Program-made: the position numbers and the translations under genes | Notes under the pieces: generated by a model | The model's database searches: none | What the model saw: the letters and a program-made list of their open reading frames with translations, nothing else | Told to the model about the DNA's origin: nothing | Part shown: piece after piece, positions 1-64,000 of the stretch | Layout of the letters: each line of letters starts with the position of its first letter | How positions within the stretch are numbered: position 1 is the first letter of the stretch | Assembly (NCBI GenBank): GCA_026391915.1 | Contig: JAPLCZ010000257.1 | Span: 5,691-69,690 of the forward strand | Direction: 5' to 3' | DNA: 64,000 bases | DNA from: Bacteroidota bacterium | GTDB lineage: Bacteria > Bacteroidota > Bacteroidia > CAILMK01

Positions 1-37
1 TTTATAAAAGTTGTCAAATCTTTAAACGCAAATTACT

Positions 38-373
38 ATGGCAATCACTTGGGATGATTTTGAAAAAGTAGAACTCTGTAGCGGAACAATTGTTAAAGCG
101 GAATCCTTCCCCGAGGCACGCAAACCCGCCTATAAACTTTGGGTGGATTTGGGGGAGACTTTAGGAATAAAAAAATCAAGTGCGCAAATAACTACGCTGT
201 ATTCTTTAGAAGAATTAATAGGGAAACAGGTGCTCTGCGTAACTAATTTTCCCCCACGACAAGTGGGTAGTTTTATGTCGGAAGTATTGGTAACAGGTTT
301 TGTGATGGAGGGTGGTGATGTGGTGCTTGCAGTGCCAGATAAAAAGGTGGAGAATGGGGTGCGGTTGGCTTAA
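38..373 (+). CDS. tRNA-binding domain protein (CsaA/YgjH-like)
   Basis: 111 aa. Motifs FEKVELCSGTIVKAESFPEARKPAYKLWVDLGE and GKQVLCVTNFPPRQV resemble the OB-fold tRNA-binding (EMAP/CsaA) family. Confidence 0.55.
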   Translation: MAITWDDFEKVELCSGTIVKAESFPEARKPAYKLWVDLGETLGIKKSSAQITTLYSLEELIGKQVLCVTNFPPRQVGSFMSEVLVTGFVMEGGDVVLAVPDKKVENGVRLA

Positions 374-453
374 ATCAATCTTAACAAAACCATAACCTAT
401 GGGGTTGGTTAAAAAAAGGTAGTTTTGCATTTGAATTCTAAAATAATTTCAAT

Positions 454-2652
454 TTGAAAAATCTACTTCTTTCTTTTTTTGTGTTGCTGAGCATTCATGC
501 TTTTGGGCAAACTTCCATCACTAAAGCACGGGTAATAGGTGCAGGCAAACCCGTAAGTATTAAAGGTATAGTAACCAACGGCAATGAACTGGGTGTGATA
601 CGATACATACAGGATGATAGTGCAGGGGTATCAGTTTATGATACCTCTCTTAGCAAAGTGCAATTGGGGGATAGCATACAAGTAACAGGTACCCTTACCG
701 ATTATAATGCACTGCTAGAAATGGCTAAAGTAAGCTCACTAAAAATACTGAGCACAGGAAATAAACTACCCGCCCCTATAAATTTAAGCCTCACCAATGC
801 CTTTGTAGAGAAATATGAAGCCATGGTTGTGCAGGTTGATAATGTTACATTTACCTCTGGAGGAACCTTTGCTGATAAAACAAATTATAAAGTAACGGAT
901 GGCACCACCACCTCCCCAGTGCGCACTGGCAATGCTACCAATTTGGCTGGGGCACCCATCCCTGCTAAAAAGGTTAGTGTTGTGGGTATCATGAGCCAAT
1001 ACAGCCCCTCCAATCCTGCCACCGGATATCAATTACTTTTAAGGAGTAAAGATGATGTAATTGCAGGGCAAGGGCCACAAATACAAACGGTTTTAATGCA
1101 AACAAACATCACTAACTCAAGCTTTGTTTTGCATTTTGCTACAGGCAAACCCGGCAGCACTATTATACAATATGGGCTTACTAAAAAATTGGAGATAGGT
1201 ACACTATCAGATTCTAACAAAACATTAGCCCATGCCATGACCCTTAAAGGGCTTTCACCAACTACCTTCTATTATGCACAAGCCATTTCAATAAATAGCT
1301 ATGGTGATAGCAGTGTAAGCGGCATACAATACTTTTCAACCTCCTCACTTTCTTCAGGGAAAATAAAGGCATTCTTTAACCTATCAGTAGATACTACGGT
1401 AGCCAAAGGCGTAAATGCAACAAGGCTCTTACGCTTAGTTGATGACACCCTTGCCGCCTACATTGGCAAAGCAAAATACACCCTTGATATCGCCATCTAT
1501 AGTTTTGATAATGCTAAACTAAGCGTTGATATCAGCAGTGCTATTAATGCCGCCTATACCAAAGGGGTTAAGGTGCGCATCATCTCTGATGGAAGTAACA
1601 AAAACGCAGCACTCAGCACCCTGAATGCAAAAATTCCTGTACTCAAAAGCCCTACAACTCAGAGCTATGGAATTATGCACAATAAATTTATGATTATTGA
1701 TGCAGCTTCCTCAAACCCTAATGAACCATTATTATGGACAGGCTCAACTAACTGGACGGATAACCAAATGTTCACAGATGCTAATAATATTATCATCTTG
1801 CAAGACCAAGCCATTGCTAAAGCATATACTCTAGAGTTTAATGAAATGTGGGGTGCGGATAGCGGAGCTCCTGTAACTTCCAACTCAAAGTTTGGCCCTG
1901 ATAAAAGTGACAATACACCCCATCTTTTTAATCTAAAAGGTAAAATGGTAGAGGTGTATTTTAGCCCTGGAGACCATGCAGTACAACATGCAATCAGCAC
2001 TATTGATTCCGCAAAAAAGGAAATCAATTTTGCACTCAATATCCTTACAAGAACTGATGTGGCTAATGAAATAAAAAATCAGATAATCAATAAATCTGTA
2101 TTTGCACAAGGAGTAATGGATACCAATAATGGAACGGCAACCTATAAAATCCTAAGCCCTGTAATGAAGAAAAATCTCAGGGTATATAAGGGTGGTGGAA
2201 TCTTCCATCATAAATACTTTATCTTAGATGCAACTACTCCAACTGGCAATCCTGCTGTAATTACCGGCTCACATAACTGGAGTAACGCCGCAGAAAACAC
2301 TAATGACGAAAACGTAATTATAGTTCATAATGATACTATTGCAAATCTCTATTACCAAGAATGGGTGAATAGGTTTAAGGAGAATATCACAGCTGTGGAT
2401 GATGAAGATATAACAACAGTTGTAGCTCCTAAATTGTCTTACTTCTGGAGTCAAAATACATTAAATATCCTCAACCAAAACCAAATGGAAACCCAATACA
2501 TATTGATGGATATTAACGGTAAAAGAATAGCATCCACTACATTTGCAGTCGGTAATATTACCATAGAAACAGGCGCCCTTGCCAAAGGGATTTATCTGAT
2601 TATTGCTACAACTCCATCAGGAATCCAAACTTATAAAATCATAAAATACTAA
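454..2652 (+). CDS. Secreted phospholipase D superfamily enzyme (nuclease or phospholipase) with FN3-like region and T9SS C-terminal sorting domain
   Basis: N-terminal signal peptide MKNLLLSFFVLLSIHAFGQ. Two complete HKD motifs: HNKFMIID...GSTNWT and HHKYFILD...GSHNWS. C-terminal ~80 aa (KGIYLIIATTPSGIQTYKIIKY) has the typical Por-secretion tail beta-sandwich signature. Confidence 0.75.
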   Translation: MKNLLLSFFVLLSIHAFGQTSITKARVIGAGKPVSIKGIVTNGNELGVIRYIQDDSAGVSVYDTSLSKVQLGDSIQVTGTLTDYNALLEMAKVSSLKILSTGNKLPAPINLSLTNAFVEKYEAMVVQVDNVTFTSGGTFADKTNYKVTDGTTTSPVRTGNATNLAGAPIPAKKVSVVGIMSQYSPSNPATGYQLLLRSKDDVIAGQGPQIQTVLMQTNITNSSFVLHFATGKPGSTIIQYGLTKKLEIGTLSDSNKTLAHAMTLKGLSPTTFYYAQAISINSYGDSSVSGIQYFSTSSLSSGKIKAFFNLSVDTTVAKGVNATRLLRLVDDTLAAYIGKAKYTLDIAIYSFDNAKLSVDISSAINAAYTKGVKVRIISDGSNKNAALSTLNAKIPVLKSPTTQSYGIMHNKFMIIDAASSNPNEPLLWTGSTNWTDNQMFTDANNIIILQDQAIAKAYTLEFNEMWGADSGAPVTSNSKFGPDKSDNTPHLFNLKGKMVEVYFSPGDHAVQHAISTIDSAKKEINFALNILTRTDVANEIKNQIINKSVFAQGVMDTNNGTATYKILSPVMKKNLRVYKGGGIFHHKYFILDATTPTGNPAVITGSHNWSNAAENTNDENVIIVHNDTIANLYYQEWVNRFKENITAVDDEDITTVVAPKLSYFWSQNTLNILNQNQMETQYILMDINGKRIASTTFAVGNITIETGALAKGIYLIIATTPSGIQTYKIIKY

Positions 2653-2663
2653 ATATAAAAACC

Positions 2664-3617
2664 ATGAAAAAGATACTAATATGCGCCATAATGATGGCAG
2701 CAACCCAATTTGCAAAAGCCCAATGTAAAGAGCTTTTTATCTCCGAATATCTTGAAGGAAAAGGAAATGATAAAGGCGTAGAAATCTACAACCCAACAAA
2801 GGATACCGTTGACCTATCTGCTTACCGTTTGGTACGTTTTGCTAATGGCAGCACTTCAGGTTCTGATAGTTTATTGCTCAAAGGGAAATTAGGCCCATAT
2901 AAAACATGGGTAGTTATTAATGGACAGACAACAGACCAAACCTTAAGTGGTGGTGGCGTTTCACCTAAATGTGATTCTATACTTCAAACAAAAGCCAACC
3001 AATTGGATAATGCATACCCGGCACCATGTTATTTTAATGGTGACGATGCACTTGGGTTGGTGAAATTCACAACAACCACATGGGCTTTGGTAGATATTTT
3101 TGGTAAAATTGGTGAACAACCTCTAGGGCCTAAACACACTATCTCTCCTAACGGTGGTTGGTCAGATACCTATCCCTATAACTCTGGTGATGGTACTTAT
3201 TGGACTAAAGACCATGGTATGGTTCGCAAACCTTCTATCAAAAATGGCGTAAGCGTTAACCCTACATTTTTCAACCCAACTGCTGATTGGGATTCTTTAT
3301 CTGTACATGTTTGGGATAGCCTTGGTAAGCATACTTGTAATTGCAAAACAACTACAGTAGGCATTGATGAAAATATTGCTGTTACCAACTTCAGTGTTTA
3401 TCCTAATCCTATCACCACTTCTGAATTTTATATAATGCCTACCTCTTCAGTTTCTTTAGTACAAATAGCTGATGTAACAGGCAGGATTGTATATACCAAA
3501 AAGGTAACAAACTTTGGTGCAATTAAAGTTGAGTTACACAAAGAGCACGGAATTTATTTAGTAAAACTTACAGGTGATAACCTATTGCCTTTGGTGAAAA
3601 AAGTTTTGATTCCATAG
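2664..3617 (+). CDS. Lamin-tail-domain (LTD) protein with T9SS C-terminal sorting domain
   Basis: Signal peptide. LTD signature LFISEYLEGKGNDKGVEIYNPTKDTVDLSAYRL. C-terminal VYPNPITTSEFYI...GIYLVKL sorting-domain motif. Confidence 0.6.
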   Translation: MKKILICAIMMAATQFAKAQCKELFISEYLEGKGNDKGVEIYNPTKDTVDLSAYRLVRFANGSTSGSDSLLLKGKLGPYKTWVVINGQTTDQTLSGGGVSPKCDSILQTKANQLDNAYPAPCYFNGDDALGLVKFTTTTWALVDIFGKIGEQPLGPKHTISPNGGWSDTYPYNSGDGTYWTKDHGMVRKPSIKNGVSVNPTFFNPTADWDSLSVHVWDSLGKHTCNCKTTTVGIDENIAVTNFSVYPNPITTSEFYIMPTSSVSLVQIADVTGRIVYTKKVTNFGAIKVELHKEHGIYLVKLTGDNLLPLVKKVLIP

Positions 3618-3651
3618 TAGCGTAAAAACCAACATTTAAAATATCAGAGTT

Positions 3652-6531
3652 ATGAGGAGAATAATTAGTCTTCTGGTGTCCTTACTTTGTTTTATTTCTG
3701 TTTATTCTCAGAAAACATCAACCATAAAAGGAGTAGTAAAAGACGCAACAACAGGTGAACCTTTAATAGGTGCTTCTGTAAGCTATGATGTAGGGAAAGG
3801 AACAATTACAGAGTTGGATGGCTCTTATAAATTAACGCTGGATACGGGGGTTTACACTTTCACAATTTCCTTTATTGGGTACGTGGAAACAACTGCAAAA
3901 GTTAAAGCAAATAGAAACACTGTAGTAGCGGATTTTACCCTAGACATCAAACCCATGAAAGAAGTAGAAATTGTGGGAGACGTGGCAAAAATAAGGGAAA
4001 CTCCTGTGGCATTTGCCAACGTAAATGCACAACAAATAAAAGAAGAATTAGGTGCAAGAGATTTACCCATGCTCTTGAATAGTACCCCAGGCGTATATGC
4101 AACCCAAACTGGTGGTGGCAAAGGAGATTCACGAATTAATATTCGTGGGTTTGACCAAAAGAATGTTGCGGTAATGGTGGATGGCGTACCCGTAAATGAT
4201 ATGGAAAATGGCTCAGTGTTTTGGAGTAATTGGGAGGGGCTTGGTGATGTAACTCGCAGCATGCAAGTACAGCGCGGGTTAGGCGCTTCCAAACTTGCAA
4301 TTCCCTCAGTAGGTGGTACCATAAACATTATTACAAAAGGAATAGAATCCAAACCTGGAGGAAGCATAAGACAAGAAGTTGGTAGTTTTGGATTTGAAAA
4401 AACTTCCTTTGGCTACACTACAGGGCTTATCAATAAGAAATTTGGAGTTACTGTGGCAGGAAGCCATAGCACTGGCAACGGATATGTTGACCAAACCAAT
4501 TTTACTACCTGGAGCTACTTTGTAAAAGTGCAATACATTGCAGGCAAACACCTATTAAGCCTTGGAGGAAACGGCTCTCCACAACAACATCAGCAAAGGT
4601 CATTTTCTCAGCCAATGCCAGTGTTTGATAAAGCTTATGCAAAGACCTTTGGCATTGACACAGACTCCTCTTTAAAGGCATCTGGTTTTAGCAATGCAAA
4701 CCATGATGACAGAGGTTTAAAATTCAATCCTTTTTGGGGTACTTTAACCCGTGATGGCAAAACAGAAAACCTGAACGAGAAGGTCAATTTTTACCACAAG
4801 CCCCAGTTCAGTTTTTCTGATAATTGGACTATCAATGATAAATTAACTTGGTTTAATATCGCGTATCTTTCTATAGGCAATGGTGGCGGTACACAACTCT
4901 TTAATACCGCTATTACCAGAGCCCCCGAAACAGGACAATACAACTTGCAACAGGTGTATGATAACCAGATTTCTGATAAGGCTATTGATAAGTTTTATAG
5001 TTCTACTTTTCACAAATCCAGCAACATAATTCTGGCATCTAACAATGACCACAAATGGTACGGATTGCTCTCTAACATTCAATATAAAATGAATGATAAT
5101 TTTACCTTTACAGGGGGCTTGGATGTACGGAATTATCAAGGCTCACATTATAGAACTGTGTACGATTTATTAGGTGGTAATTATTTTATTGACCAAGCCA
5201 ATAATAGCCAACCCAAGATATTAGCGCCTGTTGCCCCATCCACTACGCCACGCAATGCAGCATATTCCATGAAAACCACTTGGGATAAAATTGCCTACTA
5301 TAATGATGGCTTAGTAAGATGGTTTGGGCTCTTTACTCAGGCAGAATATAAGCGCAATAATTTCAGTTGCTTTGTTACGGTTACGGTTTCGGAAACGCAG
5401 TATAAAAGAGTAGATTATTTTGCCAAAAAAGACCTCATAATTAATGGTAAAAAAATCAGTCAGGCTGTTGGTTGGGGAGATACCATGCTTTATGACGGTA
5501 CACGTTCAATCACCTATAATCAAAACAATAATTCTCAGCTAAAAAAGAAAGGTGACACTACTTTTCTGGGAACTAAATATGTGGTGAATCCTAAATCTTA
5601 TACCATGAATTCTACTGAAGCCAATACGTCTTCTACAAATTGGAGAACCTTCTTTGGCTACACTATTAAAACAGGTGCTAACTACAATTTCAATAGCCAT
5701 TTTAATGCATTCCTAAACCTAGGATATATGAGTATGGCACCTCGCTTTAATAATGTTTTTGATAATAACAATCATGAGTTTTTTGAAACAAAAAATCAGT
5801 TTGTTAAAGCCATTGAAATGGGTTTTGGAACAAGGTATTCTGGCGTTGCCACCAACCTTAATCTGTACTATACTGATTGGCAAAATAAACCCTTGGATGT
5901 TGTTAAATCCTTCACCACTCCTGATGGTACTTTCTATACCAATATCAATGGGATGAATGCCATCCACAAAGGAGTAGAGCTTGACTTTGCCTATTCTCCA
6001 CTTCCTCGTTTAAAAATAGAAGGACTTGCTTCAATAGGCGATTGGAAATACAACTCAGCCAAGAAGGTTTACATCTATGACCAGTCCGATGTATTGCGTG
6101 ATTCCGTTGATTTTTCTGCAAAGAATGTTCATGTGGGCAACGCAGCACAATCACAATTTGGTTTGGGCTTTAGGTATGAGGTTTTCAAAGGTTTTTACAT
6201 CAAACCCCGCTTCACATATTTTGGCAGACAATACTCCGCTTTTGACCCCCTTGCACTCACTATAAACTATGATAGCAAAGGCAAGCTCATTAAAGATGAC
6301 CGCGACAGAGAATCATGGAGAGTGCCTGATTATTTTCTGTTAGATGTTTACACCGGCTACGAAATTTCTCTTTGGAAAATAAGGATGAGTATTACAGCAG
6401 GGGTTATCAATATCCTCAATAAAGAATACATTGCTGATGCTACCAATGGTGGTAGTTTTAATGCGTCTTCTTCCACGGTTTTCTTTGGTGGGCCAAGGCG
6501 GTTTCAGGTTGGGGTTGGGGTGTATTTCTAA
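3652..6531 (+). CDS. TonB-dependent outer-membrane receptor (N-terminal carboxypeptidase-regulatory-like domain plus plug plus barrel)
   Basis: Signal peptide. KGVVKDATTGEPLIGASV (CarbopepD_reg-like). Plug motifs (RDLPMLLNSTPGVYATQ, INIRGFDQKNVAVMVDGVPVND). 959 aa ending in an aromatic (...VGVYF). Confidence 0.85.
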   Translation: MRRIISLLVSLLCFISVYSQKTSTIKGVVKDATTGEPLIGASVSYDVGKGTITELDGSYKLTLDTGVYTFTISFIGYVETTAKVKANRNTVVADFTLDIKPMKEVEIVGDVAKIRETPVAFANVNAQQIKEELGARDLPMLLNSTPGVYATQTGGGKGDSRINIRGFDQKNVAVMVDGVPVNDMENGSVFWSNWEGLGDVTRSMQVQRGLGASKLAIPSVGGTINIITKGIESKPGGSIRQEVGSFGFEKTSFGYTTGLINKKFGVTVAGSHSTGNGYVDQTNFTTWSYFVKVQYIAGKHLLSLGGNGSPQQHQQRSFSQPMPVFDKAYAKTFGIDTDSSLKASGFSNANHDDRGLKFNPFWGTLTRDGKTENLNEKVNFYHKPQFSFSDNWTINDKLTWFNIAYLSIGNGGGTQLFNTAITRAPETGQYNLQQVYDNQISDKAIDKFYSSTFHKSSNIILASNNDHKWYGLLSNIQYKMNDNFTFTGGLDVRNYQGSHYRTVYDLLGGNYFIDQANNSQPKILAPVAPSTTPRNAAYSMKTTWDKIAYYNDGLVRWFGLFTQAEYKRNNFSCFVTVTVSETQYKRVDYFAKKDLIINGKKISQAVGWGDTMLYDGTRSITYNQNNNSQLKKKGDTTFLGTKYVVNPKSYTMNSTEANTSSTNWRTFFGYTIKTGANYNFNSHFNAFLNLGYMSMAPRFNNVFDNNNHEFFETKNQFVKAIEMGFGTRYSGVATNLNLYYTDWQNKPLDVVKSFTTPDGTFYTNINGMNAIHKGVELDFAYSPLPRLKIEGLASIGDWKYNSAKKVYIYDQSDVLRDSVDFSAKNVHVGNAAQSQFGLGFRYEVFKGFYIKPRFTYFGRQYSAFDPLALTINYDSKGKLIKDDRDRESWRVPDYFLLDVYTGYEISLWKIRMSITAGVINILNKEYIADATNGGSFNASSSTVFFGGPRRFQVGVGVYF

Positions 6532-6541
6532 GGAAGTATTC

Positions 6542-7411
6542 TTACTTTTTAACCACGGTTTTTGTGGATAGATTCCCATCAGAATTTACCCTGATAAAAT
6601 AGATACCTCTTGGCAAATCCTTCATGTTAAATGAAGCGCTACTTTCCACCAAAGAAGTCTTGAACTCTGCCACTGTTTTCGCAGAAAAATCGGATACCTC
6701 AACAATATTATTTTCGGATTGCAGCGGGAAGACAATATTAACGTCCTCCGTAACCGGATTAGGGAATATTTTAATCCCTGATTCATTAGCATTTTTATCT
6801 TCAATTGTCGTTATCACCTTACCCGTTACTTTTACATTATTAAACTGATAATTGCTGGTAGCCAATGTTGATTTTGCCACCCAACTTATCCAGTTTTTTT
6901 TTGCAATATCTGCTTTGGCTGGTAATGAGACCGGCACGCCCCCATTGGTTTGCTGCCGCTTAGAAATCCCTAAATTATTAAAGCTGTGCGGAAGGCTATC
7001 TTAGGTCTTACCACTATCAATACTGAAATCCACGTGCAAGGTAGAAAAATTTACCCATTTGGTGCTAATTCTCTCACTCCAAATCATTTTTATATTCTTA
7101 TAACCCTTTGCCGGGATGCCTGTACTAAAGGTAACTGCCACATCAGTATTAAGCCTTATCACCTTATTATCGCACATAAAAGTGTATTGGTCTCTGGGGG
7201 ATAACGAGTCCAGTTTATTGGGCTTTTGGTTGTCAAAACTCCATGCAGAATCTGTTGCAGAATTCACCCAACCCGTTGGCAATGCGGGGGAATTCATGGA
7301 GTCCGCCACCGAATTAAAATTATTGGTGTATAAAACAATTTGGGCAGATGTTTTTTGGCTCAAACAGAAAACAGAAATGCAGGATAAAAGTACTACGGTT
7401 AAATTTTTCAT
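6542..7411 (-). pseudogene. T9SS cargo protein gene interrupted by a single in-frame TAA stop (N-terminal signal-peptide part 7001-7411, C-terminal sorting-domain part 6542-6937)
   Basis: Both ORF pieces are in the same reading frame (codon phase identical mod 3), separated only by TAA at 7001-7003. The upstream piece has a signal peptide (MKNLTVVLLSCISVFCLSQKTSAQ). The downstream piece is a lone T9SS CTD (GIYFIRVNSDGNLSTKTVVKK) that starts at GTG, not ATG. Confidence 0.45.
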
Positions 7412-7472
7412 TGCATGATTTAAAATTCAAAATTACTCCTACTTGTATTAAGAAACAATTATGAAAAACTTC

Positions 7473-8729
7473 CTATCTTTTTCTCAAATCCAGCTTCCTT
7501 AAAACTGGGTTGGCGAGGCTTATAAATCCTACAACAATTAAGGTCATGCAACCACCAATAATTACGGATGGTGCTACCCCAAACCAACGGGCAGTTACGC
7601 CACTTTCAAACTCCCCTAACTCATTGCTGCTGCCTATAAACATTGAGTTTACCGCAGCCACCCTACCACGCATATTGTCGGGGGTCATGTTTTGCAAAAT
7701 AGTACCACGAATCACCACGCTTACGTTATCCAAACCGCCGCTAAGGGCAAGCACAAAAAGAGAAAGAAAGAAATTTTGTGAGAGCCCAAAAACAATGATG
7801 CAAGCACCAAAACCTGCCACACAAATCAGGAGTTTTCTGCCAGTGTTTTTGGTGGGAGGGTAATGCGCCATTACCAATGCAGTAATCACCGCACCTGCTG
7901 CGGGTGAAGCTCTTAAAATTCCCAAACCAGCTGCGCCAATATGCAATATATCATGGGCGAAAAACGGCAACATTGCCACTGCCCCGCCAAAGAGTACGGC
8001 AAACAAATCAAGGCTCAGCGCACCCAAAATTATTTTGTTATTAAAGATAAAACGGAAGCCGGAGGTCAGGCTGTCATAAATGCTTTCTTCTTTGTTGGGG
8101 GGTAGGGGTTTTCTCTTCTTTATTTTGGTGATAAAATAAAAGGCAGCGAGGAGTAAAACCCCACAAAAAACTAATGCAGTTTGGGCATTGGCAAAGCCAT
8201 AAATAAAACCTCCTGTGGCTGGGCCTGCCACTGCCGCTACTTGCCATGCGGTGCTATTCCAAGTGGCGCCGTTGGTGTAGAGGTTTTTGGGTAATATCTG
8301 CGCAAAAAGTGAAAAGACAGATGGACCCATAAAGCCTCTTGCAAGCCCTCCTAAAAAAGAAATAGCGTAAATAAAAGAAACGTTTTTATGTGTGAAAATT
8401 TGTCCTGCATCACTAGCAATAAACAGCAAGCCCAAAGTGCAAAAAATATAAACCAGTGTGGTGAAAATAAGAATAGTTCTGCGGTCTTTTCTATCTACAA
8501 TATGGCCAGCATATAATCCCACCGCAATGGCAGGGATGATTTCTGAAAGCCCCACCAAACCAATACTTAAGGGGTCATGAGTTAGGGCATACACCATAAG
8601 GCTGATAATTACCGCCTGCATCTGCAAAGCAAAAGTGATAGAGAAACGGGCTGCAGCAAATAGGCGATATTCGGGTACTTTTAAAGCGGCATAAGGGCTG
8701 GCATCAGGCAGGGCAGTTTGCATGTGCAA
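7473..8729 (-). CDS. MFS family transporter
   Basis: 418 aa with about 12 hydrophobic segments. MFS-like motifs (GHIVDRKDRRTIL, loop GRKLL). Confidence 0.7.
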   Translation of the reverse strand: MHMQTALPDASPYAALKVPEYRLFAAARFSITFALQMQAVIISLMVYALTHDPLSIGLVGLSEIIPAIAVGLYAGHIVDRKDRRTILIFTTLVYIFCTLGLLFIASDAGQIFTHKNVSFIYAISFLGGLARGFMGPSVFSLFAQILPKNLYTNGATWNSTAWQVAAVAGPATGGFIYGFANAQTALVFCGVLLLAAFYFITKIKKRKPLPPNKEESIYDSLTSGFRFIFNNKIILGALSLDLFAVLFGGAVAMLPFFAHDILHIGAAGLGILRASPAAGAVITALVMAHYPPTKNTGRKLLICVAGFGACIIVFGLSQNFFLSLFVLALSGGLDNVSVVIRGTILQNMTPDNMRGRVAAVNSMFIGSSNELGEFESGVTARWFGVAPSVIIGGCMTLIVVGFISLANPVLRKLDLRKR

Positions 8730-8764
8730 AGGAAAGAAATCTTCTGCTCTTTTTTACAAATGGC

Positions 8765-8790
8765 AAAGCCCTGCGGTTTTGCAGGGCTCT
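8765..8790. terminator. Stem-loop AGCCCTGC-GGTTTT-GCAGGGCT
   Basis: Perfect 8-bp inverted repeat directly upstream of the MFS gene start and downstream of the tandem repeat. Function unclear. Confidence 0.3.
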
Positions 8791-8813
8791 ACTGTTTATT
8801 GATTAAGCGGAAA

Positions 8814-8977
8814 AGGCTATTGTTTTATGCGTTACAAACGCATGTTTAAATAATCCGCGTTGCAAACGCGGACTATTGGGGGCTTTGCACTATGTAGTAA
8901 GCGGAAAAAGCGTATTGTGTTATGCGTTATAAACGCATGTGTAAATAATCCGCGTTGCAAACGCGGACTATTGGGGG
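8814..8977. repeat. Two tandem copies of an ~84-bp element, each carrying two perfect hairpins (ATGCGTT-aca-AACGCAT and TCCGCGTT-gca-AACGCGGA)
   Basis: Copy 1 is 8814-8882 and copy 2 is 8898-8977, about 90% identical. Sits between the MFS gene start and the 3' end of the SBBP-protein operon. REP-like or terminator function is possible. Confidence 0.8.
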
Positions 8978-8979
8978 AT

Positions 8980-10575
8980 TTACTCAACCACCAATTTACT
9001 AACGACCCTCACCTTCTCATTTTGTACTAAGATAAAATACATACCATCTGGCAATGCAGAAACATCTATTTCTTTAATGAGTCTGCCTTCTGAGTTTGGG
9101 GTTTGGTTGAGTTGTATAAGTTGTTTGCCTAGTATATCTGAAATAGTAATACTGGTGTTGGTTTGCGGTAGATTATTTACTTCTAAAGTTATGGTGGAGG
9201 TTGTAGGGTTGGGGTAAAAAATAAAATTAGAAAAAGTTTTGGATTCTTGTACGGCAGTGGTTGAATCTCCTAAATAAGCAATATAAACATTCTTATTTGC
9301 TGGAAAATTGGTGGTATCTGTAGAATCACGAATTGAACCACCAAAAACATATATGCCATTGCCTAATGAAACTGAGCAATTACTTATACTACCTTGACCA
9401 ACTCCTTTTTTAGAAATAATATTACCTTGATTATTTAAATTTAAAAGGCAGATATAATGATTGCCGAATGTTGCAAAATCAGAATCTTTGCTGTAAACCA
9501 AACAAGAAACAATATAACCACTATCATCATCTAATTCTACAGAAATGGCATAATCACTATGTGTACTACCATAAGATTTAACCCACTCCTTTTTTCCATA
9601 TCTATCTACCTTTACAATAAAGGCATCTGTATAACCTAAATTATTCTTTAAATCTCCATCATTGGAAAGAGTATATCCAACGGCGATGTAACCCTTGTCT
9701 TTGGTAATTTTCACATCTGTGAAGACATCCTCGCCAGCCCCACCATAGGCATAACCCCAAAGTTTATTTCCGTTTTTATCCAGTCTAATAAGCCATCCAT
9801 CCCCACCCCAATGAACATTTTTTACCACACTATCATACTGAGACGACCCGTTTGCACAAACTATAAATCCTGAATCCTGAGTAACTAATATCTTTTCCGC
9901 ATATTCATAAGTACTAGTACCATAAGTTTTTTGCCAAAGCATTTCGCCAATTTTATTTAATTTAATAATCCAGATATCAGCACTTATATAATGATATTTC
10001 ACATCACCACTATCTGATTTTGTATATCCGGCGAGAACTATTCCACTATCTGGTGTTATTGCAACAGCATAAGGTTCATCTTCTTGATAACCCCCGTAAG
10101 TTTTCTGCCAAATAATACTTCCATTTCTATCTAACCTGAGAATCCAAAAATCAGCACTACCTAGATGACGCGTTATATCACCATCACCCGAATAAGAACT
10201 CCCCACAACTATATAACCACTATCTTTGTATAATATTATAGAAGTAATGTATTCTTGATTGCTTCCTCCATAGGTTTTCTGCCACTCCATTTTCCCCTGA
10301 TTATCTAATTTAATAAGCCAATAATCCCCATGATAATAGTCATCGCTTCCAGTGTCATGAGAGTAAGAAATATCCTTATCATTTGAGTAGGTTACGCAGC
10401 CAGCTAATATGCCACCATCTGGGGTAGCAATAATGCTTTGCACATAATCATCTTTAGAGCCTCCAAACTGTTTCTCCCAGATTACCTTTTTATTGTCAAT
10501 TGCACCATATCCATTGCTTACAAGACCAGCCATAATCATAAATAAACATAAAATTGGTTTTAGTCCGCTAACCAT
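8980..10575 (-). CDS. SBBP (beta-propeller) repeat protein with T9SS C-terminal sorting domain
   Basis: Signal peptide from the internal Met (MVSGLKPILCLFMIMAGLVSNGYG). At least 7 repeats of the WQKTYGGSxxDxxxSIxxTxDGGYIxxGxTxSxDGD type. C-terminal FIFYPNPTTSTITLEV...GMYFILVQ Por tail. The longer ORF-track start at 10641 would overlap the upstream gene. Confidence 0.65.
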   Translation of the reverse strand: MVSGLKPILCLFMIMAGLVSNGYGAIDNKKVIWEKQFGGSKDDYVQSIIATPDGGILAGCVTYSNDKDISYSHDTGSDDYYHGDYWLIKLDNQGKMEWQKTYGGSNQEYITSIILYKDSGYIVVGSSYSGDGDITRHLGSADFWILRLDRNGSIIWQKTYGGYQEDEPYAVAITPDSGIVLAGYTKSDSGDVKYHYISADIWIIKLNKIGEMLWQKTYGTSTYEYAEKILVTQDSGFIVCANGSSQYDSVVKNVHWGGDGWLIRLDKNGNKLWGYAYGGAGEDVFTDVKITKDKGYIAVGYTLSNDGDLKNNLGYTDAFIVKVDRYGKKEWVKSYGSTHSDYAISVELDDDSGYIVSCLVYSKDSDFATFGNHYICLLNLNNQGNIISKKGVGQGSISNCSVSLGNGIYVFGGSIRDSTDTTNFPANKNVYIAYLGDSTTAVQESKTFSNFIFYPNPTTSTITLEVNNLPQTNTSITISDILGKQLIQLNQTPNSEGRLIKEIDVSALPDGMYFILVQNEKVRVVSKLVVE

Positions 10576-10579
10576 GTTG

Positions 10580-11281
10580 TTATTTACATGGTGGTGACAG
10601 GATAGGATATGGTTCATTTGACCAAGGAAAATTAGTCTCACCCTTTTTTACAGTATATTGGCTTGGACAAATGATATTAAAACTACATCCCTTTTTCATG
10701 TAATTAGCTGAACAGGTAAATTTACCATCATTAGTAAAACCCTGTTTGACATAAAAAGAAATTTCTTCTCCACATTTTACTTCTATGCAATACTTCCAAC
10801 AATATGGTTCTTTTCTCTTAACAAAAGTTGTATTATCCAATATCAATTCTTTACTGGGGTCTTTTTTTATATACTTTTTTAATGAATCATAGTCATTTAT
10901 ATCCGAACAAATTATTAATTCTTGACTTGGCTCTCCAGACACTCCTCCCCATACCCCTCCTACCTTTTTATATGTTTGTATATTCAATGGGAAATTTTCA
11001 TAAGTGTCATATGTCAAGCAAACCTCAAACCCGACAAAGAATGAACTTTTGCCTGGTTGTATTTCAATATAAATATTGTTAGGTTTCGGGCATCCATTAT
11101 CATCAATTGTCATTTTAGTACCACCATAGTGAGTTATTGAGGTTGGGGCGCAGATTGTATTTATTCCTTGTGGCTCTGGTCTATTTTCCCCACACCCACA
11201 CCCGCAGTCCTCCTCAAAAGTACTTCTCCCATTGAATATATCATTAATCCTTGGGGTGTTTATGATATTAATCTTTCCCAT
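10580..11281 (-). CDS. Hypothetical Cys-rich protein (18 Cys, CGCGCG motif, no signal peptide)
   Basis: 233-aa ORF, 4 nt upstream of the SBBP gene and 5 nt downstream of the preceding ORF. No family recognised by eye. Confidence 0.5.
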   Translation of the reverse strand: MGKINIINTPRINDIFNGRSTFEEDCGCGCGENRPEPQGINTICAPTSITHYGGTKMTIDDNGCPKPNNIYIEIQPGKSSFFVGFEVCLTYDTYENFPLNIQTYKKVGGVWGGVSGEPSQELIICSDINDYDSLKKYIKKDPSKELILDNTTFVKRKEPYCWKYCIEVKCGEEISFYVKQGFTNDGKFTCSANYMKKGCSFNIICPSQYTVKKGETNFPWSNEPYPILSPPCK

Positions 11282-11286
11282 AATGC

Positions 11287-11997
11287 TTATGATTTATACA
11301 ACCTTGGTATCCACCTAAACATTACTTTGCCAGCACCAACAGTTATAGCACCAGCTAAGGCAGATATAATATCCAATCCCACTTGTGCGCTTGAAATAGT
11401 GGTATTTGGGCTTTCATCAAGTAGGCTTCTGCCACTTTGATACCCTAATAAAGCACCCTCCATAGCACAGGCTACCCATGTTTGTATGTTCATTCTGTTG
11501 TAAGCTGGATTACCGGGAGCAGGGTTGGTGATGTCGTTAAAAAAATTAGCCCAAGGTGCTACATTGTTATTTACCTCTTGAAACCAATATGTTACTGCTG
11601 CTTTGCCAATGGCGGTGGCTATAAATAGAGGTTTTTGCTGCTCAAGGCTTAAGCCTGATTTAGTGATATTATCTTCAACATCACCAATAAAATCTAATAA
11701 CGAAGCTACAGGTATTTGCAAAATACCCCTTAGCAAAGTTTCTGTTAAAGCATTTCCTGTGTATAATTCTGAATTAACATAGCCGTTAATAGAATTAGAT
11801 ATTACAGATTTTAATTCAATATCTGTAAGAGTAGTAGTTCCTGGTAGATAAAGAGGTTGCACATCAGCGTAAACCTGATTTATCAAATCCTGAATTGTAG
11901 TTGCAGGTGGCGGCGGAACGCCTAGTGCAACATTGCCCATTCCTGTCGCCCATTGTGTGCCAATGGATGTGTAAATGTTGATTGTTACTTGTGACAT
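11287..11997 (-). CDS. Hypothetical protein with glycine-zipper-like C-terminal hydrophobic segment
   Basis: 236 aa. The C-terminus VGLDIISALAGAITVGAGKVMF resembles small-xxx-small membrane-insertion motifs. No signal peptide. Confidence 0.5.
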   Translation of the reverse strand: MSQVTINIYTSIGTQWATGMGNVALGVPPPPATTIQDLINQVYADVQPLYLPGTTTLTDIELKSVISNSINGYVNSELYTGNALTETLLRGILQIPVASLLDFIGDVEDNITKSGLSLEQQKPLFIATAIGKAAVTYWFQEVNNNVAPWANFFNDITNPAPGNPAYNRMNIQTWVACAMEGALLGYQSGRSLLDESPNTTISSAQVGLDIISALAGAITVGAGKVMFRWIPRLYKS

Positions 11998-12044
11998 TTT
12001 TTTGTTTTTTGTTAGTGGATTATTTTAAAATTTAGTTTTTATTT

Positions 12045-12746
12045 TTATGGCACAGGCACAGTAATAATATCACTCCATTGCCCTACTTGCACGCCGTTTT
12101 TGCGGTAGATGCCGCGTATCCTCCAATTGGTGGGGATGGGTACTGTATTTACGTTTACGTTATCAAGATAATCAGGGTCTGGGTCTACCACTACTGTGGC
12201 AAAAGTGCCACTGCCTCTATCTATTTGCAGCTCCATGCCTTCTGCAGGGTGGCCTTCCCATCCCCAAAGGATATTATAAAAATCGCCTAAGCGCTGTGCT
12301 ACAAGGTGGGGTTTCCAAGTGGCAGGGTCATCAGGGCTGCCTTGCTCTATACCTATCAGGCGTAGGTCATTGCCATCAGTAGTGTTAAAATCAAGATGGG
12401 TTTTTATGCGGTTGCCAATGTAGGCGGCAAAAGTAAATACATCAAAAATAAGGTCAGCCGGAGGGGCGGCAAGCACGGGTTGGCTTGGGAAAGCCGTAGG
12501 CAAACCTGTGCCGGGGGTGGCTTTGATAACCGTGTTTTTAAAGGAGGTAACAGTGGTGTTGAAGGTGCGGATGGAGTTAAGCACGCTAAGGCAATAAGAG
12601 AAAATTGCTTTGCCTTTGGTGAGTTTGAGGATGTCCGCATCACTAATGCCATACTTAACTTTATAAGTAGGTAGCTTAAGGAGGAAATTGTCCAGACAGA
12701 TGTCTCTTAAGTTATCTGGGCGTGGGATGTAGAAGAGGTGTTTCAT
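12045..12746 (-). CDS. Hypothetical protein, first gene of the 4-gene operon
   Basis: 233 aa with no recognisable motifs and a beta-rich C-terminus. Preceded by a repeat-dense promoter region. Confidence 0.5.
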   Translation of the reverse strand: MKHLFYIPRPDNLRDICLDNFLLKLPTYKVKYGISDADILKLTKGKAIFSYCLSVLNSIRTFNTTVTSFKNTVIKATPGTGLPTAFPSQPVLAAPPADLIFDVFTFAAYIGNRIKTHLDFNTTDGNDLRLIGIEQGSPDDPATWKPHLVAQRLGDFYNILWGWEGHPAEGMELQIDRGSGTFATVVVDPDPDYLDNVNVNTVPIPTNWRIRGIYRKNGVQVGQWSDIITVPVP

Positions 12747-12850
12747 GTTTTTGTGTTTTAGTTTGGGGTTTATGTTTTATTAATTTGTTTGCATGAGGTA
12801 AGCATTTGCCATAAAGTGGTTTGGTAACGGGAAAATGTGCTGCCGTAAGA

Positions 12851-13043
12851 CTCTTGCAAGGGCATGTTTGCCGGCAACATGGGCATGTAAGCCTCTTGCA
12901 AGGGCTTGTAGGCCGTTACGCGGGCATATTTGGGAGAAATGTGGGCTTGTAATGCTCTTACAAGGGCTTGTAAGACTCTTACGGGAGCTTGTAAAAGGGC
13001 TACCGGAGGCAGTATGGCTTGTAGGCTTGTAGGCTTGTAGGCT
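12851..13043. repeat. Array of four CTCTT(G/A)CAAGGGC(A/T)TGTA-type motifs followed by (GGCTTGTA)x3.5 tandem octamer
   Basis: Motif copies at 12851, 12893, 12955 and 12975. Tandem octamer at 13015-13043. Located in the divergent intergenic region between the hypothetical operon (-) and the sensor kinase (+). Confidence 0.6.
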
Positions 13044-13231
13044 TCATAATTTTTAGCGGCTTCAAATGTATAAAATAATTTTTAAAGATTGGTACCACCT
13101 ACCCCACTTTTTTTTGCGGTAAAATTTTTGTAAAAATATTATATATGGTATAGGCATAAGGTAGGGGGTTGCGAGTTTAATTCGTGAATTAAAAATCAAA
13201 GGAAAAACTATTTTTATTCCACCCCCTACAC

Positions 13232-13247
13232 CCCCGCAAGCGGGGGA
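13232..13247. other. Perfect hairpin CCCCCGC-aa-GCGGGGG, flanked by longer-range inverted repeat GGTAGGGGGT...ACCCCCTACACC
   Basis: Read directly from the sequence at 13160-13250. Confidence 0.5.
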
Positions 13248-13332
13248 CATCACCCTGCTTAAAGTATTTCTAAAATGAATAGCATCCAACTTTAAACCTT
13301 AAACTTTAAACTGTTTTTCTGACCCCTGATAA

Positions 13333-13355
13333 CTGACCACTGACCACTGACCACT
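13333..13355. repeat. Tandem heptamer (CTGACCA)x3
   Basis: ctgaccactgaccactgaccact, about 30 bp upstream of the kinase ORF start. Confidence 0.7.
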
Positions 13356-13385
13356 AATTTCGCTGCTATAATATCCCATAGGTTT

Positions 13386-16300
13386 TTGAAGTTCCCCTCC
13401 TTACATAACAAACAGTTTTTATTTATTGGCATTGCACTAATTTTTATTGCATTGGCAGGGGATACTATTCTCAATGGCTTGGTGGAGAAAATCTATACCC
13501 GCTATGAGGTTTTTATTGCCAGAACTTCTCTGGAGAAAAAGCTAAAATCCGGTGCTGATTTATTGCAGCAAGCCAATGCCAAAGGGTTGGAAAACCTGAT
13601 GCATGAATCAGAATATTTCTACAAAACGGCAATTGAGGCTGGGGTTTATTTTTATGCGTATAGCGCCAACAGGGTTTTGTTTTGGACTGATAATTCTGTG
13701 TTCCCCAAAGAGGTTTTGGGGAACCAAAACGCTACCCTCACCCAATTGGATAATGGGTATTATGTGCAGCGGGAATTGCAGGGCAGGGATGCCATTTATG
13801 TAATCCTTATCCCCGTAAAATTCAGTTTTGATTTTGAAAATCAATACCTCTCCAACAGCTTTCAACTGGCACAATCTCGCATCATCAATTTTGATGTAAG
13901 CCCCATAAAAGATGCAGATGGCTATGAATTCAAAAATGAAAAAGATGATTTCCTTTTTAGCATAAAACCAATATTGCCTATCAAAAAAATAAAGCTCTGG
14001 AGTTGGATTTTCTTGATAGGATTTTTGATGTGTTTGGTATTTGTAAACCAAATTATTTTGGGTTTGCTGAGGAACAAAAACCAATGGCAAGGGGTAGGGG
14101 CTTTTGCTTTAACAATTATGGTTATTGTTGTTTTCTGGAAATGGATTCGCCTACCTGAATCGCTTTTTAGCAGGCAACTTTTCAACCCTCAATTATATGC
14201 AAGCAGCAATCTTTTGAGGTCATTGGGAGACCTCCTAATTTTTACTCTTTTGCTGGGGTGGGGAGTCTGGATTCTTACCAAAATAAAATCTCCTTCTCAG
14301 AAAAATCAAAGAACAATTAATGTAACCACGGGTTTAAGTTTCGCTTTGGTTTTTACCCTTAGTAGTTATATACAAGGCATCATCCGTGGGTTGGTGTTTG
14401 ATTCCAGTATTTCATTTGATTTGGGTAATGTTTTCGGGCTTAATTACTACAGCTTTTGCGGGTTGTTTATCATTGGCATTTTGTTGCTTTCGCTGGCAAT
14501 CATCATCATCAACGCTACAAGATATGTGATAGAAAATAACATCCCGGCATCACGCCAAATACTGATTGGGTTTGTGGCTGGGTTGGCTTCTGTGGTGGTG
14601 CTATACCCAACAGGGCATTTCCTCTATGCTTCCTTTCTTTTCAGCCCTTTTTTGTATCTTTTAATTTATTATTTGCAGCAGAAGGATGTGCAATTAACTG
14701 ACCTGCGCCCTGCTGGCTACATCAGTATTTTTTATGCTGTTTACACCTCAGTTTTATTGCTCTATTATAATGGGCAAAAACTCAAAGAGCATCAAAAAAT
14801 TCTTGCCTCAGAATTGATTTCGGAGAGAGACCTTGCTGCCGAATTTTTATTTGGTGATGTGTATGAGAACATCCGCAATGATGGCTACGCAAAATCCTTT
14901 TTTTATACAGCACTAATCTCACAGGCTTCCCTCTCAAAAAGGATAGAGCAACTTTATTTTTCTGGCTACCTAAGTAAGTATGATGTGGAGATTTTTACTT
15001 TCTCATTCACAGGTATGCCATTCAAAGGAAACCCTGATAAACCCCTTGATTTTTTCAGTGGGTTTATGAGTACTGAGTCCTCTACACGGGCAAGGGGCAA
15101 CTACCTCTTTTTTGTGAATACCTATTCGGGTTTGCCCACCTATATTTCAAAGATTGATATCACCCATAAGGGCAGAAATCTGGGCTCATTGGTTCTGCTT
15201 TTTCACCAAAAAGCATTCTATGAAGAAAGCGTATATCCTGAGCTTTTCCTCTCTGATAAAATCCGCCGCTACAATAAACTGGATGAGTATTCTTACGCCA
15301 TTTACAACGAAACAAAACTGGTAACACAGAAGGGCGAATATGCGTATCCTACCTTTTTAAAAGCGCCTTTTGTATCCCAAAATCAAATGCATTCTGCCAA
15401 CCTTGATGGCTTTGTTCACCACGTTTACCACACCGCACCCGGGCAGGTAATTGTAATTAGTGATAAAGAAAAAGGAGTGCTGTATTACTCCGCCAATTTC
15501 TCTTTTATCCTTATCTTTTTTGGGCTCTTTGCTTTGGTAATTATTTCAATGAATATTCTTTTGCGTAATTACATTTTGTACTTTAGGCTAAGGAAAAGTT
15601 TGCAGGATTTACTGGAGAAAATTCAATGGAAAAACATCACCTTCCGCACAAGAATTTTGAGTACTATTACCATCTCCATGACTTTGGCTTTGCTGGTGGT
15701 TGGGTTCACTACTATTAAATACATAAGCTATAGATATAATAATGATGAGTTGATTCGCCTCAACAAAAAGGCGCGTTCTATTGTTGCAAATCTTGAGGGT
15801 ATTATGAAAAATAATGAGCCCTTTCATTTTATGAGTGACGATGAAAAAACAGCCATCATAAAAAACCTTTCCGGCAGTTACCAAACGGATATAAATCTGT
15901 TTGATACCAAAGGGAATTTGATGGCGACTTCCCAGCCTCTCATCTATGATAAAAAAATTCTGCAACCCAAGATGAATGCCTCGGCAAGGATTGCATTGAG
16001 GGCAGGGTTGCAATCCAGAGTAATGCAGGAGGAGAATATTGGGAAGCTTAATTACCTCTCTACCTACCTGCCTGTGCACAATGGCAATAACCAAATAGAG
16101 GCCTATCTCAACCTCCCATTTTTTACCCGTGAGAAACAATTGAATGACGATATCTCTTCTTTTTTGGTGGCGTTGGTAAACATTTATATGTTCATGTTTG
16201 TGGCGTTTCTTGCCATCAGCGTGTTGATTGCAAACACGCTTACAGCGCCCCTGAATATCATCCGCAAACACCTTAGCACAACACGACTTAATTCTGCCAA

Positions 16301-17081
16301 CGAATTGATTAGTTGGGATAATAATGATGAGATTGGGAAGTTGATTCATGAGTATAATTCTATGATTATTGAGTTGGAGGAAAGCGTGCAAAGGTTATCA
16401 GAATCTGAGAGGGAAGGGGCATGGAAGGAGATGGCAAAACAGGTAGCGCATGAGATTAAAAATCCACTCACACCTATGAAGCTAAATGTGCAACAACTGC
16501 AACTTGCCTGGAAAGAAAAAGACCCCCGATTGGATGCTATGTTTGATAAGGTAACCAACCTTATCATTCGCCAAATTGAAAGCTTGTCACAGATTGCAAC
16601 GGAGTTCAGCAACTTCGCAAAAATGCCTCATGACCTCCCTGAAAAAGTGGAATTGAATTCAGCAATTCAGCAAGCAGCGGAATTGTTTTTTAATCAAAAT
16701 GAAGCAGAGATTATTCTGCAACTTTCTCAAAACCCCATCTACATTTGGATTGACCCAAATCAGTTTTCTAGGGTGATGAACAACCTTATTAAGAACGCCA
16801 TTCAGGCTATCCCCGAAAACAAAAAAGGAGAAATTGTGATAAGTTGTTTTGTAGAAAATGATAAGGCATTTATCAAAATAAAAGACAACGGCACCGGCAT
16901 CGCAGATTCCTTAAAAGAGAAAATCTTCATCCCAAATTTCAGCACCAAAACTTCAGGCATGGGGCTTGGTTTGGCAATTATAAAGAACATAATCACGGCA
17001 GCCAAGGGGCAAATTTACTTTGAAACAGAGCCGGAGGTTGGGACAGAGTTTACTATTCTATTCCCTGTTGTAAACTCGTAA
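13386..17081 (+). CDS. Large multi-pass membrane sensor histidine kinase (two extracytoplasmic sensor regions, HisKA plus HATPase_c, no receiver domain)
   Basis: H-box HEIKNPLTPM. N-box NLIKNAIQAI. G-boxes DNGTGI and GMGLGLAIIK. About 10 TM segments. 1231 aa. Confidence 0.8.
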   Translation: MKFPSLHNKQFLFIGIALIFIALAGDTILNGLVEKIYTRYEVFIARTSLEKKLKSGADLLQQANAKGLENLMHESEYFYKTAIEAGVYFYAYSANRVLFWTDNSVFPKEVLGNQNATLTQLDNGYYVQRELQGRDAIYVILIPVKFSFDFENQYLSNSFQLAQSRIINFDVSPIKDADGYEFKNEKDDFLFSIKPILPIKKIKLWSWIFLIGFLMCLVFVNQIILGLLRNKNQWQGVGAFALTIMVIVVFWKWIRLPESLFSRQLFNPQLYASSNLLRSLGDLLIFTLLLGWGVWILTKIKSPSQKNQRTINVTTGLSFALVFTLSSYIQGIIRGLVFDSSISFDLGNVFGLNYYSFCGLFIIGILLLSLAIIIINATRYVIENNIPASRQILIGFVAGLASVVVLYPTGHFLYASFLFSPFLYLLIYYLQQKDVQLTDLRPAGYISIFYAVYTSVLLLYYNGQKLKEHQKILASELISERDLAAEFLFGDVYENIRNDGYAKSFFYTALISQASLSKRIEQLYFSGYLSKYDVEIFTFSFTGMPFKGNPDKPLDFFSGFMSTESSTRARGNYLFFVNTYSGLPTYISKIDITHKGRNLGSLVLLFHQKAFYEESVYPELFLSDKIRRYNKLDEYSYAIYNETKLVTQKGEYAYPTFLKAPFVSQNQMHSANLDGFVHHVYHTAPGQVIVISDKEKGVLYYSANFSFILIFFGLFALVIISMNILLRNYILYFRLRKSLQDLLEKIQWKNITFRTRILSTITISMTLALLVVGFTTIKYISYRYNNDELIRLNKKARSIVANLEGIMKNNEPFHFMSDDEKTAIIKNLSGSYQTDINLFDTKGNLMATSQPLIYDKKILQPKMNASARIALRAGLQSRVMQEENIGKLNYLSTYLPVHNGNNQIEAYLNLPFFTREKQLNDDISSFLVALVNIYMFMFVAFLAISVLIANTLTAPLNIIRKHLSTTRLNSANELISWDNNDEIGKLIHEYNSMIIELEESVQRLSESEREGAWKEMAKQVAHEIKNPLTPMKLNVQQLQLAWKEKDPRLDAMFDKVTNLIIRQIESLSQIATEFSNFAKMPHDLPEKVELNSAIQQAAELFFNQNEAEIILQLSQNPIYIWIDPNQFSRVMNNLIKNAIQAIPENKKGEIVISCFVENDKAFIKIKDNGTGIADSLKEKIFIPNFSTKTSGMGLGLAIIKNIITAAKGQIYFETEPEVGTEFTILFPVVNS

Positions 17082-17210
17082 ACCCCCTGTTTACACTACC
17101 TCTAAGTAGTTGATTTTTAACTGTGTTTACAATTGCGTTAGTTTACAATACTAAGTTTACAAAAGATAATTGTACGTTTGTTGCCAATGGGGTAAAACAA
17201 AATTTACAAT
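17068..17210. promoter_or_regulatory. Cluster of about 7 GTTTACA(AT) motifs (direct and inverted)
   Basis: GTAAAC-tc-GTAAAC-cccct-GTTTAC forms a hairpin over the kinase stop. Direct copies at 17125, 17141, 17155 and 17202, the last 4 nt before the ATG of the OmpA-like gene. Confidence 0.35.
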
Positions 17211-17213
17211 CTC

Positions 17214-18233
17214 ATGATAAAAAAAATGATTTTTGGGCTATGCCTGTTTACAGTTGTAGCCTGTGTGCCTCAAAAGAAATTTCAGGCGCTAAAAGATGAC
17301 TATGATAAACTCTCTGCAAGGCAGAAGGATTGCAACAAAAAGAGCAATGAGTTGGCAGATTCACTTACCGAAAACCAAAGAAAGTTAAGACTTGAGACCC
17401 GACTCACTCAGGAGTTAGTTCAGGATACTTTGCTGCTTGGTGAGAGTAACCGAAAAGTTCAGAAACTTTATAAGCAGGTAAATGAAGCTTATGATAAACT
17501 CTTGGAGAAAGTGAAGGAGCTCCAAAACCAGAACAATCTAAAAAGTCAGGAGTTGACGGCAGAGTTAATTGAGTCTCAAAAAAAGCTAAAGGAAAGAGAG
17601 GCTGATTTACAAAAGAGAACCGAAGAGGCAAATAAACAAAATCAAAATTTACAGGAGCTAAAAGGCAAACTTACCCAATTGGAAACCGACCTTAATCTTC
17701 GTCAGAAAAAATTGAATGAAGTACAAGGGGTGTTGAACCAAAAAGACTCTATGGTAAAATCTCTGAAGGCTACTATTTCCTCTGCCCTCAATAGCTTCCA
17801 AGACCAAGGCTTATCAGTAAAAGTTAAGAATGGAAAAGTGTATGTATCCATGGAAGAGAAACTGCTTTTTGAATCCGGAAAATATACAATAAACTCAAAC
17901 GGTAAAGAAGCATTGTTGCAATTGGCAAAAGTGCTGAATGATAAAAAAGATGTGAATGTTTTAGTGGAGGGTCATACTGATAGTATCCCGTACAAAGGCA
18001 GCGGTGTTATTAAAGACAACTGGGATTTAAGTGTGCTTAGGGCTACCGAGGTAGTGAAAATTATTATTAATGATGGTAAAGTAAATGGTAACAGAATTAC
18101 CGCAGCAGGTAGGGCAGATAGCCAACCTATCGCACCCAATTCAACCAAAGAAGGCAGAGCTAAAAATCGCCGTACAGAAATTATCCTCACCCCAAAACTC
18201 AATGAGTTATTTAAGGTTTTGGAACAGAACTAA
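17214..18233 (+). CDS. OmpA/MotB-domain lipoprotein with long N-terminal coiled coil
   Basis: Lipobox-like FTVVAC. Coiled-coil region rich in Q, K and E. C-terminal OmpA_C motifs (VEGHTDSIPY, NWDLSVLRA, NRRTEIIL). Confidence 0.8.
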   Translation: MIKKMIFGLCLFTVVACVPQKKFQALKDDYDKLSARQKDCNKKSNELADSLTENQRKLRLETRLTQELVQDTLLLGESNRKVQKLYKQVNEAYDKLLEKVKELQNQNNLKSQELTAELIESQKKLKEREADLQKRTEEANKQNQNLQELKGKLTQLETDLNLRQKKLNEVQGVLNQKDSMVKSLKATISSALNSFQDQGLSVKVKNGKVYVSMEEKLLFESGKYTINSNGKEALLQLAKVLNDKKDVNVLVEGHTDSIPYKGSGVIKDNWDLSVLRATEVVKIIINDGKVNGNRITAAGRADSQPIAPNSTKEGRAKNRRTEIILTPKLNELFKVLEQN

Positions 18234-18312
18234 AACTCAATATATAGCCAATAAAAAAATCCCATTCTGAAATTTCAGAATGGGATTTTTAGTTTATGAG
18301 AAGTTTGAATTT

Positions 18313-18735
18313 CTACTCAGGATTTAACCTTACAGGGGAGGGGTTAACCACCTCGCCTTTAATAAAAATTACAAAACTTTGGTCTGGGATATTTGTAGTA
18401 ACAGTGATGGATTTTGTGATGCTACCTATGCTAGCATTGCTTGAGTTGTAGGCTGCCTCAATAAAACCAAATTTACCCGGCATTACAGGCTCTTTGCTAA
18501 AGCTTGGCGTAGTGCATCCGCATGATGGGCGCACATTAACCAAAGTAAGTGGGGTGGTGCCGTTATTCTTAAATTTAAACTGGCATTTCGCTACCTGTCC
18601 TTTTTCAATTTTACCCAAATCCATGGTCTCTTTTTCAAAGGTAATAGCAGGCGCATCTTTCTTTTTATCTTGTGCTGATAGGCTATGTTTTCCCAAAAAA
18701 ACTATTGCAGCAAATAATATCAATAACTTTTTCAT
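18313..18735 (-). CDS. DUF1573-family secreted protein
   Basis: Signal peptide. PSCGCTTPSF motif characteristic of DUF1573. Paralogous to the next gene. Confidence 0.6.
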   Translation of the reverse strand: MKKLLILFAAIVFLGKHSLSAQDKKKDAPAITFEKETMDLGKIEKGQVAKCQFKFKNNGTTPLTLVNVRPSCGCTTPSFSKEPVMPGKFGFIEAAYNSSNASIGSITKSITVTTNIPDQSFVIFIKGEVVNPSPVRLNPE

Positions 18736-18756
18736 CGTTGCTACTTTAAAAATTAA

Positions 18757-19281
18757 TTAAGATTTTTTCTTCTTTTCTGTTTTGGTAGATTTCACAGATT
18801 TTTTTTCCTCTTTTACAGGAGCTACCACAGGCTGTTTAGTTTCTACAACCGGTGCAGTTTTAATCTCACCTTTTGCTTTTACTTCTCCTTTAATATTGAT
18901 GTATTGGTCTTTGCCATCACCCATATTAGAGGAGATAGAAAGTGTTCTGTTAAAGCTGCCAATTCTTCCGCTTGAGTGATACACAACTGTTATCTCTCCG
19001 GTTTTGCCTGGGGCAACTGGTTCCTTAGTGAAACTTGGAGCTGTGCAACCGCAAGGAGAGTTAACACTTGTTAAAGCAAGTGGTGCTTTACCAATGTTTT
19101 TGAATTTGAAAATGTAGGTGTAGTCAGGGCCTTCTTCAATGTTACCAAAATCGTGAGAGGTTTCTACTAATTGTAAGTTTGGTCCGTCACCGTTGTCGGT
19201 AACTTTTTTGTCGTCCTGAGCAAAGGCAGCATTGGTGATTGCAATGAAGCCAATGAATAAAGCAGTAAATAATTTTTTCAT
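18757..19281 (-). CDS. DUF1573-family secreted protein with Lys/Glu-rich tail
   Basis: Signal peptide. SPCGCTAPSF motif. Adjacent tandem paralog. Confidence 0.6.
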   Translation of the reverse strand: MKKLFTALFIGFIAITNAAFAQDDKKVTDNGDGPNLQLVETSHDFGNIEEGPDYTYIFKFKNIGKAPLALTSVNSPCGCTAPSFTKEPVAPGKTGEITVVYHSSGRIGSFNRTLSISSNMGDGKDQYINIKGEVKAKGEIKTAPVVETKQPVVAPVKEEKKSVKSTKTEKKKKS

Positions 19282-19375
19282 GTGTTTTAAGATTTTAAAT
19301 TTTTGTTCGCGTTTTCAAATACTAAGCCGATTTGAACCCGCAAGTTAAGGCGTTTTTGAATAAAACTTTTAATGC

Positions 19376-21022
19376 CTAATTTTTCTTTGCAGGTGATATG
19401 AGTTTGTAAAGCACCATTATCATTAACAATCCCAAAATTATTGCTGCAATCTTTCCTAAATAATCCCCGTGTTTGTTATAAAAAGTTATCTCTGATTGCA
19501 TCCAGAGAGGATGGATGTTTTCTTTTAAATATGCCTCCTCCCACCAATTGGTTTTGGAGAGAATTTTACCCTCTGGAGAAATGAAACAAGAAATACCTGT
19601 GTTGGCTGAACGCGCAATAAATTTCCTGCTTTCAATAGCTCTTAAGCAACCATAAGCAAGGTGTTGTTTGTAGCCATCGGTATTATTCCACCAACCATCA
19701 TTGGTGATGATGGTGATAATGTTTGCACCCTTCTGGATATACTTTCCAACATAACCTCCATAGATGGACTCATAGCAGATAACGGGTGCGGCAATTAGGT
19801 TTTTATTTACCCTAAAAACGGAAGGAGAATCTTGCCTACCAAGAGACCCATAAGAGCCACCAAGTTGCAAAGCAAGTGGCTCTAAAAATCTGAAAAAAGC
19901 AGGGTAGGGCATGAGTTCAGCGCCGGGGACTAATTTGCTTTTGTGATAAATTTGAGCAGGGTTTCCGGAGTCTGCAAGCATGGCAGAATTAAAAACATCA
20001 AACCACCCGGGATTAGATTTCCAAGGACGTGCAGTGGCGGTTTTTTCACTTTCTTTTTGGTAGGATAAAAATGAATTCAACCCCGCAATTAGTTTTAATT
20101 TTGGATGAAATCTTAAGAAATCTTTTACTGCCAAATAGGATGGATGCTGACTCAGATTTTTTTCATCTAAGTTTTCAGAAATGGCAGTTTCTGGCCAAAT
20201 CAAAAGCACCGTATTTTTATCCACGGCTTGGTTGCTGAGGCGTATCATTTTTTCAACTTGCAATAAAACATCAGAGTTAAATTTTTCATTGTAGGGGTCA
20301 ATGTTGGGTTGGATAACAACGATGTTTTCTTCGGACTTTTTATCTAATGTTATTGTAGAATATTTGAGATTTATTATTACAGAAATCAAAATAGGAATCA
20401 AAACAGAAATCATCCATAATGATAATTTGAAGTATGTTTTCTTTTTAACTTCTTTTGTGACATTGCTAATTAATTCAAACAATAAAATATTGGAAATCCA
20501 AATCCAAACTGAGCCACCAAGAGCTCCCGTATATTCATACCATTGCGCCATAAATGGCAAGCCTGCAAAGCCATTCCCTAAGGTGAGCCATGGCCAGCTT
20601 AAATCCCAATTTAGGTGGAGGTATTCAAAACTTGTAAAGGCAGAAATTAAGACCACATAGCCCACCCATTTATTAAAATATTTTTTGGTTTTGAGGTAAA
20701 GAAAAACAGGCAATGTCATCAGCAGTGCATTGGCGGAAAGTGCGAAGGCAGCACCCCCTCCTGTGGCGTATGCCATCCACCAAGTGGTGAGGATATTCCA
20801 AACTAAGAAAAACAGGAAAGTAAAGAATATAGATTTGCGTATTACGTTCCTTCCCTCAAAAGAAATTTTATGTAACACCCAAAGCCAAGGCGTAAACCCA
20901 ATCAGTAATAAAAAACTGAAATGAAGTGGTGGCCAACCAAGCCACATTACCACTCCTCCAATCAAACATATGAGAAAATAAAGCGGGTTATTTTTTGCCT
21001 CCGACGATGATAACAAATTCAC
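19376..21022 (-). CDS. lnt: Apolipoprotein N-acyltransferase
   Basis: N-terminal multi-TM region followed by a CN-hydrolase domain (IWPETA, CYESIYGGY). The start may be the internal Met at 20947, which would avoid the 35-nt overlap with rsmI. Confidence 0.8.
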   Translation of the reverse strand: MNLLSSSEAKNNPLYFLICLIGGVVMWLGWPPLHFSFLLLIGFTPWLWVLHKISFEGRNVIRKSIFFTFLFFLVWNILTTWWMAYATGGGAAFALSANALLMTLPVFLYLKTKKYFNKWVGYVVLISAFTSFEYLHLNWDLSWPWLTLGNGFAGLPFMAQWYEYTGALGGSVWIWISNILLFELISNVTKEVKKKTYFKLSLWMISVLIPILISVIINLKYSTITLDKKSEENIVVIQPNIDPYNEKFNSDVLLQVEKMIRLSNQAVDKNTVLLIWPETAISENLDEKNLSQHPSYLAVKDFLRFHPKLKLIAGLNSFLSYQKESEKTATARPWKSNPGWFDVFNSAMLADSGNPAQIYHKSKLVPGAELMPYPAFFRFLEPLALQLGGSYGSLGRQDSPSVFRVNKNLIAAPVICYESIYGGYVGKYIQKGANIITIITNDGWWNNTDGYKQHLAYGCLRAIESRKFIARSANTGISCFISPEGKILSKTNWWEEAYLKENIHPLWMQSEITFYNKHGDYLGKIAAIILGLLMIMVLYKLISPAKKN

Positions 21023-21662
21023 CTTTTAGGGTATTGGTTTTATAGTGGTTTAAAATTTCTGATAACGTACCTGAAACGGTTTCTTCAAACATTTTGGTGA
21101 GCTCTCTGGATACTGAAGCTTGCCTGTCTTCTCCAAAAAATTCTATCAATTGTTCTAAGGTTTTCAGCACCCTGAATGGGGATTCGTAAAGTATGATTGT
21201 TCTCTCTTCTTCGCATAGTTTTTTGAGGATGGTTTGTCTCCCTTTTTTGTGCGGGAGAAATCCTTCAAAAATAAAAGAGGAGGACGGTAAACCCGATTTT
21301 ACTAAGGCAGGAACAAAGGCGGTAGCGCCGGGTAAACACTCAACTTCTACACCTTCTGCAAGGCAGGCTTTTACCAGCAAATAAGCAGGGTCTGATATGC
21401 CTGGAGTTCCAGCATCGGACACTAAACAATAAGTGAGTGAAGTATGATTTAATTCCTCCGCAATTTTGGTAGCATAAGCGTGTTCGTTATGCTGATGGTA
21501 AGATTTGACTTTGGCTTTTATCTCAAAATGATTGAGGAGTTTTTGGGTAACTCTGGTGTCCTCTGCCCAAATTAAATCTGCTGATTTTAATACTGTTAAA
21601 GCACGCAGAGTAATGTCTTCAAGATTACCAATGGGGGTGGGCACTAGAATTAATTTTCCCAT
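20988..21662 (-). CDS. rsmI: 16S rRNA (cytidine1402-2'-O)-methyltransferase
   Basis: MGKLILVPTPIGNLEDITLRALTVLKSADLIWAEDTR is the canonical RsmI N-terminus. Confidence 0.85.
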   Translation of the reverse strand: MGKLILVPTPIGNLEDITLRALTVLKSADLIWAEDTRVTQKLLNHFEIKAKVKSYHQHNEHAYATKIAEELNHTSLTYCLVSDAGTPGISDPAYLLVKACLAEGVEVECLPGATAFVPALVKSGLPSSSFIFEGFLPHKKGRQTILKKLCEEERTIILYESPFRVLKTLEQLIEFFGEDRQASVSRELTKMFEETVSGTLSEILNHYKTNTLKGEFVIIVGGKK

Positions 21663-21666
21663 TTTT

Positions 21667-24132
21667 TTAAGCTTTGTAATACACTCTTTTTACGCGTGGG
21701 GAAATACTTGTTAAAACTTCGTATGGAATGGTTTCCATGGCTTCTGCCATTTTTTCTATGCTCATATTTTCTCCAAAGATAATCACCTCATCGCCTTCAT
21801 GGGCTTCAATTCCTGTGATGTCAATCATCGTCATATCCATGCAAACATTTCCAATAACGGATGCCTCTTTTCCAATCACTAAAACCTTCCCTTTTCCGTT
21901 GCTAAGTGAACGCGGAAACCCATCCGCATAGCCAATACCAATCACCGCAATTTTTGTGGGATGGGTAGCAATTCCTTTTCTGGAATAACCCACCGTTTCA
22001 CCTTCTGGAATTTCTTTTATTTGGGAAATATACGTCTTTAAAGTACTCACACTTTCCAGTTGATTTTGGATTTGATTTCCAGTATCAATTCCGTACAAAC
22101 CAATACCAAGACGCACCATATCAAATTGTGCATTGGGGAGGCGGCTAATGCCGGAAGTGTTGGAAATATGTTTTAAAAAGGGGTAGCCAATTTCGGATTC
22201 TATTTGGTTGCAAACAGAATTAAAAATATCAATTTGTTGATGGGTAAATTCATCATGTTCCGGCACATCTGCAGAGGCAAGGTGTGAGAAAACAGAAGCC
22301 ACATGTATCTTATTATTTTGAGAAATAATTTCAAGAAACCTATCCACCTCACGGGGCAATAAACCAAGGCGGTGCATACCCGTATCCACCTTAATGTGTA
22401 TGTTGATTTTTGAGGCAGGATTGTTGGCAATAAAGTGATTTATCTCCTCCAAAAATCCAGTAGAAAAAACTTCTGGCTCAAGATTATTTTTAATCATTTG
22501 TTCCAACGAATCTGTGGTGGGGCTCATCACCATAATGGGTAAATTGATGCCTTTTTCGCGTAGCATTATTCCCTCATCGGCGTAGGCTACGGCAAGGTAA
22601 TCTGCTTTATGAAATTGCAATATATTTGCAATTTCGTAAGCCCCGCTGCCATAGGAAAAAGCTTTTACCATTCCCATAATTTTTACGTTGGGTTTTAGCA
22701 AACTGCGGTAAGCATTCAGGTTATTTACCAAAGCATTTAAATCAATTTCAAGAACAGTATTATGCAGCTTTTGTTGTAGGCGATTTGCAATTTTTTCAAA
22801 CCCAAAAACCCTACTTCCTTTTACCAAAATTGCCTGATTTCCGAAACTGTTAAAATCAAACTCCTTTAGAAAATCTTCAGTGCTTTTATAGAAAACAGAA
22901 TTGGGTTGAAAGAGATTTCTATTGGTTGAAATTTCATCCCCAATCCCAATAAATGTGGTTATGCTTTTTTGTGAAATAAGGTCTGAAACTTCTTCGTAAA
23001 GTTTCGGATTTCCTGTCTGTAAGATATCAGAAATGATAACTGTTTTTTGAGGATGTTGATGTTGCTGATTCAGCAAATCCAAAGCAATATTCAAAGATTG
23101 TAAATCGGAATTATAGGTATCATTAATAAGGGTAGAATTATTAATTCCTGCCTTTATCTCCAGCCGCATTTCTACTGGCTGCAAAAGCTGCATCCTGAGG
23201 GTTATTTTTTCATCAGTATAGCCAAATTGCAGCATTACAAAAGCGCAATGGGTAGCGTTTTCAATGCTTGCTTTATCAGTATAAGCAATGGTGAAACCTA
23301 TTTGTCTTTCATCAAATTTTATCTTGATTTCAGTTAATTTATCACTAATACTACAACTCACATTTCCTTGAAATGACCAACTAATTATTTCGGGATTATT
23401 AGTAAAATAATTTTTATCTTTTGCTGATTGAATTACCTCTTCTATCTCTTGATAATCCTTACAGTAAATAATCTTTTTTGCATTTTTGAAGAGGGCTATT
23501 TTCTCCCAAACCTTTTCTGAAACAGAAGAAAAATTGGATTGATGGGCAGCGCCAATATTCGTAAAAATCCCAACCTCAGGAGAGATAATAGGTCCTAACT
23601 TTTGCATTTCATTAGGTTGAGAAATACCTGCTTCAAAAATGCCTAAAGTATGATGATTTTGTAACTGCCAAACGGAAAGTGGAACCCCTATTTGCGAATT
23701 GTAACTTTTGGGGCTGCGGGCTATCAAAAATTTATCATTCATCAGTTGGTAAAGCCACTCTTTTACTACTGTCTTTCCATTACTACCCGTAATGCCAATC
23801 ACGGGGACATCAAACTGCCTTCGGTTATAAGTAGCCAACTTCTGCAAAGCCTCAATTGGCAAATCATAAACTATAAAATTTACCTTATCTAATAAATCTT
23901 TTGGGATGTCCTTTTCATCACCCACCAAGAAAGAAATTACCCCTTTTAAATAAGCTTCTTTAATAAACTTAGCACCATCGCCATTCTGCGTTTTTAATGC
24001 TATAAACAAAGAATTTACAGGATAATTTACACTTCTGCTGTCAATACACAAATGGGAAATAATCCAATCAGGTTTTCCTCCATAAAGAGTTCCTCCAACT
24101 ATTTTTGCAATATCTTTTAATGTGTAGTTCAA
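21667..24132 (-). CDS. murF: Bifunctional UDP-MurNAc-tripeptide--D-Ala-D-Ala ligase (MurF) / alanine racemase (Alr) fusion
   Basis: N-terminal half: MurF (IDSRSV, P-loop GITGSNGKT). C-terminal half: alanine racemase (PLP-Lys motif VKAFSYGSGAYEIA, YLAVAYADEG). 821 aa equals the sum of the two enzymes. Confidence 0.8.
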   Translation of the reverse strand: MNYTLKDIAKIVGGTLYGGKPDWIISHLCIDSRSVNYPVNSLFIALKTQNGDGAKFIKEAYLKGVISFLVGDEKDIPKDLLDKVNFIVYDLPIEALQKLATYNRRQFDVPVIGITGSNGKTVVKEWLYQLMNDKFLIARSPKSYNSQIGVPLSVWQLQNHHTLGIFEAGISQPNEMQKLGPIISPEVGIFTNIGAAHQSNFSSVSEKVWEKIALFKNAKKIIYCKDYQEIEEVIQSAKDKNYFTNNPEIISWSFQGNVSCSISDKLTEIKIKFDERQIGFTIAYTDKASIENATHCAFVMLQFGYTDEKITLRMQLLQPVEMRLEIKAGINNSTLINDTYNSDLQSLNIALDLLNQQHQHPQKTVIISDILQTGNPKLYEEVSDLISQKSITTFIGIGDEISTNRNLFQPNSVFYKSTEDFLKEFDFNSFGNQAILVKGSRVFGFEKIANRLQQKLHNTVLEIDLNALVNNLNAYRSLLKPNVKIMGMVKAFSYGSGAYEIANILQFHKADYLAVAYADEGIMLREKGINLPIMVMSPTTDSLEQMIKNNLEPEVFSTGFLEEINHFIANNPASKINIHIKVDTGMHRLGLLPREVDRFLEIISQNNKIHVASVFSHLASADVPEHDEFTHQQIDIFNSVCNQIESEIGYPFLKHISNTSGISRLPNAQFDMVRLGIGLYGIDTGNQIQNQLESVSTLKTYISQIKEIPEGETVGYSRKGIATHPTKIAVIGIGYADGFPRSLSNGKGKVLVIGKEASVIGNVCMDMTMIDITGIEAHEGDEVIIFGENMSIEKMAEAMETIPYEVLTSISPRVKRVYYKA

Positions 24133-24192
24133 AAGTAAATCTATAACTTTATGGCAATATTACGCAGGAGGATTTTAACCTTGCGGTTTTAT

Positions 24193-24623
24193 ATGAGACC
24201 ACTCAAAAAATATAATTTCCCCGAAGCCCTTCAAAAGCTTAGAAAGTACTGCGCATATCAGGAACGCTGCCACCAAGAAGTGCGTAAAAAACTCGCAGAA
24301 TGGGGGTTTGATAATGAGGATAAGGACAAAATTATTGTGCAATTGATGGAGGAAGGTTTTCTAAATGAGGAACGATATGCAAAGGCAATCGTCAGAGGAA
24401 AGTTAAGGCAGAAAGGCTTAACTCTTCGTTGAAAGAGATTGACGATGATTTTTACTTGGAAACCCTTGTAAGAATATTGGAGAAAAAGCGAACTCTCCTA
24501 ACGAAGAATGAGGCACCTTTGACCATAAAAAGTAAGCTCTCAAAATACGCCTTAGGTAAGGGGTACAATTGGGAGATTATTTCAGAGGCATTTATTAAAA
24601 TTGAACTTGATAAAAGTCGTTAA
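24193..24623 (+). CDS. recX: RecX regulatory protein, reading frame broken by a frameshift near 24425-24432
   Basis: ALQKLRKYCAYQERCHQEVRKKLAEWGF matches the RecX N-terminal repeat. The ORF stops at LRQKGLTLR* and continues in another frame (KEIDDDFYLETL...), so a 1-nt indel is implied. Confidence 0.6.
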
Positions 24624-25096
24624 ATCGTGGCGGCAGTTCATCATTTCTTAACGCACTTTGGCGGAAATACAGAATGGCAAAACAAAAAAACAATAAATTT
24701 TTTGCATCAGATTTCGGAAATGGTAGTAAGTTAGTAGCCTTATTAGTAATAGTAAGATAACAGGCACATATGAAACACATTTACACAAGCTTTTTAACTT
24801 CTTCATTATCAGCGTCAGCCATTGTTGCTGGGTGCGTTTTTGACAGATGAAGGTCTGAGTGAATGTGCAGCAATGCACCTTTTGTTCTCAACCAATCTAT
24901 CAATTATCTGCAACTGCCCAGTTTAAGCAATAACGAATTTTTGGCTAACGAGACTAAATTTTTAAAGGTATTAAAATCTCTCCTTTTGAGGAATGACAAT
25001 GTCATGTCCTCTTTCGTTTTGAAACGTATATATAATAACAAAACATTTTATATGGATAACAAACACAAAAATTTTCAAATAACTAAATTAACAGAC

Positions 25097-28000
25097 ATGA
25101 AGCAATTCTACTCAAAAGGAAGTCTGCGGACTTCCATCGTAGCGATGATGCTGCTTCTACTTACCACAGTAAGTAGTTATGCATCCTTCACTCCCGGAAA
25201 CACGTACACGATTAATCCAAGTGCTGCCGCAAGCAGTACTAATTATCTTACGTTTGCTTCCGCGCAGAGTGACTTGGTTTCTGGTACTAGGGCCGATGGC
25301 GGTACAGCCAACGGACCAGGTATCTCAACCTCCACCACCGGTAATGTTACCTTCAGTATTTCTGACGGTACATATACTGAACAGATTTCTTTTAACAACA
25401 TCACAGGAACCAGCGCAACTCGCAGGGTAATTTTTACTTCAGCTTCTGCTGATAGTACAAAAGTTACTTTGACTGCTGCATCGCAGTTCTCCTCCACTAC
25501 GAACTATACGGTTCGTTTAAATGGAGCTGACTGGGTAACCTTCCAAAAGATGACAATTAAAAGAACAGGCACAAGCACATATGCTAATGTGGTTGTGATT
25601 ACAAATGGTTCTAACAATACCATTATTGAGAACTGCCGAATTTCAGGCAGGTATCAGGCAAGCGTGAATCCGGGTCAACTTTATGAAGACAACGGATGTA
25701 TTTATTCGCAGACCTATGCAGGTATGACGGATGACACTGGAACCATTATCCGTAACAACAGAATTCGTTTCGGTTTAAATGGTATTTGTATGGGAGGTAC
25801 TAACCAGACTACTGGTGAAGCTGGCCTTCAGATTTATAACAATGACATTGATAGCGCCGGACAAATTGGCGTTTTGTTGGTTTATTGTAAACGTGTAAAA
25901 ATTTATAACAACAGGATTAATTTCCCTAATCACACTGCCGCAACACCACAAATTACAATGGCTATGCGTGTGCAGAATTCTGATAACTTAAATATCTATA
26001 ACAATAACATTACTCTTAATAGTAATGGACCTACTCCTAATGCTTTCCAACTTTGGAGTTCTAACTATGGTAACATATATAATAACTGGATAAGTGTATG
26101 GGGTGGAAGTTCTGCTGCCATTGCACAGTATTTTACTTCTAATACTTATATGAATTATTACTACAATAACGTAGTTTGTAATTCTACAATTTCTGTTGGT
26201 ACTGCATTTTATGTAAGTGGTGCCGGTACCCATCAAAAACTTATTAATAATAACTTCGTAAACTCAGGTGGTGCTTTAGTATATCGTATTAATAGTACTG
26301 GTGAGTTTGACTCTTCAAATTATAATAACCATTATGGTGCAAACTCTACCAATGCCTACTATTATGTAGGTGGTACTGTTTACTCAACTTTTGCTGCATG
26401 GAAATCTGCATCAAGTATGGATGCTAATAGTAAAAACGTGAATCCTGTTTTTACTTCTTCTACTGATTTACATGTTAATAATGCTATACTTAATGGTGCA
26501 GGTCGTGTAAGACCAGGCATCACTACTGACTATGATGGAGACGCAAGAAATACATCAACCCCTGATATTGGTGCTGACGAATTTTCTCCTCCTGCATTGG
26601 ATGGTGGTGTTACTTCTGTTGATGCTCCTTTGGCAGGTTCTTTCTGCGCACCTTCTACTCAAAGTGTAAAAGTTACCATTGTTAATAATGGTACTACCAC
26701 TTTAACAAGTGCTGATGTAAAATGGACAGTAAATGGTAGCTCACAAACTACCTATAATTGGACTGGCTCTTTAGCAACCGGTGCAACTGCACAAGTAACT
26801 CTTGGTTCTTATTCTTTCACATCTGGGTCTCTTATCTATACTGTGAAAGCTTGGACTGAAAGTCCAAACGCTGGTACTGATGGTAACGCAAATAATGATA
26901 CCAACTCTTATAATGTAAAATCTAAAATGTCTGGTACTTTCACTATTGGTGGTACCTCTCCTAATTATGCTTCTTTCTCTGCAGCAGTTGCTGACCTTAC
27001 TGCTTATGGCGTGTGTGGTGCGGTAACTTTTAATGTTGCAGATGGTATATATAACGAACAGTTGATGCTTCTTCCTATTACTGGTGCATCATCTACAAAT
27101 ACTATTACCTTCCAATCAACTTCAGGTGATAGTAGCAAAGTAAGTCTTCAGTTCCCAAGTCTTTCTGGTAACTCATTTAATAACTATGTTATCAACTTCC
27201 AAGGTGGTGACTGGTTTACCTTCAAGAAAATGGGAATTAAGCGTAGTGGAAGTGCACTAACTTATGGTGCATTGATTTTGATGATTGGGCAAGCAAACAA
27301 TAATACAATTACTAATTGTATGTTGATTGGTCCAAAAATCGGAAGTACTGCAAGTGGTAATGAAATTGTGGATTGCGGTTATGACCCTATCTCTGGTAGT
27401 ACTACTGGAACAGATTGTAATTTTAATACTGTTAGTAATAACTATGTGAAATATGGTAGTACTGTATTCTGGTTTTATACTGGCGGATCAGGTTACCAAA
27501 CTGGTAATGTTATTTCTGGTAATATAGTAGATAGCGGTTCTTATATGGGCGTTTATGCATATTATAGCAGAAGGATTAAAATCCTTAATAACACCTTTAC
27601 CAATCATGGCTACTCAAATACTTCTGCTTATGGTTTATACACTTACTATGCAGATAGTGGTATTTGGATTAAAGGTAATAGGTTTACTGCTGTAAACATG
27701 AATGGATTTACCTATGGTATGTATACTTATTTAGCTAATGCTAACTCAACTGGTTATGAGAATATCATTGTTAATAACATGATTTCGGTTCCTGGGCATA
27801 CCACCACCTATTATTTGGAGTATCTGTATTGTACTGGGCCTACCATTATTGCTTATAATAACTATCATATTTATGCAAATACCACCATCAGTGGTGGGGG
27901 TACTGCAAGGTATGGTTTGTATGTGGCCAATGGTACAGCTTCTTATCCTATTGTTAAGAATAATAACTTTACTGCTGACCAAGCTAATACCGTTTATTAT

Positions 28001-31000
28001 GTTGCTTCAACATCTTATATGGGTTCAGGTAATTCTAACTATAATAACTTCTGGAATAATGCAACTACAAATCTTATTTATTTTGGTGCTACTTATAATA
28101 CGCTTACTGCGTATAAGTTTGGTGCTTCAATGGATTTGAACTCTGTAAGTGTTAATCCAAATTATTATGCTAAGGATAATCTTCACGTAAATGCTACTGG
28201 TATTAATAATAAAGGTACTTCATCCATGAATACATGGGTAAGCACTTTGGATATTGATGGCCAAGCAAGGAGTTCTACTACTCCTGATATTGGAGCTGAT
28301 GAGTTCACTCCTGTTGCACAAGATGCAAGCATTACTGCTATTACAGCTCCAGGTACAACTTATTGCCCTGGTAGCACAAGTGTAACAGCAACTCTTAAGA
28401 ATTTAGGTACTTCTAGTCTTACTTCTGTTACTCTTAATTGGTATGTAAATGCATCTGTTCAAGCTCCTTATGTTTGGACTGGTACGTTGGCTTCAAATGC
28501 CTCTACTAACATAGTTGTAGGTTCTTATTCATTTACATCTGGTACTTATGCTGTTGATGTTGCTACAACCAACCCTAACGGAACTACTGATGGTAATACA
28601 TCTAATGACAGCGTTCATAAAGGTAGTATTAACCAAGGTATTTTGGGTACGTATACTGTTGGTGGTGTTTCTCCTAATTACGCTACCATTACTGCTGCCT
28701 TAACCTATATCAGCGGTTATGGAATTTGTGGAACTACGACTTTGAATATCAGAGATGGTGTTTACGCAGAACAAATGATTATCCCAGTAATTGGAGGTAC
28801 TTCTCTTACCAATCGTCTTATCATTAAATCTGAAAGTAATGATAGTACTAAGGTAACTTTTACATGGCCTTCAAGTGCTGCCTCAACTTATAATCCTGTA
28901 TTGCATTTTAACGGTGCGGACTTCGTAACCGTTAAAAAAATGACCTTTACCAGTAGCGGTACTAACCCTTATGGTCAAGGCGTTTATTTCAGCAATCAGG
29001 CAAACTGGGACTCTATTGCTAATTGTAATGTTTCTGGTCCTCAATACATAGGTACCAATACCTATTCTGCAGCATTCTATTCTCCTGCAAATGACTATTG
29101 TAACAATAACACATTAGCTTATAACTCTTTCAAATACGGTTCATATAATTATTTCTATGGTAACTCTACTACTAGGCCTACCGGAAATAAATTCATGTAT
29201 AACAATATTGATAGTACTTATTATATTGCTCTATATTTCTTATACCATAATAACATACGTGTTGTTGGTAATAAGATTCGCTACCCTGGTTATAACTATA
29301 GCAGTGGTGGAAACTACGGATTGTATTTGTTATATAATGACTCTGGTCTTCGTGTACAAAACAACTTTATCTATACTCCTCTAGTAAGTAATACTTATTC
29401 ATACTATGCAATCTATTTAGGATATAGTGTAAACCCTTCTAACAATCCTGGTATTGTTAGTAATAACTGGGTAAGCACTGTAAGTGCTTCAACTATTTCT
29501 TATGGTTCTGCCTTATACATGGTAGGTAACTCTTATGTAAATGTGGTGTATAATAGCTTCCTATCTTGGGGTGCTAATAATACCTCAGGTACTGGTAGCG
29601 GTACATACTATCACAATTCAAGTGGTGGTGGTAATAACCAGTTCTTAAATAATATTTGTGCTAATACTGGTGGTGGTTATGCTGTTTATGAAGCTATCCC
29701 TGGCTATTGGGATAGATGGAATTATAATAACCTATACACCAATGGTAGTAACCTTACTTACTGGAATGGTACAAACTATACAACCCTTGCTGCACATAAA
29801 TCAGGTAGTGGTGTTGACTCTAACTCTGTATCTGTTAACCCTAATTTCTATGGAGTTACGGATTTGCATACAAACTCTGCCGGTGTTAATAACTTAGGTA
29901 AAGCTTTAGCGTATGTAACTACAGATTATGATGGACAAACTCGTAGTGCTTCTACTCCTGATATTGGTTCTGATGAGTTCACTCCAACCAATTCTGATGC
30001 AAGCATTAATTCTATTGTTTCTCCGGCAACTTCTTATTGTGCAGGTACGCAAAATGTAAATGTGGCTCTTAAAAATGTTGGAGCTTTCACTTTAACTTCT
30101 GTAAGTATTAAATGGTATGTAAACGGTACTGCTCAAACTCCTTATGTATGGACTGGTACAATGACTTCTGGTAACAGCACTACTGTTACTGTAGGTACTT
30201 ATTCCTTTACAAGTGGTACTTATGTAGTTGCTGCTTCTTCTGAATTACCTAATGGTAACCCAGATAATAATACTGCCAATGATAGTGCCTACACGCCTAC
30301 TTTAAATATGGGTATCTCTGGTACTTTAACTGTTGGCCCTTCTGGTACTTATTCTACTATAAATGCAGCAATGCTTGATTTGAAAACAAATGGTATTTGC
30401 GGTAACGTAGTAATTAGTGTTCAAGATGGTGTATATGCAGAGCAATTAGATTTTGATGCAACCTATGCTACTTCTGCTTCTAACACTATTACTGTGCAAA
30501 GTGCAAGTGGTGATAGCAGCAAATGCTGGATTAAATGGGTAGCTTCTAACGTGGCTACCAACAACTTTGCTATTCGCTTTAGCGGTGCAAAATATATTAC
30601 CATTAAGAAAATGGGTATTAGCCGTACTGGTGCAAGTACAGATCCTTATTTCTATACTTTAGTAATGCAAGGGGGCTCTACCTATTGCAAAGTAAATAAT
30701 TGCCATATAATTGGTAACACCAATTATAGCAACTATACTATTTACTACTACCAAAACGGAACTGGTTTAGGTAATGAAATTACCAATACCAGAATTCGCT
30801 ATGGTTATGGTATGTATCTTTATGGTAACACAGGTTCTTATGAGAAGTATTGGACATTGACAGGTAACATTTGGGATTCTACTTATTACGGTATGGGTCT
30901 TTACTACTACCTTGATGCACCAAACATTTCTTACAACACTGTAAATGGAGGTGCCAACGCATCTAATTCTACTTACTATGGTGCCTATCTTTATTATATG

Positions 31001-34000
31001 CAAAATAGTGTAGGCGACTATGTAGGTAAATTTGTTGGTAATAAAATCATTTGTGGCCCAACTGCTTACTATGGTATTTATGAAAGTTACAGCCAAAGTG
31101 CTACAAAAAACATTTACCTAACACTTATTGCTAATAATATGGTGATTTGTCCTTCTACCAATTCTGCTATGAACTATCTATGGTATTCTTACTATAACAA
31201 TAACCGCAGATACTACCATAATAGCTTAAACAATTTGGGTACTTATGCATCATGCTATACTTGGTATGTGTATGAGAATGCTACCAATTCCAATATCTTT
31301 ACTAATAATATTACCAGCGTTACAGGTAACACTGCTAACTATGGTATTGGTTATTTCTACTATATTGGTGGTTCTAACTATAATGACTTCTATACTAATT
31401 CTAGCAACTTTGCTTACTATAATGGTACTTTATATAGCACTTTTGCTGCATGGAAAACCGCAACAAGTTTTGATGCTAATTCTTTAGCCAAAGACCCTGG
31501 TTTTTTAGGTGCAACAGATCTTCATGCATCTTCTCCGTATATCAATAATGCTGGTACTCCTCTGAGTGCAGTAACCACGGACTTTGATAAACAAACTCGT
31601 AGCACTACCTTCCCTGATATGGGAGCTGATGAGTTTACTATCCCGAATACAGATGCAGGTTTGGTGTCTATTGACTCACCTTATACTACTTCTTATTGCC
31701 CTGGTGTTCATAATGTAAAAGCCACTATGAAGAACTTCGGTTTGAATGGTCTTTCATCTGCCACCATTAAGTGGTGGGTTGATGGTGTAGCTCAAACAGA
31801 TTATTCTTGGACTGGTTCTGCAGTTTCTAATGGAAGTACAGTTGCCATTAATTTTGGTACTTATAATTTCCCAGGTACTGGTACCCATAGCGTTATGTGC
31901 AAGGTTACTAATCCTAACGGAACTACTGATGGTAATTCTGCCAATGATAGCTTAGCTAAAACGGGTATGAACCCAGCTATGACGGGTACTAAAACTATTG
32001 GAGGTTCTTCTCCTGATTATGCAACCTTTGCTGCTGCCCTTGTTGACTTAAACTTAAAAGGTGTTTGCGGAAGTGGTATCACTTATAATGTAAGAGATGG
32101 TATCTACAATGAGCAATTAAATTTCACAACAATCAATGGTGCATCCCCTACCTGTTGGGTTACTTTCCAAAGCCAAAGTAATGACTCAAGCAAAGCTTGG
32201 TTAAAATGGCCAACATCAACAAGCAGTACTGCTACTACCCATGGTATTGTTAACTTTAACGGATCTGCATCCTATATTAAATTTAGTAAATTAGGAATGT
32301 TGCGTTATGGTACTGGTACTGGTGATTATTATTCAGCTATGGTATCTTTTGGTAGCCAATCTGTAAGCAATATCACAGTTACTAATTGCTATATGGCTAA
32401 TACGAATGTAGCAACCCCATATTTCTATTATGGTGCTGTTGATGGTTACTACTGGATTAGTGGTATTGGTAACAATATACAGGTTACTAATAACGTAATT
32501 AAAGGTCGTTTCTATTATGGTGGTGTTGCCATCTACGGTTATAACACTTGGCCTACTGGTATTAATGTTAGCGGTAATACAATTGACTCATCTTACTACT
32601 ATGGTACATTTATCTACTATTGCAATAGTGTTAAATATGAGAGAAATACATTGAACCTACTTTACCACGGTTCTGCGGGCTATCCTTATTATGGAGCTTA
32701 TTTATACTATATCGGTAATTCAGTATCTGATGGTGCTACAAGCGTATCCTATAATAAAATTATTATGGATAACACCAGCACTGGTACCAATTATGGAATT
32801 TTCTTCGCATATGGTTATAATGGCTATACGACTGGTCTTATAAATACCAAGCTTAGCTATGTAAATAATAATATTATCAGTATGAAGAATAGCAGTACTG
32901 GTTCTAACTATGGTTTATATACTTACTATAATGGTAAAACAATTTATTACCATAATTCTATTAACCTTTATGGTGGTACTTCAGGTGTATTATATGGCTG
33001 GTATTGGTATCCATACACAACAGGTGTAGGTTATTCTATGAGGAACAACTCAATTGTAACTTTGGGTACAAGTACTTGTTACATCATTTACTGGCCAAAT
33101 GCCTCAGTTACATATGGCAATTCTCGTTGTAATAACTATTACCCAATGACTGGAGGTAGTTCATATGCTTATAATGGTACTACTTATAATACCATTGCCA
33201 GTTATAACACTGCAATACCTTCTGATTCTGGTTCTATCTCTGTAAATCCAAACTACTTTAGTAATACAGATTTACACACATTAAGCAGCAGTTTAAATAA
33301 TGCCGGTAATGGTAGTAACGGTACTTGGAAAGCCAGTACTTATGTAACTACTGATATGGATGGCGCTACACGTAATGCAACAACTCCTGATATTGGTGCG
33401 GATGAGTTCACTCCTCCTACTGATGACGCAGGCGCTACTGCTATTACAAACCCTGCTGGTGCTTATTGTATTGGTACGTCTACCAATGTTACTATTACCT
33501 TGAAAAACCAAGGTACTAACTCACTTAGCAGCACTACTGTTAAATGGTGGGTTGATGGCACGGCACAAACTGATTATAGCTGGACAGGTACTCTTACTGC
33601 TGGGTCTTCTACTTCTATTGTTATTGGTACTTATACCTTTAGCACTGGTGGTAGCCATACAATTAATGCTAAAACTACTTTACCTAATGGCACTACTGAT
33701 GGCTATGCAGCCAATGATAGTTCTGGTCTTGTACTATCTGGCAATAGCCTAAGTGCAGGTACTTATACTATTGGTGGTACTACTCCTGATTATGCTACAT
33801 TTACATTGGCTCTTGCTGCACTTACTACCAAAGGTATTTGCGGTGCAGTAACCTTTAATGTACGTGATGGTATATATACTGAGAAGCTTAATGTAACAGC
33901 TATAAGTGGTGTTTCTGCTACTAACACTGTAACGTTCCAAAGCCAAAGCCTTGACTCAACCAAAGCTTGGTTGAACTGGCCTGCAAATAATACTGCATCT

Positions 34001-37000
34001 ACAGAGTATGCTATTGTATTTAATGGTTGCCAATATGTAACAATTAAGAAATTGGGTATTAAGCGTACGGGTTCTACTACCGATTATTATTCTAATGGTG
34101 TAAACTTTACAGCTGGTGCGGTTAATAATACTTTAACCAATTGCCATATGATTTCTAACATTAACTATCCTGCAAGTTCTATGATGTATTCTACAGCGAA
34201 TGGTCAGGGTAATACTGTTACTAATAACAGGGTAAGATATGCTGGTTATGCTTTACGTGTTGATGGTACTTCTACAGTGTATGAAACTAACTGGAATATC
34301 AGCGGTAACATCATTGATACTTGTTATTACGCAGGTATCTTTGTTACGTATCTTGATGCTCCTAAAATTAATAGCAATACTATTAATGGTTGTACTCATG
34401 CATGGCCTTCCGGCACATGGACTCAAACTTTTGGTATCTCTTTAAGTTATGTTCGTAATAGCCAAAGTGCTGTAGTGGGTGAGGTAAAAGGTAATAAAAT
34501 TATTATGCCTTCTATACCAGGTACTGTTACTTCTTATGCCTTATATGATGTAAATTCTTATAGTGCAACAAGCAATAACTATCCTACTGTAATTGCTAAT
34601 AACATGATTAGCACATTTAGCAGCAGTGCTTCTTATGGCCAACATGGTATGTATATATCAAGTATGTCCAGAAGATATGTTTACTATAATAGCTCCAACG
34701 TAGGTGGTTCTTTAACCAATTCTACTGCGGCTCCTTATGGTGTTTACTTCTTGCCTGGTACTACTGGTATCATGAATGACTTTAAGAATAACTGTATTGT
34801 AAATACTACAGGTGGTTATGCTGTATATATGTATTACCATAATACCTCAGGCACAAGCAGAGGCGGTTGGAACTATAATAACTATTATGCACCTAACTCT
34901 ACTTATTGGGTTTACAACGGTAGTACTTATACTACTTTCGCATTATGGAAAGCAGGTTCATTATCAGATTCTAACTCTATTAATGTTAACCCTGCGTTTA
35001 ATTCTGCTACAGATTTACACACAGCTTCTGCAAACTTAAATGCTGCAGGTACTATTGCTCAGTTACCTCTTATAACTACTGACTTTGATGGACAAACTCG
35101 TAATGCAACAACACCTGATATTGGTGCTGATGAATATACGCCTCCAACAAATGATGCTGCTGTTACAGTAATCACTAGCCCGGGTGTTGCTTATTGCACT
35201 GCCTCAGCTACTAATGTTACTGCTACTATAGTTAATAATGCAGCTACAACCCTTACTACTGCTGTTGTTAAATGGTGGATTGATGGTACAGCACAAACTA
35301 ATTACTCTTGGAGTGGTAGTTTAACTGCTGGCTCTAGCACTTCTGTAACTGTAGGTTCTTATACCTTTACTACTACACCTACTACTCATACGGTAGATGT
35401 AAAAGTAACCTCACCTAATGGTGGAACTGATAACGTATTAACTAATGATAGTTTACGCAAAGGGCCACTAGTACAAGGTATACAAGGTACTAAAACTATT
35501 GATGGTGGTGGTGCTGGAGATTATATCTCTTTCACTGCTGCAGTTACTGATATGCAGACTTATGGCCTTTGTGGTGCAATTACTTTCAACGTAACTCCTG
35601 GATACTATATTGAGCAAGTGAACCTGCAAAACATTGGTTCTTCTGCTACCAACACTGTATTATTCCAAGGTAGTACTTCTGACTCTACTGCATCTGTGCT
35701 GTATTTCTCAGCCAATGCTACTGCAAGTCCTAACTATCTGGTTAACTTCAACGGTGTTAGTTATGTAACCTTTAAGAAACTTTGTTTCCAAAGGTTATCT
35801 ACCACAGCTCAAACCTATGGTAATATCTTTACCTATGTTGGTGGTGCTAATAATATTACAGTTACCAATTGCCATGTAGTAGGTAATAAAAATTACCAAA
35901 CTACTGGTACTACATCCAATAGCTTCTACTCTACTGCTAATGGTGGTGCTAATAACAAAATCTTGAACAACAGGATTCGTTATCAGTTCCTTTACATTTA
36001 TGGTACTGGTTCTAATAGCCCTGATATAGGATGGCAGATTAGTGGTAATATGATTGACTCAACATACTATTATGGAATGTTGATGGCATATCATGATGGA
36101 TTCAAAATTCAGAATAACAGGATTACTGGTGCTACTGTAAGTAGTTCCCCTGCTAATCCACTGAACTATGGTATCTATCTACAGTATTACCGTAACACCC
36201 AAAGTGTAAGTGCTAACCAAATTACGGGTAACAGGATTTATATCCCTTATTATAATACAACTTGTTATGGTATGTATTGTATTTATTCTGGTACTTCTTA
36301 CGTAACTACTAATACCTATCCTACTTTGATTGCTAATAATCAAGTGAGTATTGGTTATGCTTCTGCCTCTGCCGTTACTGGTATGTATATATACCTTGGT
36401 CAAAGACAATTGGTATATCATAATAGCATAAACCTTTTTGCTGGTACTGGTACTTCTTATGGCTTATATGTTTATGGACAGAACACTTCACAGACTACTA
36501 ATAACTTCTATGTTAGAAATAATATAGTTGCTAATAAGCAAACTGGTGCTTCTGAATATAACATTTATAACTACTATACTTATAGCAGAACCAATTGTTT
36601 CTACTCTACTGGGTCTACCAATAATTATTTTGTAAATAATGGTACTACGTATAGCACACTTGCTCTTTATAAGGCAGGTACAGGTTCTCCTGACTCAAGT
36701 TCTGTGAACGGTAGCAATCCAAACTTCTTCGGAAATAATGATTTGCATACTACAGCTTCTATCAGTAGCAATGCTGGTACAGGTAATGGTACTTATGGTA
36801 AAGACAATACAGGTACAACTGTTAACTCTTTGGTAGGTACAGATTTGGACGGTGAAACCCGTACTGCTGCAACACCTGATATAGGTGCAGATGAATATAG
36901 CATTCCTGTTAATGATATAGGTGTTGCTATTACTTCTCCAACTACTTCTTATTGCAGTGGTTCTACAAGTAATGTAACTGCCACTATCTCTAACATTGGT

Positions 37001-40000
37001 ACTAACAGCTTAACTAGCGGTACAGTGAAATACTATATTGATGGTGTGGCTCAAACTAATTATATTTGGAGTGGCACATTAGCTACTAATGCTACTACCT
37101 CAGTTGTAATAGGTACTTATACTCTTACTACTGGCTCTCACGTATTGCAGGCTAAAGGTAAATCACCTAATGGTACTACTGATGATTACAGCACTAATGA
37201 CTCTACCTATACTGGTAGCATGACTGCTGCATTAGGTGGAACCAAAACAATTGGTGGTACTACACCAGATTATACTACATTTACATTAGCAGTGGCGGAC
37301 CTTTTATCTAAAGGTGTTTGTTCTACGTTAATCTTTAGTGTAAGAGATGGTGTATATAGCGAGGCTATAACATTAACGGCTATCCCCGGTGCTTCTGCTA
37401 CTAACACAGTAACTTTCCAAAGCCAGAGTCTTGACTCTAGCAAAGCTTGGTTAAGTCAACCTGCAAGCACATCATTGTCATCTATTGTTATCTTAACCAA
37501 CGTAAGTTATGTAAGGTTTAATAAACTTGGCTTTATACGCCCAGGTACATCAAGTCAATACTTCCAAAACTGTATTTACTTTAATGGTGTTAACGGTTTA
37601 GGTGTACAAATCACTAACTGTTTATTGGTAGGTAATAAAGCCAACACTTCTGTTACTTCGTCTTATACTGGTAACTACAGTCAGATGATTGCCTCTTATG
37701 TATCTACCAGTTCTAATAATAACGGTGCATTTATCAATAATAATAAGCTCCGTTACGGACCTATTACTATTTATAATGCAGGTTATTCTACTACTACTAT
37801 TTCTGAAGGTAACTGGATTATCACCAATAACATTATTGATAGCCCTATGTATTATGGTATTTATGCTTTTGGTCTTGATACATTTAAAATCAATGGTAAT
37901 AGGTTGAACTTTGCTAACGGATTACCTTATACCGTTTATGGTATGTATATCTACTATCCAAAGAATACCACTAATGCTACTTACGGTAGGAATAATGAGT
38001 TGAAAGGTAACAAACTTTACTGGCCTGGTTACTATACCACTGAGTATGGTATGTATTATTATTATGGCTATAGCCAAACCAATAACAGACCTACCATCAT
38101 TGCTAATAATATGATTACTATTAGTGCTGGTACAGGTACTGGTTATGGTTGCTATATGTATTATGATTCTAAAATCCACTTCTACCACAATACAATTAAT
38201 ACTGTGGCTGGTGGTACAGGCTCATATTCATTCTATTATTATAACCCATCACCTACTTCTAACACTACCTATCCTGCGTATGTTAGAAATAATATCTTTA
38301 ACAACGTGGCTGGTGTTACATATATGATGTATATGTATGGTCGCCCAGTATCTATTGATTATAATAACTATTATTATACTGGTGCTAACTTAGGTTATGA
38401 TGCTTATAACGGATATGCTTATTCTACATTCGCATTGTGGAAAGCTGCTGTTTCTGGAACTTATTTCCAACGCCCAGACTCTAATGGTACTAATAATCTA
38501 CCTCAGTTTGTATCTAACTCTGATTTGCATAACAGTGCATCTTCACTAAATAATACCGGTGGTATTTATAGTGGTGGTGTTGCTAGCATCTGGAATGCTT
38601 ATGCAAATACGGATTATGATGGAACTACCCGTTCTGCAACAACTCCTGACGTGGGTGCTGATGAATTCACACCTCCTGCAGAAGATGTTAAGATGATGAG
38701 TGCTGATACCCCAGGTAACAGCTATTGCGCAAGCGCTACCCCACGTAATGTTTGGATTACCATTAAAAATAATGGTACTAATAACCTTACTACTGCTACT
38801 ATTAAGTGGTGGGTAAATGGTACTGCTCAAGCAGACTATAATTGGACAGGTACTATAACTCCTGGTGCAAATTCTCAATTGAACATTGGTTCTTATGTGT
38901 TTAACTCAGGTACTTATAGCATGAACTTTAAATCAGTTACTCCTAATGGTGGTACTGATGGTAACATCTTGGATGATAGTATGGCTAAGCCTTCCATCGT
39001 TCCCGGTGGTGGCGGTACTTATACTATTGATGCAGCAGGTGGTGGTAACTATACAACCTTCTCTGCAGCAGTAAGTGATTTGTTAACCAATGGTCTTTGT
39101 ACCCCTGCTACATACAATGTAGTAAACGGAGTATATAATGAGCAGGTAAATATCACTGCTATCTCTGGTGCTAATGCTACCAACACTATCTTATTCCAAA
39201 GCGTAAGTAATGACTCAAGCAAGGTATTTATTACCTTTAATGGTAATACTGCAGTTGCTGCCAGCAACTATGCGCTTAACTTTAATGGTTGTAGCTATGT
39301 TACCTTTAAAGGTATCAGCGTGCAACGTGTGGGTACTTCAGCGCAAACTTCTAGCAACGTAGTGCAGTTTACCAATAATGCTAAGAGTAACGTATTCCGC
39401 AACGGGATGATTGTAGCAAACAGAAATGCTTATGCTTCATCAATTGCTGTATATGGTAACTTAAGCTATTATGGTAATACTGTAATGAACTCACGTATCA
39501 GGTACGGTAGAGGTTTATACATCTTAGGTAACTCTGCAGTGTATGAAACCAATTGGGTACTTACAGGTAATATACTGGATAGTAGCTATTCTACAAGTAC
39601 TAGTTATGGTGCAATTCACCTTTCATACCTTGATGCTCCAACAGTAAGCAATAATACTATTAACGGTTCTACCCTTTATGGTGGTACTGGTACTGGTATC
39701 TTGATGAACTACGTTAGGAATAACCAAAGTAATTATGCAGGTACTATTACCCGTAATACAATGACTTTGATTAATGGCAACTATGGTATCTATGATGCAA
39801 ATTCTTATAATGCTACTAATAATAACTTCCCAACATTGGTTGCTAATAACATTATTAACATTCAAGGTGCGGGTGTAGCTTATGGTATTTTCTCTACTGC
39901 CAGCAAATTACGCGAGTGGTATTATAACACGGTTAATATGACCAATACTAATACTAGCAGTTATGCATTATATGAAACATATAATACTTCTACTGTACGT

Positions 40001-43000
40001 AATATGCAATGGAAGAATAACATCTTCGCTAATAGTGGTGGCGGTCAGGCAGCATTTGTTCACTTACCACAAGGTATGAACTATAATGACTACTACACTA
40101 CTAACTCTACTTTTGGTAGCTATAATGGTACTGCTTATGCAACCTTTGCTTTATGGAAAACAGGTAGCACTAAGGATTCTAACTCTCTAAATGTTAATCC
40201 TCAGTTCTATTCTAGTTCCAATGGTCACGTATATAATCAATCTATCAATGGTGCTGCTACTCCAATAGCATCTATTGTAAGTAATGATGTTGATGGACAA
40301 ACTCGTAACGCAACTACCCCTGATATGGGTGGTGATGAGTTTGACCCACCAGCACAAGATGCTACTATCCTTGCTATCACCAATCCTAATCCTGGATACT
40401 ATTGCGCAGGCACTAACACTGTTACTGCTACCATAGGTAACCTTGGATATAATGCTCTTACTTCTATGAGTGTAAACTGGTGGATTAATGGTATTGCTCA
40501 AACACCTTATGCTTGGACAGGTACTTTAAGCGCAAGTGCTACTACTTCAATGAGTATTGGTACTTATAATTTCTTATCAGGTAATGTTTATTACATTGAT
40601 ATGAAAGTTGTTAGTGTATTGCCTTCTCCTGATGGCAACCCAACCAATGACAGTATGCACCAAAACTTATACTCAGAAGGTTTGAATGCAGGTACTTATA
40701 CTATCAACCCATCTAACCCTGTAAGTAGTACTAACTACCAAACATTTACTGCGGTGGCTTATGACCTAAACAACAGAGGTCTTTGCGGTGCAGTAGTGTT
40801 TAACGCAAGTGATGGAGTATATACTGGTCAAATCTCTTTAGGTGCTATTACTGGTAGCAGTGCTACAAACACTGTAACCTTTAATGGTAATACATCTGAT
40901 AGTAACAAAGTTATTATGAGCTTCCCTGCAGGTAGCACTTATAGTGCTGCTGGTGCAAATGTTAACTATGTGGTTGGCTTTAATGGTTGCCAATATGTAA
41001 CCTTTAATAAAATGACCATGCGCAGAACCTCTACAGGTACTGATTATTTTGCAACCTTAGTTTACTTCGGTGGTGGTTCTCATAATAATACTGTTAGCAA
41101 TTGCGTAATCAAAGGTTTGTATAATAACGCTTATTATAGTTATGACCATGTACTTATATCTGATGGTTATACTTATTATAACACTCAGAACATTGTGGCT
41201 GATACTAATAACACTATCAAAAATAATTTGATGCGTTATGGTACTTATCCTTTCTACATTGCTGGTAACAGCAGCAGTATTGCTACTTATGAAAGCTTTG
41301 GTTCTATTACAGGTAATGATATTGATAGTGCATATCAGTACAACTATCCTTACATTGCTTATACTAACAGGACTAAGTTTAATACTAACAAACTTGTTTG
41401 GCGTTCAGGTTCTTCTTATGGAGTGTATGCTGTTAGCAATGCTAATTTGCAGTTGAATGGCAATACACTTTTTGATACCCTTGTATCTCCATCTTATGGA
41501 TTCTATGTTACAAGCAATGTTAGTGTTTCTTTAAACAGTAATACTATTACCAATGCATCTGGATACACCAACAACAATCCTATTTATTTTGCAAGTAATA
41601 ATGGAACTATGACTGCGAATGGCAATACACTTCGCCAACGCAGTACTGGTACTTATCCATTCTACTTTACAAGTAATACTAGCACCAATACAGGTACATT
41701 GAGCATAAATAGTAATACTTATATATTGAATGGAACAACTTCTTATCCTTTCTATATAGCTAGTAACACCTGCCCAATTACTATGAACGGTAATACTATT
41801 ACGCAGGCATCTACGGCAACTACAAGTTCTTATTTCTGGTACTACTACAATAACACAGGTAGCACTAACTTAATTCAGAGCAATACTATTAGCCATAATG
41901 CTACAGGTGCTTCTTATATCCTCTACACCCAAAGCAACACTGGCTTAACTGTGCGTAAGAATACTATTACTTCAAGTGCTTCTCATTCTTACTCTGTATA
42001 TGCTACAAGTAATAATGCAATGACATTTGATACTAATACTATTACTACAAGTGCTGCTGCTACTTATCTTGCTTACTTCCCAACATTGCAGGATTTGGCA
42101 TTTAATGGAAACATACTTACAAATGGATTTACACAAACTGGTGTTGCTTATTTAAATACATTAACTACTAGCACACGTTCCATCAGTATCCAAGGTAATA
42201 AGTTCCTTAATACTTCTGCATCAAGCGGTTCTTATATCGTTAATGCGGGTGCTATTACGGGTTCTTCTACCTATGTTGCTTTGATAGCAAATAATATGTT
42301 CATTGCTGCTACAGCTACTGCATTATCATCTTTCTATCACCCAAGCAGTGCATCTAGTTATATCAACTTCTATCATAACACTGTAAGAGGAAGTACAACA
42401 AGTACAACGGTGGGTTCTGCAACTACACCAATGTTCTTCTATACTTCTACTACTAGTAGCAATATCAATGTTAAGAATAACATCTTTGCTAATATGTCTT
42501 CTGGTTATGTTTATTATAGATATAATATGGCTACTTCTGATTACAACGATGTATATGCAAATAATTCTGCATCATACAATATGGCTGTAAATGGAACTGG
42601 TTATGCAACTCTTGCTGCAGCTAAAACTGCTGGTTATGAAACCAATTCTGTAAGTGTTAACCCTCAGTTTACTTCTGCTTCTGATCTTCATATCTCTACT
42701 TCAACTACTCCTTGTGCTATTCACCATAAAGGTGTTAGTGGCTTGGGTGTAGCTTATGACTATGATGCAGGTGTGCGTAACACTAACCCAGATTTGGGTG
42801 CTGATGAGTTCACAGTAGCTTCTGGTAACGGCGGCCAATGGACTGGTAGCATTAATACTAACTGGTTTACTACAGGTAACTGGTGTGATGATGTAGTTCC
42901 TACATCTTCTACTAACGTAACTGTACCTTCTGGTTTGGTTAGCTATCCTAACATTGATACTGGTACTGCAGTTTGTAACAACTATACTATCAACAGCAGT

Positions 43001-45193
43001 GCTTCTACTACTGTAAGTGGTAGCACAGCTAACTTACAAATCAGCGGTTCATTTACCGTAAGTGGTACTTGGAGCCACACTGCAGGAACAACTGAGTTTG
43101 TTTCTAGCAGTGCTCAAACAATTCCTTCTACTACTTTCTGGAATTTGAAAACCAATGGCAGCTCTACCAAATCTCTTGGTGGTGCAGTAACTGTAAATAA
43201 CCAACTTAACCTTGTAAGCGGTTCTACCCTTTCAATAGGTGCTAATACACTTACTATGGCTTCTGGTTCTGGCTTCAAAGGTACTGGTACTTTAACTGGT
43301 AGTTCATCTTCTAACATGACCTTTACCGGTTCTGGAAGTGCAACTATCCCTGACGTAAGTTTGAATAACCTTACTATTAACCGTTCTGGTTCTACTGTAA
43401 CTACTGGTGATATAACTGTAAGTGGTACTCAAACCATGACTGCTGGTACTCTTGCCATCGGTTCTGGTAAAACATTAACACTTAACGGTGCTATCTCTGG
43501 TACTGGTGCTTCATTAACTGGTGGTACTACTTCTAACTTAACAGTTGATGGTTCTGGCGCCAGCACTACAGTTCCTGCTATTAGCGGTGGTTTGGGTAAC
43601 TTCACTATTAACCGTGCTAATGGTATTACCCTTGGTGGTGCTATTACTGTTAATAATACGCTTGCTCTAACTAATGGTACTGTAAGCACTGCAGGTAACC
43701 TAAGTATGGCTGCTAATACTTTTGTAACTAGAAGCTCTGGTTCATTAAGTGGCACGCCTACATTAGGTAGCGGTATTAGCTATACTTATGGTGCTACTCT
43801 TACTACTGGTACTGAGTTGGCCTCAACAGCTAATAACTTCACAATTTCTACAGGTACTACTACATTAGGTTCTAACCTTACCTTGAATGGCGCATTTGCT
43901 AATAATGGTACAGGCTTTATCTTCAACAGCAAAAAACTTGTTCTAAAACAAGGTTACTCTGGTGCAGGTACATTAACCGGTGGTGGAACTTCAATGTTAG
44001 AAGTACTTGATGGTGGCTCTGCTACTATGATGACTATACCTTCTGTAACTTTAGCTGACCTTACTATAAATCGTGCTACTGGCTTTAACATCAGTGGTAA
44101 TATTACAGTAACGGATAGCGTAGGTATGGTTAATGGTATCTTCTTTACTGATACTACCAATAGCCGTAAACTTATCCTTAGCGGTGCTACTGCAAGGTTA
44201 AATGAAACAGCTACTTCTTATGTATATGGTACTGTAGAGCAAAGCAAAACTATCCCATTAAGCACTGCTACTAACTTTGGTAATATGTTATCAATTAAGG
44301 CAGTTACTACTTCTCCTGGTACTACTGTAGTAACAAGGAAAGACCAAGTAATTACAGGTTTATTATCTTACAATAACAAACCTGTAAAAGGTATGAATAC
44401 TACTTGGGATATTGTACCAACAACTAACACCAACCTTGGTGCTACTGTTACCTTCAAATACACTGATGCGCTATTGAAAAATATCGTTGAAAGTAGCTTG
44501 GATGTATATGTAAACCACGGTGCTGGTTGGGATTTGATGGGTACAGTTTCAAGAAACTCTACTACTAACACCATTGTAAGTAGGGCTACTTCTCACTTCT
44601 CTAACTTTACGTTGGGTGGTTCATTCAGCAATCCATTACCAGTTGAGCTTATCAGCTTTACTGCAAGCTTGAAGAATGAAGTTACTGCAGCTTTAGTTTG
44701 GAACACTGCTTCTGAAATTGATAACAATCACTTTGATGTTGAGAGATCAATTGATGGAGTAACTTATGTGAAAGTAGGTGAAGTTGCTGGGCACGGTACT
44801 ACTAATACTGAAAATAGCTATAGCTACGATGATCAGTTTGGTAATGTTGTAGCTCCAGTACTTTACTACCGCTTGAAACAAGTTGATAACAATGGTACAT
44901 CTACTTACAGCCCTGTGGCTAAAGTTCGCACTACAGAACGTGTTGACGGATTGAAAGTTTGGTACAATAAAGAATCTGATAAACTTTCTTCTATCATCAG
45001 CGTAAATACCTCTGACATCATTACTGTTAAAGTAACTGACCAAAATGGTAAAGTAGTTGGCGAAACTAAAACTCAGGTTAATAAAGGTAACAACACGCTT
45101 GAAATTGATATGAATGGTACTGCAAAAGGTATCTACTACTTCAACTACACAAGTGGTGCTGGCACTCAAGTTAAATCTGTAATGAAGTACTAA
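25097..45193 (+). CDS. Giant (~6,700 aa) T9SS-secreted repeat protein: about 10 tandem modules of right-handed parallel beta-helix (PbH1-type) plus CARDB/Ig-like domain, a distinct C-terminal beta-helical/Ig region and a Por secretion tail
   Basis: Signal peptide MKQFYSKGSLRTSIVAMMLLLLTTVSSYA. The ORF-track start at 24863 is an upstream in-frame extension without signal peptide. Module caps TPDIGADEF(T)P recur at nt 26561, 28283, 29956, 31613, 33386, 35114, 36874, 38644, 40320 and 42790. Each is followed by YCxGxxxVxxTxxNxGxxxLxSxxxKWWVDGxAQTxYSWTG (CARDB-like). The C-terminus GIYYFNYTSGAGTQVKSVMKY is a T9SS sorting domain. Confidence 0.85.
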   Translation: MKQFYSKGSLRTSIVAMMLLLLTTVSSYASFTPGNTYTINPSAAASSTNYLTFASAQSDLVSGTRADGGTANGPGISTSTTGNVTFSISDGTYTEQISFNNITGTSATRRVIFTSASADSTKVTLTAASQFSSTTNYTVRLNGADWVTFQKMTIKRTGTSTYANVVVITNGSNNTIIENCRISGRYQASVNPGQLYEDNGCIYSQTYAGMTDDTGTIIRNNRIRFGLNGICMGGTNQTTGEAGLQIYNNDIDSAGQIGVLLVYCKRVKIYNNRINFPNHTAATPQITMAMRVQNSDNLNIYNNNITLNSNGPTPNAFQLWSSNYGNIYNNWISVWGGSSAAIAQYFTSNTYMNYYYNNVVCNSTISVGTAFYVSGAGTHQKLINNNFVNSGGALVYRINSTGEFDSSNYNNHYGANSTNAYYYVGGTVYSTFAAWKSASSMDANSKNVNPVFTSSTDLHVNNAILNGAGRVRPGITTDYDGDARNTSTPDIGADEFSPPALDGGVTSVDAPLAGSFCAPSTQSVKVTIVNNGTTTLTSADVKWTVNGSSQTTYNWTGSLATGATAQVTLGSYSFTSGSLIYTVKAWTESPNAGTDGNANNDTNSYNVKSKMSGTFTIGGTSPNYASFSAAVADLTAYGVCGAVTFNVADGIYNEQLMLLPITGASSTNTITFQSTSGDSSKVSLQFPSLSGNSFNNYVINFQGGDWFTFKKMGIKRSGSALTYGALILMIGQANNNTITNCMLIGPKIGSTASGNEIVDCGYDPISGSTTGTDCNFNTVSNNYVKYGSTVFWFYTGGSGYQTGNVISGNIVDSGSYMGVYAYYSRRIKILNNTFTNHGYSNTSAYGLYTYYADSGIWIKGNRFTAVNMNGFTYGMYTYLANANSTGYENIIVNNMISVPGHTTTYYLEYLYCTGPTIIAYNNYHIYANTTISGGGTARYGLYVANGTASYPIVKNNNFTADQANTVYYVASTSYMGSGNSNYNNFWNNATTNLIYFGATYNTLTAYKFGASMDLNSVSVNPNYYAKDNLHVNATGINNKGTSSMNTWVSTLDIDGQARSSTTPDIGADEFTPVAQDASITAITAPGTTYCPGSTSVTATLKNLGTSSLTSVTLNWYVNASVQAPYVWTGTLASNASTNIVVGSYSFTSGTYAVDVATTNPNGTTDGNTSNDSVHKGSINQGILGTYTVGGVSPNYATITAALTYISGYGICGTTTLNIRDGVYAEQMIIPVIGGTSLTNRLIIKSESNDSTKVTFTWPSSAASTYNPVLHFNGADFVTVKKMTFTSSGTNPYGQGVYFSNQANWDSIANCNVSGPQYIGTNTYSAAFYSPANDYCNNNTLAYNSFKYGSYNYFYGNSTTRPTGNKFMYNNIDSTYYIALYFLYHNNIRVVGNKIRYPGYNYSSGGNYGLYLLYNDSGLRVQNNFIYTPLVSNTYSYYAIYLGYSVNPSNNPGIVSNNWVSTVSASTISYGSALYMVGNSYVNVVYNSFLSWGANNTSGTGSGTYYHNSSGGGNNQFLNNICANTGGGYAVYEAIPGYWDRWNYNNLYTNGSNLTYWNGTNYTTLAAHKSGSGVDSNSVSVNPNFYGVTDLHTNSAGVNNLGKALAYVTTDYDGQTRSASTPDIGSDEFTPTNSDASINSIVSPATSYCAGTQNVNVALKNVGAFTLTSVSIKWYVNGTAQTPYVWTGTMTSGNSTTVTVGTYSFTSGTYVVAASSELPNGNPDNNTANDSAYTPTLNMGISGTLTVGPSGTYSTINAAMLDLKTNGICGNVVISVQDGVYAEQLDFDATYATSASNTITVQSASGDSSKCWIKWVASNVATNNFAIRFSGAKYITIKKMGISRTGASTDPYFYTLVMQGGSTYCKVNNCHIIGNTNYSNYTIYYYQNGTGLGNEITNTRIRYGYGMYLYGNTGSYEKYWTLTGNIWDSTYYGMGLYYYLDAPNISYNTVNGGANASNSTYYGAYLYYMQNSVGDYVGKFVGNKIICGPTAYYGIYESYSQSATKNIYLTLIANNMVICPSTNSAMNYLWYSYYNNNRRYYHNSLNNLGTYASCYTWYVYENATNSNIFTNNITSVTGNTANYGIGYFYYIGGSNYNDFYTNSSNFAYYNGTLYSTFAAWKTATSFDANSLAKDPGFLGATDLHASSPYINNAGTPLSAVTTDFDKQTRSTTFPDMGADEFTIPNTDAGLVSIDSPYTTSYCPGVHNVKATMKNFGLNGLSSATIKWWVDGVAQTDYSWTGSAVSNGSTVAINFGTYNFPGTGTHSVMCKVTNPNGTTDGNSANDSLAKTGMNPAMTGTKTIGGSSPDYATFAAALVDLNLKGVCGSGITYNVRDGIYNEQLNFTTINGASPTCWVTFQSQSNDSSKAWLKWPTSTSSTATTHGIVNFNGSASYIKFSKLGMLRYGTGTGDYYSAMVSFGSQSVSNITVTNCYMANTNVATPYFYYGAVDGYYWISGIGNNIQVTNNVIKGRFYYGGVAIYGYNTWPTGINVSGNTIDSSYYYGTFIYYCNSVKYERNTLNLLYHGSAGYPYYGAYLYYIGNSVSDGATSVSYNKIIMDNTSTGTNYGIFFAYGYNGYTTGLINTKLSYVNNNIISMKNSSTGSNYGLYTYYNGKTIYYHNSINLYGGTSGVLYGWYWYPYTTGVGYSMRNNSIVTLGTSTCYIIYWPNASVTYGNSRCNNYYPMTGGSSYAYNGTTYNTIASYNTAIPSDSGSISVNPNYFSNTDLHTLSSSLNNAGNGSNGTWKASTYVTTDMDGATRNATTPDIGADEFTPPTDDAGATAITNPAGAYCIGTSTNVTITLKNQGTNSLSSTTVKWWVDGTAQTDYSWTGTLTAGSSTSIVIGTYTFSTGGSHTINAKTTLPNGTTDGYAANDSSGLVLSGNSLSAGTYTIGGTTPDYATFTLALAALTTKGICGAVTFNVRDGIYTEKLNVTAISGVSATNTVTFQSQSLDSTKAWLNWPANNTASTEYAIVFNGCQYVTIKKLGIKRTGSTTDYYSNGVNFTAGAVNNTLTNCHMISNINYPASSMMYSTANGQGNTVTNNRVRYAGYALRVDGTSTVYETNWNISGNIIDTCYYAGIFVTYLDAPKINSNTINGCTHAWPSGTWTQTFGISLSYVRNSQSAVVGEVKGNKIIMPSIPGTVTSYALYDVNSYSATSNNYPTVIANNMISTFSSSASYGQHGMYISSMSRRYVYYNSSNVGGSLTNSTAAPYGVYFLPGTTGIMNDFKNNCIVNTTGGYAVYMYYHNTSGTSRGGWNYNNYYAPNSTYWVYNGSTYTTFALWKAGSLSDSNSINVNPAFNSATDLHTASANLNAAGTIAQLPLITTDFDGQTRNATTPDIGADEYTPPTNDAAVTVITSPGVAYCTASATNVTATIVNNAATTLTTAVVKWWIDGTAQTNYSWSGSLTAGSSTSVTVGSYTFTTTPTTHTVDVKVTSPNGGTDNVLTNDSLRKGPLVQGIQGTKTIDGGGAGDYISFTAAVTDMQTYGLCGAITFNVTPGYYIEQVNLQNIGSSATNTVLFQGSTSDSTASVLYFSANATASPNYLVNFNGVSYVTFKKLCFQRLSTTAQTYGNIFTYVGGANNITVTNCHVVGNKNYQTTGTTSNSFYSTANGGANNKILNNRIRYQFLYIYGTGSNSPDIGWQISGNMIDSTYYYGMLMAYHDGFKIQNNRITGATVSSSPANPLNYGIYLQYYRNTQSVSANQITGNRIYIPYYNTTCYGMYCIYSGTSYVTTNTYPTLIANNQVSIGYASASAVTGMYIYLGQRQLVYHNSINLFAGTGTSYGLYVYGQNTSQTTNNFYVRNNIVANKQTGASEYNIYNYYTYSRTNCFYSTGSTNNYFVNNGTTYSTLALYKAGTGSPDSSSVNGSNPNFFGNNDLHTTASISSNAGTGNGTYGKDNTGTTVNSLVGTDLDGETRTAATPDIGADEYSIPVNDIGVAITSPTTSYCSGSTSNVTATISNIGTNSLTSGTVKYYIDGVAQTNYIWSGTLATNATTSVVIGTYTLTTGSHVLQAKGKSPNGTTDDYSTNDSTYTGSMTAALGGTKTIGGTTPDYTTFTLAVADLLSKGVCSTLIFSVRDGVYSEAITLTAIPGASATNTVTFQSQSLDSSKAWLSQPASTSLSSIVILTNVSYVRFNKLGFIRPGTSSQYFQNCIYFNGVNGLGVQITNCLLVGNKANTSVTSSYTGNYSQMIASYVSTSSNNNGAFINNNKLRYGPITIYNAGYSTTTISEGNWIITNNIIDSPMYYGIYAFGLDTFKINGNRLNFANGLPYTVYGMYIYYPKNTTNATYGRNNELKGNKLYWPGYYTTEYGMYYYYGYSQTNNRPTIIANNMITISAGTGTGYGCYMYYDSKIHFYHNTINTVAGGTGSYSFYYYNPSPTSNTTYPAYVRNNIFNNVAGVTYMMYMYGRPVSIDYNNYYYTGANLGYDAYNGYAYSTFALWKAAVSGTYFQRPDSNGTNNLPQFVSNSDLHNSASSLNNTGGIYSGGVASIWNAYANTDYDGTTRSATTPDVGADEFTPPAEDVKMMSADTPGNSYCASATPRNVWITIKNNGTNNLTTATIKWWVNGTAQADYNWTGTITPGANSQLNIGSYVFNSGTYSMNFKSVTPNGGTDGNILDDSMAKPSIVPGGGGTYTIDAAGGGNYTTFSAAVSDLLTNGLCTPATYNVVNGVYNEQVNITAISGANATNTILFQSVSNDSSKVFITFNGNTAVAASNYALNFNGCSYVTFKGISVQRVGTSAQTSSNVVQFTNNAKSNVFRNGMIVANRNAYASSIAVYGNLSYYGNTVMNSRIRYGRGLYILGNSAVYETNWVLTGNILDSSYSTSTSYGAIHLSYLDAPTVSNNTINGSTLYGGTGTGILMNYVRNNQSNYAGTITRNTMTLINGNYGIYDANSYNATNNNFPTLVANNIINIQGAGVAYGIFSTASKLREWYYNTVNMTNTNTSSYALYETYNTSTVRNMQWKNNIFANSGGGQAAFVHLPQGMNYNDYYTTNSTFGSYNGTAYATFALWKTGSTKDSNSLNVNPQFYSSSNGHVYNQSINGAATPIASIVSNDVDGQTRNATTPDMGGDEFDPPAQDATILAITNPNPGYYCAGTNTVTATIGNLGYNALTSMSVNWWINGIAQTPYAWTGTLSASATTSMSIGTYNFLSGNVYYIDMKVVSVLPSPDGNPTNDSMHQNLYSEGLNAGTYTINPSNPVSSTNYQTFTAVAYDLNNRGLCGAVVFNASDGVYTGQISLGAITGSSATNTVTFNGNTSDSNKVIMSFPAGSTYSAAGANVNYVVGFNGCQYVTFNKMTMRRTSTGTDYFATLVYFGGGSHNNTVSNCVIKGLYNNAYYSYDHVLISDGYTYYNTQNIVADTNNTIKNNLMRYGTYPFYIAGNSSSIATYESFGSITGNDIDSAYQYNYPYIAYTNRTKFNTNKLVWRSGSSYGVYAVSNANLQLNGNTLFDTLVSPSYGFYVTSNVSVSLNSNTITNASGYTNNNPIYFASNNGTMTANGNTLRQRSTGTYPFYFTSNTSTNTGTLSINSNTYILNGTTSYPFYIASNTCPITMNGNTITQASTATTSSYFWYYYNNTGSTNLIQSNTISHNATGASYILYTQSNTGLTVRKNTITSSASHSYSVYATSNNAMTFDTNTITTSAAATYLAYFPTLQDLAFNGNILTNGFTQTGVAYLNTLTTSTRSISIQGNKFLNTSASSGSYIVNAGAITGSSTYVALIANNMFIAATATALSSFYHPSSASSYINFYHNTVRGSTTSTTVGSATTPMFFYTSTTSSNINVKNNIFANMSSGYVYYRYNMATSDYNDVYANNSASYNMAVNGTGYATLAAAKTAGYETNSVSVNPQFTSASDLHISTSTTPCAIHHKGVSGLGVAYDYDAGVRNTNPDLGADEFTVASGNGGQWTGSINTNWFTTGNWCDDVVPTSSTNVTVPSGLVSYPNIDTGTAVCNNYTINSSASTTVSGSTANLQISGSFTVSGTWSHTAGTTEFVSSSAQTIPSTTFWNLKTNGSSTKSLGGAVTVNNQLNLVSGSTLSIGANTLTMASGSGFKGTGTLTGSSSSNMTFTGSGSATIPDVSLNNLTINRSGSTVTTGDITVSGTQTMTAGTLAIGSGKTLTLNGAISGTGASLTGGTTSNLTVDGSGASTTVPAISGGLGNFTINRANGITLGGAITVNNTLALTNGTVSTAGNLSMAANTFVTRSSGSLSGTPTLGSGISYTYGATLTTGTELASTANNFTISTGTTTLGSNLTLNGAFANNGTGFIFNSKKLVLKQGYSGAGTLTGGGTSMLEVLDGGSATMMTIPSVTLADLTINRATGFNISGNITVTDSVGMVNGIFFTDTTNSRKLILSGATARLNETATSYVYGTVEQSKTIPLSTATNFGNMLSIKAVTTSPGTTVVTRKDQVITGLLSYNNKPVKGMNTTWDIVPTTNTNLGATVTFKYTDALLKNIVESSLDVYVNHGAGWDLMGTVSRNSTTNTIVSRATSHFSNFTLGGSFSNPLPVELISFTASLKNEVTAALVWNTASEIDNNHFDVERSIDGVTYVKVGEVAGHGTTNTENSYSYDDQFGNVVAPVLYYRLKQVDNNGTSTYSPVAKVRTTERVDGLKVWYNKESDKLSSIISVNTSDIITVKVTDQNGKVVGETKTQVNKGNNTLEIDMNGTAKGIYYFNYTSGAGTQVKSVMKY

Positions 45194-45230
45194 TTCCTCT
45201 TATCTAAGAAGAGAACTTAATATATCTTCA

Positions 45231-45271
45231 GAAGCCCTCCCGATTCATTTCGGGGGGGCTTCTTGTTTTAT
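45231..45271 (+). terminator. Putative intrinsic terminator of the giant gene
   Basis: GAAGCCCTCCC-gattcatttc-GGGGGGGCTTC (11-bp stem with one G-U) followed by TTGTTTTAT, 35 nt after the stop. Confidence 0.5.
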
Positions 45272-45311
45272 AGGCATTGGGCAAGGTGTTAATGACAGGG
45301 CTATTTTTTAG

Positions 45312-45621
45312 CCTCACCCCAAAAAAACCTCATCCGTCCTTTGGACACGTTTGCTGCGCAGAACCCTTTGGGTTTCTCCAAAGGAGAAGGAAACTGCCTC
45401 CGAAGTAACCCTAACTGTAAGTTAGGTGGCGGTAAAGTCCTCTCCTTTGGAGAGGATTTAGGTGAGGTTGAAACTTGCCAATTGTTGTCATCACCCTTCT
45501 CTTTTTTAAGACCTCACCCCAACCCCTCTCCAAAAGAGAGGGGCAAGAAAAAAGAAATGCACCATCAAGTTGGCAGGGGGTAAAGTCATTCTCCTTTGGA
45601 GAAGGATTTAGGATGAGGTAA
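45312..45621. repeat. Two tandem composite palindromic elements bounded by CCTCACC...GGTGAGG inverted termini
   Basis: Internal perfect palindromes: TTCTCCAAAGGAGAA (45374), TCCTCTCCTTTGGAGAGGA (45439), CCCCTCTCCAAAAGAGAGGGG (45518), TTCTCCTTTGGAGAA (45586). A 41-bp direct repeat GGTAAAGTC...GGATTTAGG(T/A)TGAGGT occurs at 45431 and 45581. Confidence 0.6.
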
Positions 45622-45769
45622 TAGCCAGCAACTGTCATTAACTACGGGAATGAACCTTAGGGTAATGGTATCCTCATGGTGACAAAAACTCAGGGTGATA
45701 ACAAAACAAAAAAGCCGGGCTACTTTTAGTTTCACCCGACTTTCCTGATATGAAAAAATACTATCTTCC

Positions 45770-46726
45770 TTATAAATTTACTTCAATATCACCGGGTAAA
45801 TTGGGGTCAAGATTTTTTACAATAAGGTATCTGCCATCTGCCACATTGCCCAGTTGCGGTGCATGAACCACAATGTTTGATACCCTTGGAGGCACATCAA
45901 AAAACACAGTTGGGTTAGTTTCGCCTTTTTCATGTGCAATATATACACGCAGCGTAGCATCGCTAATGTTGCTGAAATAAGCATCATCGGTTGTTTTGAA
46001 ACTGTGTTTGCAAATGGTAAAAACCTGCCCACCATTTAAGTGTTTGGTAAATGTTTTTTGTGGCTTTTGTTGCAGGGTTTCCATATCAAAGAAATTGGTG
46101 ATGGGGTCCAGATTATCACTGTATTGCATAATCAAACCACCATAAACATATTGCAAAGCATTAGCAATGGTAGTGCATATATTGGTTACGGTGCCACTAT
46201 CCTGCCCACCGGTGCTAATGTTACCTTGCTGGGTGTTGTAGGCAAGTAGCAATAAATCATAATAGGCATCAACATCAGTCTTAACAAGATTGAGTAGAGG
46301 GTAATTTCCTAAAACAATACTTAAGGAGTGTACTGCCCCAAGTCGGTCAGTTTGTTTGCCTTGGGTAAAGGGGTTGTGCCCATTGGCAAAAATGATTTTG
46401 TATTCATCTGTAAAATCCCTGTAGGTTTTCTGAATTTCAAAGTCCCAGTCGTTCACTTTTTGGGTGAGCCCTTTTAAAAGATTTTTCTTGGCGGTGGTAC
46501 TACCCACCTTAACATTTGTTTGCGCTACCCTGTTATCATTTGCATTGATTAGCAAAAGATGTTTGGGGTGGTAAAAATTGTAGAGCCCATCAATGGCGGG
46601 GCTAATGGTTCTGTTTGCCTCTAAGGCGGCATCTGAAAAAGAGCTAAGTTTAATAGCCCTAGTGAAACTTTTTTGGATGGATGCTTTAAAAGCATTCTTT
46701 GCTAAATCCGATTTTTTTGCTGTCAT
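45770..46726 (-). CDS. Hypothetical cytoplasmic protein (318 aa, no recognisable domains)
   Basis: Long ORF with coding-like composition, no signal peptide, convergent with the giant gene. Confidence 0.55.
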   Translation of the reverse strand: MTAKKSDLAKNAFKASIQKSFTRAIKLSSFSDAALEANRTISPAIDGLYNFYHPKHLLLINANDNRVAQTNVKVGSTTAKKNLLKGLTQKVNDWDFEIQKTYRDFTDEYKIIFANGHNPFTQGKQTDRLGAVHSLSIVLGNYPLLNLVKTDVDAYYDLLLLAYNTQQGNISTGGQDSGTVTNICTTIANALQYVYGGLIMQYSDNLDPITNFFDMETLQQKPQKTFTKHLNGGQVFTICKHSFKTTDDAYFSNISDATLRVYIAHEKGETNPTVFFDVPPRVSNIVVHAPQLGNVADGRYLIVKNLDPNLPGDIEVNL

Positions 46727-46922
46727 GAGAATTAAAATTTTTGTTTTTGTTTATAAAATTATTTTTTTATTTCCCCTATTAACGGAGCTTATTTTAAAAT
46801 TATTGTAAGCGGATGAAAATATATTTTAATTATTATTTTAACCACAGTAAATTTTATTGCATGGCAGATAATATTTTTTTCAGAAAATTTTCCTTGCCCC
46901 TAATTCCTTGATTTGGTTTTAT

Positions 46923-47157
46923 TGCCTGCCATTAACAGCAGGTGATAAACTGGCGTATGTAATAGGGCTTCCTTTAGCGGAAGCTATTAGATTGGTGGGT
47001 GTAGATGAGCTGCTGTTAACGGCAGCTCATCTACTAACGTGTTTTATAGAGCTGCTGTTAATAGCAGCTATAGTAATGAGATGTTTCAATCAGGTGCTGC
47101 CAACGGCAGGTGGCAGAATGATATCATTTTATGACCTGCTGCTAATAGAAGGCAGTA
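46923..47157. promoter_or_regulatory. Array of 6 hairpin-forming inverted repeats with ~42-43 bp periodicity (consensus GCTGC-TGTTAAYR-GCAGC)
   Basis: Hairpin positions: 46923 (CCTGC..GCAGG), 46969 (GCTTCC-tttagc-GGAAGC), 47007 (GAGCTGC-tgttaacg-GCAGCTC), 47049 (AGCTGC-tgttaata-GCAGCT), 47094 (CTGCC-aac-GGCAG), 47135 (CTGC..GCAG). Between the yraN 3' end and the start of the 318-aa hypothetical gene. Confidence 0.55.
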
Positions 47158-47187
47158 TAAACACGGAATTAGCGGAGTTTTATTTCC

Positions 47188-47541
47188 TTAGCCCGCAAAG
47201 GCATCCTCAATATGATACACCTCGGTTTTGCCATTCATTAAAACAATGGAAATAATGTCAAATCTAATTTCAGCATCAAGATTTTTTTCTTCAAGATAAA
47301 CGGCAGCAGCATTAATAAGGTTCTTCTTTTTAGCTGCAGAAACTGCTTTCTCTGGGAAGCCATAGGCAATGCCTGTGCGGGTTTTTACTTCAATAAAAAT
47401 AATTGTGTTTTTATGGTTGGCAATAATATCCACCTCAAGCTTGGCAGTGCGCCAATTGGTCTCTAAAATGGTGTAACCCTTTTTGATAATAAAATCAACC
47501 GCAGTTTTTTCTCCGCTTGCACCCGCTTGAGTATTATTCAT
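47188..47541 (-). CDS. yraN: YraN-family (UPF0102) endonuclease-like protein
   Basis: GEKTAVDFIIKKGYTILETNWRTAKLEVDIIA...IIFIEVKTR is the typical YraN/Holliday-junction-resolvase-like fold signature. Confidence 0.7.
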   Translation of the reverse strand: MNNTQAGASGEKTAVDFIIKKGYTILETNWRTAKLEVDIIANHKNTIIFIEVKTRTGIAYGFPEKAVSAAKKKNLINAAAVYLEEKNLDAEIRFDIISIVLMNGKTEVYHIEDAFAG

Positions 47542-47571
47542 AAAATCTTACCTTTGAAGCCTCAACAACTT

Positions 47572-47997
47572 ATGAAAACAGTTAAGGTTCTTCTTCTTTC
47601 TTTTTTACTATGTTTTGGATTTGCCAATGTGTTTGCAAATAACGGCAAACACATTCAAATTTATGTTAAAGATATTTACTCAACAGAGGATACCGCAATT
47701 GTACAAAAGAGTTTTTATAAGCATGGCAAAAAGTTTTTTATGGAGAAGTATCGACGTGATATTATTGGAATTACTGGCACAGCTACAGGTATTTATATCT
47801 TAAACTCATATACCCGTAAAAAGCTTTATGTGCTGCTAAGGGACTATCAACGCAATGGGTATTTGCCACAAAAATACAGCGAAAGGGTAGAGCAATGGGT
47901 GGAGGAAACCAAACGCGAAAGGCTTTTGAAAGAACGCAAAGCACGCCTAAAAAAAGAGAAGGAAAGATTGAAAGAAGAGGGCGCTAAGGCTCAGTGA
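47572..47997 (+). CDS. Hypothetical secreted protein with Lys/Glu-rich coiled-coil tail
   Basis: Signal peptide MKTVKVLLLSFLLCFGFANVFA from the internal Met (the ORF track starts at 47527). C-terminal RERLLKERKARLKKEKERLKEE. Confidence 0.45.
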   Translation: MKTVKVLLLSFLLCFGFANVFANNGKHIQIYVKDIYSTEDTAIVQKSFYKHGKKFFMEKYRRDIIGITGTATGIYILNSYTRKKLYVLLRDYQRNGYLPQKYSERVEQWVEETKRERLLKERKARLKKEKERLKEEGAKAQ

Positions 47998-48455
47998 TGG
48001 TAGGGTTCGTTGCGCAAAATAGTCATGGCACGGTAGAGCTGTTCTAAGAAAATAAGGCGAACCATTTGGTGGGTAAAAGTCATCTCTGATAGCGCAATTT
48101 TGGCTTGGGCTCTTTCATAAATTTCATCATGGAAACCATAAGCACCACCTACCAAAAATATCATATTGCCTGATAAACTATTGAATTTCTTTTGCAGGAA
48201 ATCTGCAAATCCTTTGGAGGAAGGGGTACTTCCTTTTTCATCAAGTAAAATCAAAAAATCAGTAGGCTTTAGTAGTTTGATAATAGCATTTTTCTCTGCC
48301 TCTTTTTGGAGCTCTGCGGTGGTGTTTTTGGTGGCAACTATTATCTCTTTACAGCCAAAGGTTAGGTAGTTACCAAGGCGCTTTTGATAAACTCCCATCC
48401 CTTCTTTAATGTAGGAGTCTTCGGTTTTACCTACGCACCAGAGTTCAGTTTTCAA
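47991..48455 (-). CDS. rlmH: 23S rRNA (pseudouridine1915-N3)-methyltransferase
   Basis: 154-aa SPOUT protein. MKTELWCVGKT...FLILLDEKG...IFLVGGAYGF matches the RlmH pattern. Confidence 0.85.
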   Translation of the reverse strand: MKTELWCVGKTEDSYIKEGMGVYQKRLGNYLTFGCKEIIVATKNTTAELQKEAEKNAIIKLLKPTDFLILLDEKGSTPSSKGFADFLQKKFNSLSGNMIFLVGGAYGFHDEIYERAQAKIALSEMTFTHQMVRLIFLEQLYRAMTILRNEPYHH

Positions 48456-48922
48456 CCTTCTATCTCTTTGTTTTTGCCTTCTATAATCGCCATGATGGCA
48501 GTGCCCTTAGCAATGAGTTTGTACTCACCGTTATTTACCACATACACTTCCGATTCGCAATAATGCAAGCGGTTACCGGGCTTTATTACCCAACCTCTGG
48601 CGAATATTTTATCCCCCTTGCCAGGATGGAAATAGGATACTTTTAAATCAGAAGTTACCACACGGTCATCTTTGCTTACCAAAGAAAAAGCTGCAAATCC
48701 TGTCACCAAATCGGCAATGGTGCTGGTAACACCACCATGCACAAAGCCATCTTGCTGGGTGAGGTGCTCATCCAATTTTGCCTCGCACTCAATATAGCCG
48801 GGTTCTATTTTGGTAAGTTCAAATCCATTGTGATGCATAAAATGCTGACGAGTTACTTTCTCATGAATCAGCTTTAAGAAATCAGGATTTTTGGGTGTGT
48901 AATGTATGGGGGCTTGGAACAT
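48452..48922 (-). CDS. PaaI/hotdog-fold acyl-CoA thioesterase
   Basis: GFVHGGVTSTIADLVTGFAA hotdog thioesterase motif. 156 aa. Confidence 0.7.
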   Translation of the reverse strand: MFQAPIHYTPKNPDFLKLIHEKVTRQHFMHHNGFELTKIEPGYIECEAKLDEHLTQQDGFVHGGVTSTIADLVTGFAAFSLVSKDDRVVTSDLKVSYFHPGKGDKIFARGWVIKPGNRLHYCESEVYVVNNGEYKLIAKGTAIMAIIEGKNKEIEG

Positions 48923-48934
48923 TTTTCTTTTTAT

Positions 48935-49720
48935 TTATGTCTTCTGATACTCCTCATCCACATCCGTAAGTACCTCTGCGCCGCTTTCGGTAATCAGGAT
49001 TGTGTGCTCATATTGTGCGGAGAGTTTGCCATCAATAGTGCGGGCTGTCCATTTATCGTGCTTATCAATTTTCACGCGGGCTTTGCCTTCGTTTATCATG
49101 GGTTCTATGGTAAAAGTCATCCCGGGTTTCATCACTGGACCAGCGTTTCTTTCATCAATATGGTTTACCTCTGGGTCTTCATGAAACTTAAGCCCAACGC
49201 CATGCCCGCAAAACTGATATACCACGCTATAGCCATGTCTTTTGGCAACGCCTGCAATGGCAAAACCTATGTTGCCAAATTTATTTCCGGGTTTGCATTC
49301 TTTAATTCCAACATCAAGGCATTCGCGGGTGATTCGTAAAAGTTTTTTAGCTCTTTCGCCTACGGTGCCTACTTCATACATCAGGCATGTATCCCCAAAA
49401 AAACCATTGAGGATGGTAGCAATATCCACGTTTACTATGTCGCCATCTTTTAGGATAGTTTTGCTATTGGGTATGCCGTGGCACACTACATCATTCACAG
49501 AAATACAAGAGCCATGTTTATAGCCTTTGTAGTTGAGGGTGGCAGGGATGCCGCCGTGGCTGCTGATATATTCCCCAGCTTTTTTATCAATAAACTCAGT
49601 GGTAACACCCGCCTCAATAAATTGGGCAATATGTTTTAAAGTATTGCGGGCAAGCACACAACTTTTGCGTATGCCCTCTATCTGTTCTTTTGTTTTTATT
49701 ATGATTGCCACTCTTTTCAC
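48935..49720 (-). CDS. map: Methionine aminopeptidase type I
   Basis: IKTKEQIEGIRKSCVLARNTL, VCHGIP, HGVGL and FTIEPM metal-ligand motifs. Confidence 0.9.
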   Translation of the reverse strand: MKRVAIIIKTKEQIEGIRKSCVLARNTLKHIAQFIEAGVTTEFIDKKAGEYISSHGGIPATLNYKGYKHGSCISVNDVVCHGIPNSKTILKDGDIVNVDIATILNGFFGDTCLMYEVGTVGERAKKLLRITRECLDVGIKECKPGNKFGNIGFAIAGVAKRHGYSVVYQFCGHGVGLKFHEDPEVNHIDERNAGPVMKPGMTFTIEPMINEGKARVKIDKHDKWTARTIDGKLSAQYEHTILITESGAEVLTDVDEEYQKT

Positions 49721-49756
49721 ATCTTTTAATCTTCACATCTCCACAACTTCCAAACT

Positions 49757-50653
49757 TTAGGCGGTAGCCAACGCTTCTTCCAAACTCTCCACTAGGGCAT
49801 CTCTATCAATCTTTTTGATAAGGCCAGAGAGGACTTTTCCCGGACCTGCTTCCACATAATTATGCGCACCTTCCAATAACATATTGGTGATGGTCTGTGT
49901 CCATAAAACCGGTGCGGTAAGTTGCGCAATAAGGTTTTGTTTTATTTCTGATGGGTCATTCACCGCCATAGCCGTTACGTTTTGATAGATGGGGCAGATG
50001 GGCTTTTGGAAATTTGTTTTCTCAATAGCTGCCGCCAATTCTTCTCTTGCAGGTTCCATTAAAGGTGAGTGAAATGCACCCCCCACAGCAAGCAGAATTG
50101 CCCTCTTTGCACCTTTGGCTTTTAAGGCTTCGCAGGCAAGATTTACTCCTGCTACAGAGCCGGAAATAACCACCTGCCCGGGAGAATTAAAGTTTGCTGC
50201 TACTATTACTTCATCTATTTCTTTGCAGGTGATATTTACAATTTCATCCTCCAAACCAAGGATTGCCGCCATAGTGCTGGGTTGCATTTCGCAAGCCCGC
50301 TGCATGGCATTAGCCCGTGCTGCCACAAGGCGCAAGGCATCCTCCCAATCTAATGCGCCACAGGCCGCCAATGCAGAAAATTCTCCAAGAGAATGCCCCG
50401 CCGCCATGGAGGGTTGGAATAAATCTCCCGCAGCTTTTACCAGTGCTATGGAGTGCAGAAAAATGGCAGGTTGGGTTACCTTGGTTTGGCGCAAATCCTC
50501 TTCTGTTCCTCTGAACATTACCTCGGATAAACCAAATCCAAGGATTTCATCTGCCCTCACAAAAACGGCTCTGGCAGCATCATTATATTCATAAAGTGAT
50601 AAGCCCATCCCCACAAACTGGCTCCCTTGCCCCGGAAAAACATATGCTTTCAT
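49757..50653 (-). CDS. fabD: Malonyl-CoA:ACP transacylase
   Basis: MKAYVFPGQGSQFVGMG and GHSLGEFSALA active-site motif. Confidence 0.9.
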   Translation of the reverse strand: MKAYVFPGQGSQFVGMGLSLYEYNDAARAVFVRADEILGFGLSEVMFRGTEEDLRQTKVTQPAIFLHSIALVKAAGDLFQPSMAAGHSLGEFSALAACGALDWEDALRLVAARANAMQRACEMQPSTMAAILGLEDEIVNITCKEIDEVIVAANFNSPGQVVISGSVAGVNLACEALKAKGAKRAILLAVGGAFHSPLMEPAREELAAAIEKTNFQKPICPIYQNVTAMAVNDPSEIKQNLIAQLTAPVLWTQTITNMLLEGAHNYVEAGPGKVLSGLIKKIDRDALVESLEEALATA

Positions 50654-50778
50654 ATTGATAGATTTTAAAGCAAAGGTAAGATGATGGAAAGTTTTTTATA
50701 GAGTCAGGTTGCCAAACTGCAGATGAGAAAAAAAATCCCCTTTGGTTTTATTCATGGATGGATACATACCTTTGAAGT

Positions 50779-51069
50779 ATGAATACCCGTGAGGAAATAT
50801 TGAATAAACTAAGAGAATTAAAGCCCTTACTTTATGCTGAATATTCAGTAAAGGAAATAGGGATATTCGGGTCATTTGCCAACAATACTTTTGGGCAGGA
50901 TAGCGATATTGATATTCTTGTGGAATTAGAAAAACCTATTGGTTGGAAATTCTTATCTCTGGAAATTTATCTAGAGAAAATTTTTGGGAGAAAGATTGAT
51001 TTGGTTACGAAAAATGCCCTGAAGCATCAGATAAAAGATTCCATTCTTAAACAGGTTAATTATATTTAA
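50779..51069 (+). CDS. mntA: Minimal nucleotidyltransferase antitoxin (MntA-like)
   Basis: GIFGSFANNTFGQDSDIDILV is the GSx9-13Dx[DE] nucleotidyltransferase motif. 96 aa. Immediately upstream of HepT. Confidence 0.7.
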   Translation: MNTREEILNKLRELKPLLYAEYSVKEIGIFGSFANNTFGQDSDIDILVELEKPIGWKFLSLEIYLEKIFGRKIDLVTKNALKHQIKDSILKQVNYI

Positions 51070-51097
51070 ATTGGATAAAGAACAGAGAAGCTATAAG

Positions 51098-51358
51098 ATG
51101 TTTCTTGAGGATATTCAACTCTCAATGATTAGGATTGCTGAGTATATTGAGGGGTATGATTTCATAAAATTTAAGCGTGATTATAAAACTGTGGATGCTG
51201 TTATAAGGAATTTTGAAATAATAGGAGAGGCGTCTAAAAATATCCCTACAATAATCAAGGATAAATACACAGAGATTCCGTGGGTAGAAATGTATAATTT
51301 GAGAAACAAAATTTCTCACGAATACTTGGTATTGATTACTAAATCATTTGGGACATAG
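51098..51358 (+). CDS. hepT: HepT-like (DUF86) RNase toxin
   Basis: RNKISHEY matches the Rx4HxY HEPN motif. The start is taken as the internal ATG 51098 (the ORF track begins at TTG 51071, 1 nt after the mntA stop). Confidence 0.7.
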   Translation: MFLEDIQLSMIRIAEYIEGYDFIKFKRDYKTVDAVIRNFEIIGEASKNIPTIIKDKYTEIPWVEMYNLRNKISHEYLVLITKSFGT

Positions 51359-51453
51359 CCGTTAATTATATCCCCACAAACAAATTGGAGATAGATAAAA
51401 TTATTATCTCCGAAAATAAGTAATCTCACTTCTGATTTTTTAAACTTCGCACC

Positions 51454-52443
51454 ATGTTGCAATGGACTATTGAAGAGAAAAAACTTCCATTAAAATACCA
51501 ATGGAAAATTAGCAGAAATACCTCTGATGAAAAGACAAATTTATTTGTTACGGTTAAAGATAACCACCACTTGGGGATGGGAGAGGCTGCACCAAACATT
51601 CGCTATAACGAAAGTCCAGAAAGTTTACAAAAAGCTTTTGCAGAATTCCTAAAACTTAGAATAGAAAACCTTAATAGCATAAGTGAATTAACCGAAATAC
51701 TTAATGCAGCCAAGCTACCCCAAGCCCTGCGGTTTGCGGTAGAGTCGGCGTTTATTCATTACTTCTGCCATAAAAATGGTCAAACAATTTATGAGTTGTT
51801 GGATATCCCAGAAGCAGGTGTTGCTTACACTGCGTATTCACTACCCATTATGGAAGCGGGTTTGATTGGTAAATTTATAGAAGAACATCATCTCAATAGA
51901 TTCAGATATTTAAAAATTAAGGTGAATAATGAGGAAGCAATTGAGTTGGTAAAGGAGGCTTCCAAGTATTTCCACAACCCCATTATGGTGGATGGAAATG
52001 AAACCTGGAAGAATGTAGAAGATGCTATCAGGTTCGCTGAGAAGTTGGAGAAATTCCCCATTTGCGGACTGGAACAGCCTATTCCGGCGGGGATGGATGA
52101 AGAACTTATCTACATGAAAAAGCATAGAAAAATTCCCTTATTTGGCGATGAATCATGTATTGCCAATCCTGATTTTGATTTACTGGAAAAGCAATTTGAT
52201 GGCATCAATATGAAGCTGATGAAAACTGGTGGATACTTAGAGGGCATTAGAATTTTGAATGAAGTACGCAAGCGAAATTTGAAAACTATGATAGGTTGCA
52301 TGGTAGAAACTTCTTTAGGAATTTCATCCGCACTTTACCTAAGCCGAGGGGTAGATTTTGTGGATTTAGATGGCTTCATGATTATCAAAAAAGACCCCTT
52401 TAATCTGGTTGTGGAAAACGATGGATTGTTGCGGATAACTTAA
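51454..52443 (+). CDS. Enolase-superfamily dipeptide (L-Ala-D/L-Glu) epimerase
   Basis: 329 aa. KIKVN, DGNETW and DESC motifs place the metal-binding Asp/Glu residues at enolase-superfamily positions. Typical size and N-terminal capping domain of dipeptide epimerases. Confidence 0.65.
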   Translation: MLQWTIEEKKLPLKYQWKISRNTSDEKTNLFVTVKDNHHLGMGEAAPNIRYNESPESLQKAFAEFLKLRIENLNSISELTEILNAAKLPQALRFAVESAFIHYFCHKNGQTIYELLDIPEAGVAYTAYSLPIMEAGLIGKFIEEHHLNRFRYLKIKVNNEEAIELVKEASKYFHNPIMVDGNETWKNVEDAIRFAEKLEKFPICGLEQPIPAGMDEELIYMKKHRKIPLFGDESCIANPDFDLLEKQFDGINMKLMKTGGYLEGIRILNEVRKRNLKTMIGCMVETSLGISSALYLSRGVDFVDLDGFMIIKKDPFNLVVENDGLLRIT

Positions 52444-52501
52444 TCCCGAACAATTTTTCTATGAATTTAATTACCCTTAAATCTGCATAAAAATACTGAC
52501 T

Positions 52502-53917
52502 ATGTTGTTTAAAAATTTATTTAAGGTTAACCTTTTCATTTTGTGCTTATTGATGTTTTGCAATATTGCCAAAGCACAGGAAAATAAAAGTCATAAAGAA
52601 GATTTTAGCGCCGCAGTTGACCAAATAAACTGCGCTACCATGAAATTCCTTCACCGCGAAGGTGGACGAAATGATGTTGCAGACAAGATGGAGTGCTTCA
52701 CTTTTGAGAGCATCTTGCATAGCGTGCCGGAAGACGAAGCAAACACCACGGGCAAGTTTTGCAAAAATATAAATCTCTGTAAAGATAAATTTAAAGAGGC
52801 TGAAGATGCAGCAAAACAAATTGATGCTGTGATAACCTATGCCTACAGCAGAATTGCTTCTAAAAAGAGAAAAGGGAGTATTGAGGATTTCAAAAATAAA
52901 CTTGCTGCCATCAAGGATGAAACTATAAAAAATATTGCAGAGGCAGATAACCCTAAAACCCAAACAAAAACTGATGAAACCGCTGATGCTAAAGATAAAA
53001 AACCTGATGAGGTTGTAACAAACACACCAACCACTGCCAATGTTGATTCAACAAAAAAGGATAATGCAGATGTGAAACCACCCACGGATACACAGCCTGA
53101 AATAATGCCTGAGAATAGTAAAACCTCTGCCAATAATTGGATGCTTTGGGGTGCTTTAGGGATATCAATTCTTGCATTAATATTCTCAATTTTCACCATT
53201 CTCAGGCTACGCAATCATATTGAAAATAACACAAAATCAGAAGATGGGTTTAATGAAGTAACCAACCGCCCAATCACCCCAATGGTTACCGAATCTAAAG
53301 CAAATTACAGGGAGCTGGAAAATCAATTTAATGATGAATTGAAGAAGCTGAGAGCTTATGTGGATGAAAGACTTTCTGGAGCTAAAAATGTGAATTCTAA
53401 TCCTCAGCCTACTGCAAAAGTTGAGATGAAATCAGAGCCTGTTTCCAGTGGATATACTGCACAGCAACTTGCTGATGAAATTAAAACTACTGTTGCTAAG
53501 GCAACAATAGATTTAAGTAGCACTTCTCTTTTTTCTGAGGCGAATAATTTGAGTACCTCTTCAATGGAATCAGTAGCTGATGAAAACGAAAGCACTCCTG
53601 TTTACAAATATGGAACACCGTCATCTGACGGTAATTTTGATATAGCTAATTTTGATTTTGAGGCTTCTCCTGACTCAGTTTTTCAAGTAGAAACTTATGA
53701 TGATGTGCCGGATAGAGCCTTCTTCTCTCCGCTTACTTTCCCTTTTGTGGCAGATAAAATATTATCCAATAAGGATACTCTCTTAAGCCCATTTTGTGTT
53801 TATGATGAAGAGACAGATGGCAAGAAAAAGATTATCCTTTTAGAAGATGGCGTGATTGAAAAGCAAGATTCCGGTAACTGGAAAATCATCAGCAAAGCAA
53901 GGGTAAAACTGGAGTAA
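52502..53917 (+). CDS. Hypothetical single-pass membrane protein with signal peptide, low-complexity Lys/Asp/Thr-rich ectodomain and coiled-coil cytoplasmic region
   Basis: Signal peptide. TM segment WMLWGALGISILALIFSIFTILRL. No known domain recognised. Confidence 0.5.
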   Translation: MLFKNLFKVNLFILCLLMFCNIAKAQENKSHKEDFSAAVDQINCATMKFLHREGGRNDVADKMECFTFESILHSVPEDEANTTGKFCKNINLCKDKFKEAEDAAKQIDAVITYAYSRIASKKRKGSIEDFKNKLAAIKDETIKNIAEADNPKTQTKTDETADAKDKKPDEVVTNTPTTANVDSTKKDNADVKPPTDTQPEIMPENSKTSANNWMLWGALGISILALIFSIFTILRLRNHIENNTKSEDGFNEVTNRPITPMVTESKANYRELENQFNDELKKLRAYVDERLSGAKNVNSNPQPTAKVEMKSEPVSSGYTAQQLADEIKTTVAKATIDLSSTSLFSEANNLSTSSMESVADENESTPVYKYGTPSSDGNFDIANFDFEASPDSVFQVETYDDVPDRAFFSPLTFPFVADKILSNKDTLLSPFCVYDEETDGKKKIILLEDGVIEKQDSGNWKIISKARVKLE

Positions 53918-53925
53918 AATGGGAA

Positions 53926-54534
53926 TTAGTTTTCCATCTTAAACAAAACACGGTAGGCGTAAACTCGGTTACCGAAATCATTTAAACCAAAGGGGTTTTT
54001 ATAATCCCTACTCTTAGCAATTGGATTGTAAATCAAAAATTCTTTTCTATTAATTCCTGCCAAAACAACCCAAATATAAGTATTATTTTTCTTCACTTTT
54101 AACAGTGGCATTTTCCCTTTCTTAAATGCGTTGTAAAGGTCATCACCATTAAACAATCTCTTATGGTAAAAGCTAATCTCAGGAAATATTTTTTCTATTT
54201 TTGGCCAACGGATGTCGCCATCATCTTTGTTGAGTTTGGCACTATCAAGTTTGTGAGAAACCTGTTGTGGATTACACTTTATTCCCATCTTATTTAACAC
54301 AAAAGTCAGAGAATAGATTAAGGTAGTTTGTTGAGGATTTTTGGGATTAGTTCCTTTATGCAAAAGCATCGTGGAATCATTTGATTCATCGTAAACGTAA
54401 TTTTCTGTAGAATTTCCAGGCACTTCCACCACTACCCCAAACTTTTTAATGTACCAGTCAGGTGCCATATATGCCAGCAGGACTAGCACAAAAACACTCA
54501 TAAAACTAATAAAAGCAATCCTGAATCCTCGCAT
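53926..54534 (-). CDS. Hypothetical membrane-anchored protein
   Basis: N-terminal TM/signal anchor MRGFRIAFISFMSVFVLVLLAYMA. 202 aa. No recognised domain. Confidence 0.5.
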   Translation of the reverse strand: MRGFRIAFISFMSVFVLVLLAYMAPDWYIKKFGVVVEVPGNSTENYVYDESNDSTMLLHKGTNPKNPQQTTLIYSLTFVLNKMGIKCNPQQVSHKLDSAKLNKDDGDIRWPKIEKIFPEISFYHKRLFNGDDLYNAFKKGKMPLLKVKKNNTYIWVVLAGINRKEFLIYNPIAKSRDYKNPFGLNDFGNRVYAYRVLFKMEN

Positions 54535-54546
54535 TGAGGGGAGTGG

Positions 54547-55404
54547 TTATTTCTCTTTTAAAGTGATGGTTCTTTCAACAATATTTTCCTCGCCACCTAC
54601 TGCTTTACCGTCTTTATCCACCAAGCTAAGTTTGATTTTATTTTCACCCATAGGTAAGTCGATTAAAGCATAGGTAGTCCATTTGGTAAGCATAAAATCT
54701 TTGCCATTAATAGTTGCTTTTACTTTATTCCCACTTTCAGAAATTTCTGTATTGGTTAAGTAGAAATCAAGCAAAACTGTCTTTGCATCATCCCCTACAT
54801 ACTCCCCTTTTGGGCGGCTGTAAAATAGCCTTGGGTCAGTGTATGCTTTAGGGGTTTTATTAGTCTTAATGCCAATGTCAAACTCAGCTAAAGCAAAAGC
54901 TGTTTTGTTCTTTATACTTTCATGATAACTCCTTGAAAGGAAGGAAAGCAAAACATAATGACCTGGTGCTAATGCCGTATCAAATTCTGTTTTATAAAGA
55001 GCTTTATAAGGGGTGTTATTTAAAATAAAATGAATGTGTTGTCCCTTCTTTGAATTATTGCAATGTGTTGCGTCAGCATCAGGGGTTTGTTCCGCAAGTT
55101 TGTAGTTTTCTACATTGTATTCAAAATGCAGTTTGCCATCTTTCATTACGGGTTGTTTCATCTCAAGTTTGGCATCTGAGTATTCTGTAGTTCCTTTAAA
55201 ATAATGAATCATCATTTTACCATCTTCGCCAACCATTTCCCCAATATGTCCCGCTTCGGTGTCCATCTTACTCATATCATGGGTGGTGGAGTCTTTTGTG
55301 GTTTCATTTCTCTCAGCTTCGGTAGGTTTGGAGTTATTGCATCCCAAGAAAAATGTGCTGCCTGCCAAGGCAACTACTACTAATAATTTGTTCATCGTTT
55401 TCAT
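54547..55404 (-). CDS. Hypothetical lipoprotein
   Basis: Lipobox LVVVALAGSTFFLGC. 285 aa, beta-rich. Confidence 0.55.
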   Translation of the reverse strand: MKTMNKLLVVVALAGSTFFLGCNNSKPTEAERNETTKDSTTHDMSKMDTEAGHIGEMVGEDGKMMIHYFKGTTEYSDAKLEMKQPVMKDGKLHFEYNVENYKLAEQTPDADATHCNNSKKGQHIHFILNNTPYKALYKTEFDTALAPGHYVLLSFLSRSYHESIKNKTAFALAEFDIGIKTNKTPKAYTDPRLFYSRPKGEYVGDDAKTVLLDFYLTNTEISESGNKVKATINGKDFMLTKWTTYALIDLPMGENKIKLSLVDKDGKAVGGEENIVERTITLKEK

Positions 55405-55467
55405 TTTTTATTGTTCAAAGGTAGCTGCTTTAAGGTTTAGTCAGGAATATTTTGTTTGAGTGAGGGG

Positions 55468-55475
55468 GGCGGCTT
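55468..55475 (+). promoter_or_regulatory. Bacteroidota-type -7 promoter element TACCTTTG (consensus TAnnTTTG)
   Basis: Located about 40 nt upstream of the small ORF at 55515. Confidence 0.35.
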
Positions 55476-55514
55476 ACCTTTGTACACTAAATTCATAAAA
55501 TAGCAACTAAGATT

Positions 55515-55715
55515 ATGGCAAGACCTAGAAAAACAACAAGAGAATATAATGTGCTTGTAAGAGTTTTAAAACGCAACAGAGCTTTAAAGAAAGCAGCACC
55601 ACTAACATTACCAAAAAGAGTTGTGGCAGTAGCTGAAGCACCAGTTCCGGCACCTGTTGCTGCTGTTGAAGAAGTTGCAGTTGCTACTTCAGAGGAAACT
55701 CCTGCAGCAGAGTAA
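55515..55715 (+). CDS. Small basic protein (66 aa) with Lys/Arg-rich N-terminus and Ala/Pro/Val/Glu-rich tail
   Basis: Bracketed by a -7-like promoter element and a strong bidirectional terminator. The overlapping antisense ORF (55493-55756) is low-complexity and less protein-like. Confidence 0.4.
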   Translation: MARPRKTTREYNVLVRVLKRNRALKKAAPLTLPKRVVAVAEAPVPAPVAAVEEVAVATSEETPAAE

Positions 55716-55742
55716 AAAAGATATTTAAGATTTATATAAAAA

Positions 55743-55778
55743 GGGAAGCCCCGCATAATTGCGGGGCTTCCCTTTTTT
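55743..55778. terminator. Bidirectional intrinsic terminator
   Basis: GGGAAGCCCCGC-ataatt-GCGGGGCTTCCC (12-bp perfect stem) flanked by A-run upstream and T-run downstream. Serves the small + ORF and the convergent 55799-56377 gene. Confidence 0.8.
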
Positions 55779-55798
55779 AGTTTTATGATTTTTGGTGA

Positions 55799-56377
55799 TT
55801 AGTACCCCAATACCAAACAAGCTGTTTCTATTGCCCTGTCTTTGGAGTTATGGGCGGGGTCATATCTGTCTTTTAGATTCACACTAAAGATAGCGGCAAC
55901 CCCTTGCCACATAAAGGCAGAAAGCCCATTTTTATATTCCTTAATTAATTTATAGGAGCTTTTGCCTGTTTCTCTATCAATCAGTTTTACAAGCACTTTT
56001 CCTTGGCGTGGGGATAAGTCTTCTATAGCAGGTTTGTATTGGTCAAAAACTTTTTTCTCTTCTTCTTTCAAGAATTTTTTGCGTTCTCTTTTACTCATAG
56101 TAGAAGCTTTTGCTTCAGCATCATCAATCCTTTTAGAGCACTCTTTGGCAAGGGGCATCACCTTATAAACGTCTGCTAATAATCTCAAGAATTTTTTTTG
56201 GCGGTCTAATAATTCCGTATCCATTTTCTTTTCTACAGTAACTTCTGGGGTTTGCCAAATAGCAACAGTATCCCCAAACTTATCTATAATGTAGGGTACA
56301 ATATGTCCGTTGTCTTGCGCTTGTATGGCAAGGGTAATGAAGAAGAAGGAGGTAATGAGGAGGGTTATTTTTTTCAT
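55799..56377 (-). CDS. Secreted hypothetical protein (DUF4294-like)
   Basis: Signal peptide MKKITLLITSFFFITLAIQA. Lys/Glu-rich helical middle. 192 aa. Confidence 0.5.
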   Translation of the reverse strand: MKKITLLITSFFFITLAIQAQDNGHIVPYIIDKFGDTVAIWQTPEVTVEKKMDTELLDRQKKFLRLLADVYKVMPLAKECSKRIDDAEAKASTMSKRERKKFLKEEEKKVFDQYKPAIEDLSPRQGKVLVKLIDRETGKSSYKLIKEYKNGLSAFMWQGVAAIFSVNLKDRYDPAHNSKDRAIETACLVLGY

Positions 56378-56545
56378 CTTATCAATTTTAGCAGTTTGCT
56401 TTTTTCAAACGAAATGCCATAAGATTTATTGTAATGCATGGCAAGATACTAAGAAATAAAATCCCCTCTTAAAAAAATATTTAAGAAATATGTTTGTAAA
56501 TTAAATGTATGTACATAAGTTTGCATGATTAATTAAATAAAAATT

Positions 56546-57130
56546 ATGGAAGACGTATTAACAACAACAGAAAAAACAGAAACATCAAGCTCTCCAACAA
56601 CAGTTTGGAATCTTGATAACTCTCACTCTCACCTTGATTTCTCAGTAAAGCATATGCTGATTGCGGAGACTTCTGGTAAGTTTACCTCCTTTGGCGCAGA
56701 AGTAAAATCGGATGCAGAAGATTTTACAGATGCAGAATTTAGTTTGTGGGCTGACGTTCATTCAATCACTACGGAAAGCGAACAACGTGATGGACATTTG
56801 AAATCTGATGACTTCTTTAACGCAGAAGAATTCCCCAAAATTCTGTTTACAGGAAAAGGTTTAGAGAAAACTGGAGAGAACACTTATAAAGTTCATGGAA
56901 AACTAAAAATCCGTGAGATAGAAAAAGATGTAATTTGGAATGCAACCCTTGGCGGAAAAATAGTTGACCCATACAATATGGATAGAGTAGCCTTTAATAT
57001 TAAAGGTGAAATCAATAGGTTTGATTACAACCTAAAATGGAATGGGCTGCTTGCAGCAGGAGGTGCAATTGTAAGTGACAAAGTAAAACTAAATGCGGAT
57101 TTACAATTTGTAAAACCCCATATTGATTAA
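56546..57130 (+). CDS. YceI-family periplasmic polyisoprenoid-binding-like protein
   Basis: WNLDNSHSHLDFSVKHMLIAETSGKF...FDYNLKWNG matches YceI-like domain patterns. Confidence 0.75.
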   Translation: MEDVLTTTEKTETSSSPTTVWNLDNSHSHLDFSVKHMLIAETSGKFTSFGAEVKSDAEDFTDAEFSLWADVHSITTESEQRDGHLKSDDFFNAEEFPKILFTGKGLEKTGENTYKVHGKLKIREIEKDVIWNATLGGKIVDPYNMDRVAFNIKGEINRFDYNLKWNGLLAAGGAIVSDKVKLNADLQFVKPHID

Positions 57131-57192
57131 TTAGTTCAGGTTAGATTTTTTATTGGCAACCCGCTTATGATTATTTGTAAGCGGGTTTTTAA

Positions 57193-60141
57193 TTAACTGA
57201 TTTCCCTATCCACCGTATCTAATCTTTTCATGTGTTCCACCTCAATAGTTGTGAAGTCATATTCTTCTACAACTTTCCCTCTTAGCACGTAACAGCCTGG
57301 GCCAATGAAGGGGTATTGCTTGGCAGAATCAGGGAAGTGAACAGTGTCAATCCAATCGCCTTCGGTATCTATAAAAGTACCGAAATGCATGCGTTCTCCT
57401 TTGGAGGTTTGGGTGTTTTTGGTAGTGACCAAATACCCTACAATAGTCACTTTTTTATTCAGGTGTTTCTTTAATTCGGATACTTTTAAGGTGGCAGGTA
57501 ACTTCTCTTTTAGCAAATCAAAAGGAGAACAAAGAGGGAATCCAAAGAGCTCTATCTGGTCAAATGCTTCATCAATTTTTGAATCGGAAAGGGTGGGGAG
57601 TTTCCAGGATTTTGTAGGAGTTTCAAACAATTGCTTGGTGGGCTTTTTAGTTTTGGTAGGCTGTAAAATGGAGTAGATTTCCCAAAGTAATTCCTTCCGG
57701 TTTTTATTGGTGAAATTGAAAGCTCCTGCGCGGATGAGTAAGCGTATTTGTTCTATAGAAATGGGAATTCTTCTTACAAAATCATTCAGGCTTTCAAAGT
57801 CTCCATTCTGTTTTCTTTCTTCCAGAATTGGAGAGAGAATTTCATGCTCTAACTCCCCAATCATCCCTAAACCTAAATAAATTGTGTTGCCTTTTATGGT
57901 GCATAAACCATCACTATTATTAATGCATGGAGGTTTGATTTCTGCCCCTTGCATTCGGGCTTCGTGTATATAAAGCTCTTTACGGTAGAAGCCACCACCA
58001 TTGTTAAGTGTTGCCACCAAATACTCTAAAGGATAGTAGGCTTTCAGGAAAAGCGCCTGATAACTTTCCACCGCATAAGAAGCAGAATGTCCTTTTGAAA
58101 AAGCAAAATTGGCGAAGCTTTCTATCTGAGTCCAGATGTCCAGAATTAACTTTTCATCATGACCTTTTTCTCTGCAATTGTTAAAAAACTTTTCCCTCAC
58201 CAATTCAAATTCGTTTCGCTTTTTGAATTTCCAGCTCATGCCTCTTCTTAAATAATCAGCCTCTGCCAAACTGAGCCTTGCGAAGAAGTGCGCTATCTTT
58301 ATCACATCCTCCTGATATACCATTACACCATAAGTTTCTTCCAACAAATCATACAATTCTGGCAGTTGCTTTCTTGCTTTTTCGCGCAGTTTTTCATCAC
58401 GAAAACGGATGATATATTCCCGCATCATTCCACTCTTAGCAACACCGGGGCGAATGATAGAAGAAGCAGCCACTAACCTCAAATAATCATCAGCTTTTAG
58501 TTTGGCAAGTAGCATACGCATGGCAGGAGACTCCACATAAAAACAGCCTATGGTATTACCCACCCGCAGCAGTGCTTTTACCTTTTCATCCTGCATAAAT
58601 TTTTTGGTATCATGGATGTCAATATCAACCTCCTTATTGTCTTTAACAATTGTTAGGGTATCCTTAATTTTACCCAATCCACGCTGACTCAAAATATCAA
58701 ATTTATAGAGCCCAATATCTTCTGCTTCTAACATGCTGAATTGTGTAGTTGGATAACCCTTTGGCGGCATGCTGGTTGCCGAATAATAATGAATAGGTTG
58801 TTCTGAAATGATAATACCGCTGGAGTGGATACTTAAGTGACTTGGAAACCCCTTTATCAATTGAGAATATCGTAAAACAAGCTTTCCCATATCATCAATA
58901 TCGGGGTAGCGGTGTGCCTGTTGGAGCTTATCAATTTCACTAGGAGGCAAGCCAAAAACTTTACCCAACTCACGGGTTACAGCATCATGCTGAAAGGTGT
59001 TGTAAGCACCCAATAATGCAGTGCGCTGAGAGCTGAATCTTTTAAAAATATAGTTGGTTATGTCATCCCTGTCTGTCCACGAAAAATCCATGTCAAAGTC
59101 AGGCGCATTGTTACGGTGTAGGTTGATAAATCTCTCAAAATATAAATCCAATTCTATGGGGTCAACATCCGTAATCCGCAGCAGATATGCAACTATGCTG
59201 TTAGCCCCACTTCCCCTCCCCACATAATAATAATTTTTGTGCTGGGCATAGTTGATAATATCCCAGTTAATTAAAAAATATGATGAGAAATTCAGTTGGG
59301 TAATTACCTCCAATTCCTTTTCCACCCGCTGCAAAACATCTGGACTTGGATTAGGGTAACGATAAAGCAAACCATTCATACATTCCTGCCTTAGCACGGC
59401 TGCATCATCTTCAATACTTTGGGTGTAATGCTTTAGATTTTTATTGGCAAGCTTCCCATATTCAAAATTTATTGAGCAATTATTTAATATGTTTTTTGTA
59501 TTGGAAATAATATTCGAGAACTCTGCAAAAGCCAAATCCATTTCAGATTTGGAAGGCATAATTTCCGTGCCTTTGGCTTGCTGTTCCAATGGCAGTTTGC
59601 TAAGGAGATTATTGGTATCAATTGCCCGCAATAATCGGTGTGCATTAAACTGAAGTTTGCTAGCAAAAGAAACCGATTGCAAAGCCACCAATTTGTCCTT
59701 TGGTAAATTTATTTTAGAGAATTGCAGGCTTTGTAAATCATTCATTCCTACTCCTACAAATTCATTTTCTCTGAGCTGCCAACCCTTATATGTACTCAGC
59801 GGATAGACTGTATAGGCGTGATTAAACTCACACGCTTTTGCATTAAATTTTTGTGAAGAATGCAGATGAGTAGAGAGGTGTTCATTGAGTTCTTTAAAGC
59901 CCTCATTATTCATGGCAATTCCCACATATTGCTGCTGTGCATCATTGCGAAAATCAATTCCAACAATGGGCTTTAATCCTCTCTCATTCGCCTGACGAAT
60001 AGTGTCTAAAACCGCAGAAGTATTATTGATATCAGTAAGTACAAATTCCGAAAATCCATTGCGCTGCACTTCATCCAACAACCCCTCAATGGAGAAAGTT
60101 CCGTAACAAAAACTATAGTAGGTGTGGCAGTTGAGGAGCAT
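57193..60141 (-). CDS. dnaE2: Error-prone DNA polymerase III alpha-subunit paralog (DnaE2/ImuC-type)
   Basis: N-terminal PHP domain (LNCHTYYSF...VLTDINN). Pol III alpha core (GRGSGANSIVAYLLRITDVDPIELDLYFERFIN...PDFDMDF). 982 aa, shorter than replicative DnaE. Confidence 0.8.
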   Translation of the reverse strand: MLLNCHTYYSFCYGTFSIEGLLDEVQRNGFSEFVLTDINNTSAVLDTIRQANERGLKPIVGIDFRNDAQQQYVGIAMNNEGFKELNEHLSTHLHSSQKFNAKACEFNHAYTVYPLSTYKGWQLRENEFVGVGMNDLQSLQFSKINLPKDKLVALQSVSFASKLQFNAHRLLRAIDTNNLLSKLPLEQQAKGTEIMPSKSEMDLAFAEFSNIISNTKNILNNCSINFEYGKLANKNLKHYTQSIEDDAAVLRQECMNGLLYRYPNPSPDVLQRVEKELEVITQLNFSSYFLINWDIINYAQHKNYYYVGRGSGANSIVAYLLRITDVDPIELDLYFERFINLHRNNAPDFDMDFSWTDRDDITNYIFKRFSSQRTALLGAYNTFQHDAVTRELGKVFGLPPSEIDKLQQAHRYPDIDDMGKLVLRYSQLIKGFPSHLSIHSSGIIISEQPIHYYSATSMPPKGYPTTQFSMLEAEDIGLYKFDILSQRGLGKIKDTLTIVKDNKEVDIDIHDTKKFMQDEKVKALLRVGNTIGCFYVESPAMRMLLAKLKADDYLRLVAASSIIRPGVAKSGMMREYIIRFRDEKLREKARKQLPELYDLLEETYGVMVYQEDVIKIAHFFARLSLAEADYLRRGMSWKFKKRNEFELVREKFFNNCREKGHDEKLILDIWTQIESFANFAFSKGHSASYAVESYQALFLKAYYPLEYLVATLNNGGGFYRKELYIHEARMQGAEIKPPCINNSDGLCTIKGNTIYLGLGMIGELEHEILSPILEERKQNGDFESLNDFVRRIPISIEQIRLLIRAGAFNFTNKNRKELLWEIYSILQPTKTKKPTKQLFETPTKSWKLPTLSDSKIDEAFDQIELFGFPLCSPFDLLKEKLPATLKVSELKKHLNKKVTIVGYLVTTKNTQTSKGERMHFGTFIDTEGDWIDTVHFPDSAKQYPFIGPGCYVLRGKVVEEYDFTTIEVEHMKRLDTVDREIS

Positions 60142-60297
60142 GGTTGCCTTGGATTAGGTTAGAAAATTTTTTCGCCACAGATTATTGAAACTATTTTTAT
60201 TTTTTAATTTGGAATCAATCAACTTCGGTTCACAGATTAAATGAAAGATAAAATTGATCTGTGGCAGTGATTATTTATAGCTGAGTTAATGGCGAAT

Positions 60298-61497
60298 TCA
60301 AATCTTCCCAGCCCCAATCTTTAGCCCATTAAAAGCATTGAAATCATGCTGCTTAAAACTTACACCGGCGGCTCTGTTTACGGCGTCTTTTCCGTAGCGG
60401 CTTCGGATTTTATCCATGGCTTCGCAGAGTTGTATTTGCGCTGTGTTTTCTTCAAACAAATTATACTGATGCCCCCCATGCACCAGATGGCTGAACTTAA
60501 TCCCAACCAGCCTAATCAGCATTCGTTTTTGGTAGAGTTTATTAAAGAGTTCGTTTACTTTTTCCATGAGCACATGGTCAAGAGAAGTGTAGGGAATCCG
60601 TGCCTGCATGGTAAAAGTATTGAAATCCGAATAGCGGATTTTTACCGTTACGCAAGCCGTGAGTTTGTGCTCAGACCGCAACTGAAAAGCAAGCTTCTCC
60701 GTCATCCCAATCAGCAAACCTTTTAGTGCTTTTACATCAATGGTGTCCTTATCAAAAGTGCGCTCTGTGGAGATAGATTTCCTCTCAGAATACGGCACCA
60801 CTGCCGAGTTATCAATGCCATTGGCTTTGCGCCAAATCATACCACCATTTTCACCCAGCACACCTTCCATCAGTTCGCAGGGCATTTCCTGCAAAGTCCT
60901 AATCCACATCACCCCCATGCTGCGCAGGAGGCTATAAGTTTTTTCACCTACCATGGGTATTTTGCGGATGGAAAGCGGTGCCAAAAATCCTTTCTCTGTA
61001 CCAAACGGAATCTCTTTTTGTCCGTTGGGTTTGGCTTCTCCCGTCCCAACTTTTGATACCGTTTTATTGGTGGATAGCGCAAAAGAAATTGGCAAATTAG
61101 TTTCCTTCATAATCTTCTGCCGCACTTCTGTAGCCAGTTTGTAGCAGCCAAAAAATTTGTCCATCCCCGTGAGGTCAATATAAAATTCGTCAATAGAGGT
61201 TTTCTCATACAAGGGTACTTCGCCACCAATAATTTCGGTGACCATATCAGAGTATTTTCCATATTGCCCCATATCACCTTTTACAATTATTGCCTCGGGG
61301 CAAAGCTGCCTCGCCATACGCATGGGCATGGCGGAGTGGATGCCAAAAGCCCGCGCCTCATAGCTGCAAGATGCCACCACACCGCGGTCACTAGTGCCAC
61401 CCACCAGCACAGGCTTACCTATAAGTTTGGGGTTAGCCAATCTTTCCACACTCACAAAAAAGGAATCTAAATCAATATGTACAATCTGGCGCTGCAT
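60298..61497 (-). CDS. dinB: Y-family DNA polymerase (DinB/ImuB-like) with intact catalytic motifs
   Basis: VHIDLDSFFVSVE and SIDEFYIDLTG (catalytic Asp/Glu present). SYEARAFGIHSAMP. 399 aa. Immediately upstream of dnaE2 on the same strand. Confidence 0.8.
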   Translation of the reverse strand: MQRQIVHIDLDSFFVSVERLANPKLIGKPVLVGGTSDRGVVASCSYEARAFGIHSAMPMRMARQLCPEAIIVKGDMGQYGKYSDMVTEIIGGEVPLYEKTSIDEFYIDLTGMDKFFGCYKLATEVRQKIMKETNLPISFALSTNKTVSKVGTGEAKPNGQKEIPFGTEKGFLAPLSIRKIPMVGEKTYSLLRSMGVMWIRTLQEMPCELMEGVLGENGGMIWRKANGIDNSAVVPYSERKSISTERTFDKDTIDVKALKGLLIGMTEKLAFQLRSEHKLTACVTVKIRYSDFNTFTMQARIPYTSLDHVLMEKVNELFNKLYQKRMLIRLVGIKFSHLVHGGHQYNLFEENTAQIQLCEAMDKIRSRYGKDAVNRAAGVSFKQHDFNAFNGLKIGAGKI

Positions 61498-61724
61498 AGC
61501 GGGTTTTAAAGAACCCGAAATCTACTAAGAATTTTTGGGATAATAAAAAACATGACGGTTATAATGCCATGGATGTAGACAATAGTCCGTTGTGTGAAAG
61601 TCAACATCCTTCCACCTTTGGACAATGGATATCTAAAAAGTATTTGGAGAAAGACTTAGAAAATTGAGACTTGAAAAGGGATTGTCTCAAGAAGGACTAG
61701 CCTCTTCGGCAGAAGCTGCTCTCC

Positions 61725-61847
61725 TGAATGTTCCGAAGGGCATTTGGGAGAGTAGATAGTTTAGGTTCACCAGAACCGTTTTTGTCGGGTTAAAAACCCT
61801 CTTTTATCTATCCTCCCGAATGCGCTACGCTAACATTCGGGAGAGCT
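61725..61847. promoter_or_regulatory. Two related 10-bp-stem hairpins CTCC(T/C)GAATG-N10-11-CATT(T/C)GGGAG, 87 bp apart, plus GGGTT-aaaa-AACCC hairpin
   Basis: Hairpin positions 61725-61756 and 61814-61844. The second abuts the mrr stop codon, so it is a terminator candidate. Both lie upstream of the dinB-dnaE2 operon. Confidence 0.4.
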
Positions 61848-61850
61848 AAG

Positions 61851-62780
61851 TTAGTCATTGCTTCCTAAAAAGTATATTGAATGTAGTGGAAGCATATTCT
61901 TGTCATCATCTGTCATTTTATTATAAAATTCCTGCCATAGGTCAATAAAATTATCGATGTCTAAAAGTTTGATATGCCTATGACTTTCTCTTGCGGAACG
62001 TTCTGCCTCAGAAGTGAATGTTCCTGATGTTACAAATAACCCTATGTCGCCATCTTTGTTTAGAAGACCTGTTAGGCTTCTGATGTCATCTACTGGAACA
62101 GATGCGTCTGGTCTATGTTTTACTTGAACTTTTAGTCTTGGAGCAGTTGCACCAAGTGGGTCGTTGTAAGCAACTATGTCCAAACCACCATCTTTACCTT
62201 TTGGCGAGATGAAAGGAGTGTGATATTTCATTGCCCTCAATAAAGCTGCAACTAAATCTTGAAACTCATAAGCATTTTTACTTCTTATAAAATCTTTTAT
62301 TCCAGAAATGGCTTGTTCCTCAAGTAAATCAAGGTTCGCTTTTTGGGTTTGTGTTTTATTCTCTTCGAGTTCAGTCGGTTCGTCTTCTGTGCTTTTCCCT
62401 TTTTTAAGTTTTGTGTCTTTGTTGTCGGCTGCCCAAGTTCGATAAAGTTGAGAAGCAGTCTCAAGCAGTTTGGTAGGTCCAAGATTTATAGCCTTTTCGC
62501 CTTCTTCTGTTAAATACCATACGCCTTTATTTTTTCTTAAAAATCCCGCTTTAATTCCATCTATTGTATAGAAATGTAATAATGATTCCCACCTTACATA
62601 GCCAGTCTTTTCATATACTAGCTTTTCCCATTCAGTAAGTTCAATTGTCTCACGAATTTTATCAATTACTTGCTTTCCAGGAAGCTGTCCACCAGCATCC
62701 TTCAATATCTTAAAAGCCGCAAACATAGTCTTGGCAGCAGACTGTTTTGAGGGAGCTAATTTTTCTAGTTCTTTATCCAT
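61851..62780 (-). CDS. mrr: Mrr-family restriction endonuclease (N-terminal winged-helix plus Mrr_cat domain)
   Basis: FQDLVAALLRAMKY...GGLDIVAY...LKVQVKHR...GLFVTSGTFTSEA matches the Mrr catalytic-core pattern. 309 aa. Confidence 0.75.
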   Translation of the reverse strand: MDKELEKLAPSKQSAAKTMFAAFKILKDAGGQLPGKQVIDKIRETIELTEWEKLVYEKTGYVRWESLLHFYTIDGIKAGFLRKNKGVWYLTEEGEKAINLGPTKLLETASQLYRTWAADNKDTKLKKGKSTEDEPTELEENKTQTQKANLDLLEEQAISGIKDFIRSKNAYEFQDLVAALLRAMKYHTPFISPKGKDGGLDIVAYNDPLGATAPRLKVQVKHRPDASVPVDDIRSLTGLLNKDGDIGLFVTSGTFTSEAERSARESHRHIKLLDIDNFIDLWQEFYNKMTDDDKNMLPLHSIYFLGSND

Positions 62781-62872
62781 TGTCTTTGTGTTGTCTTGTT
62801 GTTTTTAATGTGAGTGTTAACTCATTTAATTAGGAAGATTTGGGTTTTCAAAACTACCTTTTATTTTTTTAA

Positions 62873-63307
62873 TCACTTCCCCGTATGCCCATAGCCCCCC
62901 GAACCTCTTGCGCTGTCGGCAAGGGCTTCTGTGTTTTGCCATTCTACTTTTTCGTATTTGGAGATAATCATTTGGGCAATGCGCTGTCCGGGTTCTATGG
63001 TTGTGGCTTTGTCGGAGAGGTTCACTAGCAGTACTTTTAACTCTCCTCTGTAGTCAGAATCTATGGTGCCGGGGGTGTTGAGGACGGTTACTCCTGCCTT
63101 ATAGGCAAAGCCACTGCGGGGGCGCACCTGCGCCTCAAATCCATCTGGCAATTCAATAAAAATCCCCGTGGGTATTAGTTGCCGTTGCATGGGTAGTAAA
63201 TCAATATTTTCTATGATATTGGCTCTTAAATCCATCCCCGCAGAGCCTATGGTTTCGTAGGCAGGCAATGGGTAGGGGGAGTTGTTAATAATCTTTACTT
63301 TTATCAT
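62873..63307 (-). CDS. dut: dUTP diphosphatase
   Basis: [25 protein letters not shown] and GQRIAQMII: all five dUTPase motifs. Confidence 0.9.
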
Positions 63308-64000
63308 GACTTATTCAATTTTTTAAGGAGTGGGCTAAGGGAGATTTTATCTATTTTCATAAAGATAAAAATGTAAACTATTATCAGTGCAGAGTTGATT
63401 GTGGCAACAGCAAAATTCCAATCTAAGGGTGCAAAGTGTAGCACATCCCTAAGCACCCATTTGCTTATAAAGTAGAGCACTACAGCAGATGAAATGCAGT
63501 AAGCAATCTTGCCATACTCATAAGGCACAGGGTAATATTTTTTGCCCATCAACATAGAAATAGCAGCCATGCTAAAGTAGCAAATCAGCGTGGCATAGGC
63601 AGAAGCCATATAGCCATAAAGCGGAATAAAAATTACGTTTATACCAACAGTTAGCAAAGCACCCCCAATGGAAATATAGGCGCCATAAATTGTTTTTTCC
63701 GTTTGCTTATACCATTGGCTTAGGTAATAGAAAATCCCAAGGAAAAGATTTGCCAATAAAAGTATGGGTACCACATCCACCGCACTACGGTATCTCTCTC
63801 CTAAAAGTTGGATGAGGAGGGGCATATAAAACATCACGCCCATAAAAATAATGGAGGTTATAAAAGTGAAGTATTTCAGCACACGGGCATAGATAAGTTT
63901 GGAGTCTTCTTGTTTCATCAAACCAAAGAAAAAGGGCTCTGCCGCATATTTAAAGCTCTGTATTGCCAGTGTCATAAAAATAGAAAGTTTATAGCAGGCG
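63304..64000 (-). CDS. Polysaccharide biosynthesis / Wzx-like flippase (MOP superfamily), C-terminal part. The gene continues beyond the window edge.
   Basis: Multi-TM C-terminal region. The reading frame stays open upstream of the listed Met through nt 64000. 4-nt overlap with dut. Confidence 0.55.

Follow-up and report, generated by a model that had tools for sequence, protein, structure and literature searches.

A four-gene cluster in a Bacteroidota genome read as two juxtaposed units: a repeat-array leader with an FN3-domain gene, and a possible split precursor paired with a secreted propeller-like protein

Do four closely spaced genes on one strand of a Bacteroidota genome form one functional system, or do separate units lie side by side? 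The question is raised by a cluster in a 64,000-nucleotide stretch of contig JAPLCZ010000257.1 (hereafter the window), in which three genes for signal-less proteins precede a gene for a T9SS-sorted protein. The initial annotation had taken the cluster for a single compact operon that might encode a novel secretion-associated or toxin/immunity system. With slightly better than even confidence, we read it as two juxtaposed units, an array leader with gene A and the genes B-C-D, and propose a model for each; we infer the functions of both units.

Results

The cluster comprises gene A (12045..12746; 233 aa), gene B (11287..11997; 236 aa), gene C (10580..11281; 233 aa) and gene D (8980..10575; 531 aa from its ATG), all on the minus strand. 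The ORF positions bore out the lengths previously given and the gaps of 47 nt (A/B), 5 nt (B/C) and 4 nt (C/D); the longest possible D ORF starts at a GTG at 10641. A, B and C are uncharacterised proteins: as had been reported, they are unrecognisable, with no match in Pfam, NCBIfam, PHROGs or PADLOC, and a check of N-terminal hydropathy agreed that they lack signal peptides, only D having a signal-peptide-like N-terminus (12-residue hydropathy 2.93). ORFs of 233-236 aa are unlikely to be spurious in a window of 38% GC; A has 168 relatives in genomes and B has at least 293 cluster representatives (230 at E<=1e-10), while what speaks for C as a gene is its ORF length and position only. Directly past the D stop codon, TRF and a repeat search located two copies of a 95-nt repeat with two hairpins each (8804..8981, no strand assigned), and a DNA search found no further copies in the window; this repeat probably marks the end of a transcription unit.

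Gene A encodes an acidic protein in which an N-terminal helical hairpin and a third helix precede an FN3 domain at the C-terminus. Its relatives form an uncharacterised, multi-copy family of acidic proteins (pI 5.65) that share the helical hairpin and FN3 domain, with hosts among the Verrucomicrobiota, Bacteroidota, Gammaproteobacteria and Betaproteobacteria; two A paralogues, P0002 and P0003, are carried by the same MAG. A has no winged-helix or ribbon-helix-helix fold, and the acidity of the family argues against A itself binding the array described below. No A copies were found in the plasmid and phage collections searched. Defence-like neighbours of A homologues include TIR plus caspase, RelA_SpoT, dynamin-like and AAA proteins.

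The leader of A contains a tandem array with a 21-nt period (12842..13015, minus strand; TRF and in-register listing), made of about 8-9 units such as AGCCCTTGTAAGAGTCTTACA, several of which show dyad symmetry; TRF called 12845-12914 and 12943-12994 within it. At its 5' edge stand 3.6 copies of an 8-nt tandem repeat, TACAAGCC on the coding strand (13016..13044, minus strand; TRF and repeat search), identical to the core of the 21-nt unit; with this edge the array spans about 12842-13044. Just upstream, a pattern scan identified a candidate Bacteroidota-type promoter -7 motif, TACATTTG (13063..13070, minus strand; a motif match only), which is the sole intergenic match to TAnnTTTG on the minus strand between 8700 and 13400.

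Arrays of this kind accompany the family. The strongest lag was 21, 42 or 63 nt in 72 of 79 regions upstream of A homologues, versus 6 of 72 control regions. The arrays lie 20-600 nt upstream of the homologues and consist of 3-14 direct repeats, partly dyad-symmetric (TRF counts reach 14 copies), with unit sequences unrelated between loci. Comparable 8-nt runs precede the arrays of L010, L017 and L027, and upstream of the array a promoter-like block is present in one A clade as well as in the window. The arrays are non-coding: they show no period-3 variability, and in 12 of 41 every one of the six frames contains stops. Since two turns of DNA amount to 21 bp, our working model is that the array would act through phase, as a cis element of a long leader or promoter region, and would control the expression of A, taken to be an FN3 protein abundant in the cytoplasm.

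Around A homologues, no family of neighbouring genes recurs from locus to locus. The genes downstream are mutually unrelated and in some loci convergent, and in some loci where the surroundings are informative A is closed by its own terminator. Two different MAGs share the A module at 98.6% identity over a stretch that begins at about -716 nt and closes with a terminator 60 nt past the stop codon, between unrelated flanks. The array leader and A are a self-contained module of a cross-phylum family whose neighbours vary, and B-C-D is a conserved unit of its own. No B, C or D homologue was found in 85 loci of A homologues (the contigs of P0002 and P0003 left out), and an A homologue was absent from all 34 B loci examined. 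The GC3 of A is 0.48, versus 0.28 for B, 0.27 for C and 0.25 for D. All four genes may still be on one transcript in this genome: they are tightly spaced, the A/B gap contains no terminator-like hairpin, the region's only two terminator-like matches lying on the opposite strand, and the sole promoter-like motif between genes is found ahead of the array.

Gene B is predicted to be all-alpha; its structure model is of low confidence (pLDDT 45.7) and gives no fold evidence. Its domain of about 235 aa is N-terminal in every family member, and most members continue from it into a hypervariable, Cys-rich tail at the C-terminus (0-426 aa, median 61; 5.2% Cys in tails versus 0.42% in the N-domain). 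The hydrophobic segment noted in the initial annotation, ALAGAITVGAGKV, was found in B, whose C-terminus is a hydrophobic, glycine-rich helix followed by WIPRLYKS; the window copy has no tail, and the homologues P0048, P0054, P0040 and P0139 also end naturally just past the helix. This conserved helix is a borderline membrane span, with a median 19-residue hydropathy of 1.62 and a value of at least 1.6 in 53% of members; such a segment occurs elsewhere in the domain in 1% of members.

A radical SAM/SPASM maturase is encoded downstream of B in eight loci (L094, L099-L102, L104, L109 and L118), and the tail of P0111, in the segment directly after the B domain, matches NF038153 (lant_leader_L1a) at 24.1 bits against a cut-off of 22; together these indicate that the B family includes RiPP-type precursors. 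A histidine kinase and a NarL-type regulator adjoin B in four loci. Some loci have tandem B copies, the partner genes downstream vary, and in L088 a thioredoxin-like periplasmic protein is encoded downstream of B. We take B for the carrier or long-leader domain with which members of this family begin, a family met in T9SS (Bacteroidota-type) settings. Neither a maturase nor a C39/ABC exporter nor a peptidase is encoded at the window locus, so that a RiPP-type route here is a proposal drawn from related loci.

The B/C junction (11279..11298, minus strand; frame analysis) has the B stop codon TAA at 11287-11289 and the C start codon ATG at 11279-11281. C lies in the -1 frame relative to B, its frame opening just four codons before its ATG, and one added A in TATAAATCA would join the two into an ORF of about 470 aa. 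No homologue of C was found in sequence searches. The CGCGCG run reported earlier is present in C, which has 14 Cys rather than the 18 then counted. Residues 23-33 (EEDCGCGCGEN) resemble the short CxC-type C-terminal tails of B homologues (GGCGCGGK, SGCGCGH, GGCSCGS), and the N-terminus of C does not score against a profile of leader-like tails. L112, L113 and L114 likewise encode B and a Cys-rich protein in two distinct ORFs, both with an ATG, at gaps of 12-22 nt. From its position and its CGCG motif, the only two features used here, we infer that C may be the detached variable payload of B.

The product of gene D starts with a signal peptide, continues with a repeat-rich region and ends in a type A sorting domain of the T9SS (C-terminal domain, CTD; Por_Secre_tail, 56.3 bits, cut-off 27; TIGR04183, 45.1 bits, cut-off 23). 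It had been described as a T9SS-secreted SBBP beta-propeller; the CTD and the signal-like N-terminus support the secretion part, and the fold is only likely to be propeller-like because the SBBP match lies far below the family cut-off (LipL53 model, E=1.7e-13, 50 bits, cut-off 400), among weak SBBP, Kelch and delta-60 matches. Por_Secre_tail proteins are also encoded downstream of B in six other loci (L089, L106, L112, L113 (twice), L114 and L115), and propeller repeats (Reg_prop, DUF5122, RCC1 or Rax2) are recognisable in 4 of the six (L089, L112, L113/L114 and L115). In metagenomic loci a B homologue is followed by signal-less ORFs, some Cys-rich, with gaps of 2-23 nt, and then by a Por_Secre_tail protein. 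T9SS-CTD genes were enriched downstream of B (8/45 vs 3/124, Fisher p=0.0013), a figure for which the HMM was built partly from the same hits and the near-identical L113 and L114 were both counted. Such genes are very common in this genome, with four in the first 11 kb, so chance could in part explain why D lies here. D itself is ordinary; its recurrent place behind B-family genes is unusual. The coupling of signal-less unknowns to a T9SS-sorted propeller that the initial annotation had singled out thus recurs in independent metagenomic loci for B-(C)-D, with A excluded from it.

Discussion

Taken together, B-C-D has the look of a split precursor for a secreted, Cys-rich peptide, with a secreted propeller protein as its partner. 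In the proposed mechanism, B would bind or escort C, the Cys-rich payload. C itself would be a metal- or disulfide-rich module or else a protein of bacteriocin-like or signalling type. D would leave the cell via Sec and T9SS and act outside as the partner of the payload, for example as a binder, processing scaffold, surface immunity protein or receptor. In the window arrangement the variable part would then be separate, as C; the T9SS-sorted D stands in the maturase's place, as T9SS-sorted proteins do in the six other loci. B-C-D could possibly be a toxin/immunity or secretion-associated unit.

The number of units and of genes can each be read differently. One functional four-gene operon, a novel secretion-associated or toxin/immunity system that joins A, B and C to the secreted propeller D, fits the common strand, the gaps of 47, 5 and 4 nt, the hairpin-free A/B gap, the hairpin-rich repeat after D and the lone TAnnTTTG motif upstream of the A leader. 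Against this, A never occurs with B, C or D in the 85 A and 34 B loci, elsewhere precedes convergent or unrelated genes and sometimes its own terminator, and differs strongly in GC3. The initial annotation had named lack of conserved synteny as evidence against its four-gene system, and that is what was found for the four-gene set; by comparative genomics the operon appears largely refuted, and we consider it very improbable. B and C could also be halves of one gene split by a 1-nt frameshift, as a pseudogene or a homopolymer error of MAG assembly, in which case the two unknown proteins would be a gene-calling artefact. The 5-nt spacing, the -1 frame opening four codons before the ATG and the restored ORF (about 470 aa), whose layout is that of P0052, P0059, P0063 and P0166, agree with such a split, and a nearby T9SS gene also seems split (signal peptide in 7001-7411, CTD in 6542-6937). 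However, the ATG of C sits exactly where the frame opens, B and Cys-rich ORFs with their own ATGs also stand apart in L112, L113 and L114, and four homologues naturally stop right after the helix, which leaves the split rather unlikely.

Other functions can be proposed for each unit. For the B family, tail-anchored membrane proteins could display variable, disulfide-bonded Cys-rich ectodomains as polymorphic surface or contact-dependent toxin or adhesin modules, with C a detached ectodomain and D a T9SS-delivered surface partner. The hydropathy of the C-terminal helix, tails that at up to 426 aa exceed typical RiPP core length, the conserved N-domain with its hypervariable C-terminus and the thioredoxin-like protein of L088 are consistent with this. 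Yet the maturases beside tail-bearing B genes in eight loci are cytoplasmic enzymes, one tail is a bona fide lanthipeptide-type leader, and C shows no toxin domain in Pfam, NCBIfam, PHROGs or PADLOC; moreover, C is translated separately and has neither signal peptide nor membrane span, and would therefore have no access to the periplasm by this route. We regard the display model as doubtful. The array and A could instead be a type III-like toxin-antitoxin or defence module whose 21-nt repeats yield small RNAs that neutralise protein A. A single gene preceded by tandem direct repeats, a multi-copy module that moves between contexts, the defence-like neighbours and the promoter-like block would suit it, and the authors of the type III survey anticipated further families (PMC3401426). 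The defining terminator between repeats and gene is present in only 3/70 loci, however, the helical and FN3-bearing acidic A is not a ToxN/AbiQ-type endoribonuclease, PADLOC returned nothing, no copies came from the plasmid and phage collections searched, and the unit of 21 nt differs from the 36 nt given for ToxI in the same source, the single case compared. This module is quite improbable, and for the array we prefer the phase-dependent cis element.

Among known systems, iteron-type replication and partition regions have direct repeats in front of rep or par genes, at a spacing of about two turns of the helix. The A arrays are similar in their 3-14 partly dyad-symmetric direct repeats of 21 bp period, upstream of the gene with which they travel. 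Unlike iteron and partition loci, A is acidic, lacks a winged-helix or ribbon-helix-helix fold and has no partner NTPase, and its loci are chromosomal, with no copies in the plasmid or phage collections searched. The type III systems toxIN, cptIN and tenpIN likewise have an array upstream of one protein gene and a repeat sequence that varies among homologues (PMC3401426). They are set apart from A by its 21-nt unit, the scarcity of a terminator between array and gene (3/70 loci) and a protein that is an acidic FN3 protein and not an endoribonuclease.

For the second unit, D resembles T9SS type A cargo in its Sec signal peptide and Por_Secre_tail domain. Polymorphic toxin systems combine a conserved N-terminal trafficking domain with a variable C-terminal toxin and an adjacent immunity gene. 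The B family matches them in its conserved N-domain, highly variable C-terminal modules, tandem copies in some loci and variable downstream partners; it differs in that B-C-D has no recognised toxin or immunity domain and no link to T6SS, Rhs or CDI, and in that the partner of B-C is a secreted propeller, not a small cytoplasmic immunity protein.

Long-leader RiPP precursor families, with nitrile-hydratase-like (NHLP) and Nif11-like leaders, were reportedly described by Haft, Basu and Mitchell in 2010. Unlike NHLP and Nif11 leaders, the B domain is more than twice their length, at about 235 aa, and matches no NCBIfam or Pfam model; tails can reach hundreds of residues, and the window has no maturase, peptidase or exporter, its 'core' being a separate 233-aa ORF. 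To our knowledge, and within a limited literature search, no RiPP cluster has been described as paired with a T9SS-sorted propeller. The B family nevertheless shares with long-leader precursors a large conserved N-terminal domain followed by a hypervariable Cys-rich part, with their loci the adjoining radical SAM/SPASM maturases (eight loci) and the histidine kinase with NarL-type regulator (four loci), and with Bacteroidota double-glycine or class I lanthipeptide-type leaders the one member that passes NF038153. On this comparison, the closest documented context of B-C-D appears to be that of RiPP/bacteriocin-type precursors rather than a new secretion machine.

Two Independent Units Are Juxtaposed on the Minus Strand

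Four open reading frames lie on the minus strand at 12045-12746 (gene A, 233 aa), 11287-11997 (gene B, 236 aa), 10580-11281 (gene C, 233 aa) and 8980-10575 (gene D, 531 aa), and the gaps A/B, B/C and C/D measure 47, 5 and 4 nt; in all of this the initial annotation was accurate. It had also described the products of A, B and C as unrecognisable, and searches of Pfam, NCBIfam, PHROGs and PADLOC likewise returned no match for them. PDB sequence searches with the A profile, the B profile and C yielded nothing meaningful, Rfam gave no match over 8700-13500, and our literature search found a description of neither the A module, consisting of a repeat array and A, nor B-C-D. Neither unit matches a described family.

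The proposal that the four genes constitute one conserved unit had to be abandoned. Among the 85 loci that were fetched for homologues of A, not one contained a homologue of B, C or D; none of the 34 B loci, which were fetched by metagenome scan, contained a homologue of A, and for C no homologue was found at all. The A module and B-C-D are two independent units.

A Repeat Array of Fixed Period and Free Sequence Precedes Gene A

The 640-nt region upstream of A holds an array with a period of 21 nt at about 12842-13015, and an 8-nt repeat, likewise upstream of A, occupies 13016-13044. TRF detected periods of 21, 42 or 63 nt, in up to 14 copies, at nearly every A locus, and unbiased autocorrelation over lags 5-69 returned 21, 42 or 63 as the best lag in 72/79 upstream regions versus 6/72 controls. 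The array has a median length of approximately 212 nt and ends a median of approximately 142 nt before the ATG, which is itself well conserved. Unit sequences are unrelated from locus to locus, and their common core is weak and CAACCGTTG-like (information content 4.36 versus 2.43 for the null). This layout was found in at least three phyla, Verrucomicrobiota, Bacteroidota and Proteobacteria; conservation of the period and not of the sequence across them represents an unusual kind of constraint.

Several explanations of the array were considered. Because 21 nt equals seven codons, the array might be a heptad-repeat coding region, but it shows no period-3 variation (median permutation p 0.5), and we reject this reading. 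The sense strand lacks an open frame in 18 of 41 arrays, and 12 of the 41 have stops in all six frames. A second candidate, sense-strand RNA hairpins, can point to folding of the sense strand that beats shuffled sequences in 63 of 70 loci and to dyad symmetry that is 2.2-fold enriched, yet amounts to only about 0.3 per unit and is not universal. The sense strand is C-rich, however, and the more stable fold belongs to the antisense strand in 46 loci versus the sense strand in 23, so that sense-strand hairpin RNA is not supported. As for the array as a donor cassette for the coiled-coil region of A, 10-mers shared between the two occur in weak excess (0.74 versus 0.29).

In one Methylococcales clade and also in the window (TACATTTG, 13063-13070), a promoter-like block is located upstream of the array, and on the strength of these blocks the array is probably part of a long leader. 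A stretch of 21 bp corresponds to two turns of DNA. Given this correspondence, together with a period that is exact and a sequence that is free, we favour a phase-dependent role for the array, a preference that we hold loosely.

Shorter repeats were also observed nearby. Between a divergent histidine kinase gene and the A leader, the window carries 7-nt tandem repeats at 13288-13355, AACTTTA in 3.6 copies and CTGACCA in 5.3 copies. At four Verrucomicrobiota loci (L006, L017, L019 and L020), A/C-rich repeats of 7-10 nt stand right before the ATG of the A homologue.

Gene A Belongs to a Widespread Family with a Predicted FN3 Domain

The indexed protein search retrieved 37 relatives of A, including two paralogues in its own MAG (P0002 and P0003), and a scan of one genome per species retrieved 168. 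The hosts comprise Verrucomicrobiota, Saprospiraceae, Chitinophagaceae, Cyclobacteriaceae, many Methylococcales, Nitrosomonadales, Thiodictyon and Zoogloea, and the family is frequently multi-copy within one genome. Freshwater and sediment bacteria commonly carry it, in several copies, as a 'hypothetical protein', and Deminuibacter soli (L059) is a cultivable carrier. Pfam gave no match to any of the 37 family members. An origin of A as a phage or plasmid gene is ruled out, as no relative was present in viral contigs, in 50,697 phages or in 72,556 plasmids.

AlphaFold2 modelling from the 37-sequence alignment (pLDDT 91.8) predicted a helical hairpin (residues 11-32 and 36-75) followed by a proline-rich linker, a third conserved helix at 103-115 and a C-terminal beta-sandwich. 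The C-terminal half has the seven strands of an FN3 beta-sandwich in this model, and the BFVD matches to A are limited to the FN3 domain. Members of the family are acidic, with a median pI of 5.65 and a net charge of -4, and have no signal peptide. A subset of homologues (P0025, P0028, P0030, P0034, P0036 and P0037) carries a conserved N-terminal extension of approximately 60 aa; its motif, W.DPN..WGDPSY.LEPGDPGY, precedes a basic stretch that lies just ahead of the usual start methionine.

No neighbour family recurs around A among the fetched loci. Genes 3' of the homologues encode proteins as varied as a PPC-domain protein, a transglutaminase, an FGE-sulfatase, TIR plus caspase, a dynamin-like protein and an IgGFc-binding protein, as well as AAA, isochorismatase, CsgG, RelA_SpoT, ribF and an ECF sigma factor. 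In Methylococcales, a unit consisting of about 700 nt of upstream sequence, A and about 60 nt is shared at 98.6% identity by two different MAGs with unrelated flanks, and it ends directly 3' of an intrinsic terminator. The GC3 of the window copy of A is 0.48, versus 0.28 for B, 0.27 for C and 0.25 for D.

At three Crenothrix loci (L062, L068 and L072), the A module is bracketed by direct repeats of approximately 200 nt that contain GC-rich hairpins. They stand at about -950 and about +80 relative to the gene, and one more copy is present upstream. These repeats could be an element that mediates movement of the module.

Gene B Defines a Family of Conserved Domains with Hypervariable Tails

B had two relatives in the indexed search. 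An exhaustive profile search returned 293 cluster representatives, with E<=1e-10 for 230; the clusters were defined at 50% identity and number at least 293. The B domain of approximately 235 aa is always N-terminal among these representatives. A conserved hydrophobic helix (...SALIGALTIGAGKVIFxWIPRIQ) closes the domain, and by its hydropathy this helix is a borderline case of a membrane span. The domain is covered by no model of Pfam or NCBIfam, NCBIfam searches over the N-domain of B and ten homologues gave no match, NHLP and Nif11 leader families included, and structure prediction for B (pLDDT 45.7) produced no assignable fold.

Most members continue into a tail of 0-426 aa (median 61), which is hypervariable and 12-fold enriched in Cys relative to the N-domain. 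Some tails open with a Bacteroidota-type leader (LSLNKEVIANLN...GG), 22 of 53 have GG within their first 35 residues, and that of the homologue P0111 passes the NCBIfam class I lanthipeptide-leader model NF038153 (24.1 bits, cut-off 22). Among short tails, frequent endings are GCGCG(G)K/H, GCSCGS and NCGCH. The family consists of a conserved N-domain and hypervariable Cys-rich tails.

CxC-type C-termini occur in many short-tailed B homologues, namely P0041, P0051, P0066, P0087, P0096, P0113, P0174, P0177 and P0184, with the endings GCGCGGK, GCGCGH, GCSCGS, NCGCH, GCNCGH, CNCK, KCC and QCC. Such an end could be a modification or metal-binding site.

Gene C and the B/C Junction

A conserved N-terminal region fused to a hypervariable part is seen in the family; the B of the window is tailless, with C as a separate open reading frame. 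C contains 14 Cys, fewer than the 18 initially counted, and its CGCGCG run (residues 26-31) is the motif in which short B-family tails often end. The N-terminus of C did not score against the leader mini-profile.

C lies in the -1 frame and starts 5 nt past the B stop; this frame opens just four codons ahead of the C ATG. A +1 A would join the two genes into an open reading frame of approximately 470 aa, similar to the long-tailed B homologues. Split pairs of B and a Cys-rich open reading frame recur at other loci, and a genuine split is for this reason at least as likely as a frameshift. We nevertheless keep error or pseudogenisation under consideration at this junction, because a nearby T9SS gene looks broken. 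This gene is represented on the minus strand by a 136-aa open reading frame with a signal peptide (7001-7411) and, 63 nt on, one of 131 aa (6542-6937) that is essentially a Por_Secre_tail domain alone; the pair looks like one T9SS cargo gene broken by pseudogenisation or assembly error.

Gene D Is a Predicted T9SS Cargo

The N-terminus of D is hydrophobic and signal-peptide-like, and its C-terminal sorting domain scored 56.3 bits with PF18962 (Por_Secre_tail; cut-off 27) and 45.1 bits with TIGR04183 (cut-off 23). With an N-terminal Sec signal peptide and a Por_Secre_tail above the curated cut-off, D has the sequence features of a T9SS type A cargo. The initial annotation had called it a T9SS-secreted SBBP beta-propeller. 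The first part of that description stands; the SBBP assignment lies under the family threshold, the repeats having reached 50 bits with the LipL53 SBBP model against its cut-off of 400, and the Kelch and delta-60 matches were weak as well. D is probably beta-propeller-like.

Four proteins with a T9SS C-terminal sorting domain (CTD) are encoded within 11 kb at 454-10575: PLD-like plus FN3 plus CTD, Lamin-tail plus CTD, the broken gene and D. With T9SS cargo genes packed so closely here, a gene is more likely to have a CTD gene next to it by chance.

Directly 3' of the D stop codon, a 95-nt repeat is present in two copies (8804-8981), each with two perfect hairpins, ATGCGTTACAAACGCAT and CCGCGTTGCAAACGCGG, and no further copy occurs within the window. 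The pair may act as a terminator or may represent a small repeat element. On the plus strand, a single open reading frame of 6776 aa spans approximately 20 kb (24863-45193), with a GC3 of 0.26 that is close to those of B, C and D.

B Homologues Adjoin Maturases or T9SS-Sorted Proteins

At eight loci, B is followed, directly or after an intervening gene, by a radical SAM/SPASM peptide maturase; the product of the intervening gene, where present, is FGE-sulfatase/GldK-like and has a signal peptide. In NCBIfam, the maturases match best to TIGR04463 'rSAM_vs_C_rich', CefB, PapB and the SCIFF maturase, all under the equivalog cut-offs. Radical SAM/SPASM enzymes are linked to B in some loci.

Six further loci resemble the window: B with a short tail or none is followed by one to three open reading frames and then by a Por_Secre_tail protein. 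The arrangement of B, signal-peptide-less open reading frames and a Por_Secre_tail protein on the same strand with short gaps was found in the window, L089, L106, L112, L113 (twice), L114 and L115. The middle open reading frames have no signal peptide; two of 296 and 355 aa contain 9 and 13 Cys, and that of L106 is a second, tail-bearing B homologue. Propeller repeats (Reg_prop, DUF5122, Rax2 or RCC1) are recognisable in 4/6 of the CTD proteins. By a home-made HMM, and with L113 and L114 being duplicates of each other, CTD proteins account for 8 of 45 open reading frames in the three positions downstream of B versus 3 of 124 elsewhere (p=0.0013). In these other loci, the window included, B is linked to a T9SS-sorted protein that is usually a propeller.

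At L099, L101, L102 and L104, the FGE-sulfatase protein between B and the maturase is approximately 235 aa long and carries a signal peptide; in NCBIfam it matches best, over part of the model or sequence, to PorK/GldK, a ring lipoprotein of the T9SS (E=5e-13). This similarity hints, a second time and independently, that the B family and T9SS are linked. At four loci (L089, L094, L108 and L109), B-family genes have as neighbours a histidine kinase of the DesK/VraS type and a response regulator of the NarL/VraR type, an arrangement compatible with regulated production of a peptide product.

Possible Roles of the Two Units

For B-C-D, we infer that B may serve as a carrier or long-leader domain, C as its detached payload and D as an extracellular partner. 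Against these roles, the window locus has no maturase, peptidase or exporter, C has neither a homologue nor a leader score at its N-terminus, and the B model is poor. No peptide-modifying enzyme is present near B-C-D in the window; maturases stand beside B in the eight other loci.

Tentatively, and as a reading that we regard as rather unlikely, array and A would be an undescribed two-part module horizontally spread over at least three phyla, and B-C-D a new class of Bacteroidota peptide or protein product. In such a module, the FN3 protein A would have as its functional partner an array that is constrained in phase and arbitrary in sequence: this array could be a phased DNA scaffold with two helical turns per unit or, alternatively, a repeat RNA that titrates or assembles A. 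In such a product class, the usual logic of leader, exporter and immunity would give way to a carrier domain of 235 aa and a propeller delivered by the T9SS.

The B family is of interest in that its hypervariable Cys-rich tails are associated in some loci with radical SAM/SPASM maturases, in others with propellers sorted by the T9SS. Should the tails prove to be processed products, genome mining in Bacteroidota would gain a new family of long-leader precursors, and the fused and split forms provide a natural experiment on the role of the leader domain. The recurrent propeller partner hints at an undescribed link between a peptide product and T9SS.

Comparison with Known Systems

Array and A resemble type III toxin-antitoxin loci in placing a tandem nucleotide repeat array upstream of a protein gene (72/79 A loci), but the array unit is 21 nt, versus 36 nt in ToxI. 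A palindromic terminator between repeats and gene is a defining feature of toxin-antitoxin loci that belong to type III (PMC3401426). One was found between array and A at only 3 of 70 loci, and this architecture is rejected for its absence. Unlike a ToxN/AbiQ-type endoribonuclease, A is helical plus FN3, acidic and without a PADLOC match. An iteron replicon or partition site fits no better: the fold and charge of A are unsuited to a Rep or centromere-binding protein and, unlike iteron systems, A has no homologue in the 72,556 plasmids or 50,697 phages. Having failed the type III toxin-antitoxin and iteron tests, the A module is without a close analogue.

For B-C-D, the nearest concept is the long leader of RiPP precursors (NHLP/Nif11). 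B has no sequence membership in either leader family, but like them the B family combines a conserved N-region with a hypervariable, often Cys-rich C-terminal part, and B-C-D is best classed among RiPP/bacteriocin-type precursor loci, as a variant of them.

Follow-up and report, generated by a model that had tools for sequence, protein, structure and literature searches.

Palindromic repeat doublets dispersed across Bacteroidota share their ends with DUF559 endonuclease genes

RESULTS

We found that two adjacent palindromic units downstream of a giant gene in a 64-kb stretch of Bacteroidota DNA (the window, by which we mean the whole stretch that was analyzed) have ends that match modules at more than 100 unrelated Bacteroidota loci, with 97 to 100% identity over 35 to 38 nt. 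Termini of the same type also bracket the gene of a DUF559 (Vsr-like, PD-(D/E)XK) endonuclease of about 130 aa, which is the sole gene of mini-elements of about 0.6 to 0.7 kb. The units are probably one decayed and one intact copy of a dispersed, noncoding, REPIN- or MITE-like palindromic doublet. Because those mini-elements have this module pair as their terminal inverted repeats, we read the doublets as their non-autonomous derivatives, much as REPINs relate to RAYT genes or MITEs to insertion sequences.

Layout of the window locus

The repeat copies occupy the gap between two convergent genes, 3' of the terminator of the giant gene (Table 1). Both units end in CCTCACC...GG(A)TGAGG, and are assembled from modules with the consensus of a hairpin (CT-rich 5' half, GA-rich 3' half), 4 to 7 nt, and a GGTGAGG(C) box. 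The first-pass annotation had described palindromes and inverted termini here, and all of these elements are present in the sequence. The 41-bp direct repeat that it reported is also present (45431-45468 and 45581-45619), but it is imperfect, with three single-base indels and one substitution. We found 5 occurrences of TCTCCWWWGGAGA (at most one mismatch) in the window, compared with 0.19 expected from shuffles, and 4 of the 5 fall inside 230 bp at the repeat cluster. A profile search found no further copies of the repeat in the 64-kb window.

Unit 2 has the architecture of the 64 doublets that we collected elsewhere. Unit 1 has a perfect module B at its right end and a rearranged left end, where the hairpin stands apart from both box remnants. 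Its interior (45337-45434) had no match among 264 loci. The palindrome in its module B grows to an 11-bp stem, AAGTCCTCTCC/GGAGAGGATTT, including one G·T pair. The left hairpin of unit 1 forms an inverted repeat pair with 45586-45603 in unit 2, and the second box remnant pairs with 45611-45619 in the predicted RNA fold.

The whole cluster is enclosed by an outer inverted repeat (11+7 bp) that is unique to the window locus. Its score of 11 is above the 99th percentile (9) of non-cognate flank pairs. As a general rule for the family, targeting of preexisting palindromes was rejected, as flank complementarity at 48 doublets equaled that of non-cognate pairs.

Overlapping ORFs run across the units (45341-45583 on the plus strand and 45411-45638 on the minus strand) since most reading frames of the modules are free of stop codons. 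They had been dismissed as artifacts in the annotation, and rightly so: they matched no protein family. NCBIfam, which would include any domain models for Rickettsia palindromic elements (RPEs), gave no match to the window ORFs. The window contains no DUF559 gene, and the region had no match to plasmids by blastn. No orthologous empty site was found for the locus because the neighboring 318-aa protein has no homologue besides itself (P0121, "Bacteroidetes bacterium" MAG).

Table 1. Features of the repeat cluster and its flanks (positions in the window)
Feature	Position	Strand	Basis
Intrinsic-terminator-like hairpin and T-run of the giant gene (24863-45193), upstream of the cluster	45230-45263	+	14 pairs, 9 G-C, then TGTTTT
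Left arm of the outer inverted repeat enclosing the whole cluster (GTTAATGACAG + GGCTATT)	45288-45305		Inverted-repeat scan
Unit 1, degenerate doublet, 158 bp, GCCTCACCCC ... AGGTGAGGT	45311-45468		Sequence
Unit 1 left terminus, (G)CCTCACCCC	45311-45320		
Unit 1 left terminal box CCTCACCCC, complement of GGGGTGAGG, without adjoining hairpin	45312-45320	-	Sequence and repeat analysis
Second box remnant CCTCATCC, 8-nt box type, complement of GGATGAGG (45611-45618)	45328-45335	-	Sequence
Left-type hairpin TTCTCC-AAA-GGAGAA, partial module without adjoining box	45374-45391	-	nhmmer module profiles, E = 0.004, hairpin portion only
Palindrome TTCTCC-AAA-GGAGAA	45374-45388		
Module B, unit 1 right end, AAGTCCTCTCC-TTT-GGAGAGGATTT-A-GGTGAGG-T	45435-45468	+	nhmmer, E = 2e-13
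Palindrome CCTCTCC-TTT-GGAGAGG	45439-45455		
Unit 1 right terminus, GGTGAGGT	45461-45468		
42-bp spacer separating the units, outside the repeat family	45469-45510		No match in any fetched locus
Unit 2, canonical boxes-outward doublet, 109 bp; module A left, 8-nt-box module B variant right	45511-45619		Sequence, nhmmer
Unit 2 left terminus, (A)CCTCACCCC	45511-45520		
Module A, unit 2 left end, CCCCTCTC-TTTTG-GAGAGGGG-TTGG-GGTGAGG-T	45511-45543	-	nhmmer, E = 2.8e-9
Palindrome CCCCTCTC-CAAAA-GAGAGGGG	45523-45543		
Module B variant, unit 2 right end, AAAGTCA-TTCTCC-TTT-GGAGAA-GGATTT-A-GGATGAGG-T	45582-45619	+	nhmmer, E = 1.8e-5
Palindrome TTCTCC-TTT-GGAGAA	45589-45603		
Unit 2 right terminus, GGATGAGGT	45611-45619		
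Right arm of the outer inverted repeat (AATAGCC ... CTGTCATTAAC)	45620-45642		Inverted-repeat scan

The unit ends belong to a dispersed family of outward-facing doublets

The repeat is not single copy at the family level. An exact 22-nt variant, TCTCCTTTGGAGA(N)GGATTTAGG, occurred in at least 117 stretches of one-genome-per-species data; almost all of the matches listed were from Bacteroidota, mostly Mucilaginibacter. One MAG had at least 6 copies, and two others had at least 4 each. A looser pattern gave 60 viral-contig stretches. We found no description of this repeat family in the literature searched.

Module B of unit 1 was 100% identical over 35 to 37 nt to many of the collected loci (L numbers). 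Module A of unit 2 was 97% identical over 33 to 35 nt to L169, L055, and L150, and the module B variant of unit 2 was 97% identical over 38 nt to L153 and L094; this TTCTCC/GGATGAGG variant is also present in L103 and L066. Unlike the ends, the unit interiors had no match to the collected loci.

We identified 64 doublets in the fetched genome and viral loci, and the boxes faced outward in all 64 and inward in none. Doublets were mostly 79 to 123 bp long and typically consisted of one A-type and one B-type module, in proportions that are biased because the genome loci were picked with the module B pattern. The flanks of different copies were unrelated, except in orthologous or tandem cases. There was no target-site duplication at 50 doublets, where the flanks agreed only in a G...C that belongs to the element. 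The bases beside doublet ends tended to be inverted (TCG..CGA and TAG..CTA), not direct. The tetranucleotide GTAG immediately preceded the hairpin in some viral-contig copies only (L036, L053, and L046), and neither GTAG nor CGTC tags were found in the window or in the Bacteroidota modules.

Modules lie in frame within protein genes

About 20 real modules of 178 (about 12%) were located well within open frames of 200 codons or more. The genes concerned encode IcmF, LeuRS, AspRS, a C39/ABC transporter, a MiaB-like protein, an amidohydrolase, and VapE. In IcmF, LeuRS, AspRS, and others, open frames of 420 to 1,319 codons run on through the modules. One IcmF site exists in two forms, with modules plus DUF559 in L072, L093, and L123 and with the doublet only in L111. 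In IcmF, the DUF559 ORF is in frame with the host gene, and the sequences beside it are modules and not parts of an intein or intron. Exact insertion junctions were not definable from alignments of the IcmF linkers, which are too variable.

The same termini bracket DUF559 genes

DUF559 was encountered 4 times in the 117 loci chosen by DNA pattern. In L072 and L123, the ORF sits inside the module pair within IcmF, and in L093 it lies between two doublets. Among five free-standing DUF559 genes in named genomes, four had such ends on either side (L178, L179, L180, and L263); L264 was not enclosed in this way and had a doublet immediately downstream. Module B of unit 1 recurred without a mismatch, over 34 nt, at both ends of the DUF559 element of M. 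flavus and at the ends of DUF559 in IcmF.

For an unbiased test, we took 80 metagenomic DUF559 loci with protein similarity as the sole criterion, 70 of which had enough flank. The inverted repeat between the upstream and downstream flanks was above the 99th percentile of shuffles at 57 of the 70 loci, and 13 lacked significant termini. At 41 of the 70, it was above the 95th percentile of non-cognate pairs, and therefore the termini co-vary with the DUF559 gene. Watson-Crick hairpins of at least 7 bp were found in 30 of 47 arms defined by that repeat only, compared with 0.3% of shuffles. These terminal hairpins had 42 different stem sequences, and their stem base was a G·T pair (AAG...TTT) in 15 cases, A-T in 1, and G-C in 0. 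DUF559 relatives on metagenomic contigs of unassigned taxonomy have similar termini on both sides.

The DUF559 proteins matched Pfam PF04480 (E = 8e-32), and their profile matched PDB 3hrl (E = 4e-34) and PDB 3r3p (I-Bth0305I, "mobile intron protein"; E = 4e-5). Residues D61, E72, and D74 were invariant in 42 sequences. PHROGs and PADLOC gave no match to these proteins. The genes look single copy. Two Mucilaginibacter species have them in syntenic positions with 74% identity, a pattern more in keeping with vertical inheritance than with active transposition. We saw no DDE transposase between ends of this kind. Some DUF559 proteins carry the source names methylmalonyl-CoA mutase, LeuRS, RecG, or guanylate kinase.

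The cluster folds stably, and the modules show no strand bias relative to genes

Folded as RNA, the single strands of the cluster were more stable than shuffles, as checked by fold prediction (z = -5.5 and -4.1 for the two strands). Unit 2 folded as DNA gave z = -3.4 and -2.7 against shuffles. The outward orientation of the boxes allows one strand to pair box to box in a terminal stem with two hairpins, and this was the predicted fold of unit 2 as single-stranded DNA.

Rfam returned 0 matches in the window at gathering thresholds and only sub-threshold chance matches in 45150-45800. Of the single modules between co-directional genes, 24 lay on the same strand and 19 on the opposite strand in viral loci; in genome loci, the numbers were 11 and 17. 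We rejected a terminator or orientation-dependent role because the modules have no strand bias relative to neighboring genes. A terminator scan inside the cluster found only a weak 6-pair site (45461-45479), and the module hairpins are followed by a G-rich box instead of a T-tract.

The first-pass annotation had proposed a MITE-like insertion or a structured small RNA locus rather than a simple terminator. The case against a simple terminator is borne out by the lack of T-tracts in the modules and by the separate terminator of the giant gene upstream of the cluster. End modules that recur at unrelated loci, always paired outward and with unrelated flanks, likewise agree with a MITE-like insertion. 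The small RNA proposal was not supported, given the lack of an Rfam match and of strand bias, the occurrence of both orientations, and the in-frame copies in coding sequences.

DISCUSSION

We propose that the DUF559 nuclease may cut at the hairpin-plus-box ends after recognizing them, probably in the form of folded single strands or cruciforms. Copying by host repair or recombination would follow, as in homing, and the doublets would be either mobilized in trans or landing sites for the DUF559 gene. We infer mobilization by this nuclease, and mobility is read from distribution alone because no recent insertion or excision event was seen anywhere. To our knowledge, a lone PD-(D/E)XK nuclease of about 130 aa has no strand-transfer activity, and we know of no established transposon of this kind. 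The G·T pair conserved at the hairpin base may be a recognition feature for an enzyme derived from a mismatch endonuclease.

We considered it unlikely that the doublets spread by another route and that DUF559 is a free-standing homing endonuclease gene whose product cleaves empty doublets, with repair then copying the gene into the spacer, which would make the window units unoccupied homing sites. Vsr-like homing endonucleases are an established kind (PMC2677866), and the DUF559 profile is homologous to one of them, I-Bth0305I. This enzyme (PDB 3r3p) and the endonucleases of "fractured genes" are both Vsr-like homing endonucleases, and the partner protein studied here belongs to the same VSR/DUF559 clan (PMC3424549, PMC2677866). 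Also as in those systems, DUF559 is inserted within housekeeping genes and is present or absent at one site, with the IcmF site either occupied by DUF559 or holding the doublet only. In L072, L123, L178, L180, and L263, the gene occupies the doublet spacer, and co-conversion of flanks would be expected to make the termini co-vary with the gene. However, homing leaves the dispersal of doublets to unrelated sites unexplained, doublet spacers have no clear relation to the sequences beside the DUF559 ORF, and in L093 and L264 the gene is beside complete doublets and not within one. Unlike the genes of known Vsr-like enzymes, the DUF559 gene is neither in an intron nor between split-intein halves; it is in frame with a host protein or free-standing, and it is bracketed by hairpin-plus-box inverted repeats that also exist alone in many copies. 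Still less probable, in our judgment, is a classical REP/REPIN system in which a RAYT or TIRYT enzyme (Y1/HUH, IS200-like) encoded elsewhere mobilizes the modules and the DUF559 genes are passengers or land preferentially beside REPs. A REP is an imperfect palindrome of 20 to 40 bp with a GTAG (or CGTC) tag at one end, and REP/REPIN systems have tens to hundreds of copies per genome. The modules resemble REPs in being short hairpins with a conserved tag on one side, in forming inverted head-to-head pairs with a spacer (all 64 close pairs and unit 2 of the window), and in their many dispersed copies without target duplication, some of them intragenic (PMC3733652, PMC3337134). As for RAYT in REPtrons, the repeats also enclose an enzyme gene that is single copy and looks vertically inherited (PMC3337134, PMC3733652). 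Repeats beside TIRYT genes have a reported loose motif, GGGGWSAS, with which the box GGGGTGAG agrees, and GTAG directly precedes the hairpin in some viral-contig copies. In contrast, the module tag is GGTGAGG(C), 4 to 7 nt 3' of the hairpin, whereas the REP tag abuts the hairpin; the Bacteroidota copies lack GTAG and CGTC tags, and REPs are found mainly in Proteobacteria. The bracketed gene encodes a DUF559/Vsr-like PD-(D/E)XK nuclease and not a Y1/HUH transposase. With seven RAYT/TIRYT proteins as queries (from the supplement of PMC3733652), tblastn gave no match at E ≤ 0.01 in 1.78 Mb of module/DUF559 loci plus the window, whereas DUF559 was found 4 times in the 117 DNA-pattern loci and the termini co-vary with its gene. 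The top matches of a Y1 transposase profile search were non-Bacteroidota only, and two that we inspected have unrelated repeats. Two TIRYT loci that we looked at have GGGGACACCTTACTT repeats without a hairpin, unlike the modules.

A function for the host, whether as a small RNA gene, an mRNA 3'-end stabilizer, an extra bidirectional terminator, or a protein-binding site, is very improbable. The single strands do fold significantly better than shuffles, the stems co-vary across lineages with a G·T pair conserved on one strand, the window element is located 3' of two convergent genes in the gap between them, and the orthologous loci L148 and L160 share one conserved doublet. These points have to be set against the results with Rfam, the missing T-tracts, the giant gene's upstream terminator, and the absence of orientation bias. 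Unit 1 in the window has decayed, and in-frame copies in unrelated proteins together with bracketing of a nuclease gene are the behavior of a selfish element. The window copies are probably without host function. We give almost no credence to an ordinary MITE that derives from an insertion sequence with a DDE transposase and is mobilized in trans by it. Small noncoding elements of 79 to 160 bp with terminal inverted repeats (GCCTCACC...GGTGAGGC), many dispersed copies, and a longer coding element that shares the ends would all be as in a MITE. The doublets are not a classical MITE, however, because there is no target-site duplication (50 doublets) and the related coding element carries a small DUF559 nuclease instead of a DDE transposase. 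DUF559 is the only gene found repeatedly between such ends, and hairpin-plus-tag termini are typical of single-stranded-DNA movers or REP-like elements, not of DDE insertion sequences.

Two further systems invite comparison. In TIRtrons, a TIRYT gene is bracketed by terminal inverted repeats (GGGGWSAS) that are also moderately abundant as solo or dimeric copies, and the box fits their loose consensus. This resemblance is superficial, as the enzyme is of the HUH/Y1 type and the repeats at the two TIRYT loci differ as described above. We know of no dedicated transposase for RPEs, whereas a candidate partner gene (DUF559) exists here. Like RPEs, the present repeats are palindromes found between genes and in frame inside functional protein genes (PMC3733652). 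They add short peptide segments, in this case to IcmF linkers, LeuRS, and AspRS (the family, not the window copy). The RPE tag CGTC is absent here, and the phylum differs.

We therefore return to the reading of the doublets as derivatives of DUF559 elements. A wider version of it is possible but doubtful: the window units may be the non-autonomous form of a class of selfish elements for which we found no description, made up of DUF559 elements of about 0.6 kb with cognate, co-evolving hairpin-plus-G-box repeats that seed numerous short doublets across Bacteroidota, in the way that RAYT does with REPINs. In that version, doublets would also colonize the linkers of essential proteins in frame. 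For the 310-bp region itself, the practical consequence is that it is most likely selfish repeat DNA and not a gene, terminator, or small RNA locus, and ORFs called there should be discarded. Across Bacteroidota, the repeat creates spurious ORFs and odd "fusion" annotations, and it adds peptides of 10 to 50 residues, or a whole nuclease domain, to IcmF and aminoacyl-tRNA synthetases. If DUF559 drives the repeats, they would represent a second system of the REPIN-RAYT kind, independent of the first and based on another enzyme fold, and the large DUF559 family would gain a function. Such a system would also offer a tractable case of palindromic elements that invade coding sequences without destroying them.

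Two palindromic units lie between convergent genes

We found that the cluster at 45311-45619 consists of two adjacent units, each related to a doublet, i.e., an inverted pair of modules (a CT-rich/GA-rich hairpin and, 4 to 7 nt beyond it, a GGTGAGG box). This confirms the earlier observation of palindromic units at this site. The palindromes and inverted termini described in the first-pass annotation are present in the sequence, and the direct repeat that it reported between the units exists but is imperfect. The left part of unit 2 reads ACCTCACCCC-AA-[ CCCCTCTC CAAAA GAGAGGGG ], where brackets mark the hairpin, and the right part, after a 38-nt spacer, reads AAAGTCA[TTCTCC TTT GGAGAA]GGATTT-A-GGATGAGGT. 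The right end of unit 1 is perfect (AAGTCCTCTCC-TTT-GGAGAGGATTT-A-GGTGAGGT). The hairpin motif is 26-fold overrepresented in the window (5 observed versus 0.19 expected), with four of its five occurrences falling within 230 bp, at the cluster; a profile search found no other repeat copy in the 64-kb window. RNA fold prediction, proposed earlier as a check, found both strands of the repeat region to be more stable than shuffles.

The cluster occupies part of a 576-bp gap, which lies between convergent genes because the next gene is on the minus strand. The T9SS sorting domain of the giant ORF indicates that the source organism is a member of the Bacteroidota. The protein encoded by the next gene has an identical counterpart, annotated as hypothetical, in a "Bacteroidetes bacterium" MAG; a search found no other homologue. 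At the 3' end of this gene we noted by eye a weak minus-strand hairpin (45714-45740; GTCGGG ... CCCGGC, 15-nt loop, then TTTTTTGTTTTGTT), which a consensus terminator scan did not flag. A search for an empty orthologous site for the repeat locus found none.

A local inverted repeat surrounds the whole cluster (45288-45305, GTTAATGACAG plus GGCTATT, versus 45620-45642, AATAGCC ... CTGTCATTAAC). Such complementarity was absent from the flanks of 48 other doublets, and no fetched locus contained the sequence of this repeat. The surrounding repeat could represent an outer element or else a preexisting palindrome into which the units inserted.

Features of the window and of the fetched comparison loci (L numbers)
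Feature	Locus	Position	Strand	Details
Giant ORF	Window	24863-45193	+	6776 aa; T9SS (Por_Secre_tail) sorting domain at end
Terminator-like hairpin	Window	45230-45263		Strong; 3' of giant ORF
Unit 1	Window	45311-45468		158 bp; left side rearranged
Unit 1 box remnants (two)	Window	45312-45320 and 45328-45335		
Unit 1 left hairpin	Window	45374-45388		Unrelated sequence between hairpin and box remnants
Unit 2	Window	45511-45619		109 bp; clean
Next gene	Window	45770-46726	-	Convergent with giant ORF
A module				CCCTCTCC-TTT-GGAGAGGG-YNGG-GGTGAGGC
B module				AAGTCCTCTCC-TTT-GGAGAGGATTT-A-GGTGAGGC
IcmF ORFs with module peptides	L072; L093; L123; L111	2014-5970; 2116-6342; 1077-4910; 4271-7807		Fused isobutyryl-CoA mutase type; several Sphingobacteriales
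Leucyl-tRNA synthetase with modules	L087, L127			
Aspartyl-tRNA synthetase with modules	L170			
Further module hosts				C39/ABC exporter, MiaB-like enzyme, amidohydrolase, VapE-like protein
Bracketed DUF559 element, M. ginsenosidivorax	L178	3860-4531		
Bracketed DUF559 element, Hymenobacter aquaticus	L180	3921-4495		
Bracketed DUF559 element, GCA_900112255	L179			Own variant AAGTCCTCCCC-TTG-GGGAGGATTT-AGGCGGGGTC on both sides
Bracketed DUF559 element, M. flavus	L263	1306-2027		

The units belong to a dispersed family of doublets

A loose pattern (hairpin plus GGTGAGG) run on viral contigs returned 60 stretches, nearly all of the asymmetric form CCC-TCTCC-TTT-GGAGA-GGG-N3-5-GGGTGAGG. The exact 22-nt window variant occurred in at least 117 stretches, nearly all from Bacteroidota, in a one-genome-per-species collection, with at least 6 stretches in one MAG. 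Among the matches listed, Mucilaginibacter was by far the commonest genus; the others were Pedobacter, Parafilimonas, Chitinophaga, Ferruginibacter, Chryseobacterium, Epilithonimonas, Cyclobacteriaceae, Bacteroidales, and one Ignavibacteriales.

Using a symmetric module finder on the viral loci and on genome loci picked with the B-module pattern, we detected 64 close module pairs. The boxes pointed outward in all 64 and inward in none, the doublets were mostly 79 to 123 bp long, and the usual doublet paired one A with one B module. Flanks were unrelated between copies, except in a few orthologous or tandem cases, and the doublet is thus an interspersed repeat; the earlier "MITE-like" reading was essentially right. 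The window unit ends are 97 to 100% identical over 35 to 38 nt to more than 100 family loci, and neither the unit interiors nor the 42-nt gap between the units matched any of these loci. By sequence comparison, then, the window units are shown to be members of this family. The bases just outside doublet ends tend to extend the inverted repeat (TCG...CGA, TAG...CTA) and not a direct repeat.

One viral contig (L046, IMGVR_UViG_3300028586_000777, 10425-11881) carries five tandem units of ~335 bp, each containing a 119- to 120-bp doublet with GTAGC preceding the right hairpin; this is an array, not dispersed copies. Single modules are strongly co-oriented per viral contig (L036, 11/13 plus; L053, 5/5 plus; L009, 6/6 minus; L039, 4/4 minus). 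In L036 and L053, GTAG(C) lies directly 5' of the hairpin, a tag shared with classical GTAG REPs, which suggests a link between the doublet family and RAYT-type REPs outside Bacteroidota. A Bacteroidota module in a MAG labeled Bifidobacterium breve (L168, CALPQG020000214.1) probably reflects a misbinned contig.

Modules occur in frame within protein genes

About 20 genuine modules, out of 178, lie deep within open frames of 200 codons or more, whose products we identified by Pfam. Since the host frames remain open, the modules would be translated as peptides, e.g., LSKGEG, PSPKERG, and VLSFGEDLGEA. In IcmF, module-derived peptides sit in four interdomain linkers. In-frame genic insertion is likewise known for Rickettsia RPEs and some REPs (PMC3733652).

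A DUF559 endonuclease shares the doublet ends

In two IcmF genes (L072 and L123), a left A and a right B module enclose a complete in-frame domain of ~120 aa belonging to DUF559, a Vsr-like PD-(D/E)XK endonuclease family (PF04480, E = 8e-32). In a third (L093), an in-frame DUF559 domain lies between two complete doublets, and in a fourth (L111), a doublet alone occupies exactly the same site. Long and short forms of the element therefore exist at one orthologous position.

Searching proteins with the DUF559 core, we found 280 relatives at E <= 1e-10, mostly 120- to 200-aa "endonuclease domain-containing proteins" of Bacteroidota. Small DUF559 proteins are annotated in some sources as methylmalonyl-CoA mutase, LeuRS, MetH, RecG, or guanylate kinase (P0005, P0014, P0061, P0092, and P0093), names probably transferred from host genes with an inserted DUF559 domain. 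Among PDB structures, the DUF559 profile matches 3hrl at E = 4e-34 and, at E = 4e-5, the homing endonuclease I-Bth0305I (3r3p); homing endonucleases of the Vsr-like type form an established family (PMC2677866, PMC3424549).

Four of five free-standing DUF559 genes in named assemblies are bracketed on both sides by modules with boxes outward, and the fifth (L264) is directly followed by a doublet. The ends of the M. flavus element are identical to window positions 45435-45468 over 34 nt. We concluded from these sequence matches that doublets and DUF559 mini-elements have their ends in common. The genes of two Mucilaginibacter species, M. ginsenosidivorax and M. flavus, are 74% identical and syntenic (AA_permease, DUF5655, DUF559, K_trans), and the modules around them differ (A/A and B/B, respectively); thus, the gene has kept its place as its ends have turned over. 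The DUF559 genes look single copy, and in this and their synteny they resemble the RAYT genes of the REPIN-RAYT system, which are inherited vertically (PMC3337134). Inside the M. flavus element (L263), the DUF559 ORF lies between two copies of a direct repeat (AAAAAGCC..GAATCAACCYGGCAAA; 1392-1432 and 1940-1985), and in L179, tandem partial copies of AAGTCCTCCGCAAAGTG adjoin the variant modules (3790-3830 and 4445-4470).

For an unbiased test, 80 metagenomic loci were chosen by DUF559 protein similarity alone, 70 of them with enough flank, and 200 nt upstream of the gene was aligned to the reverse complement of 200 nt downstream. The inverted-repeat score exceeded the 99th percentile of shuffles in 57/70 loci and the 95th percentile of noncognate pairs in 41/70 (medians, 37 versus 19 for noncognate pairs). 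The termini vary widely by lineage (e.g., CAGCCCCCTCT..., AGCCTCCCC..., GACCCCACCCC..., and ATCCTATCCC...), and all variants share one plan: box, ~4 nt, hairpin. Among 47 arms defined by the upstream/downstream repeat alone, a Watson-Crick hairpin with 7 bp or more is present in 30, compared with 0.3% of shuffles. The stems comprise 42 distinct sequences, and the stem covariation is therefore real. At the foot of B-type stems, the pair is G.T in 15 cases, A-T in 1, and G-C in none. Across these loci, the mini-element ends are shown to coevolve with the nuclease gene, as judged from sequence.

Proposed mechanism and alternatives

We propose that the DUF559 nuclease would recognize the hairpin-plus-box ends and would then start copying via host repair. 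Because the strand-specific G.T pair is conserved and the stems covary, recognition may involve a cruciform or the folding of a single strand; Vsr itself nicks DNA at T/G mismatches (PMC3424549). Doublets would be mobilized in trans, be deletion derivatives, or serve as landing sites. A serious alternative, which bears on the direction of the relationship, is that DUF559 genes invade preexisting doublets as homing targets.

Movement by a RAYT/TIRYT-driven REP system appears unlikely: tblastn with seven RAYT/TIRYT sequences (PMC3733652 supplement) found no match in the window or in 1.78 Mb of module-containing and DUF559 loci, two TIRYT loci carry GGGGACACCTTACTT repeats without hairpins, and the GTAG and CGTC tags are absent from Bacteroidota copies. 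We consider it very improbable that the units are a structured RNA or terminator, since an Rfam search of the window gave no match, there is no T-run, orientation relative to genes is unbiased, and modules occur in frame within genes; the earlier small-RNA reading is thus unsupported. A classical DDE-type MITE is hardly credible, as we looked for target-site duplications at doublets and for a transposase and found neither.

We concluded that the element is a palindromic doublet of the REP/REPIN/MITE kind, in a new variant with a Vsr-like DUF559 nuclease as the partner gene; we found this family undescribed in the literature searched, which lacks most subscription journals. Among the loci examined, no recent transposition event was seen. 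Both window copies are situated beyond the terminator of the giant gene; one of them is decayed, and we saw no sign of a host function in either. The window locus is ordinary selfish DNA, and the wider interest lies in the doublet family.

Follow-up and report, generated by a model that had tools for sequence, protein, structure and literature searches.

An array of palindromic repeats and the gene for a 318-amino acid protein lying directly downstream from it form, almost certainly, a single conserved and co-inherited protein/nucleic-acid module, which recurs at about two dozen loci in other uncultured bacteria. The module was analysed in a 64,000-nucleotide stretch of Bacteroidota DNA (hereafter, the window). 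Comparison between loci showed that the array diverges fast, yet its period and its symmetry persist. We tentatively favour the interpretation, to which we assign a probability of about 0.4, that the array functions at the DNA level as a cognate, operator- or sopC-like set of phased dyads.

The first-pass annotation of the window had described six palindromes spaced by about 42-43 bp upstream from the gene. The array is real and its register is exact: six dyad-symmetric units follow one another every 42 bp between positions 46914 and 47165, ending 187 nt 5′ of the gene (Table 1). A repeat search identified five units in one register (46923, 47007, 47049, 47091 and 47133), 84, 42, 42 and 42 bp apart; the register position falling in the 84-bp gap, 46965, is occupied by a variant with GCTTCC/GGAAGC arms. 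Hence, the array comprises six units at exactly 42 bp, without any indel. The arms of unit 3 (47001-47017 and 47018-47034) are 17 nt each and 94% complementary, and units 5 and 6 (47082-47165) are degraded copies. Tandem Repeats Finder did not pick up the window array; autocorrelation ranks 42 as its top lag (56% identity, z 4.3). A 115-aa plus-strand ORF overlaps the array (46908-47255).

Table 1. Positions of the gene, the spacer, the array units and yraN in the window.
Feature	Position	Strand	Description
318-aa protein gene	45770..46726	minus	ORF with ATG start; family of ~316 aa
AT-rich spacer, array to start codon	46727..46913	minus	~28-32% GC; 187 nt
Degenerate extra half-unit inside spacer	46852-46866	minus	found by repeat search
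Unit 1, gene-proximal	46914..46955	minus	CCTGC-CATTAACA-GCAGG; outer arms TTTAT/ATAAA; dyad centre 46933/46934
Unit 2, compensatory variant	46956..46997	minus	TAATAG-GCTTCC-TTTAGC-GGAAGC-CTATTA
Unit 3, best preserved, 34-bp palindrome	46998..47039	minus	GTAGATGAGCTGC-TGTTAACG-GCAGCTCATCTAC; centre 47017/47018
Unit 4	47040..47081	minus	TATAGAGCTGC-TGTTAATA-GCAGCTATAG
Unit 5, diverged copy	47082..47123	minus	GTGCTGCC-AAC-GGCAGGTG
Unit 6, diverged, distal	47124..47165	minus	CCTGCTGCTAATAGAAGGCAG; 22 nt from yraN stop codon (47188)
yraN	47188..47541	minus, co-oriented with 318-aa gene	UPF0102, E 1.5e-25 (Pfam)

Complementarity between the arms is maintained while their sequence changes. In a gap-free alignment of the six units, 75% of the cells pair, compared to 65.8% in shuffled versions (2/500), and sliding the partners relative to each other lowers pairing to 27-55%. 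Eight of the 13 stem pairs are altered on both sides, and the outer arms vary from unit to unit (GTAGATGAG, TAATAG, TTTAT) with their complementarity kept. On each of the two strands the array folds far better than shuffled sequences (z of -7.0 and -7.4). The possibility that the palindrome is a common dispersed repeat, raised at the outset, was checked within the 64-kb window: four copies of the core CTGCYRTTAAYRGCAG lie within the array and a single one lies elsewhere, the latter carrying two mismatches (chance expectation, 0.2). This confinement to the array shows that the core is not a dispersed repeat in the window, and a dispersed REP was ruled out on these grounds. A CRISPR array was ruled out as well, in agreement with the first-pass annotation, since the units are homogeneous throughout, the "spacer" portion included, and the 64-kb window contains no cas genes.

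The interval from the yraN stop codon to the start codon of the 318-aa gene consists of 461 bp of non-coding DNA. The gene's own promoter presumably lies in the spacer, in which no exact match to the TTTG-N19/20-TAnnTTTG promoter was found; scanning the minus strand of the same segment (46727-46913) also revealed no terminator-like site. The neighbours in the window comprise the housekeeping genes yraN, rlmH, map and fabD and a thioesterase gene.

The protein itself produced no match in searches of four profile libraries (Pfam, NCBIfam, PHROG and PADLOC), bearing out the initial remark that it has no recognisable motifs, and neither a DNA-binding domain nor a nuclease motif can be recognised in it. 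It had been termed uncharacterised; this is correct, but the protein is no orphan. While a word-indexed protein search returned only the protein itself (a hypothetical protein from a "Bacteroidetes bacterium" MAG) and one weak relative, an exhaustive HMMER scan returned 604 representatives of clusters built at 50% identity (E≤1e-3), with 335 at E≤1e-10. Nearly all of these representatives are 313-320 aa long, align along their entire length and share about 30% identity with the window protein, whose N-terminus matches that of the family in the alignment. The named members are all annotated as "hypothetical protein" and originate from MAGs or metagenomes; none of the 57 members checked has a Pfam domain, Abi_2 included. 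As far as searched, the family is large and undescribed, missing from Pfam, NCBIfam, PHROGs, PADLOC, the PDB and cultured organisms. Two paralogues from one MAG differ at 35 synonymous versus 13 non-synonymous codons, indicating that the gene is under purifying selection.

Structure prediction had been proposed as a check alongside remote homology searches. The AlphaFold2 model built from the family alignment (pLDDT 95, pTM 0.72) predicts two helices of about 59 residues each (43-101 and 143-201) that pair as a hairpin, together with short helices linking the parts and, at the C-terminus, a beta-sandwich or jelly-roll (residues 225-317). Foldseek comparison of the model with the PDB and BFVD gave no full-length structural relative (query-normalised TM-scores ≤0.28), the likenesses being at domain level only. 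The sole sequence-profile match in the PDB, a weak one (E 0.0018), is to the coiled-coil filament protein EspA and probably reflects coiled-coil composition. The family is not basic, its median pI being 6.3.

Homologous loci were gathered by exact-protein look-up, a genome scan and a metagenome scan. At each of 18 further distinct loci, Tandem Repeats Finder identified a single clean array, which lies upstream of the homologue and has the same orientation. The period is 42 in L005, L006, L009, L010, L014, L015, L016, L019, L022, L033 and L035, and 41 in L002, L012 (with the near-identical L027, L028 and L032), L013, L020, L024, L025 and L031. Copy number ranges from 2.5 to 9, and the distance from the end of the array to the start codon from 63 to 400 nt. 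Among loci in which the program reported no array, autocorrelation gave 42 as the top lag in L008, L011, L026 and L029 (z 3.3-3.6) and, weakly, in L030; the repeat search found AT-rich palindromic copies spaced by 42 or 84 bp in L011 and L026. No period other than 41 or 42 bp was seen among the loci examined. A repeat-encoded peptide was rejected because a 41-bp period cannot hold the reading frame and the units are palindromic. Nearly all homologues of 20-40% identity have their own upstream, co-oriented array, and the proteins of array-bearing loci are 17-60% identical to each other. Among the hosts are Flavobacteriales, Chitinophagales, Bacteroidia, Ilyomonas and one Verrucomicrobiales MAG. 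Contigs that carry the loci reach 2 Mb. Assemblies often break within the arrays (L005, L007, L017, L018, L022, L029 and L036), and called ORFs overlie the arrays of L006, L017 and L033. One locus, L025, also contains a true CRISPR array, with a period of 76 bp.

The sequences of the arrays are unrelated from locus to locus. The coding regions of three paralogues from one Bacteroidales MAG can be aligned and their arrays cannot; in the paralogues L014 and L015, the proteins are 95% identical and the palindromes differ. L033 and L035 are likewise paralogues. The segment duplicated between L014 and L015 begins about 55 nt ahead of the first unit and continues through the array, the spacer and the gene; leader, array, spacer and gene together thus make up the module. 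The genes around the loci are otherwise not conserved, those upstream varying in identity and orientation. The distribution of the family is patchy and multi-copy, and toxin-antitoxin (TA) genes are found near L035, the P0012 locus and L016.

Six hairpins that begin just past the stop codon of yraN, on the same strand, and that fold strongly whichever strand is considered, might be passive RNA elements: stabilisers in a 5′- or 3′-UTR, or terminators, for instance of yraN. This is very improbable, as the array always accompanies the family gene even where a different gene in a different orientation lies upstream; in addition, the hairpins lack U-tracts, a promoter lies 3′ of the array in L014 and L015, and stabilisers need no strict period. 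It is exceedingly unlikely that a plasmid or phage iteron remnant, a degenerate CRISPR or a dispersed REP-like repeat came to adjoin the gene by chance. Tandem repeats followed by an AT-rich stretch and a gene for a ~316-aa protein give a superficial likeness to such elements; against it stand the pairing kept in some two dozen loci, the homogeneity of units devoid of spacers and the lack of dispersion in the window. The first-pass annotation had raised the idea of a plasmid- or phage-derived remnant. This idea had to be abandoned: tblastn searches with the window protein and a central family member yielded no homologue in 50,697 phage and 72,556 plasmid records, a scan of IMG/VR gave no confirmed viral homologue, and the neighbours of the gene are housekeeping genes. 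Iterons in the strict sense, with an origin and its Rep protein, were ruled out by the units being 42-bp palindromes rather than 17-22-bp direct repeats, by a predicted fold that is not that of a winged-helix Rep, and by the context.

Under the interpretation that we favour, the array would act as double-stranded DNA: dyad sites four helical turns apart, placed 5′ of the gene's own promoter, would allow a dimeric or oligomeric protein to assemble cooperatively. The binder would most plausibly be the elongated coiled-coil/jelly-roll product of the adjacent gene. Indeed, since arrays are locus-specific even within one cell, the gene's own product is the sole obvious cognate binder. The outcome might be autogenous, switch-like control or, alternatively, a sopC-like nucleoprotein complex. 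Several observations argue for the DNA-level interpretation. The period is always 41-42, that is, four times 10.25-10.5 bp, and is kept across very deep divergence. Symmetry runs through the centres of the units; in 15 of 18 arrays it stops no more than 0-2 nt short of the centre (GTTAAC in the window, AAGCTT in L015, TTCGAA in L019, TAACGGTTA in L013, L024 and L025); a duplex site has this property naturally, whereas a hairpin loop needs none. Stem deviations, read in the sense of the gene, include 29 G·U and 38 A·C (11 and 18, respectively, when counted by unique variant types), hence no wobble bias, unlike RNA helices under selection on either strand. The 42-bp period is retained in arrays of 10-23% GC that give no RNA-folding signal, and the L012 and L025 arrays, too, keep their period without such a signal. 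In L014 and L015, the interval from the array to the ATG contains a canonical Bacteroidetes promoter (TTTG-N19/20-TAnnTTTG), placing the array at roughly -95 to -400. Finally, sopC of plasmid F provides the closest precedent.

Other data speak against a DNA-level role. The window protein lacks a recognisable DNA-binding domain and its family, as mentioned, is not basic. Arm changes on both sides within one array are not something that a sequence-specific dimer needs, and the palindromes of L014 and L015 differ in spite of the near-identity of the proteins. There is no 10.5-bp A/T harmonic inside the units, on which account nucleosome-like DNA wrapping was also rejected, and the promoter between array and gene was seen in two related loci only. 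Furthermore, the array has a constant polarity with respect to the gene: AAAAC is found 30 times in the sense and twice in the antisense orientation, and A-runs outnumber T-runs (64 versus 10). This suggests a strand-specific, possibly RNA, role and counts against the DNA-level interpretation. Near-matches to a sigma-54 upstream activating sequence were noticed by eye in L019 and L020 only; nothing consistent emerged and this candidate was dropped.

The same polarity is one of several features that would suit a module of the type III (ToxIN) or AbiF kind, the main alternative, credible although doubtful. Here, structured repeats transcribed in the sense direction would bind, neutralise or regulate the protein, the RNA perhaps being cleaved at the A-rich YAAAAC linker (present in 8 of 14 loci) and the protein acting as a toxin or defence effector with a new fold. 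The architecture fits published criteria in having 41-42-nt repeats in 2.5-9 copies upstream of a single co-oriented gene, and AbiF sets a precedent for a non-ToxN protein paired with upstream repeated hairpin motifs (PMC12373285). Compensatory variation of the arms, orthogonal arrays on paralogues of one genome, the behaviour of the patchy, multi-copy family, with its variable neighbourhoods and nearby TA genes, which recalls a selfish or defence gene, and the fact that co-oriented yraN would read into the window array all point in this direction. On the other hand, the protein is unrelated to ToxN/AbiQ or to Abi_2/HEPN, has no nuclease motif and is not basic. No terminator separates array and gene in the window; the spacers measure 63-400 nt and harbour a promoter in two loci. 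The palindromes are without loops, G·U pairs are not in excess over A·C, the RNA-folding signal is absent in four arrays and, in 11 of 18, it is the antisense strand that has the better fold. No Rfam match was obtained with the window array and those of 12 other loci. A type I-like antisense pairing of the array with its own mRNA was rejected, the longest complementarity being 8-12 nt at inconsistent positions.

Another interpretation dispenses with a dedicated binding protein altogether. The array could be a structural or contingency DNA element in which cruciform extrusion or replication slippage, through changes in copy number or supercoiling, tunes the promoter in the manner of a rheostat or a phase-variation device. 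The near-perfect palindromes with AT-rich centres would lend themselves to extrusion. Near-identical loci differ in copy number (6.4 in L027, 7.1 in L028, 7.4 in L032 and 8.3 in L012), the units show concerted evolution with alternating 82/84-bp super-periods, and assemblies frequently break inside the arrays. Such an element is nevertheless improbable, as it leaves unexplained the 41-42 period fixed across phyla, the restriction of these arrays to one gene family and their fixed polarity; moreover, several arrays are too imperfect, or too poor in AT at the centre, for ready extrusion.

Returning to the favoured phased-dyad interpretation, it upholds in part the suggestion of the first-pass annotation that the repeats are arrayed operators of an accessory gene under tight regulation: the pairing of gene and array is conserved and a phased operator is the preferred reading, while the mechanism is one that we infer. 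An accessory or defence-like character, judged from sequence data, would fit the patchy, multi-copy distribution of the family and its variable neighbourhoods. We also considered that the module might represent a new class of single-gene protein/nucleic-acid recognition system, unrelated to ParB, ToxN, AbiF and Cas, which we regard as unlikely but not far-fetched. In this case, the elongated protein, whose architecture has no precedent, would form a polymer on its own fast-evolving cognate array, with a fixed repeat distance of about 14 nm (41-42 bp or nt), and the implication would be that of a programmable nucleoprotein filament that might serve in defence, addiction or chromosome organisation in Bacteroidota.

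The module is of interest in that an unusually strict non-coding signature, an array of palindromes with a 41-42-bp period, marks a specific protein/nucleic-acid partnership. If the DNA-level reading is correct, the family would provide a new DNA-binding fold with orthogonal, rapidly diversifying operators, from which parts for synthetic regulation could be derived. If the array acts as RNA, the module would add to the RNA-repeat (type III-like) TA/defence systems a third branch, unrelated in structure, in a phylum, the Bacteroidota, where such systems are poorly known. On a practical level, spurious ORFs are called on the arrays and assemblies are broken there. No description of the module was found in the literature; a 2026 bioRxiv preprint on the coevolutionary mining of non-coding elements (10.64898/2026.09.22.753630), in which type III systems and repeat arrays are mentioned, may contain an earlier description.

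Comparison with known systems shows that the module misses at least one defining feature of each of those considered. In the sopC centromere of the F plasmid, twelve 43-bp repeats, each with a 16-bp inverted repeat, are bound by SopB (PMC3177203). In both this system (SopABC, type Ia ParABS) and the module, direct repeats that span about four helical turns (43 versus 41-42 bp) follow one another in tandem, with an inverted repeat in each unit and from several to a dozen copies beside the gene of the binding protein (the putative binder in the module). Unlike sopC, the module lacks homologues of ParA and ParB and does not lie in a plasmid setting, par genes being absent from every locus neighbourhood examined, and the fold predicted for its protein is unrelated to that of ParB. 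Its array is upstream of a single gene, whereas sopC is downstream of the operon, and its palindromes fill most of the unit and vary within the array.

Arrays recognised by ribbon-helix-helix proteins (ParR-parC, omega heptads), like other operator arrays under autoregulation, are cooperative repeats located upstream of the gene for the binder, which they control. Their repeats measure 7-20 bp and are set at one or two helical turns; the binders are small and work with a partner NTPase. The module shares with them a repeat array upstream of the gene, cooperative autoregulation in the module being a proposal.

Type III TA systems (ToxIN, CptIN, TenpIN) contain 1.9-5.6 copies of a repeat that measures 31-62 nt (PMC3401426). 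They resemble the module in the co-oriented array directly upstream of a single protein gene, in the cognate specificity of the arrays, in the possibility of several loci per genome and in the A-rich linkers. They differ in that the protein of the module is twice as large and does not have the ToxN/AbiQ fold of the type III toxin, an endoribonuclease neutralised by the processed repeat RNA that binds it, and in that the palindromic Rho-independent terminator typical of type III was not found in the window module, which has a long spacer where a promoter may lie. The copy number is higher in the module, and its units are near-perfect palindromes without wobble bias. In AbiF/RCd22, repeated stem-loops upstream of the gene neutralise a non-ToxN protein of about 300 aa (PMC12373285). 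AbiF (Abi_2/HEPN) thus shows that a type III-like system can make use of another fold; the module is set apart from it by having neither an Abi_2 domain (window protein and 57 members) nor the abiF motif RF03085 of Rfam.

REP elements and BIMEs are, like the units of the module, imperfect 35-40-bp intergenic palindromes able to cluster in tandem; REPs, however, exist in hundreds of dispersed copies with alternating orientation, whereas the palindrome of the module is confined to a single place in the 64 kb and belongs with one gene family. To the extent that the searches could show, what is undescribed is the protein family, the strict 41-42 period, the palindromes spanning whole units and the phyletic setting; the coupling of a gene to a phased repeat array of its own is, in itself, a known kind of arrangement.

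Contigs assembled from metagenomes often end within the arrays (loci L005, L007, L017, L018, L022, L029 and L036, each homologous to the window locus), and copy number varies among near-identical loci (6.4 in L027, 7.1 in L028 and 7.4 in L032). The arrays thus break assemblies and are probably polymorphic in length. An 82/84-bp super-period, produced by two unit variants in alternation, is seen in the arrays of L005, L014, L019, L020 and L035; units may be duplicated in pairs or, alternatively, two sites may together make up one functional unit. The palindromic core GTAAC(G/C)GTTAC is common to L013, L024, L025 and the second unit of L012. The loci with this core form a subclade with 30-43% protein identity that spans more than one phylum, and a related core, GGTAAGCTTACC, is found in L015. 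The mean composition over the full set of arrays shows enrichment on either side of the dyad centre at a distance of 2-3 nt, of A on the left and of T on the right.

Open reading frames of 65-145 aa span the arrays, and part of them are annotated by gene callers (see table). The repeats give rise to these frames as a by-product, and the 42-bp period of the DNA accounts for the 14-residue periodicity in them.

Among about 20 loci, at least 7-8 have genes with a Por_Secre_tail domain, the C-terminal sorting domain of the type IX secretion system (T9SS), directly adjoining the family gene, in variable orientation relative to it. In the window, the neighbour encodes a 6776-aa giant and is convergent with the 318-aa family gene; at the P0004 locus, PorZ also adjoins. 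As a raw count, the rate of adjacency may perhaps exceed the genomic background. In the paralogous pair L014/L015, a 187-bp fragment of L014 matches, at 76% identity, the C-terminal part of the T9SS cargo gene adjoining the L015 family gene, and lies directly against the leader of the array module in L014. A paralogue of the cargo gene may have been the landing site, inside or beside it, of a duplicated array module.

Positions of features in the window and at homologous loci
Feature	Locus	Position	Strand
T9SS-sorting-domain gene	window	24863-45193	+
T9SS-sorting-domain gene	L026	1-1188	
T9SS-sorting-domain gene	L009	2852-3907	
T9SS-sorting-domain gene	L015	2916-3986	
T9SS-sorting-domain gene	P0004		
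T9SS-sorting-domain genes	L016	5514-7508, 9240-10208	
T9SS-sorting-domain gene	L037	761-3538	
Cargo-gene fragment	L014	4307-4493	
Its match	L015	2916-3102	
Array-spanning ORF	window	46908-47255	+
Array-spanning ORF	L006	2277-2714	
Array-spanning ORF	L033	2298-2600	
Array-spanning ORF	L017	3-275	
GC-rich hairpins	window	45428-45470, 45512-45546, 45577-45620	
Group II intron and reverse-transcriptase ORF	L020	9100-9396 and 9484-10467	
Toxin-antitoxin/mobile cluster	L035	1661-4907	
Toxin-antitoxin/mobile cluster	P0012		
Toxin-antitoxin/mobile cluster	L016	4759-5279	
CRISPR array	L025	1-503	

Other repeats and mobile genes lie nearby. GC-rich hairpin elements (…TCCTCTCCTTTGGAGAGGA…, …CCCCTCTCCAAAAGAGAGGGG…) recur in the intergenic DNA downstream of the window's 318-aa gene, and L016 has a similar element on the upstream side of its array; by appearance, these elements are a small dispersed palindromic repeat of their own. 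L020 has a group II intron (RF02001, RF01998), accompanied by an ORF for reverse transcriptase, about 2.5 kb downstream of its family gene. Clusters of toxin-antitoxin and mobile-element genes close to some family members (L035, P0012, L016) include HicB-like (two copies), RelB-like and ParE-like genes, along with an HTH_3 protein, an IS200/IS605 Y1 transposase and a HEPN/nucleotidyltransferase pair.

One locus, L025, carries a genuine CRISPR array (period 76 bp, repeat about 47 nt) about 240 bp upstream of its 41-bp array. The repeat (GTTGTGATTTGCTTTCG…ACAAC) resembles those of Bacteroidota type II-C systems, and the locus offers a useful side-by-side contrast between a CRISPR array and the 41-bp array type.

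Follow-up and report, generated by a model that had tools for sequence, protein, structure and literature searches.

The 64-kb stretch of DNA analysed here (the window) carries a Bacteroidota-type translesion-synthesis operon, dinB-dnaE2, beside which the ancestral LexA module appears to have gone and a decayed defence islet to have taken its place. In relatives, the operon and a non-canonical LexA gene (XRE-type HTH and S24 peptidase) point away from each other, and tandem CTAA-N5-TTAG boxes overlap the -7 promoter element of the operon, which would thus be SOS-repressed. The islet that would have replaced this module consists of a horizontally acquired mrr, a 131-nt palindrome, and a 26-codon, nonsense-bearing remnant of a restriction-modification controller (C) gene behind its own C-box; the restriction and methylase genes served by such a controller would have been lost. 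The analyses below establish the identities of all parts. Those identities and the replacement scenario, taken on their own, are very probably right, and the explanation as a whole, the best one we have, is probable. The features are as follows.

57193-60141, minus strand: DnaE2-type DNA polymerase III alpha homologue, short, 982 aa (Pfam, NCBIfam, motif alignment, orthologues)
60142-60297, minus strand: dinB-dnaE2 spacer, 156 nt, with inverted and direct CACAGAT repeats
60298-61497, minus strand: Pol IV-type Y-family polymerase, 399 aa (Pfam IMS and IMS_C, NCBIfam, PDB match)
61498-61850: region upstream of dinB, 353 bp, between the Y-family ORF and Mrr
61517-61537, minus strand: weak candidate for a residual core promoter
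61573-61607, plus strand: C-box operator (OL + OR), 35 bp, belonging to the dead controller gene
61625-61702, plus strand: pseudogene, first 26 codons of a C protein
61716-61846, no strand assigned: composite palindrome, 131 nt; arm L (hairpin 2) at 61716-61758, arm R (hairpin 1) at 61805-61846
61764-61777 and 61787-61799, plus strand: two small T-tract hairpins in the 46-nt palindrome spacer
61851-62780, minus strand: intact Mrr type IV restriction endonuclease gene (Pfam Mrr_N and Mrr_cat)

A Bacteroidota-type polymerase pair

The sequence-only reading had proposed an error-prone polymerase pair of a dinB-like gene with intact catalytic motifs and a co-oriented dnaE2 156 nt away, and domain searches, motif alignments and the coordinates bore this out. 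The Y-family ORF contains HIDLDSFF and SIDEFY, scored 274.8 against NCBIfam DNA polymerase IV (NF002677, cutoff 256), and had Pol IV 7yll as its best PDB match (1e-61), in an alignment that pairs the DxD and SIDE motifs. A clamp-binding-like motif, QYNLF, and about 50 aa of C-terminal tail were also seen in it, and its homologues in Bacteroidota MAGs are 65-87% identical. It is thus predicted to be an active Pol IV-type polymerase and not ImuB, so that the ImuB-like label given to it earlier does not hold. The dnaE-family ORF matched Pfam PHP (residues 3-97 only), DNA_pol3_alpha, DNA_pol3_finger and HHH_6, was above the cutoff of the NCBIfam polc superfamily, and showed PDFDMDF and KFD catalytic motifs aligning with Taq Pol III alpha; its score against the error-prone DnaE2 model NF004225, 458 bits, was below the cutoff of 939. 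In about 70 related loci dinB is followed by a DnaE2 orthologue, 52-77% identical. Among relatives the spacer between the two genes ranges from -14 to 3373 bp, and it contains inserted genes in two loci (L082 and L083).

No imuA-like gene was found beside the cassette. This absence had been noticed correctly, but it is not an anomaly, because the pair of active PolY (PolY2) and DnaE2 without ImuA is a described Bacteroidetes variant (Timinskas & Venclovas 2019, PMC6511836; example Cellulophaga algicola) and is conserved, with about 70 of 85 related loci showing a PolY + DnaE2 pair without imuA. The window operon shares with that putative mutasome an active Y-family polymerase directly upstream of and co-oriented with DnaE2, the lack of imuA and ImuB-C, the taxon, and a short DnaE2 with reduced PHP domain, short length being known for Bacteroidetes DnaE2 (PMC3919608). 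The two genes themselves are essentially the same, whereas the linked lexA and operator are missing here. The literature on this family, which describes neither ImuA nor ImuB in it, proposes that RecA substitutes for them, the tail of the Y-polymerase bearing a RecA-NT-like motif for this purpose; such a motif was spotted here by eye only, with a non-significant BLASTP result. The ImuA-ImuB-DnaE2 (ImuC) SOS mutagenesis cassette of Proteobacteria and Actinobacteria also joins a Y-family homologue to an additional copy of Pol III alpha, presumably for the same function in damage tolerance and mutagenesis. Unlike it, the window pair has no ImuA, a catalytically intact, Pol IV-like Y-family member that ends in the short tail and lacks the ImuB-C domain, and a DnaE2 under the NCBIfam error-prone DnaE2 cutoff.

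A composite palindrome upstream of dinB

Two related hairpins had been noted upstream of dinB, CTCCTGAATG..CATTTGGGAG at 61721-61750 and CTCCCGAATG..CATTCGGGAG at 61813-61843. Both exist, but as parts of a single structure: a 42-nt unit is present in two inverted copies, with about 81% identity, which pair into one long palindrome. The 161-nt hairpin region has a folding energy of -64.8 kcal/mol (z = -7.0). C-gene homology ends at 61701 and mrr homology at 61848, and the palindrome occupies exactly the interval between these two points. Seen from the dinB ATG, the hairpins are on the far side of the pseudogene, 219-349 bp upstream. A search for their motif returned only these two matches in 64 kb, with 0 expected from 100 shuffles. 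Rfam gave nothing meaningful on the palindrome. The hairpins had also been considered as candidate operators, which found no support: they are more than 200 bp from dinB, occur in none of the relatives among 80 genome-scan loci, and resemble no known Bacteroidetes LexA box, being unlike both CTAA-N5-TTAG and GGA-N5-TCC.

The hairpins could be terminators or 3′-end stabilisers, hairpin 1 for mrr and hairpin 2 for the former C operon, jointly insulating dinB from read-through. The mrr stop codon is 4 nt before the start of hairpin 1, hairpin 2 is the better paired in plus-strand RNA, with two G-U pairs where minus-strand RNA has two A-C mismatches, and the T-tract mini-hairpins of the spacer are on the plus strand. 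However, typical terminators in the window (57158-57187, 55738-55777 and 18255-18290) have A-tract/T-tract flanks, T-tracts are absent at the two large hairpins, and mrr homologues elsewhere lack these hairpins, so we consider this role possible but lean against it. The palindrome may have been left by a recombination event, or it may act as an RNA-structure insulator that separates mrr from dinB, rather than as an operator.

Probable loss of the LexA module and a candidate residual promoter

The dinB-dnaE2 operon is a reported member of the Bacteroidetes non-canonical LexA regulon (Sanchez-Osuna et al. 2021, PMC8565304), and the CTAA-N5-TTAG motif and regulon of the relatives agree with that report. 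Among 41 close relatives (loci with DinB identity of at least 75%), 30 have a gene for a non-canonical LexA of the HTH+S24 type that diverges from dinB at a distance of no more than 450 bp, including all five closest loci (DinB 86-87% identity), and the encoded regulator is 252-258 aa long with HTH and Peptidase_S24 domains. Strong CTAA-N5-TTAG boxes, scoring 17.7-25.7 bits, were found in 29 of the 41, and box 2 abuts TAATTTTG. In comparison, no HTH-S24 gene lies beside the window cassette, and tblastn of the relatives' LexA-like proteins found no match in the whole 64 kb, in agreement with the earlier remark that the neighbouring regulator is not there. What makes this locus unusual is the lack of lexA. 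Exact GGA-N5-TCC, CTAA-N5-TTAG and CTAC-N5-GTAG sites are absent from the 350 bp upstream of dinB, as is any dyad-N5-dyad palindrome within 250 bp of it, and no site in the whole window scores above 11.3 bits in the PWM; there is no recognisable LexA box at the window operon.

The closest approach to the relatives' arrangement is a -7-like element, TAGATTTC (61517-61524), abutted by CAAAAATTCTTAG (61525-61537), which is CTAA-N5-TTAG with one mismatch, so that the layout equals that of the relatives' box 2 and TAATTTTG. CAAAAATTCTTAG scores 4.8-4.9 bits in the PWM, ranking 25th in the window, and the chance of a match this strong in a 130-bp region is only about 5%. The operon could still be SOS-regulated in trans, by a LexA-like repressor from elsewhere binding the degenerate CAAAAATTCTTAG over the -7-like element, box 1 and the gene copy linked in cis being all that was lost. 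Several relatives (L015, L027, L042, L044, L048 and L054) keep boxes without an adjacent lexA, natural box 2 sites likewise have one mismatch, and the 13-mer with TAnnTTT reproduces their layout; diverged LexA dyads are also documented in this family (PMC8565304), and a lexA-like gene with a diverged operator could lie in the genome outside these 64 kb. On the other hand, the site falls far short of the at least 17.7 bits of real sites, EMSA binding was lost on dyad substitutions (PMC8565304), and box 1 is absent at the expected 23-nt offset, which makes trans control doubtful.

Remnant of a restriction-modification controller gene

An HTH-like fragment divergent from dinB reads KVFGERLRKLRLEKGLSQEGLA... 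in a plus-strand frame (61637-61756) that enters the palindrome and ends at a stop at 61757-61759. It had been described as having no in-frame start, but an ATG is present at 61625, and since the frame reads ATG GAT ATC TAA (61625-61636), the TAA (61634-61636) is a nonsense mutation at codon 4. Pfam matches were weak (HTH_31, E = 4e-4; HTH_19, E = 2e-3). The nearest proteins, P0121 and P0122, are 62-65% identical over 37 aa, start with MDIKKKFG, and have the gene contexts C-REase and C-MTase-REase. The nearest full-length relatives are stand-alone controllers of restriction systems of 69-76 aa, the closest of them (69-70 aa) encoded immediately before a gene for a restriction endonuclease or a methylase, and the best solved-structure matches were C.BclI and C.AhdI. 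Nucleotide homology to C-gene loci is limited to 61570-61701 and includes the C-box, which is homologous to DNA upstream of intact C genes in three loci (L101, L104 and L106). The inverted-repeat arms of the C-box are at 61571-61580 and 61600-61609; its ungapped identity with the C.Esp1396I operator ATGTGACTTATAGTCCGTGTGATTATAGTCAACAT is 24/35, the best in the window (next best 21), and the operator sequence is still intact. The remnant thus agrees with known C systems (C.Esp1396I, C.AhdI, C.BclI, C.PvuII) in its N-terminus and in a two-site operator whose end is 17 nt before the ATG; it differs from them in having 26 codons left, an early nonsense codon, and no REase or MTase gene after it. 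It is a truncated, nonsense-bearing controller gene and not an SOS regulator.

The palindrome could also be a MITE or REPIN-like element, small and non-autonomous, whose insertion truncated the controller gene. Two inverted units, each a hairpin, with so stable a fold, and the way the palindrome exactly fills the space left by unrelated homology blocks on either side would suit such an element; nevertheless, we judge it unlikely, as the 64 kb hold a single copy and the 80 genome-scan loci none, a metagenome scan gave only 14 unrelated stems (about chance level by a hand estimate), and there is neither an obvious target-site duplication nor a 5′ GTAG as in REPs.

That the fragment is the cassette's own decayed LexA/CI-type SOS repressor, with the hairpins as its operators or terminators, was the sequence-only reading; it fits the position and orientation of the relatives' LexA-like gene and a first helix with the pattern common to XRE proteins (by eye, about 9/16 identities to MSKISKNIRHLRQLKKWSQEQLA). 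The fragment is indeed a decayed gene, but the repressor type is largely refuted by the C-protein relatives with a match including the N-terminal MDIKK, the C-box, the C.BclI and C.AhdI matches, and a tblastn of the fragment against the lexA genes of the 80 loci that found no specific similarity.

A mobile mrr and the integrity of the junction

The intact mrr belongs to a horizontally shared block (about 61848-62821), whose nucleotide homology ends at the stop codon. Its homologues, 80-94% identical, occur in Ignavibacteria, Kapaibacterium, Chryseobacterium, Rufibacter and Tenuifilaceae, and some adjoin integrases, suggesting that mrr is horizontally mobile. The earlier impression of a defence-flavoured neighbourhood was right; recX, cited with Mrr as adjacent, is indeed frameshifted (24151 to about 24700) but lies about 33 kb away. 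Misassembly at the defence-gene/dinB junction might be suspected, as the sequence comes from a MAG and both flanks are non-syntenic with the 80 loci, but the junction recurs in a Logan assembly of SRR20698640 (L001) made independently, with 100% identity over the 521 bp that span it and across dut-mrr-palindrome-remnant-dinB-dnaE2, which makes a chimera very unlikely.

Regulatory consequence

With the LexA module replaced by the islet, the operon may now be driven by the weak residual promoter, and recognisable LexA control would have disappeared or would persist at most in a weak and degenerate form, in trans; on this consequence alone we put the chances as even. The locus is an ordinary member of a known Bacteroidota cassette, whose regulatory flank would have been locally scrambled.

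Polymerase genes and cassette type

The relevant genes all lie on the minus strand, and two ORFs make up the polymerase cassette.

57193-60141, minus strand: DnaE-family ORF of 982 aa with PHP (N-terminal part only), DNA_pol3_alpha, finger and HHH_6 domains (Pfam)
60298-61497, minus strand: Y-family polymerase ORF of 399 aa with IMS and IMS_C domains (Pfam)

The cassette is flanked by Mrr upstream and YceI downstream. On the 5′ side of dinB, 353 bp of non-coding sequence are followed by an intact Mrr gene (61851-62780) and then by a dUTPase gene. The spacer between dinB and dnaE2 measured 156 nt, exactly as the sequence-only reading had stated. Within it are a perfect inverted repeat of 9 nt (GCCACAGAT/ATCTGTGGC, window 60174-60265), with arms 74 nt apart, and a CACAGATTA direct repeat.

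The Y-family ORF passed the cutoff of the NCBIfam DNA polymerase IV equivalog NF002677 (274.8 bits, cutoff 256) and aligned end to end with the solved Pol IV structure 7yll (1e-61), where HIDLDSFF and SIDEFY fall on the catalytic motifs. Since these motifs are intact and aligned with those of Pol IV, the ORF is predicted to encode an active DinB/Pol IV-type enzyme rather than a catalytically dead ImuB. Only about 50 aa follow QYNLF, and the long ImuB-C extension is not present. The tail, QYNLF followed by LCEAMDKIRSRYGKDAVNRAAG, resembles RecA residues 10-30 by eye, and BLASTP against the E. coli RecA N-terminus gave no significant match. The 982-aa ORF scored above the NCBIfam polc/DnaE superfamily cutoff, and its PDFDMDF and KFD motifs align with the catalytic aspartates of Taq Pol III alpha. 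Its score of 458 bits against NF004225, 'error-prone DNA polymerase', is below the cutoff of 939, which fits the short Bacteroidetes DnaE2 subgroup, for which a shortened core is a known trait (PMC3919608).

Scanning genomes with the Y-polymerase gave 80 loci in Bacteroidota MAGs (65-85% identity), and metagenome look-ups added 5 more (86-87% identity), giving 85 loci in all. DnaE2, 52-77% identical, lay downstream of dinB in approximately 70 of the 85. In the related loci examined, the gene next to dinB was lexA-like or unrelated on the upstream side and dnaE2 on the downstream side, and nothing resembling imuA was found among the immediate neighbours in these loci or in the window. Timinskas & Venclovas described an arrangement unusual to Bacteroidetes, with two apparently active polymerases, "PolY2" and DnaE2, in which imuA is absent from both operon and genome and RecA was proposed as its substitute (PMC6511836). 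Thus, the missing imuA, initially taken for an anomaly, is the norm for this type (PMC6511836). In comparison with the ImuA-ImuB-DnaE2 cassette, the window cassette has no RecA/SulA-like imuA gene beside it, and its Y-family member keeps DLD and SIDE and has no long ImuB-C; its second polymerase is a DnaE-family member with aligned catalytic aspartates that scores below the NF004225 cutoff. With the Bacteroidetes PolY2 and DnaE2 type it shares co-oriented, adjacent genes for an active-type Y-polymerase and DnaE2 as well as the lack of imuA and ImuB-C, and the locus is a regular member of this published Bacteroidota operon.

The length of the dinB-dnaE2 spacer varied among the relatives from overlap up to 3.4 kb (L002-L081), and in two loci (L082/L083, 7488-12118) an HTH-pentapeptide gene and an IS1595 transposase were inserted between the two polymerase genes. 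This spacer therefore tolerates insertions.

The LexA module in related loci and in the window

According to Sanchez-Osuna et al., Bacteroidetes LexA is non-canonical, with a CI-like HTH and an S24 domain (PMC8565304). It binds CTAA-N5-TTAG or GGA-N5-TCC, and its regulon includes dinB-dnaE2 operons (PMC8565304). Of the 80 genome-scan loci, 43 had a divergent gene of this kind (HTH_3/HTH_19 and Peptidase_S24, 252-258 aa) on the upstream side of dinB. Among the 41 loci, of all 85, with at least 75% DinB identity, 30 had a lexA-like gene within 450 bp of dinB, including all 5 of the closest. The typical lexA-dinB intergenic region of these relatives, CAT-tg-CTAAAATAyTTAG-N10-CTAAATTAAATAG-TAATTTTG, consists of two boxes, the second of which abuts the Bacteroidetes -7 element. 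By a LexA-box PWM built from 22 distinct sites, on which real boxes score 17.7-25.7 bits, a box of at least 15 bits was present in 29 of the 41 close loci. Loci without an adjacent lexA mostly keep the boxes or a CTAC-N5-GTAG variant.

The window departs from this arrangement. Upstream of its dinB there was no exact match to GGA-N5-TCC, CTAA-N5-TTAG or CTAC-N5-GTAG, no dyad-N5-dyad palindrome was found within 250 bp of the gene, and the PWM reached a maximum of only 11.3 bits over the entire 64-kb window. A tblastn search with the LexA-like proteins of the relatives revealed no LexA-like ORF in the 64 kb, and DNA homology between the window and the relatives ends at the dinB ATG, with none further upstream. 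The dinB promoter thus lacks a credible operator of the non-canonical LexA regulon, either CTAA-N5-TTAG or GGA-N5-TCC. The site CAAAAATTCTTAG (61525-61537) abuts a -7-like TAGATTTC and copies the box 2/-7 layout of the relatives; its PWM score was 4.8-4.9 bits, rank 25 in the window, with about a 5% chance for a 130-bp region. Judged by this layout and score, residual LexA control through CAAAAATTCTTAG would be a weak possibility.

Two further site types were observed among the relatives. Seven loci with no adjacent lexA (L019, L039, L046, L049, L050, L055 and L077) carry (A/G)CTACAAnnnGTAGC, a CTAC-N5-GTAG site, 50-75 bp upstream of dinB and ahead of a TAGTAAnTT -7-like element. This site has the appearance of a CTAA-N5-TTAG LexA box that has diverged; neither CTAC nor GTAG appears as a string in the main text of PMC8565304. 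The window contains five exact CTAC-N5-GTAG matches, and all of them fall within one giant ORF of 6776 aa (24863-45193, plus strand). In eight other loci (L009, L023, L052, L053, L056, L059, L061 and L074), the divergent HTH-S24 gene upstream of dinB belongs to a second type, 265-286 aa long and with 37-42% identity to the common one; palindromes such as TTGTTATAATTGATAACAA or GATACTATAAGTATC take the place of CTAA-N5-TTAG there.

A dead R-M controller gene upstream of dinB

The HTH fragment between dinB and mrr had been read as a decayed repressor of the LexA/CI type. On the plus strand its frame begins ATG GAT ATC TAA AAA GTA TTT GGA..., giving the translation M D I stop K V F G E R L R K L R L E K G L S Q E G L A. 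When the repaired peptide was searched against 5.8 billion proteins, only three matches were obtained, each a stand-alone XRE protein of 69-76 aa. The two nearest full-length proteins (P0121 and P0122) start with (MP)MDIKKKFG..LR.LRLEKGLSQE.LA and are 62-65% identical to the remnant over 37 residues; from their N-termini, MDIKKKFG, the TAA in the remnant stands for a Lys codon. One of the contexts of these two homologues is directly upstream of a type II endonuclease (RE_Alw26IDE) with a GmrSD gene alongside, and the other is ahead of a Vsr/DNA-methylase and RE_HpaII system. Their best matches among solved structures were controller (C) proteins, C.BclI (2e-17), C.AhdI (3e-15) and also C.Esp1396I, and for the remnant alone C.BclI (1.3e-3) and C.AhdI ranked first.

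Nucleotide homology to C-gene loci covers 61570-61701 (E = 4e-10) and then stops. This stretch contains the inverted repeat GGATGTAGACAATAGTCCGTTGTGTGAAAGTCAACATCC, the central 35 bp of which form a C-box (61573-61607) that matched the experimentally defined C.Esp1396I operator at 24 of 35 positions ungapped, the single best match in the window (next best 21). The C-box is conserved between the window and two loci with intact C genes (L101 and L106). Taken together, the C-protein homologues, the structure matches and the C-box homology indicate that the fragment is the 5′ stump of an R-M controller gene, with its C-box kept, a nonsense codon acquired and the gene truncated at codon 26. Like R-M controller genes, it belongs by sequence to the C-protein subgroup of XRE HTH proteins and has a C-box operator upstream; unlike them, the window has no intact ORF followed by an REase or MTase gene. 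With TAA at codon 4, homology ending at codon 26, and the palindrome and the 3′ end of mrr next to it in place of REase or MTase genes, the remnant is a pseudogene. A dead regulator gene was thus correctly recognized, while its type was not: it is an R-M controller, and no specific resemblance to the relatives' LexA-like genes was detected.

The Logan contig has a 32-aa ORF annotated as a gene (L001 2908-3006; 61569-61667, plus strand, in the window). It shares sequence with the C-box and the pseudogene start, is read in a different frame and is most likely a gene-caller artefact.

mrr, the composite palindrome and the junction

The mrr gene (window 61848-62821; L107-L113) is 80-94% identical at the protein level in Ignavibacteria, Kapaibacterium, Chryseobacterium, Rufibacter and Tenuifilaceae, and in L111/L112 it adjoins a phage-type integrase. 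Such identity across distant lineages, together with the integrase neighbours, indicates that mrr spread horizontally in recent times. GC composition gave no sign of a foreign block, and on neither side of the operon is there synteny with the 80 genome-scan loci. A chimeric MAG is unlikely, because an independently assembled Logan contig from SRR20698640 carries dut-mrr-palindrome-remnant-dinB-dnaE2 at 100% identity. recX (24151-24700, plus strand), previously counted as an adjacent frameshifted gene, is indeed frameshifted (ORF 24151-24432 encodes RecX_HTH1 and the beginning of HTH2, and RecX_HTH3 is in a different frame), but it is not adjacent; at about 33 kb from the cassette, it falls outside this neighbourhood.

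Both upstream hairpins exist and are non-random. Each is a copy of the same 42-nt unit, the two being inverted relative to each other (61716-61758 and the reverse complement of 61805-61846, ~81% identity), and in the favoured fold they pair to form one palindrome of 131 nt (-64.8 kcal/mol, z = -7.0). The 46-nt spacer of the palindrome contains two small T-tract hairpins oriented for plus-strand transcripts. One of its elements, GGGTTTTTAACCC (61787-61799), is resembled by a CGGGTTCTTTAAAACCCG stem directly before the dinB ATG (61478-61497), which might occlude the dinB translation start.

The operator role proposed for the hairpins gained no support. The hairpins are 219-349 bp away from the dinB ATG, with the pseudogene in between, and the palindrome was absent from the 81 loci searched, including the 80 genome-scan relatives. 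Ordinary terminators of the window have A-tracts/T-tracts (e.g. 57158-57187), whereas the two large hairpins have no T-tracts; an intrinsic terminator is a GC-rich hairpin followed by a T-tract, and the terminator scan flagged neither of them and marked only small stems (61764-61777 and 61787-61799 on the plus strand, 61717-61699 on the minus strand).

The palindrome lies precisely in the gap left between C-gene homology, which ends at 61701, and mrr homology, which ends at 61848, and occurs once in the 64 kb. The likeliest explanation, in our view, is a scar of the junction that also serves as an RNA-structure barrier downstream of mrr; a solitary MITE-like insertion is less likely. The mrr cassette does not include the palindrome, since at the 3′ flanks of the mrr homologues homology ends at the stop codon and no hairpins follow. 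A widespread REP family is also unlikely, as the 64-kb window holds a single copy, the 81 loci none, and a metagenome scan yielded only 14 hairpins with just the stem in common, from unrelated genomes of unrelated GC content and at about the hand-estimated chance level. By inspection, integron attC (R′/R″ boxes) and REP (position of 5′ GTAG) do not fit, and Rfam returned only a sub-threshold miRNA-precursor match reflecting the hairpin shape.

Implications for SOS control

The divergent LexA gene and its operators have been replaced in the window by remnants of defence-gene traffic, and we regard the identity of every part as well supported, with high confidence. From this replacement we infer that SOS control of the operon may have been lost or weakened, a proposition we judge to be evenly balanced. 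More tentatively, and with considerable doubt, defence-islet turnover could have removed the cis-linked LexA repressor and both boxes, leaving the active-type Pol IV-like enzyme and DnaE2 to be expressed outside SOS control; if true, the lineage would be in a natural mutator state, constitutive or wired differently, brought about by restriction-system flux beside the operon.

Because both this type of cassette and its control by LexA have been described before, the main value of this analysis is corrective: the absence of imuA is normal, and the "decayed repressor" is a dead R-M controller gene with a preserved C-box. The evolutionary interest is modest and lies in a lexA-dinB promoter region, normally the site of tight repression of mutagenic polymerases, that was overwritten by defence-gene traffic. 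If the operon did escape SOS control, it would be a natural case of regulon contraction with possible mutator consequences.
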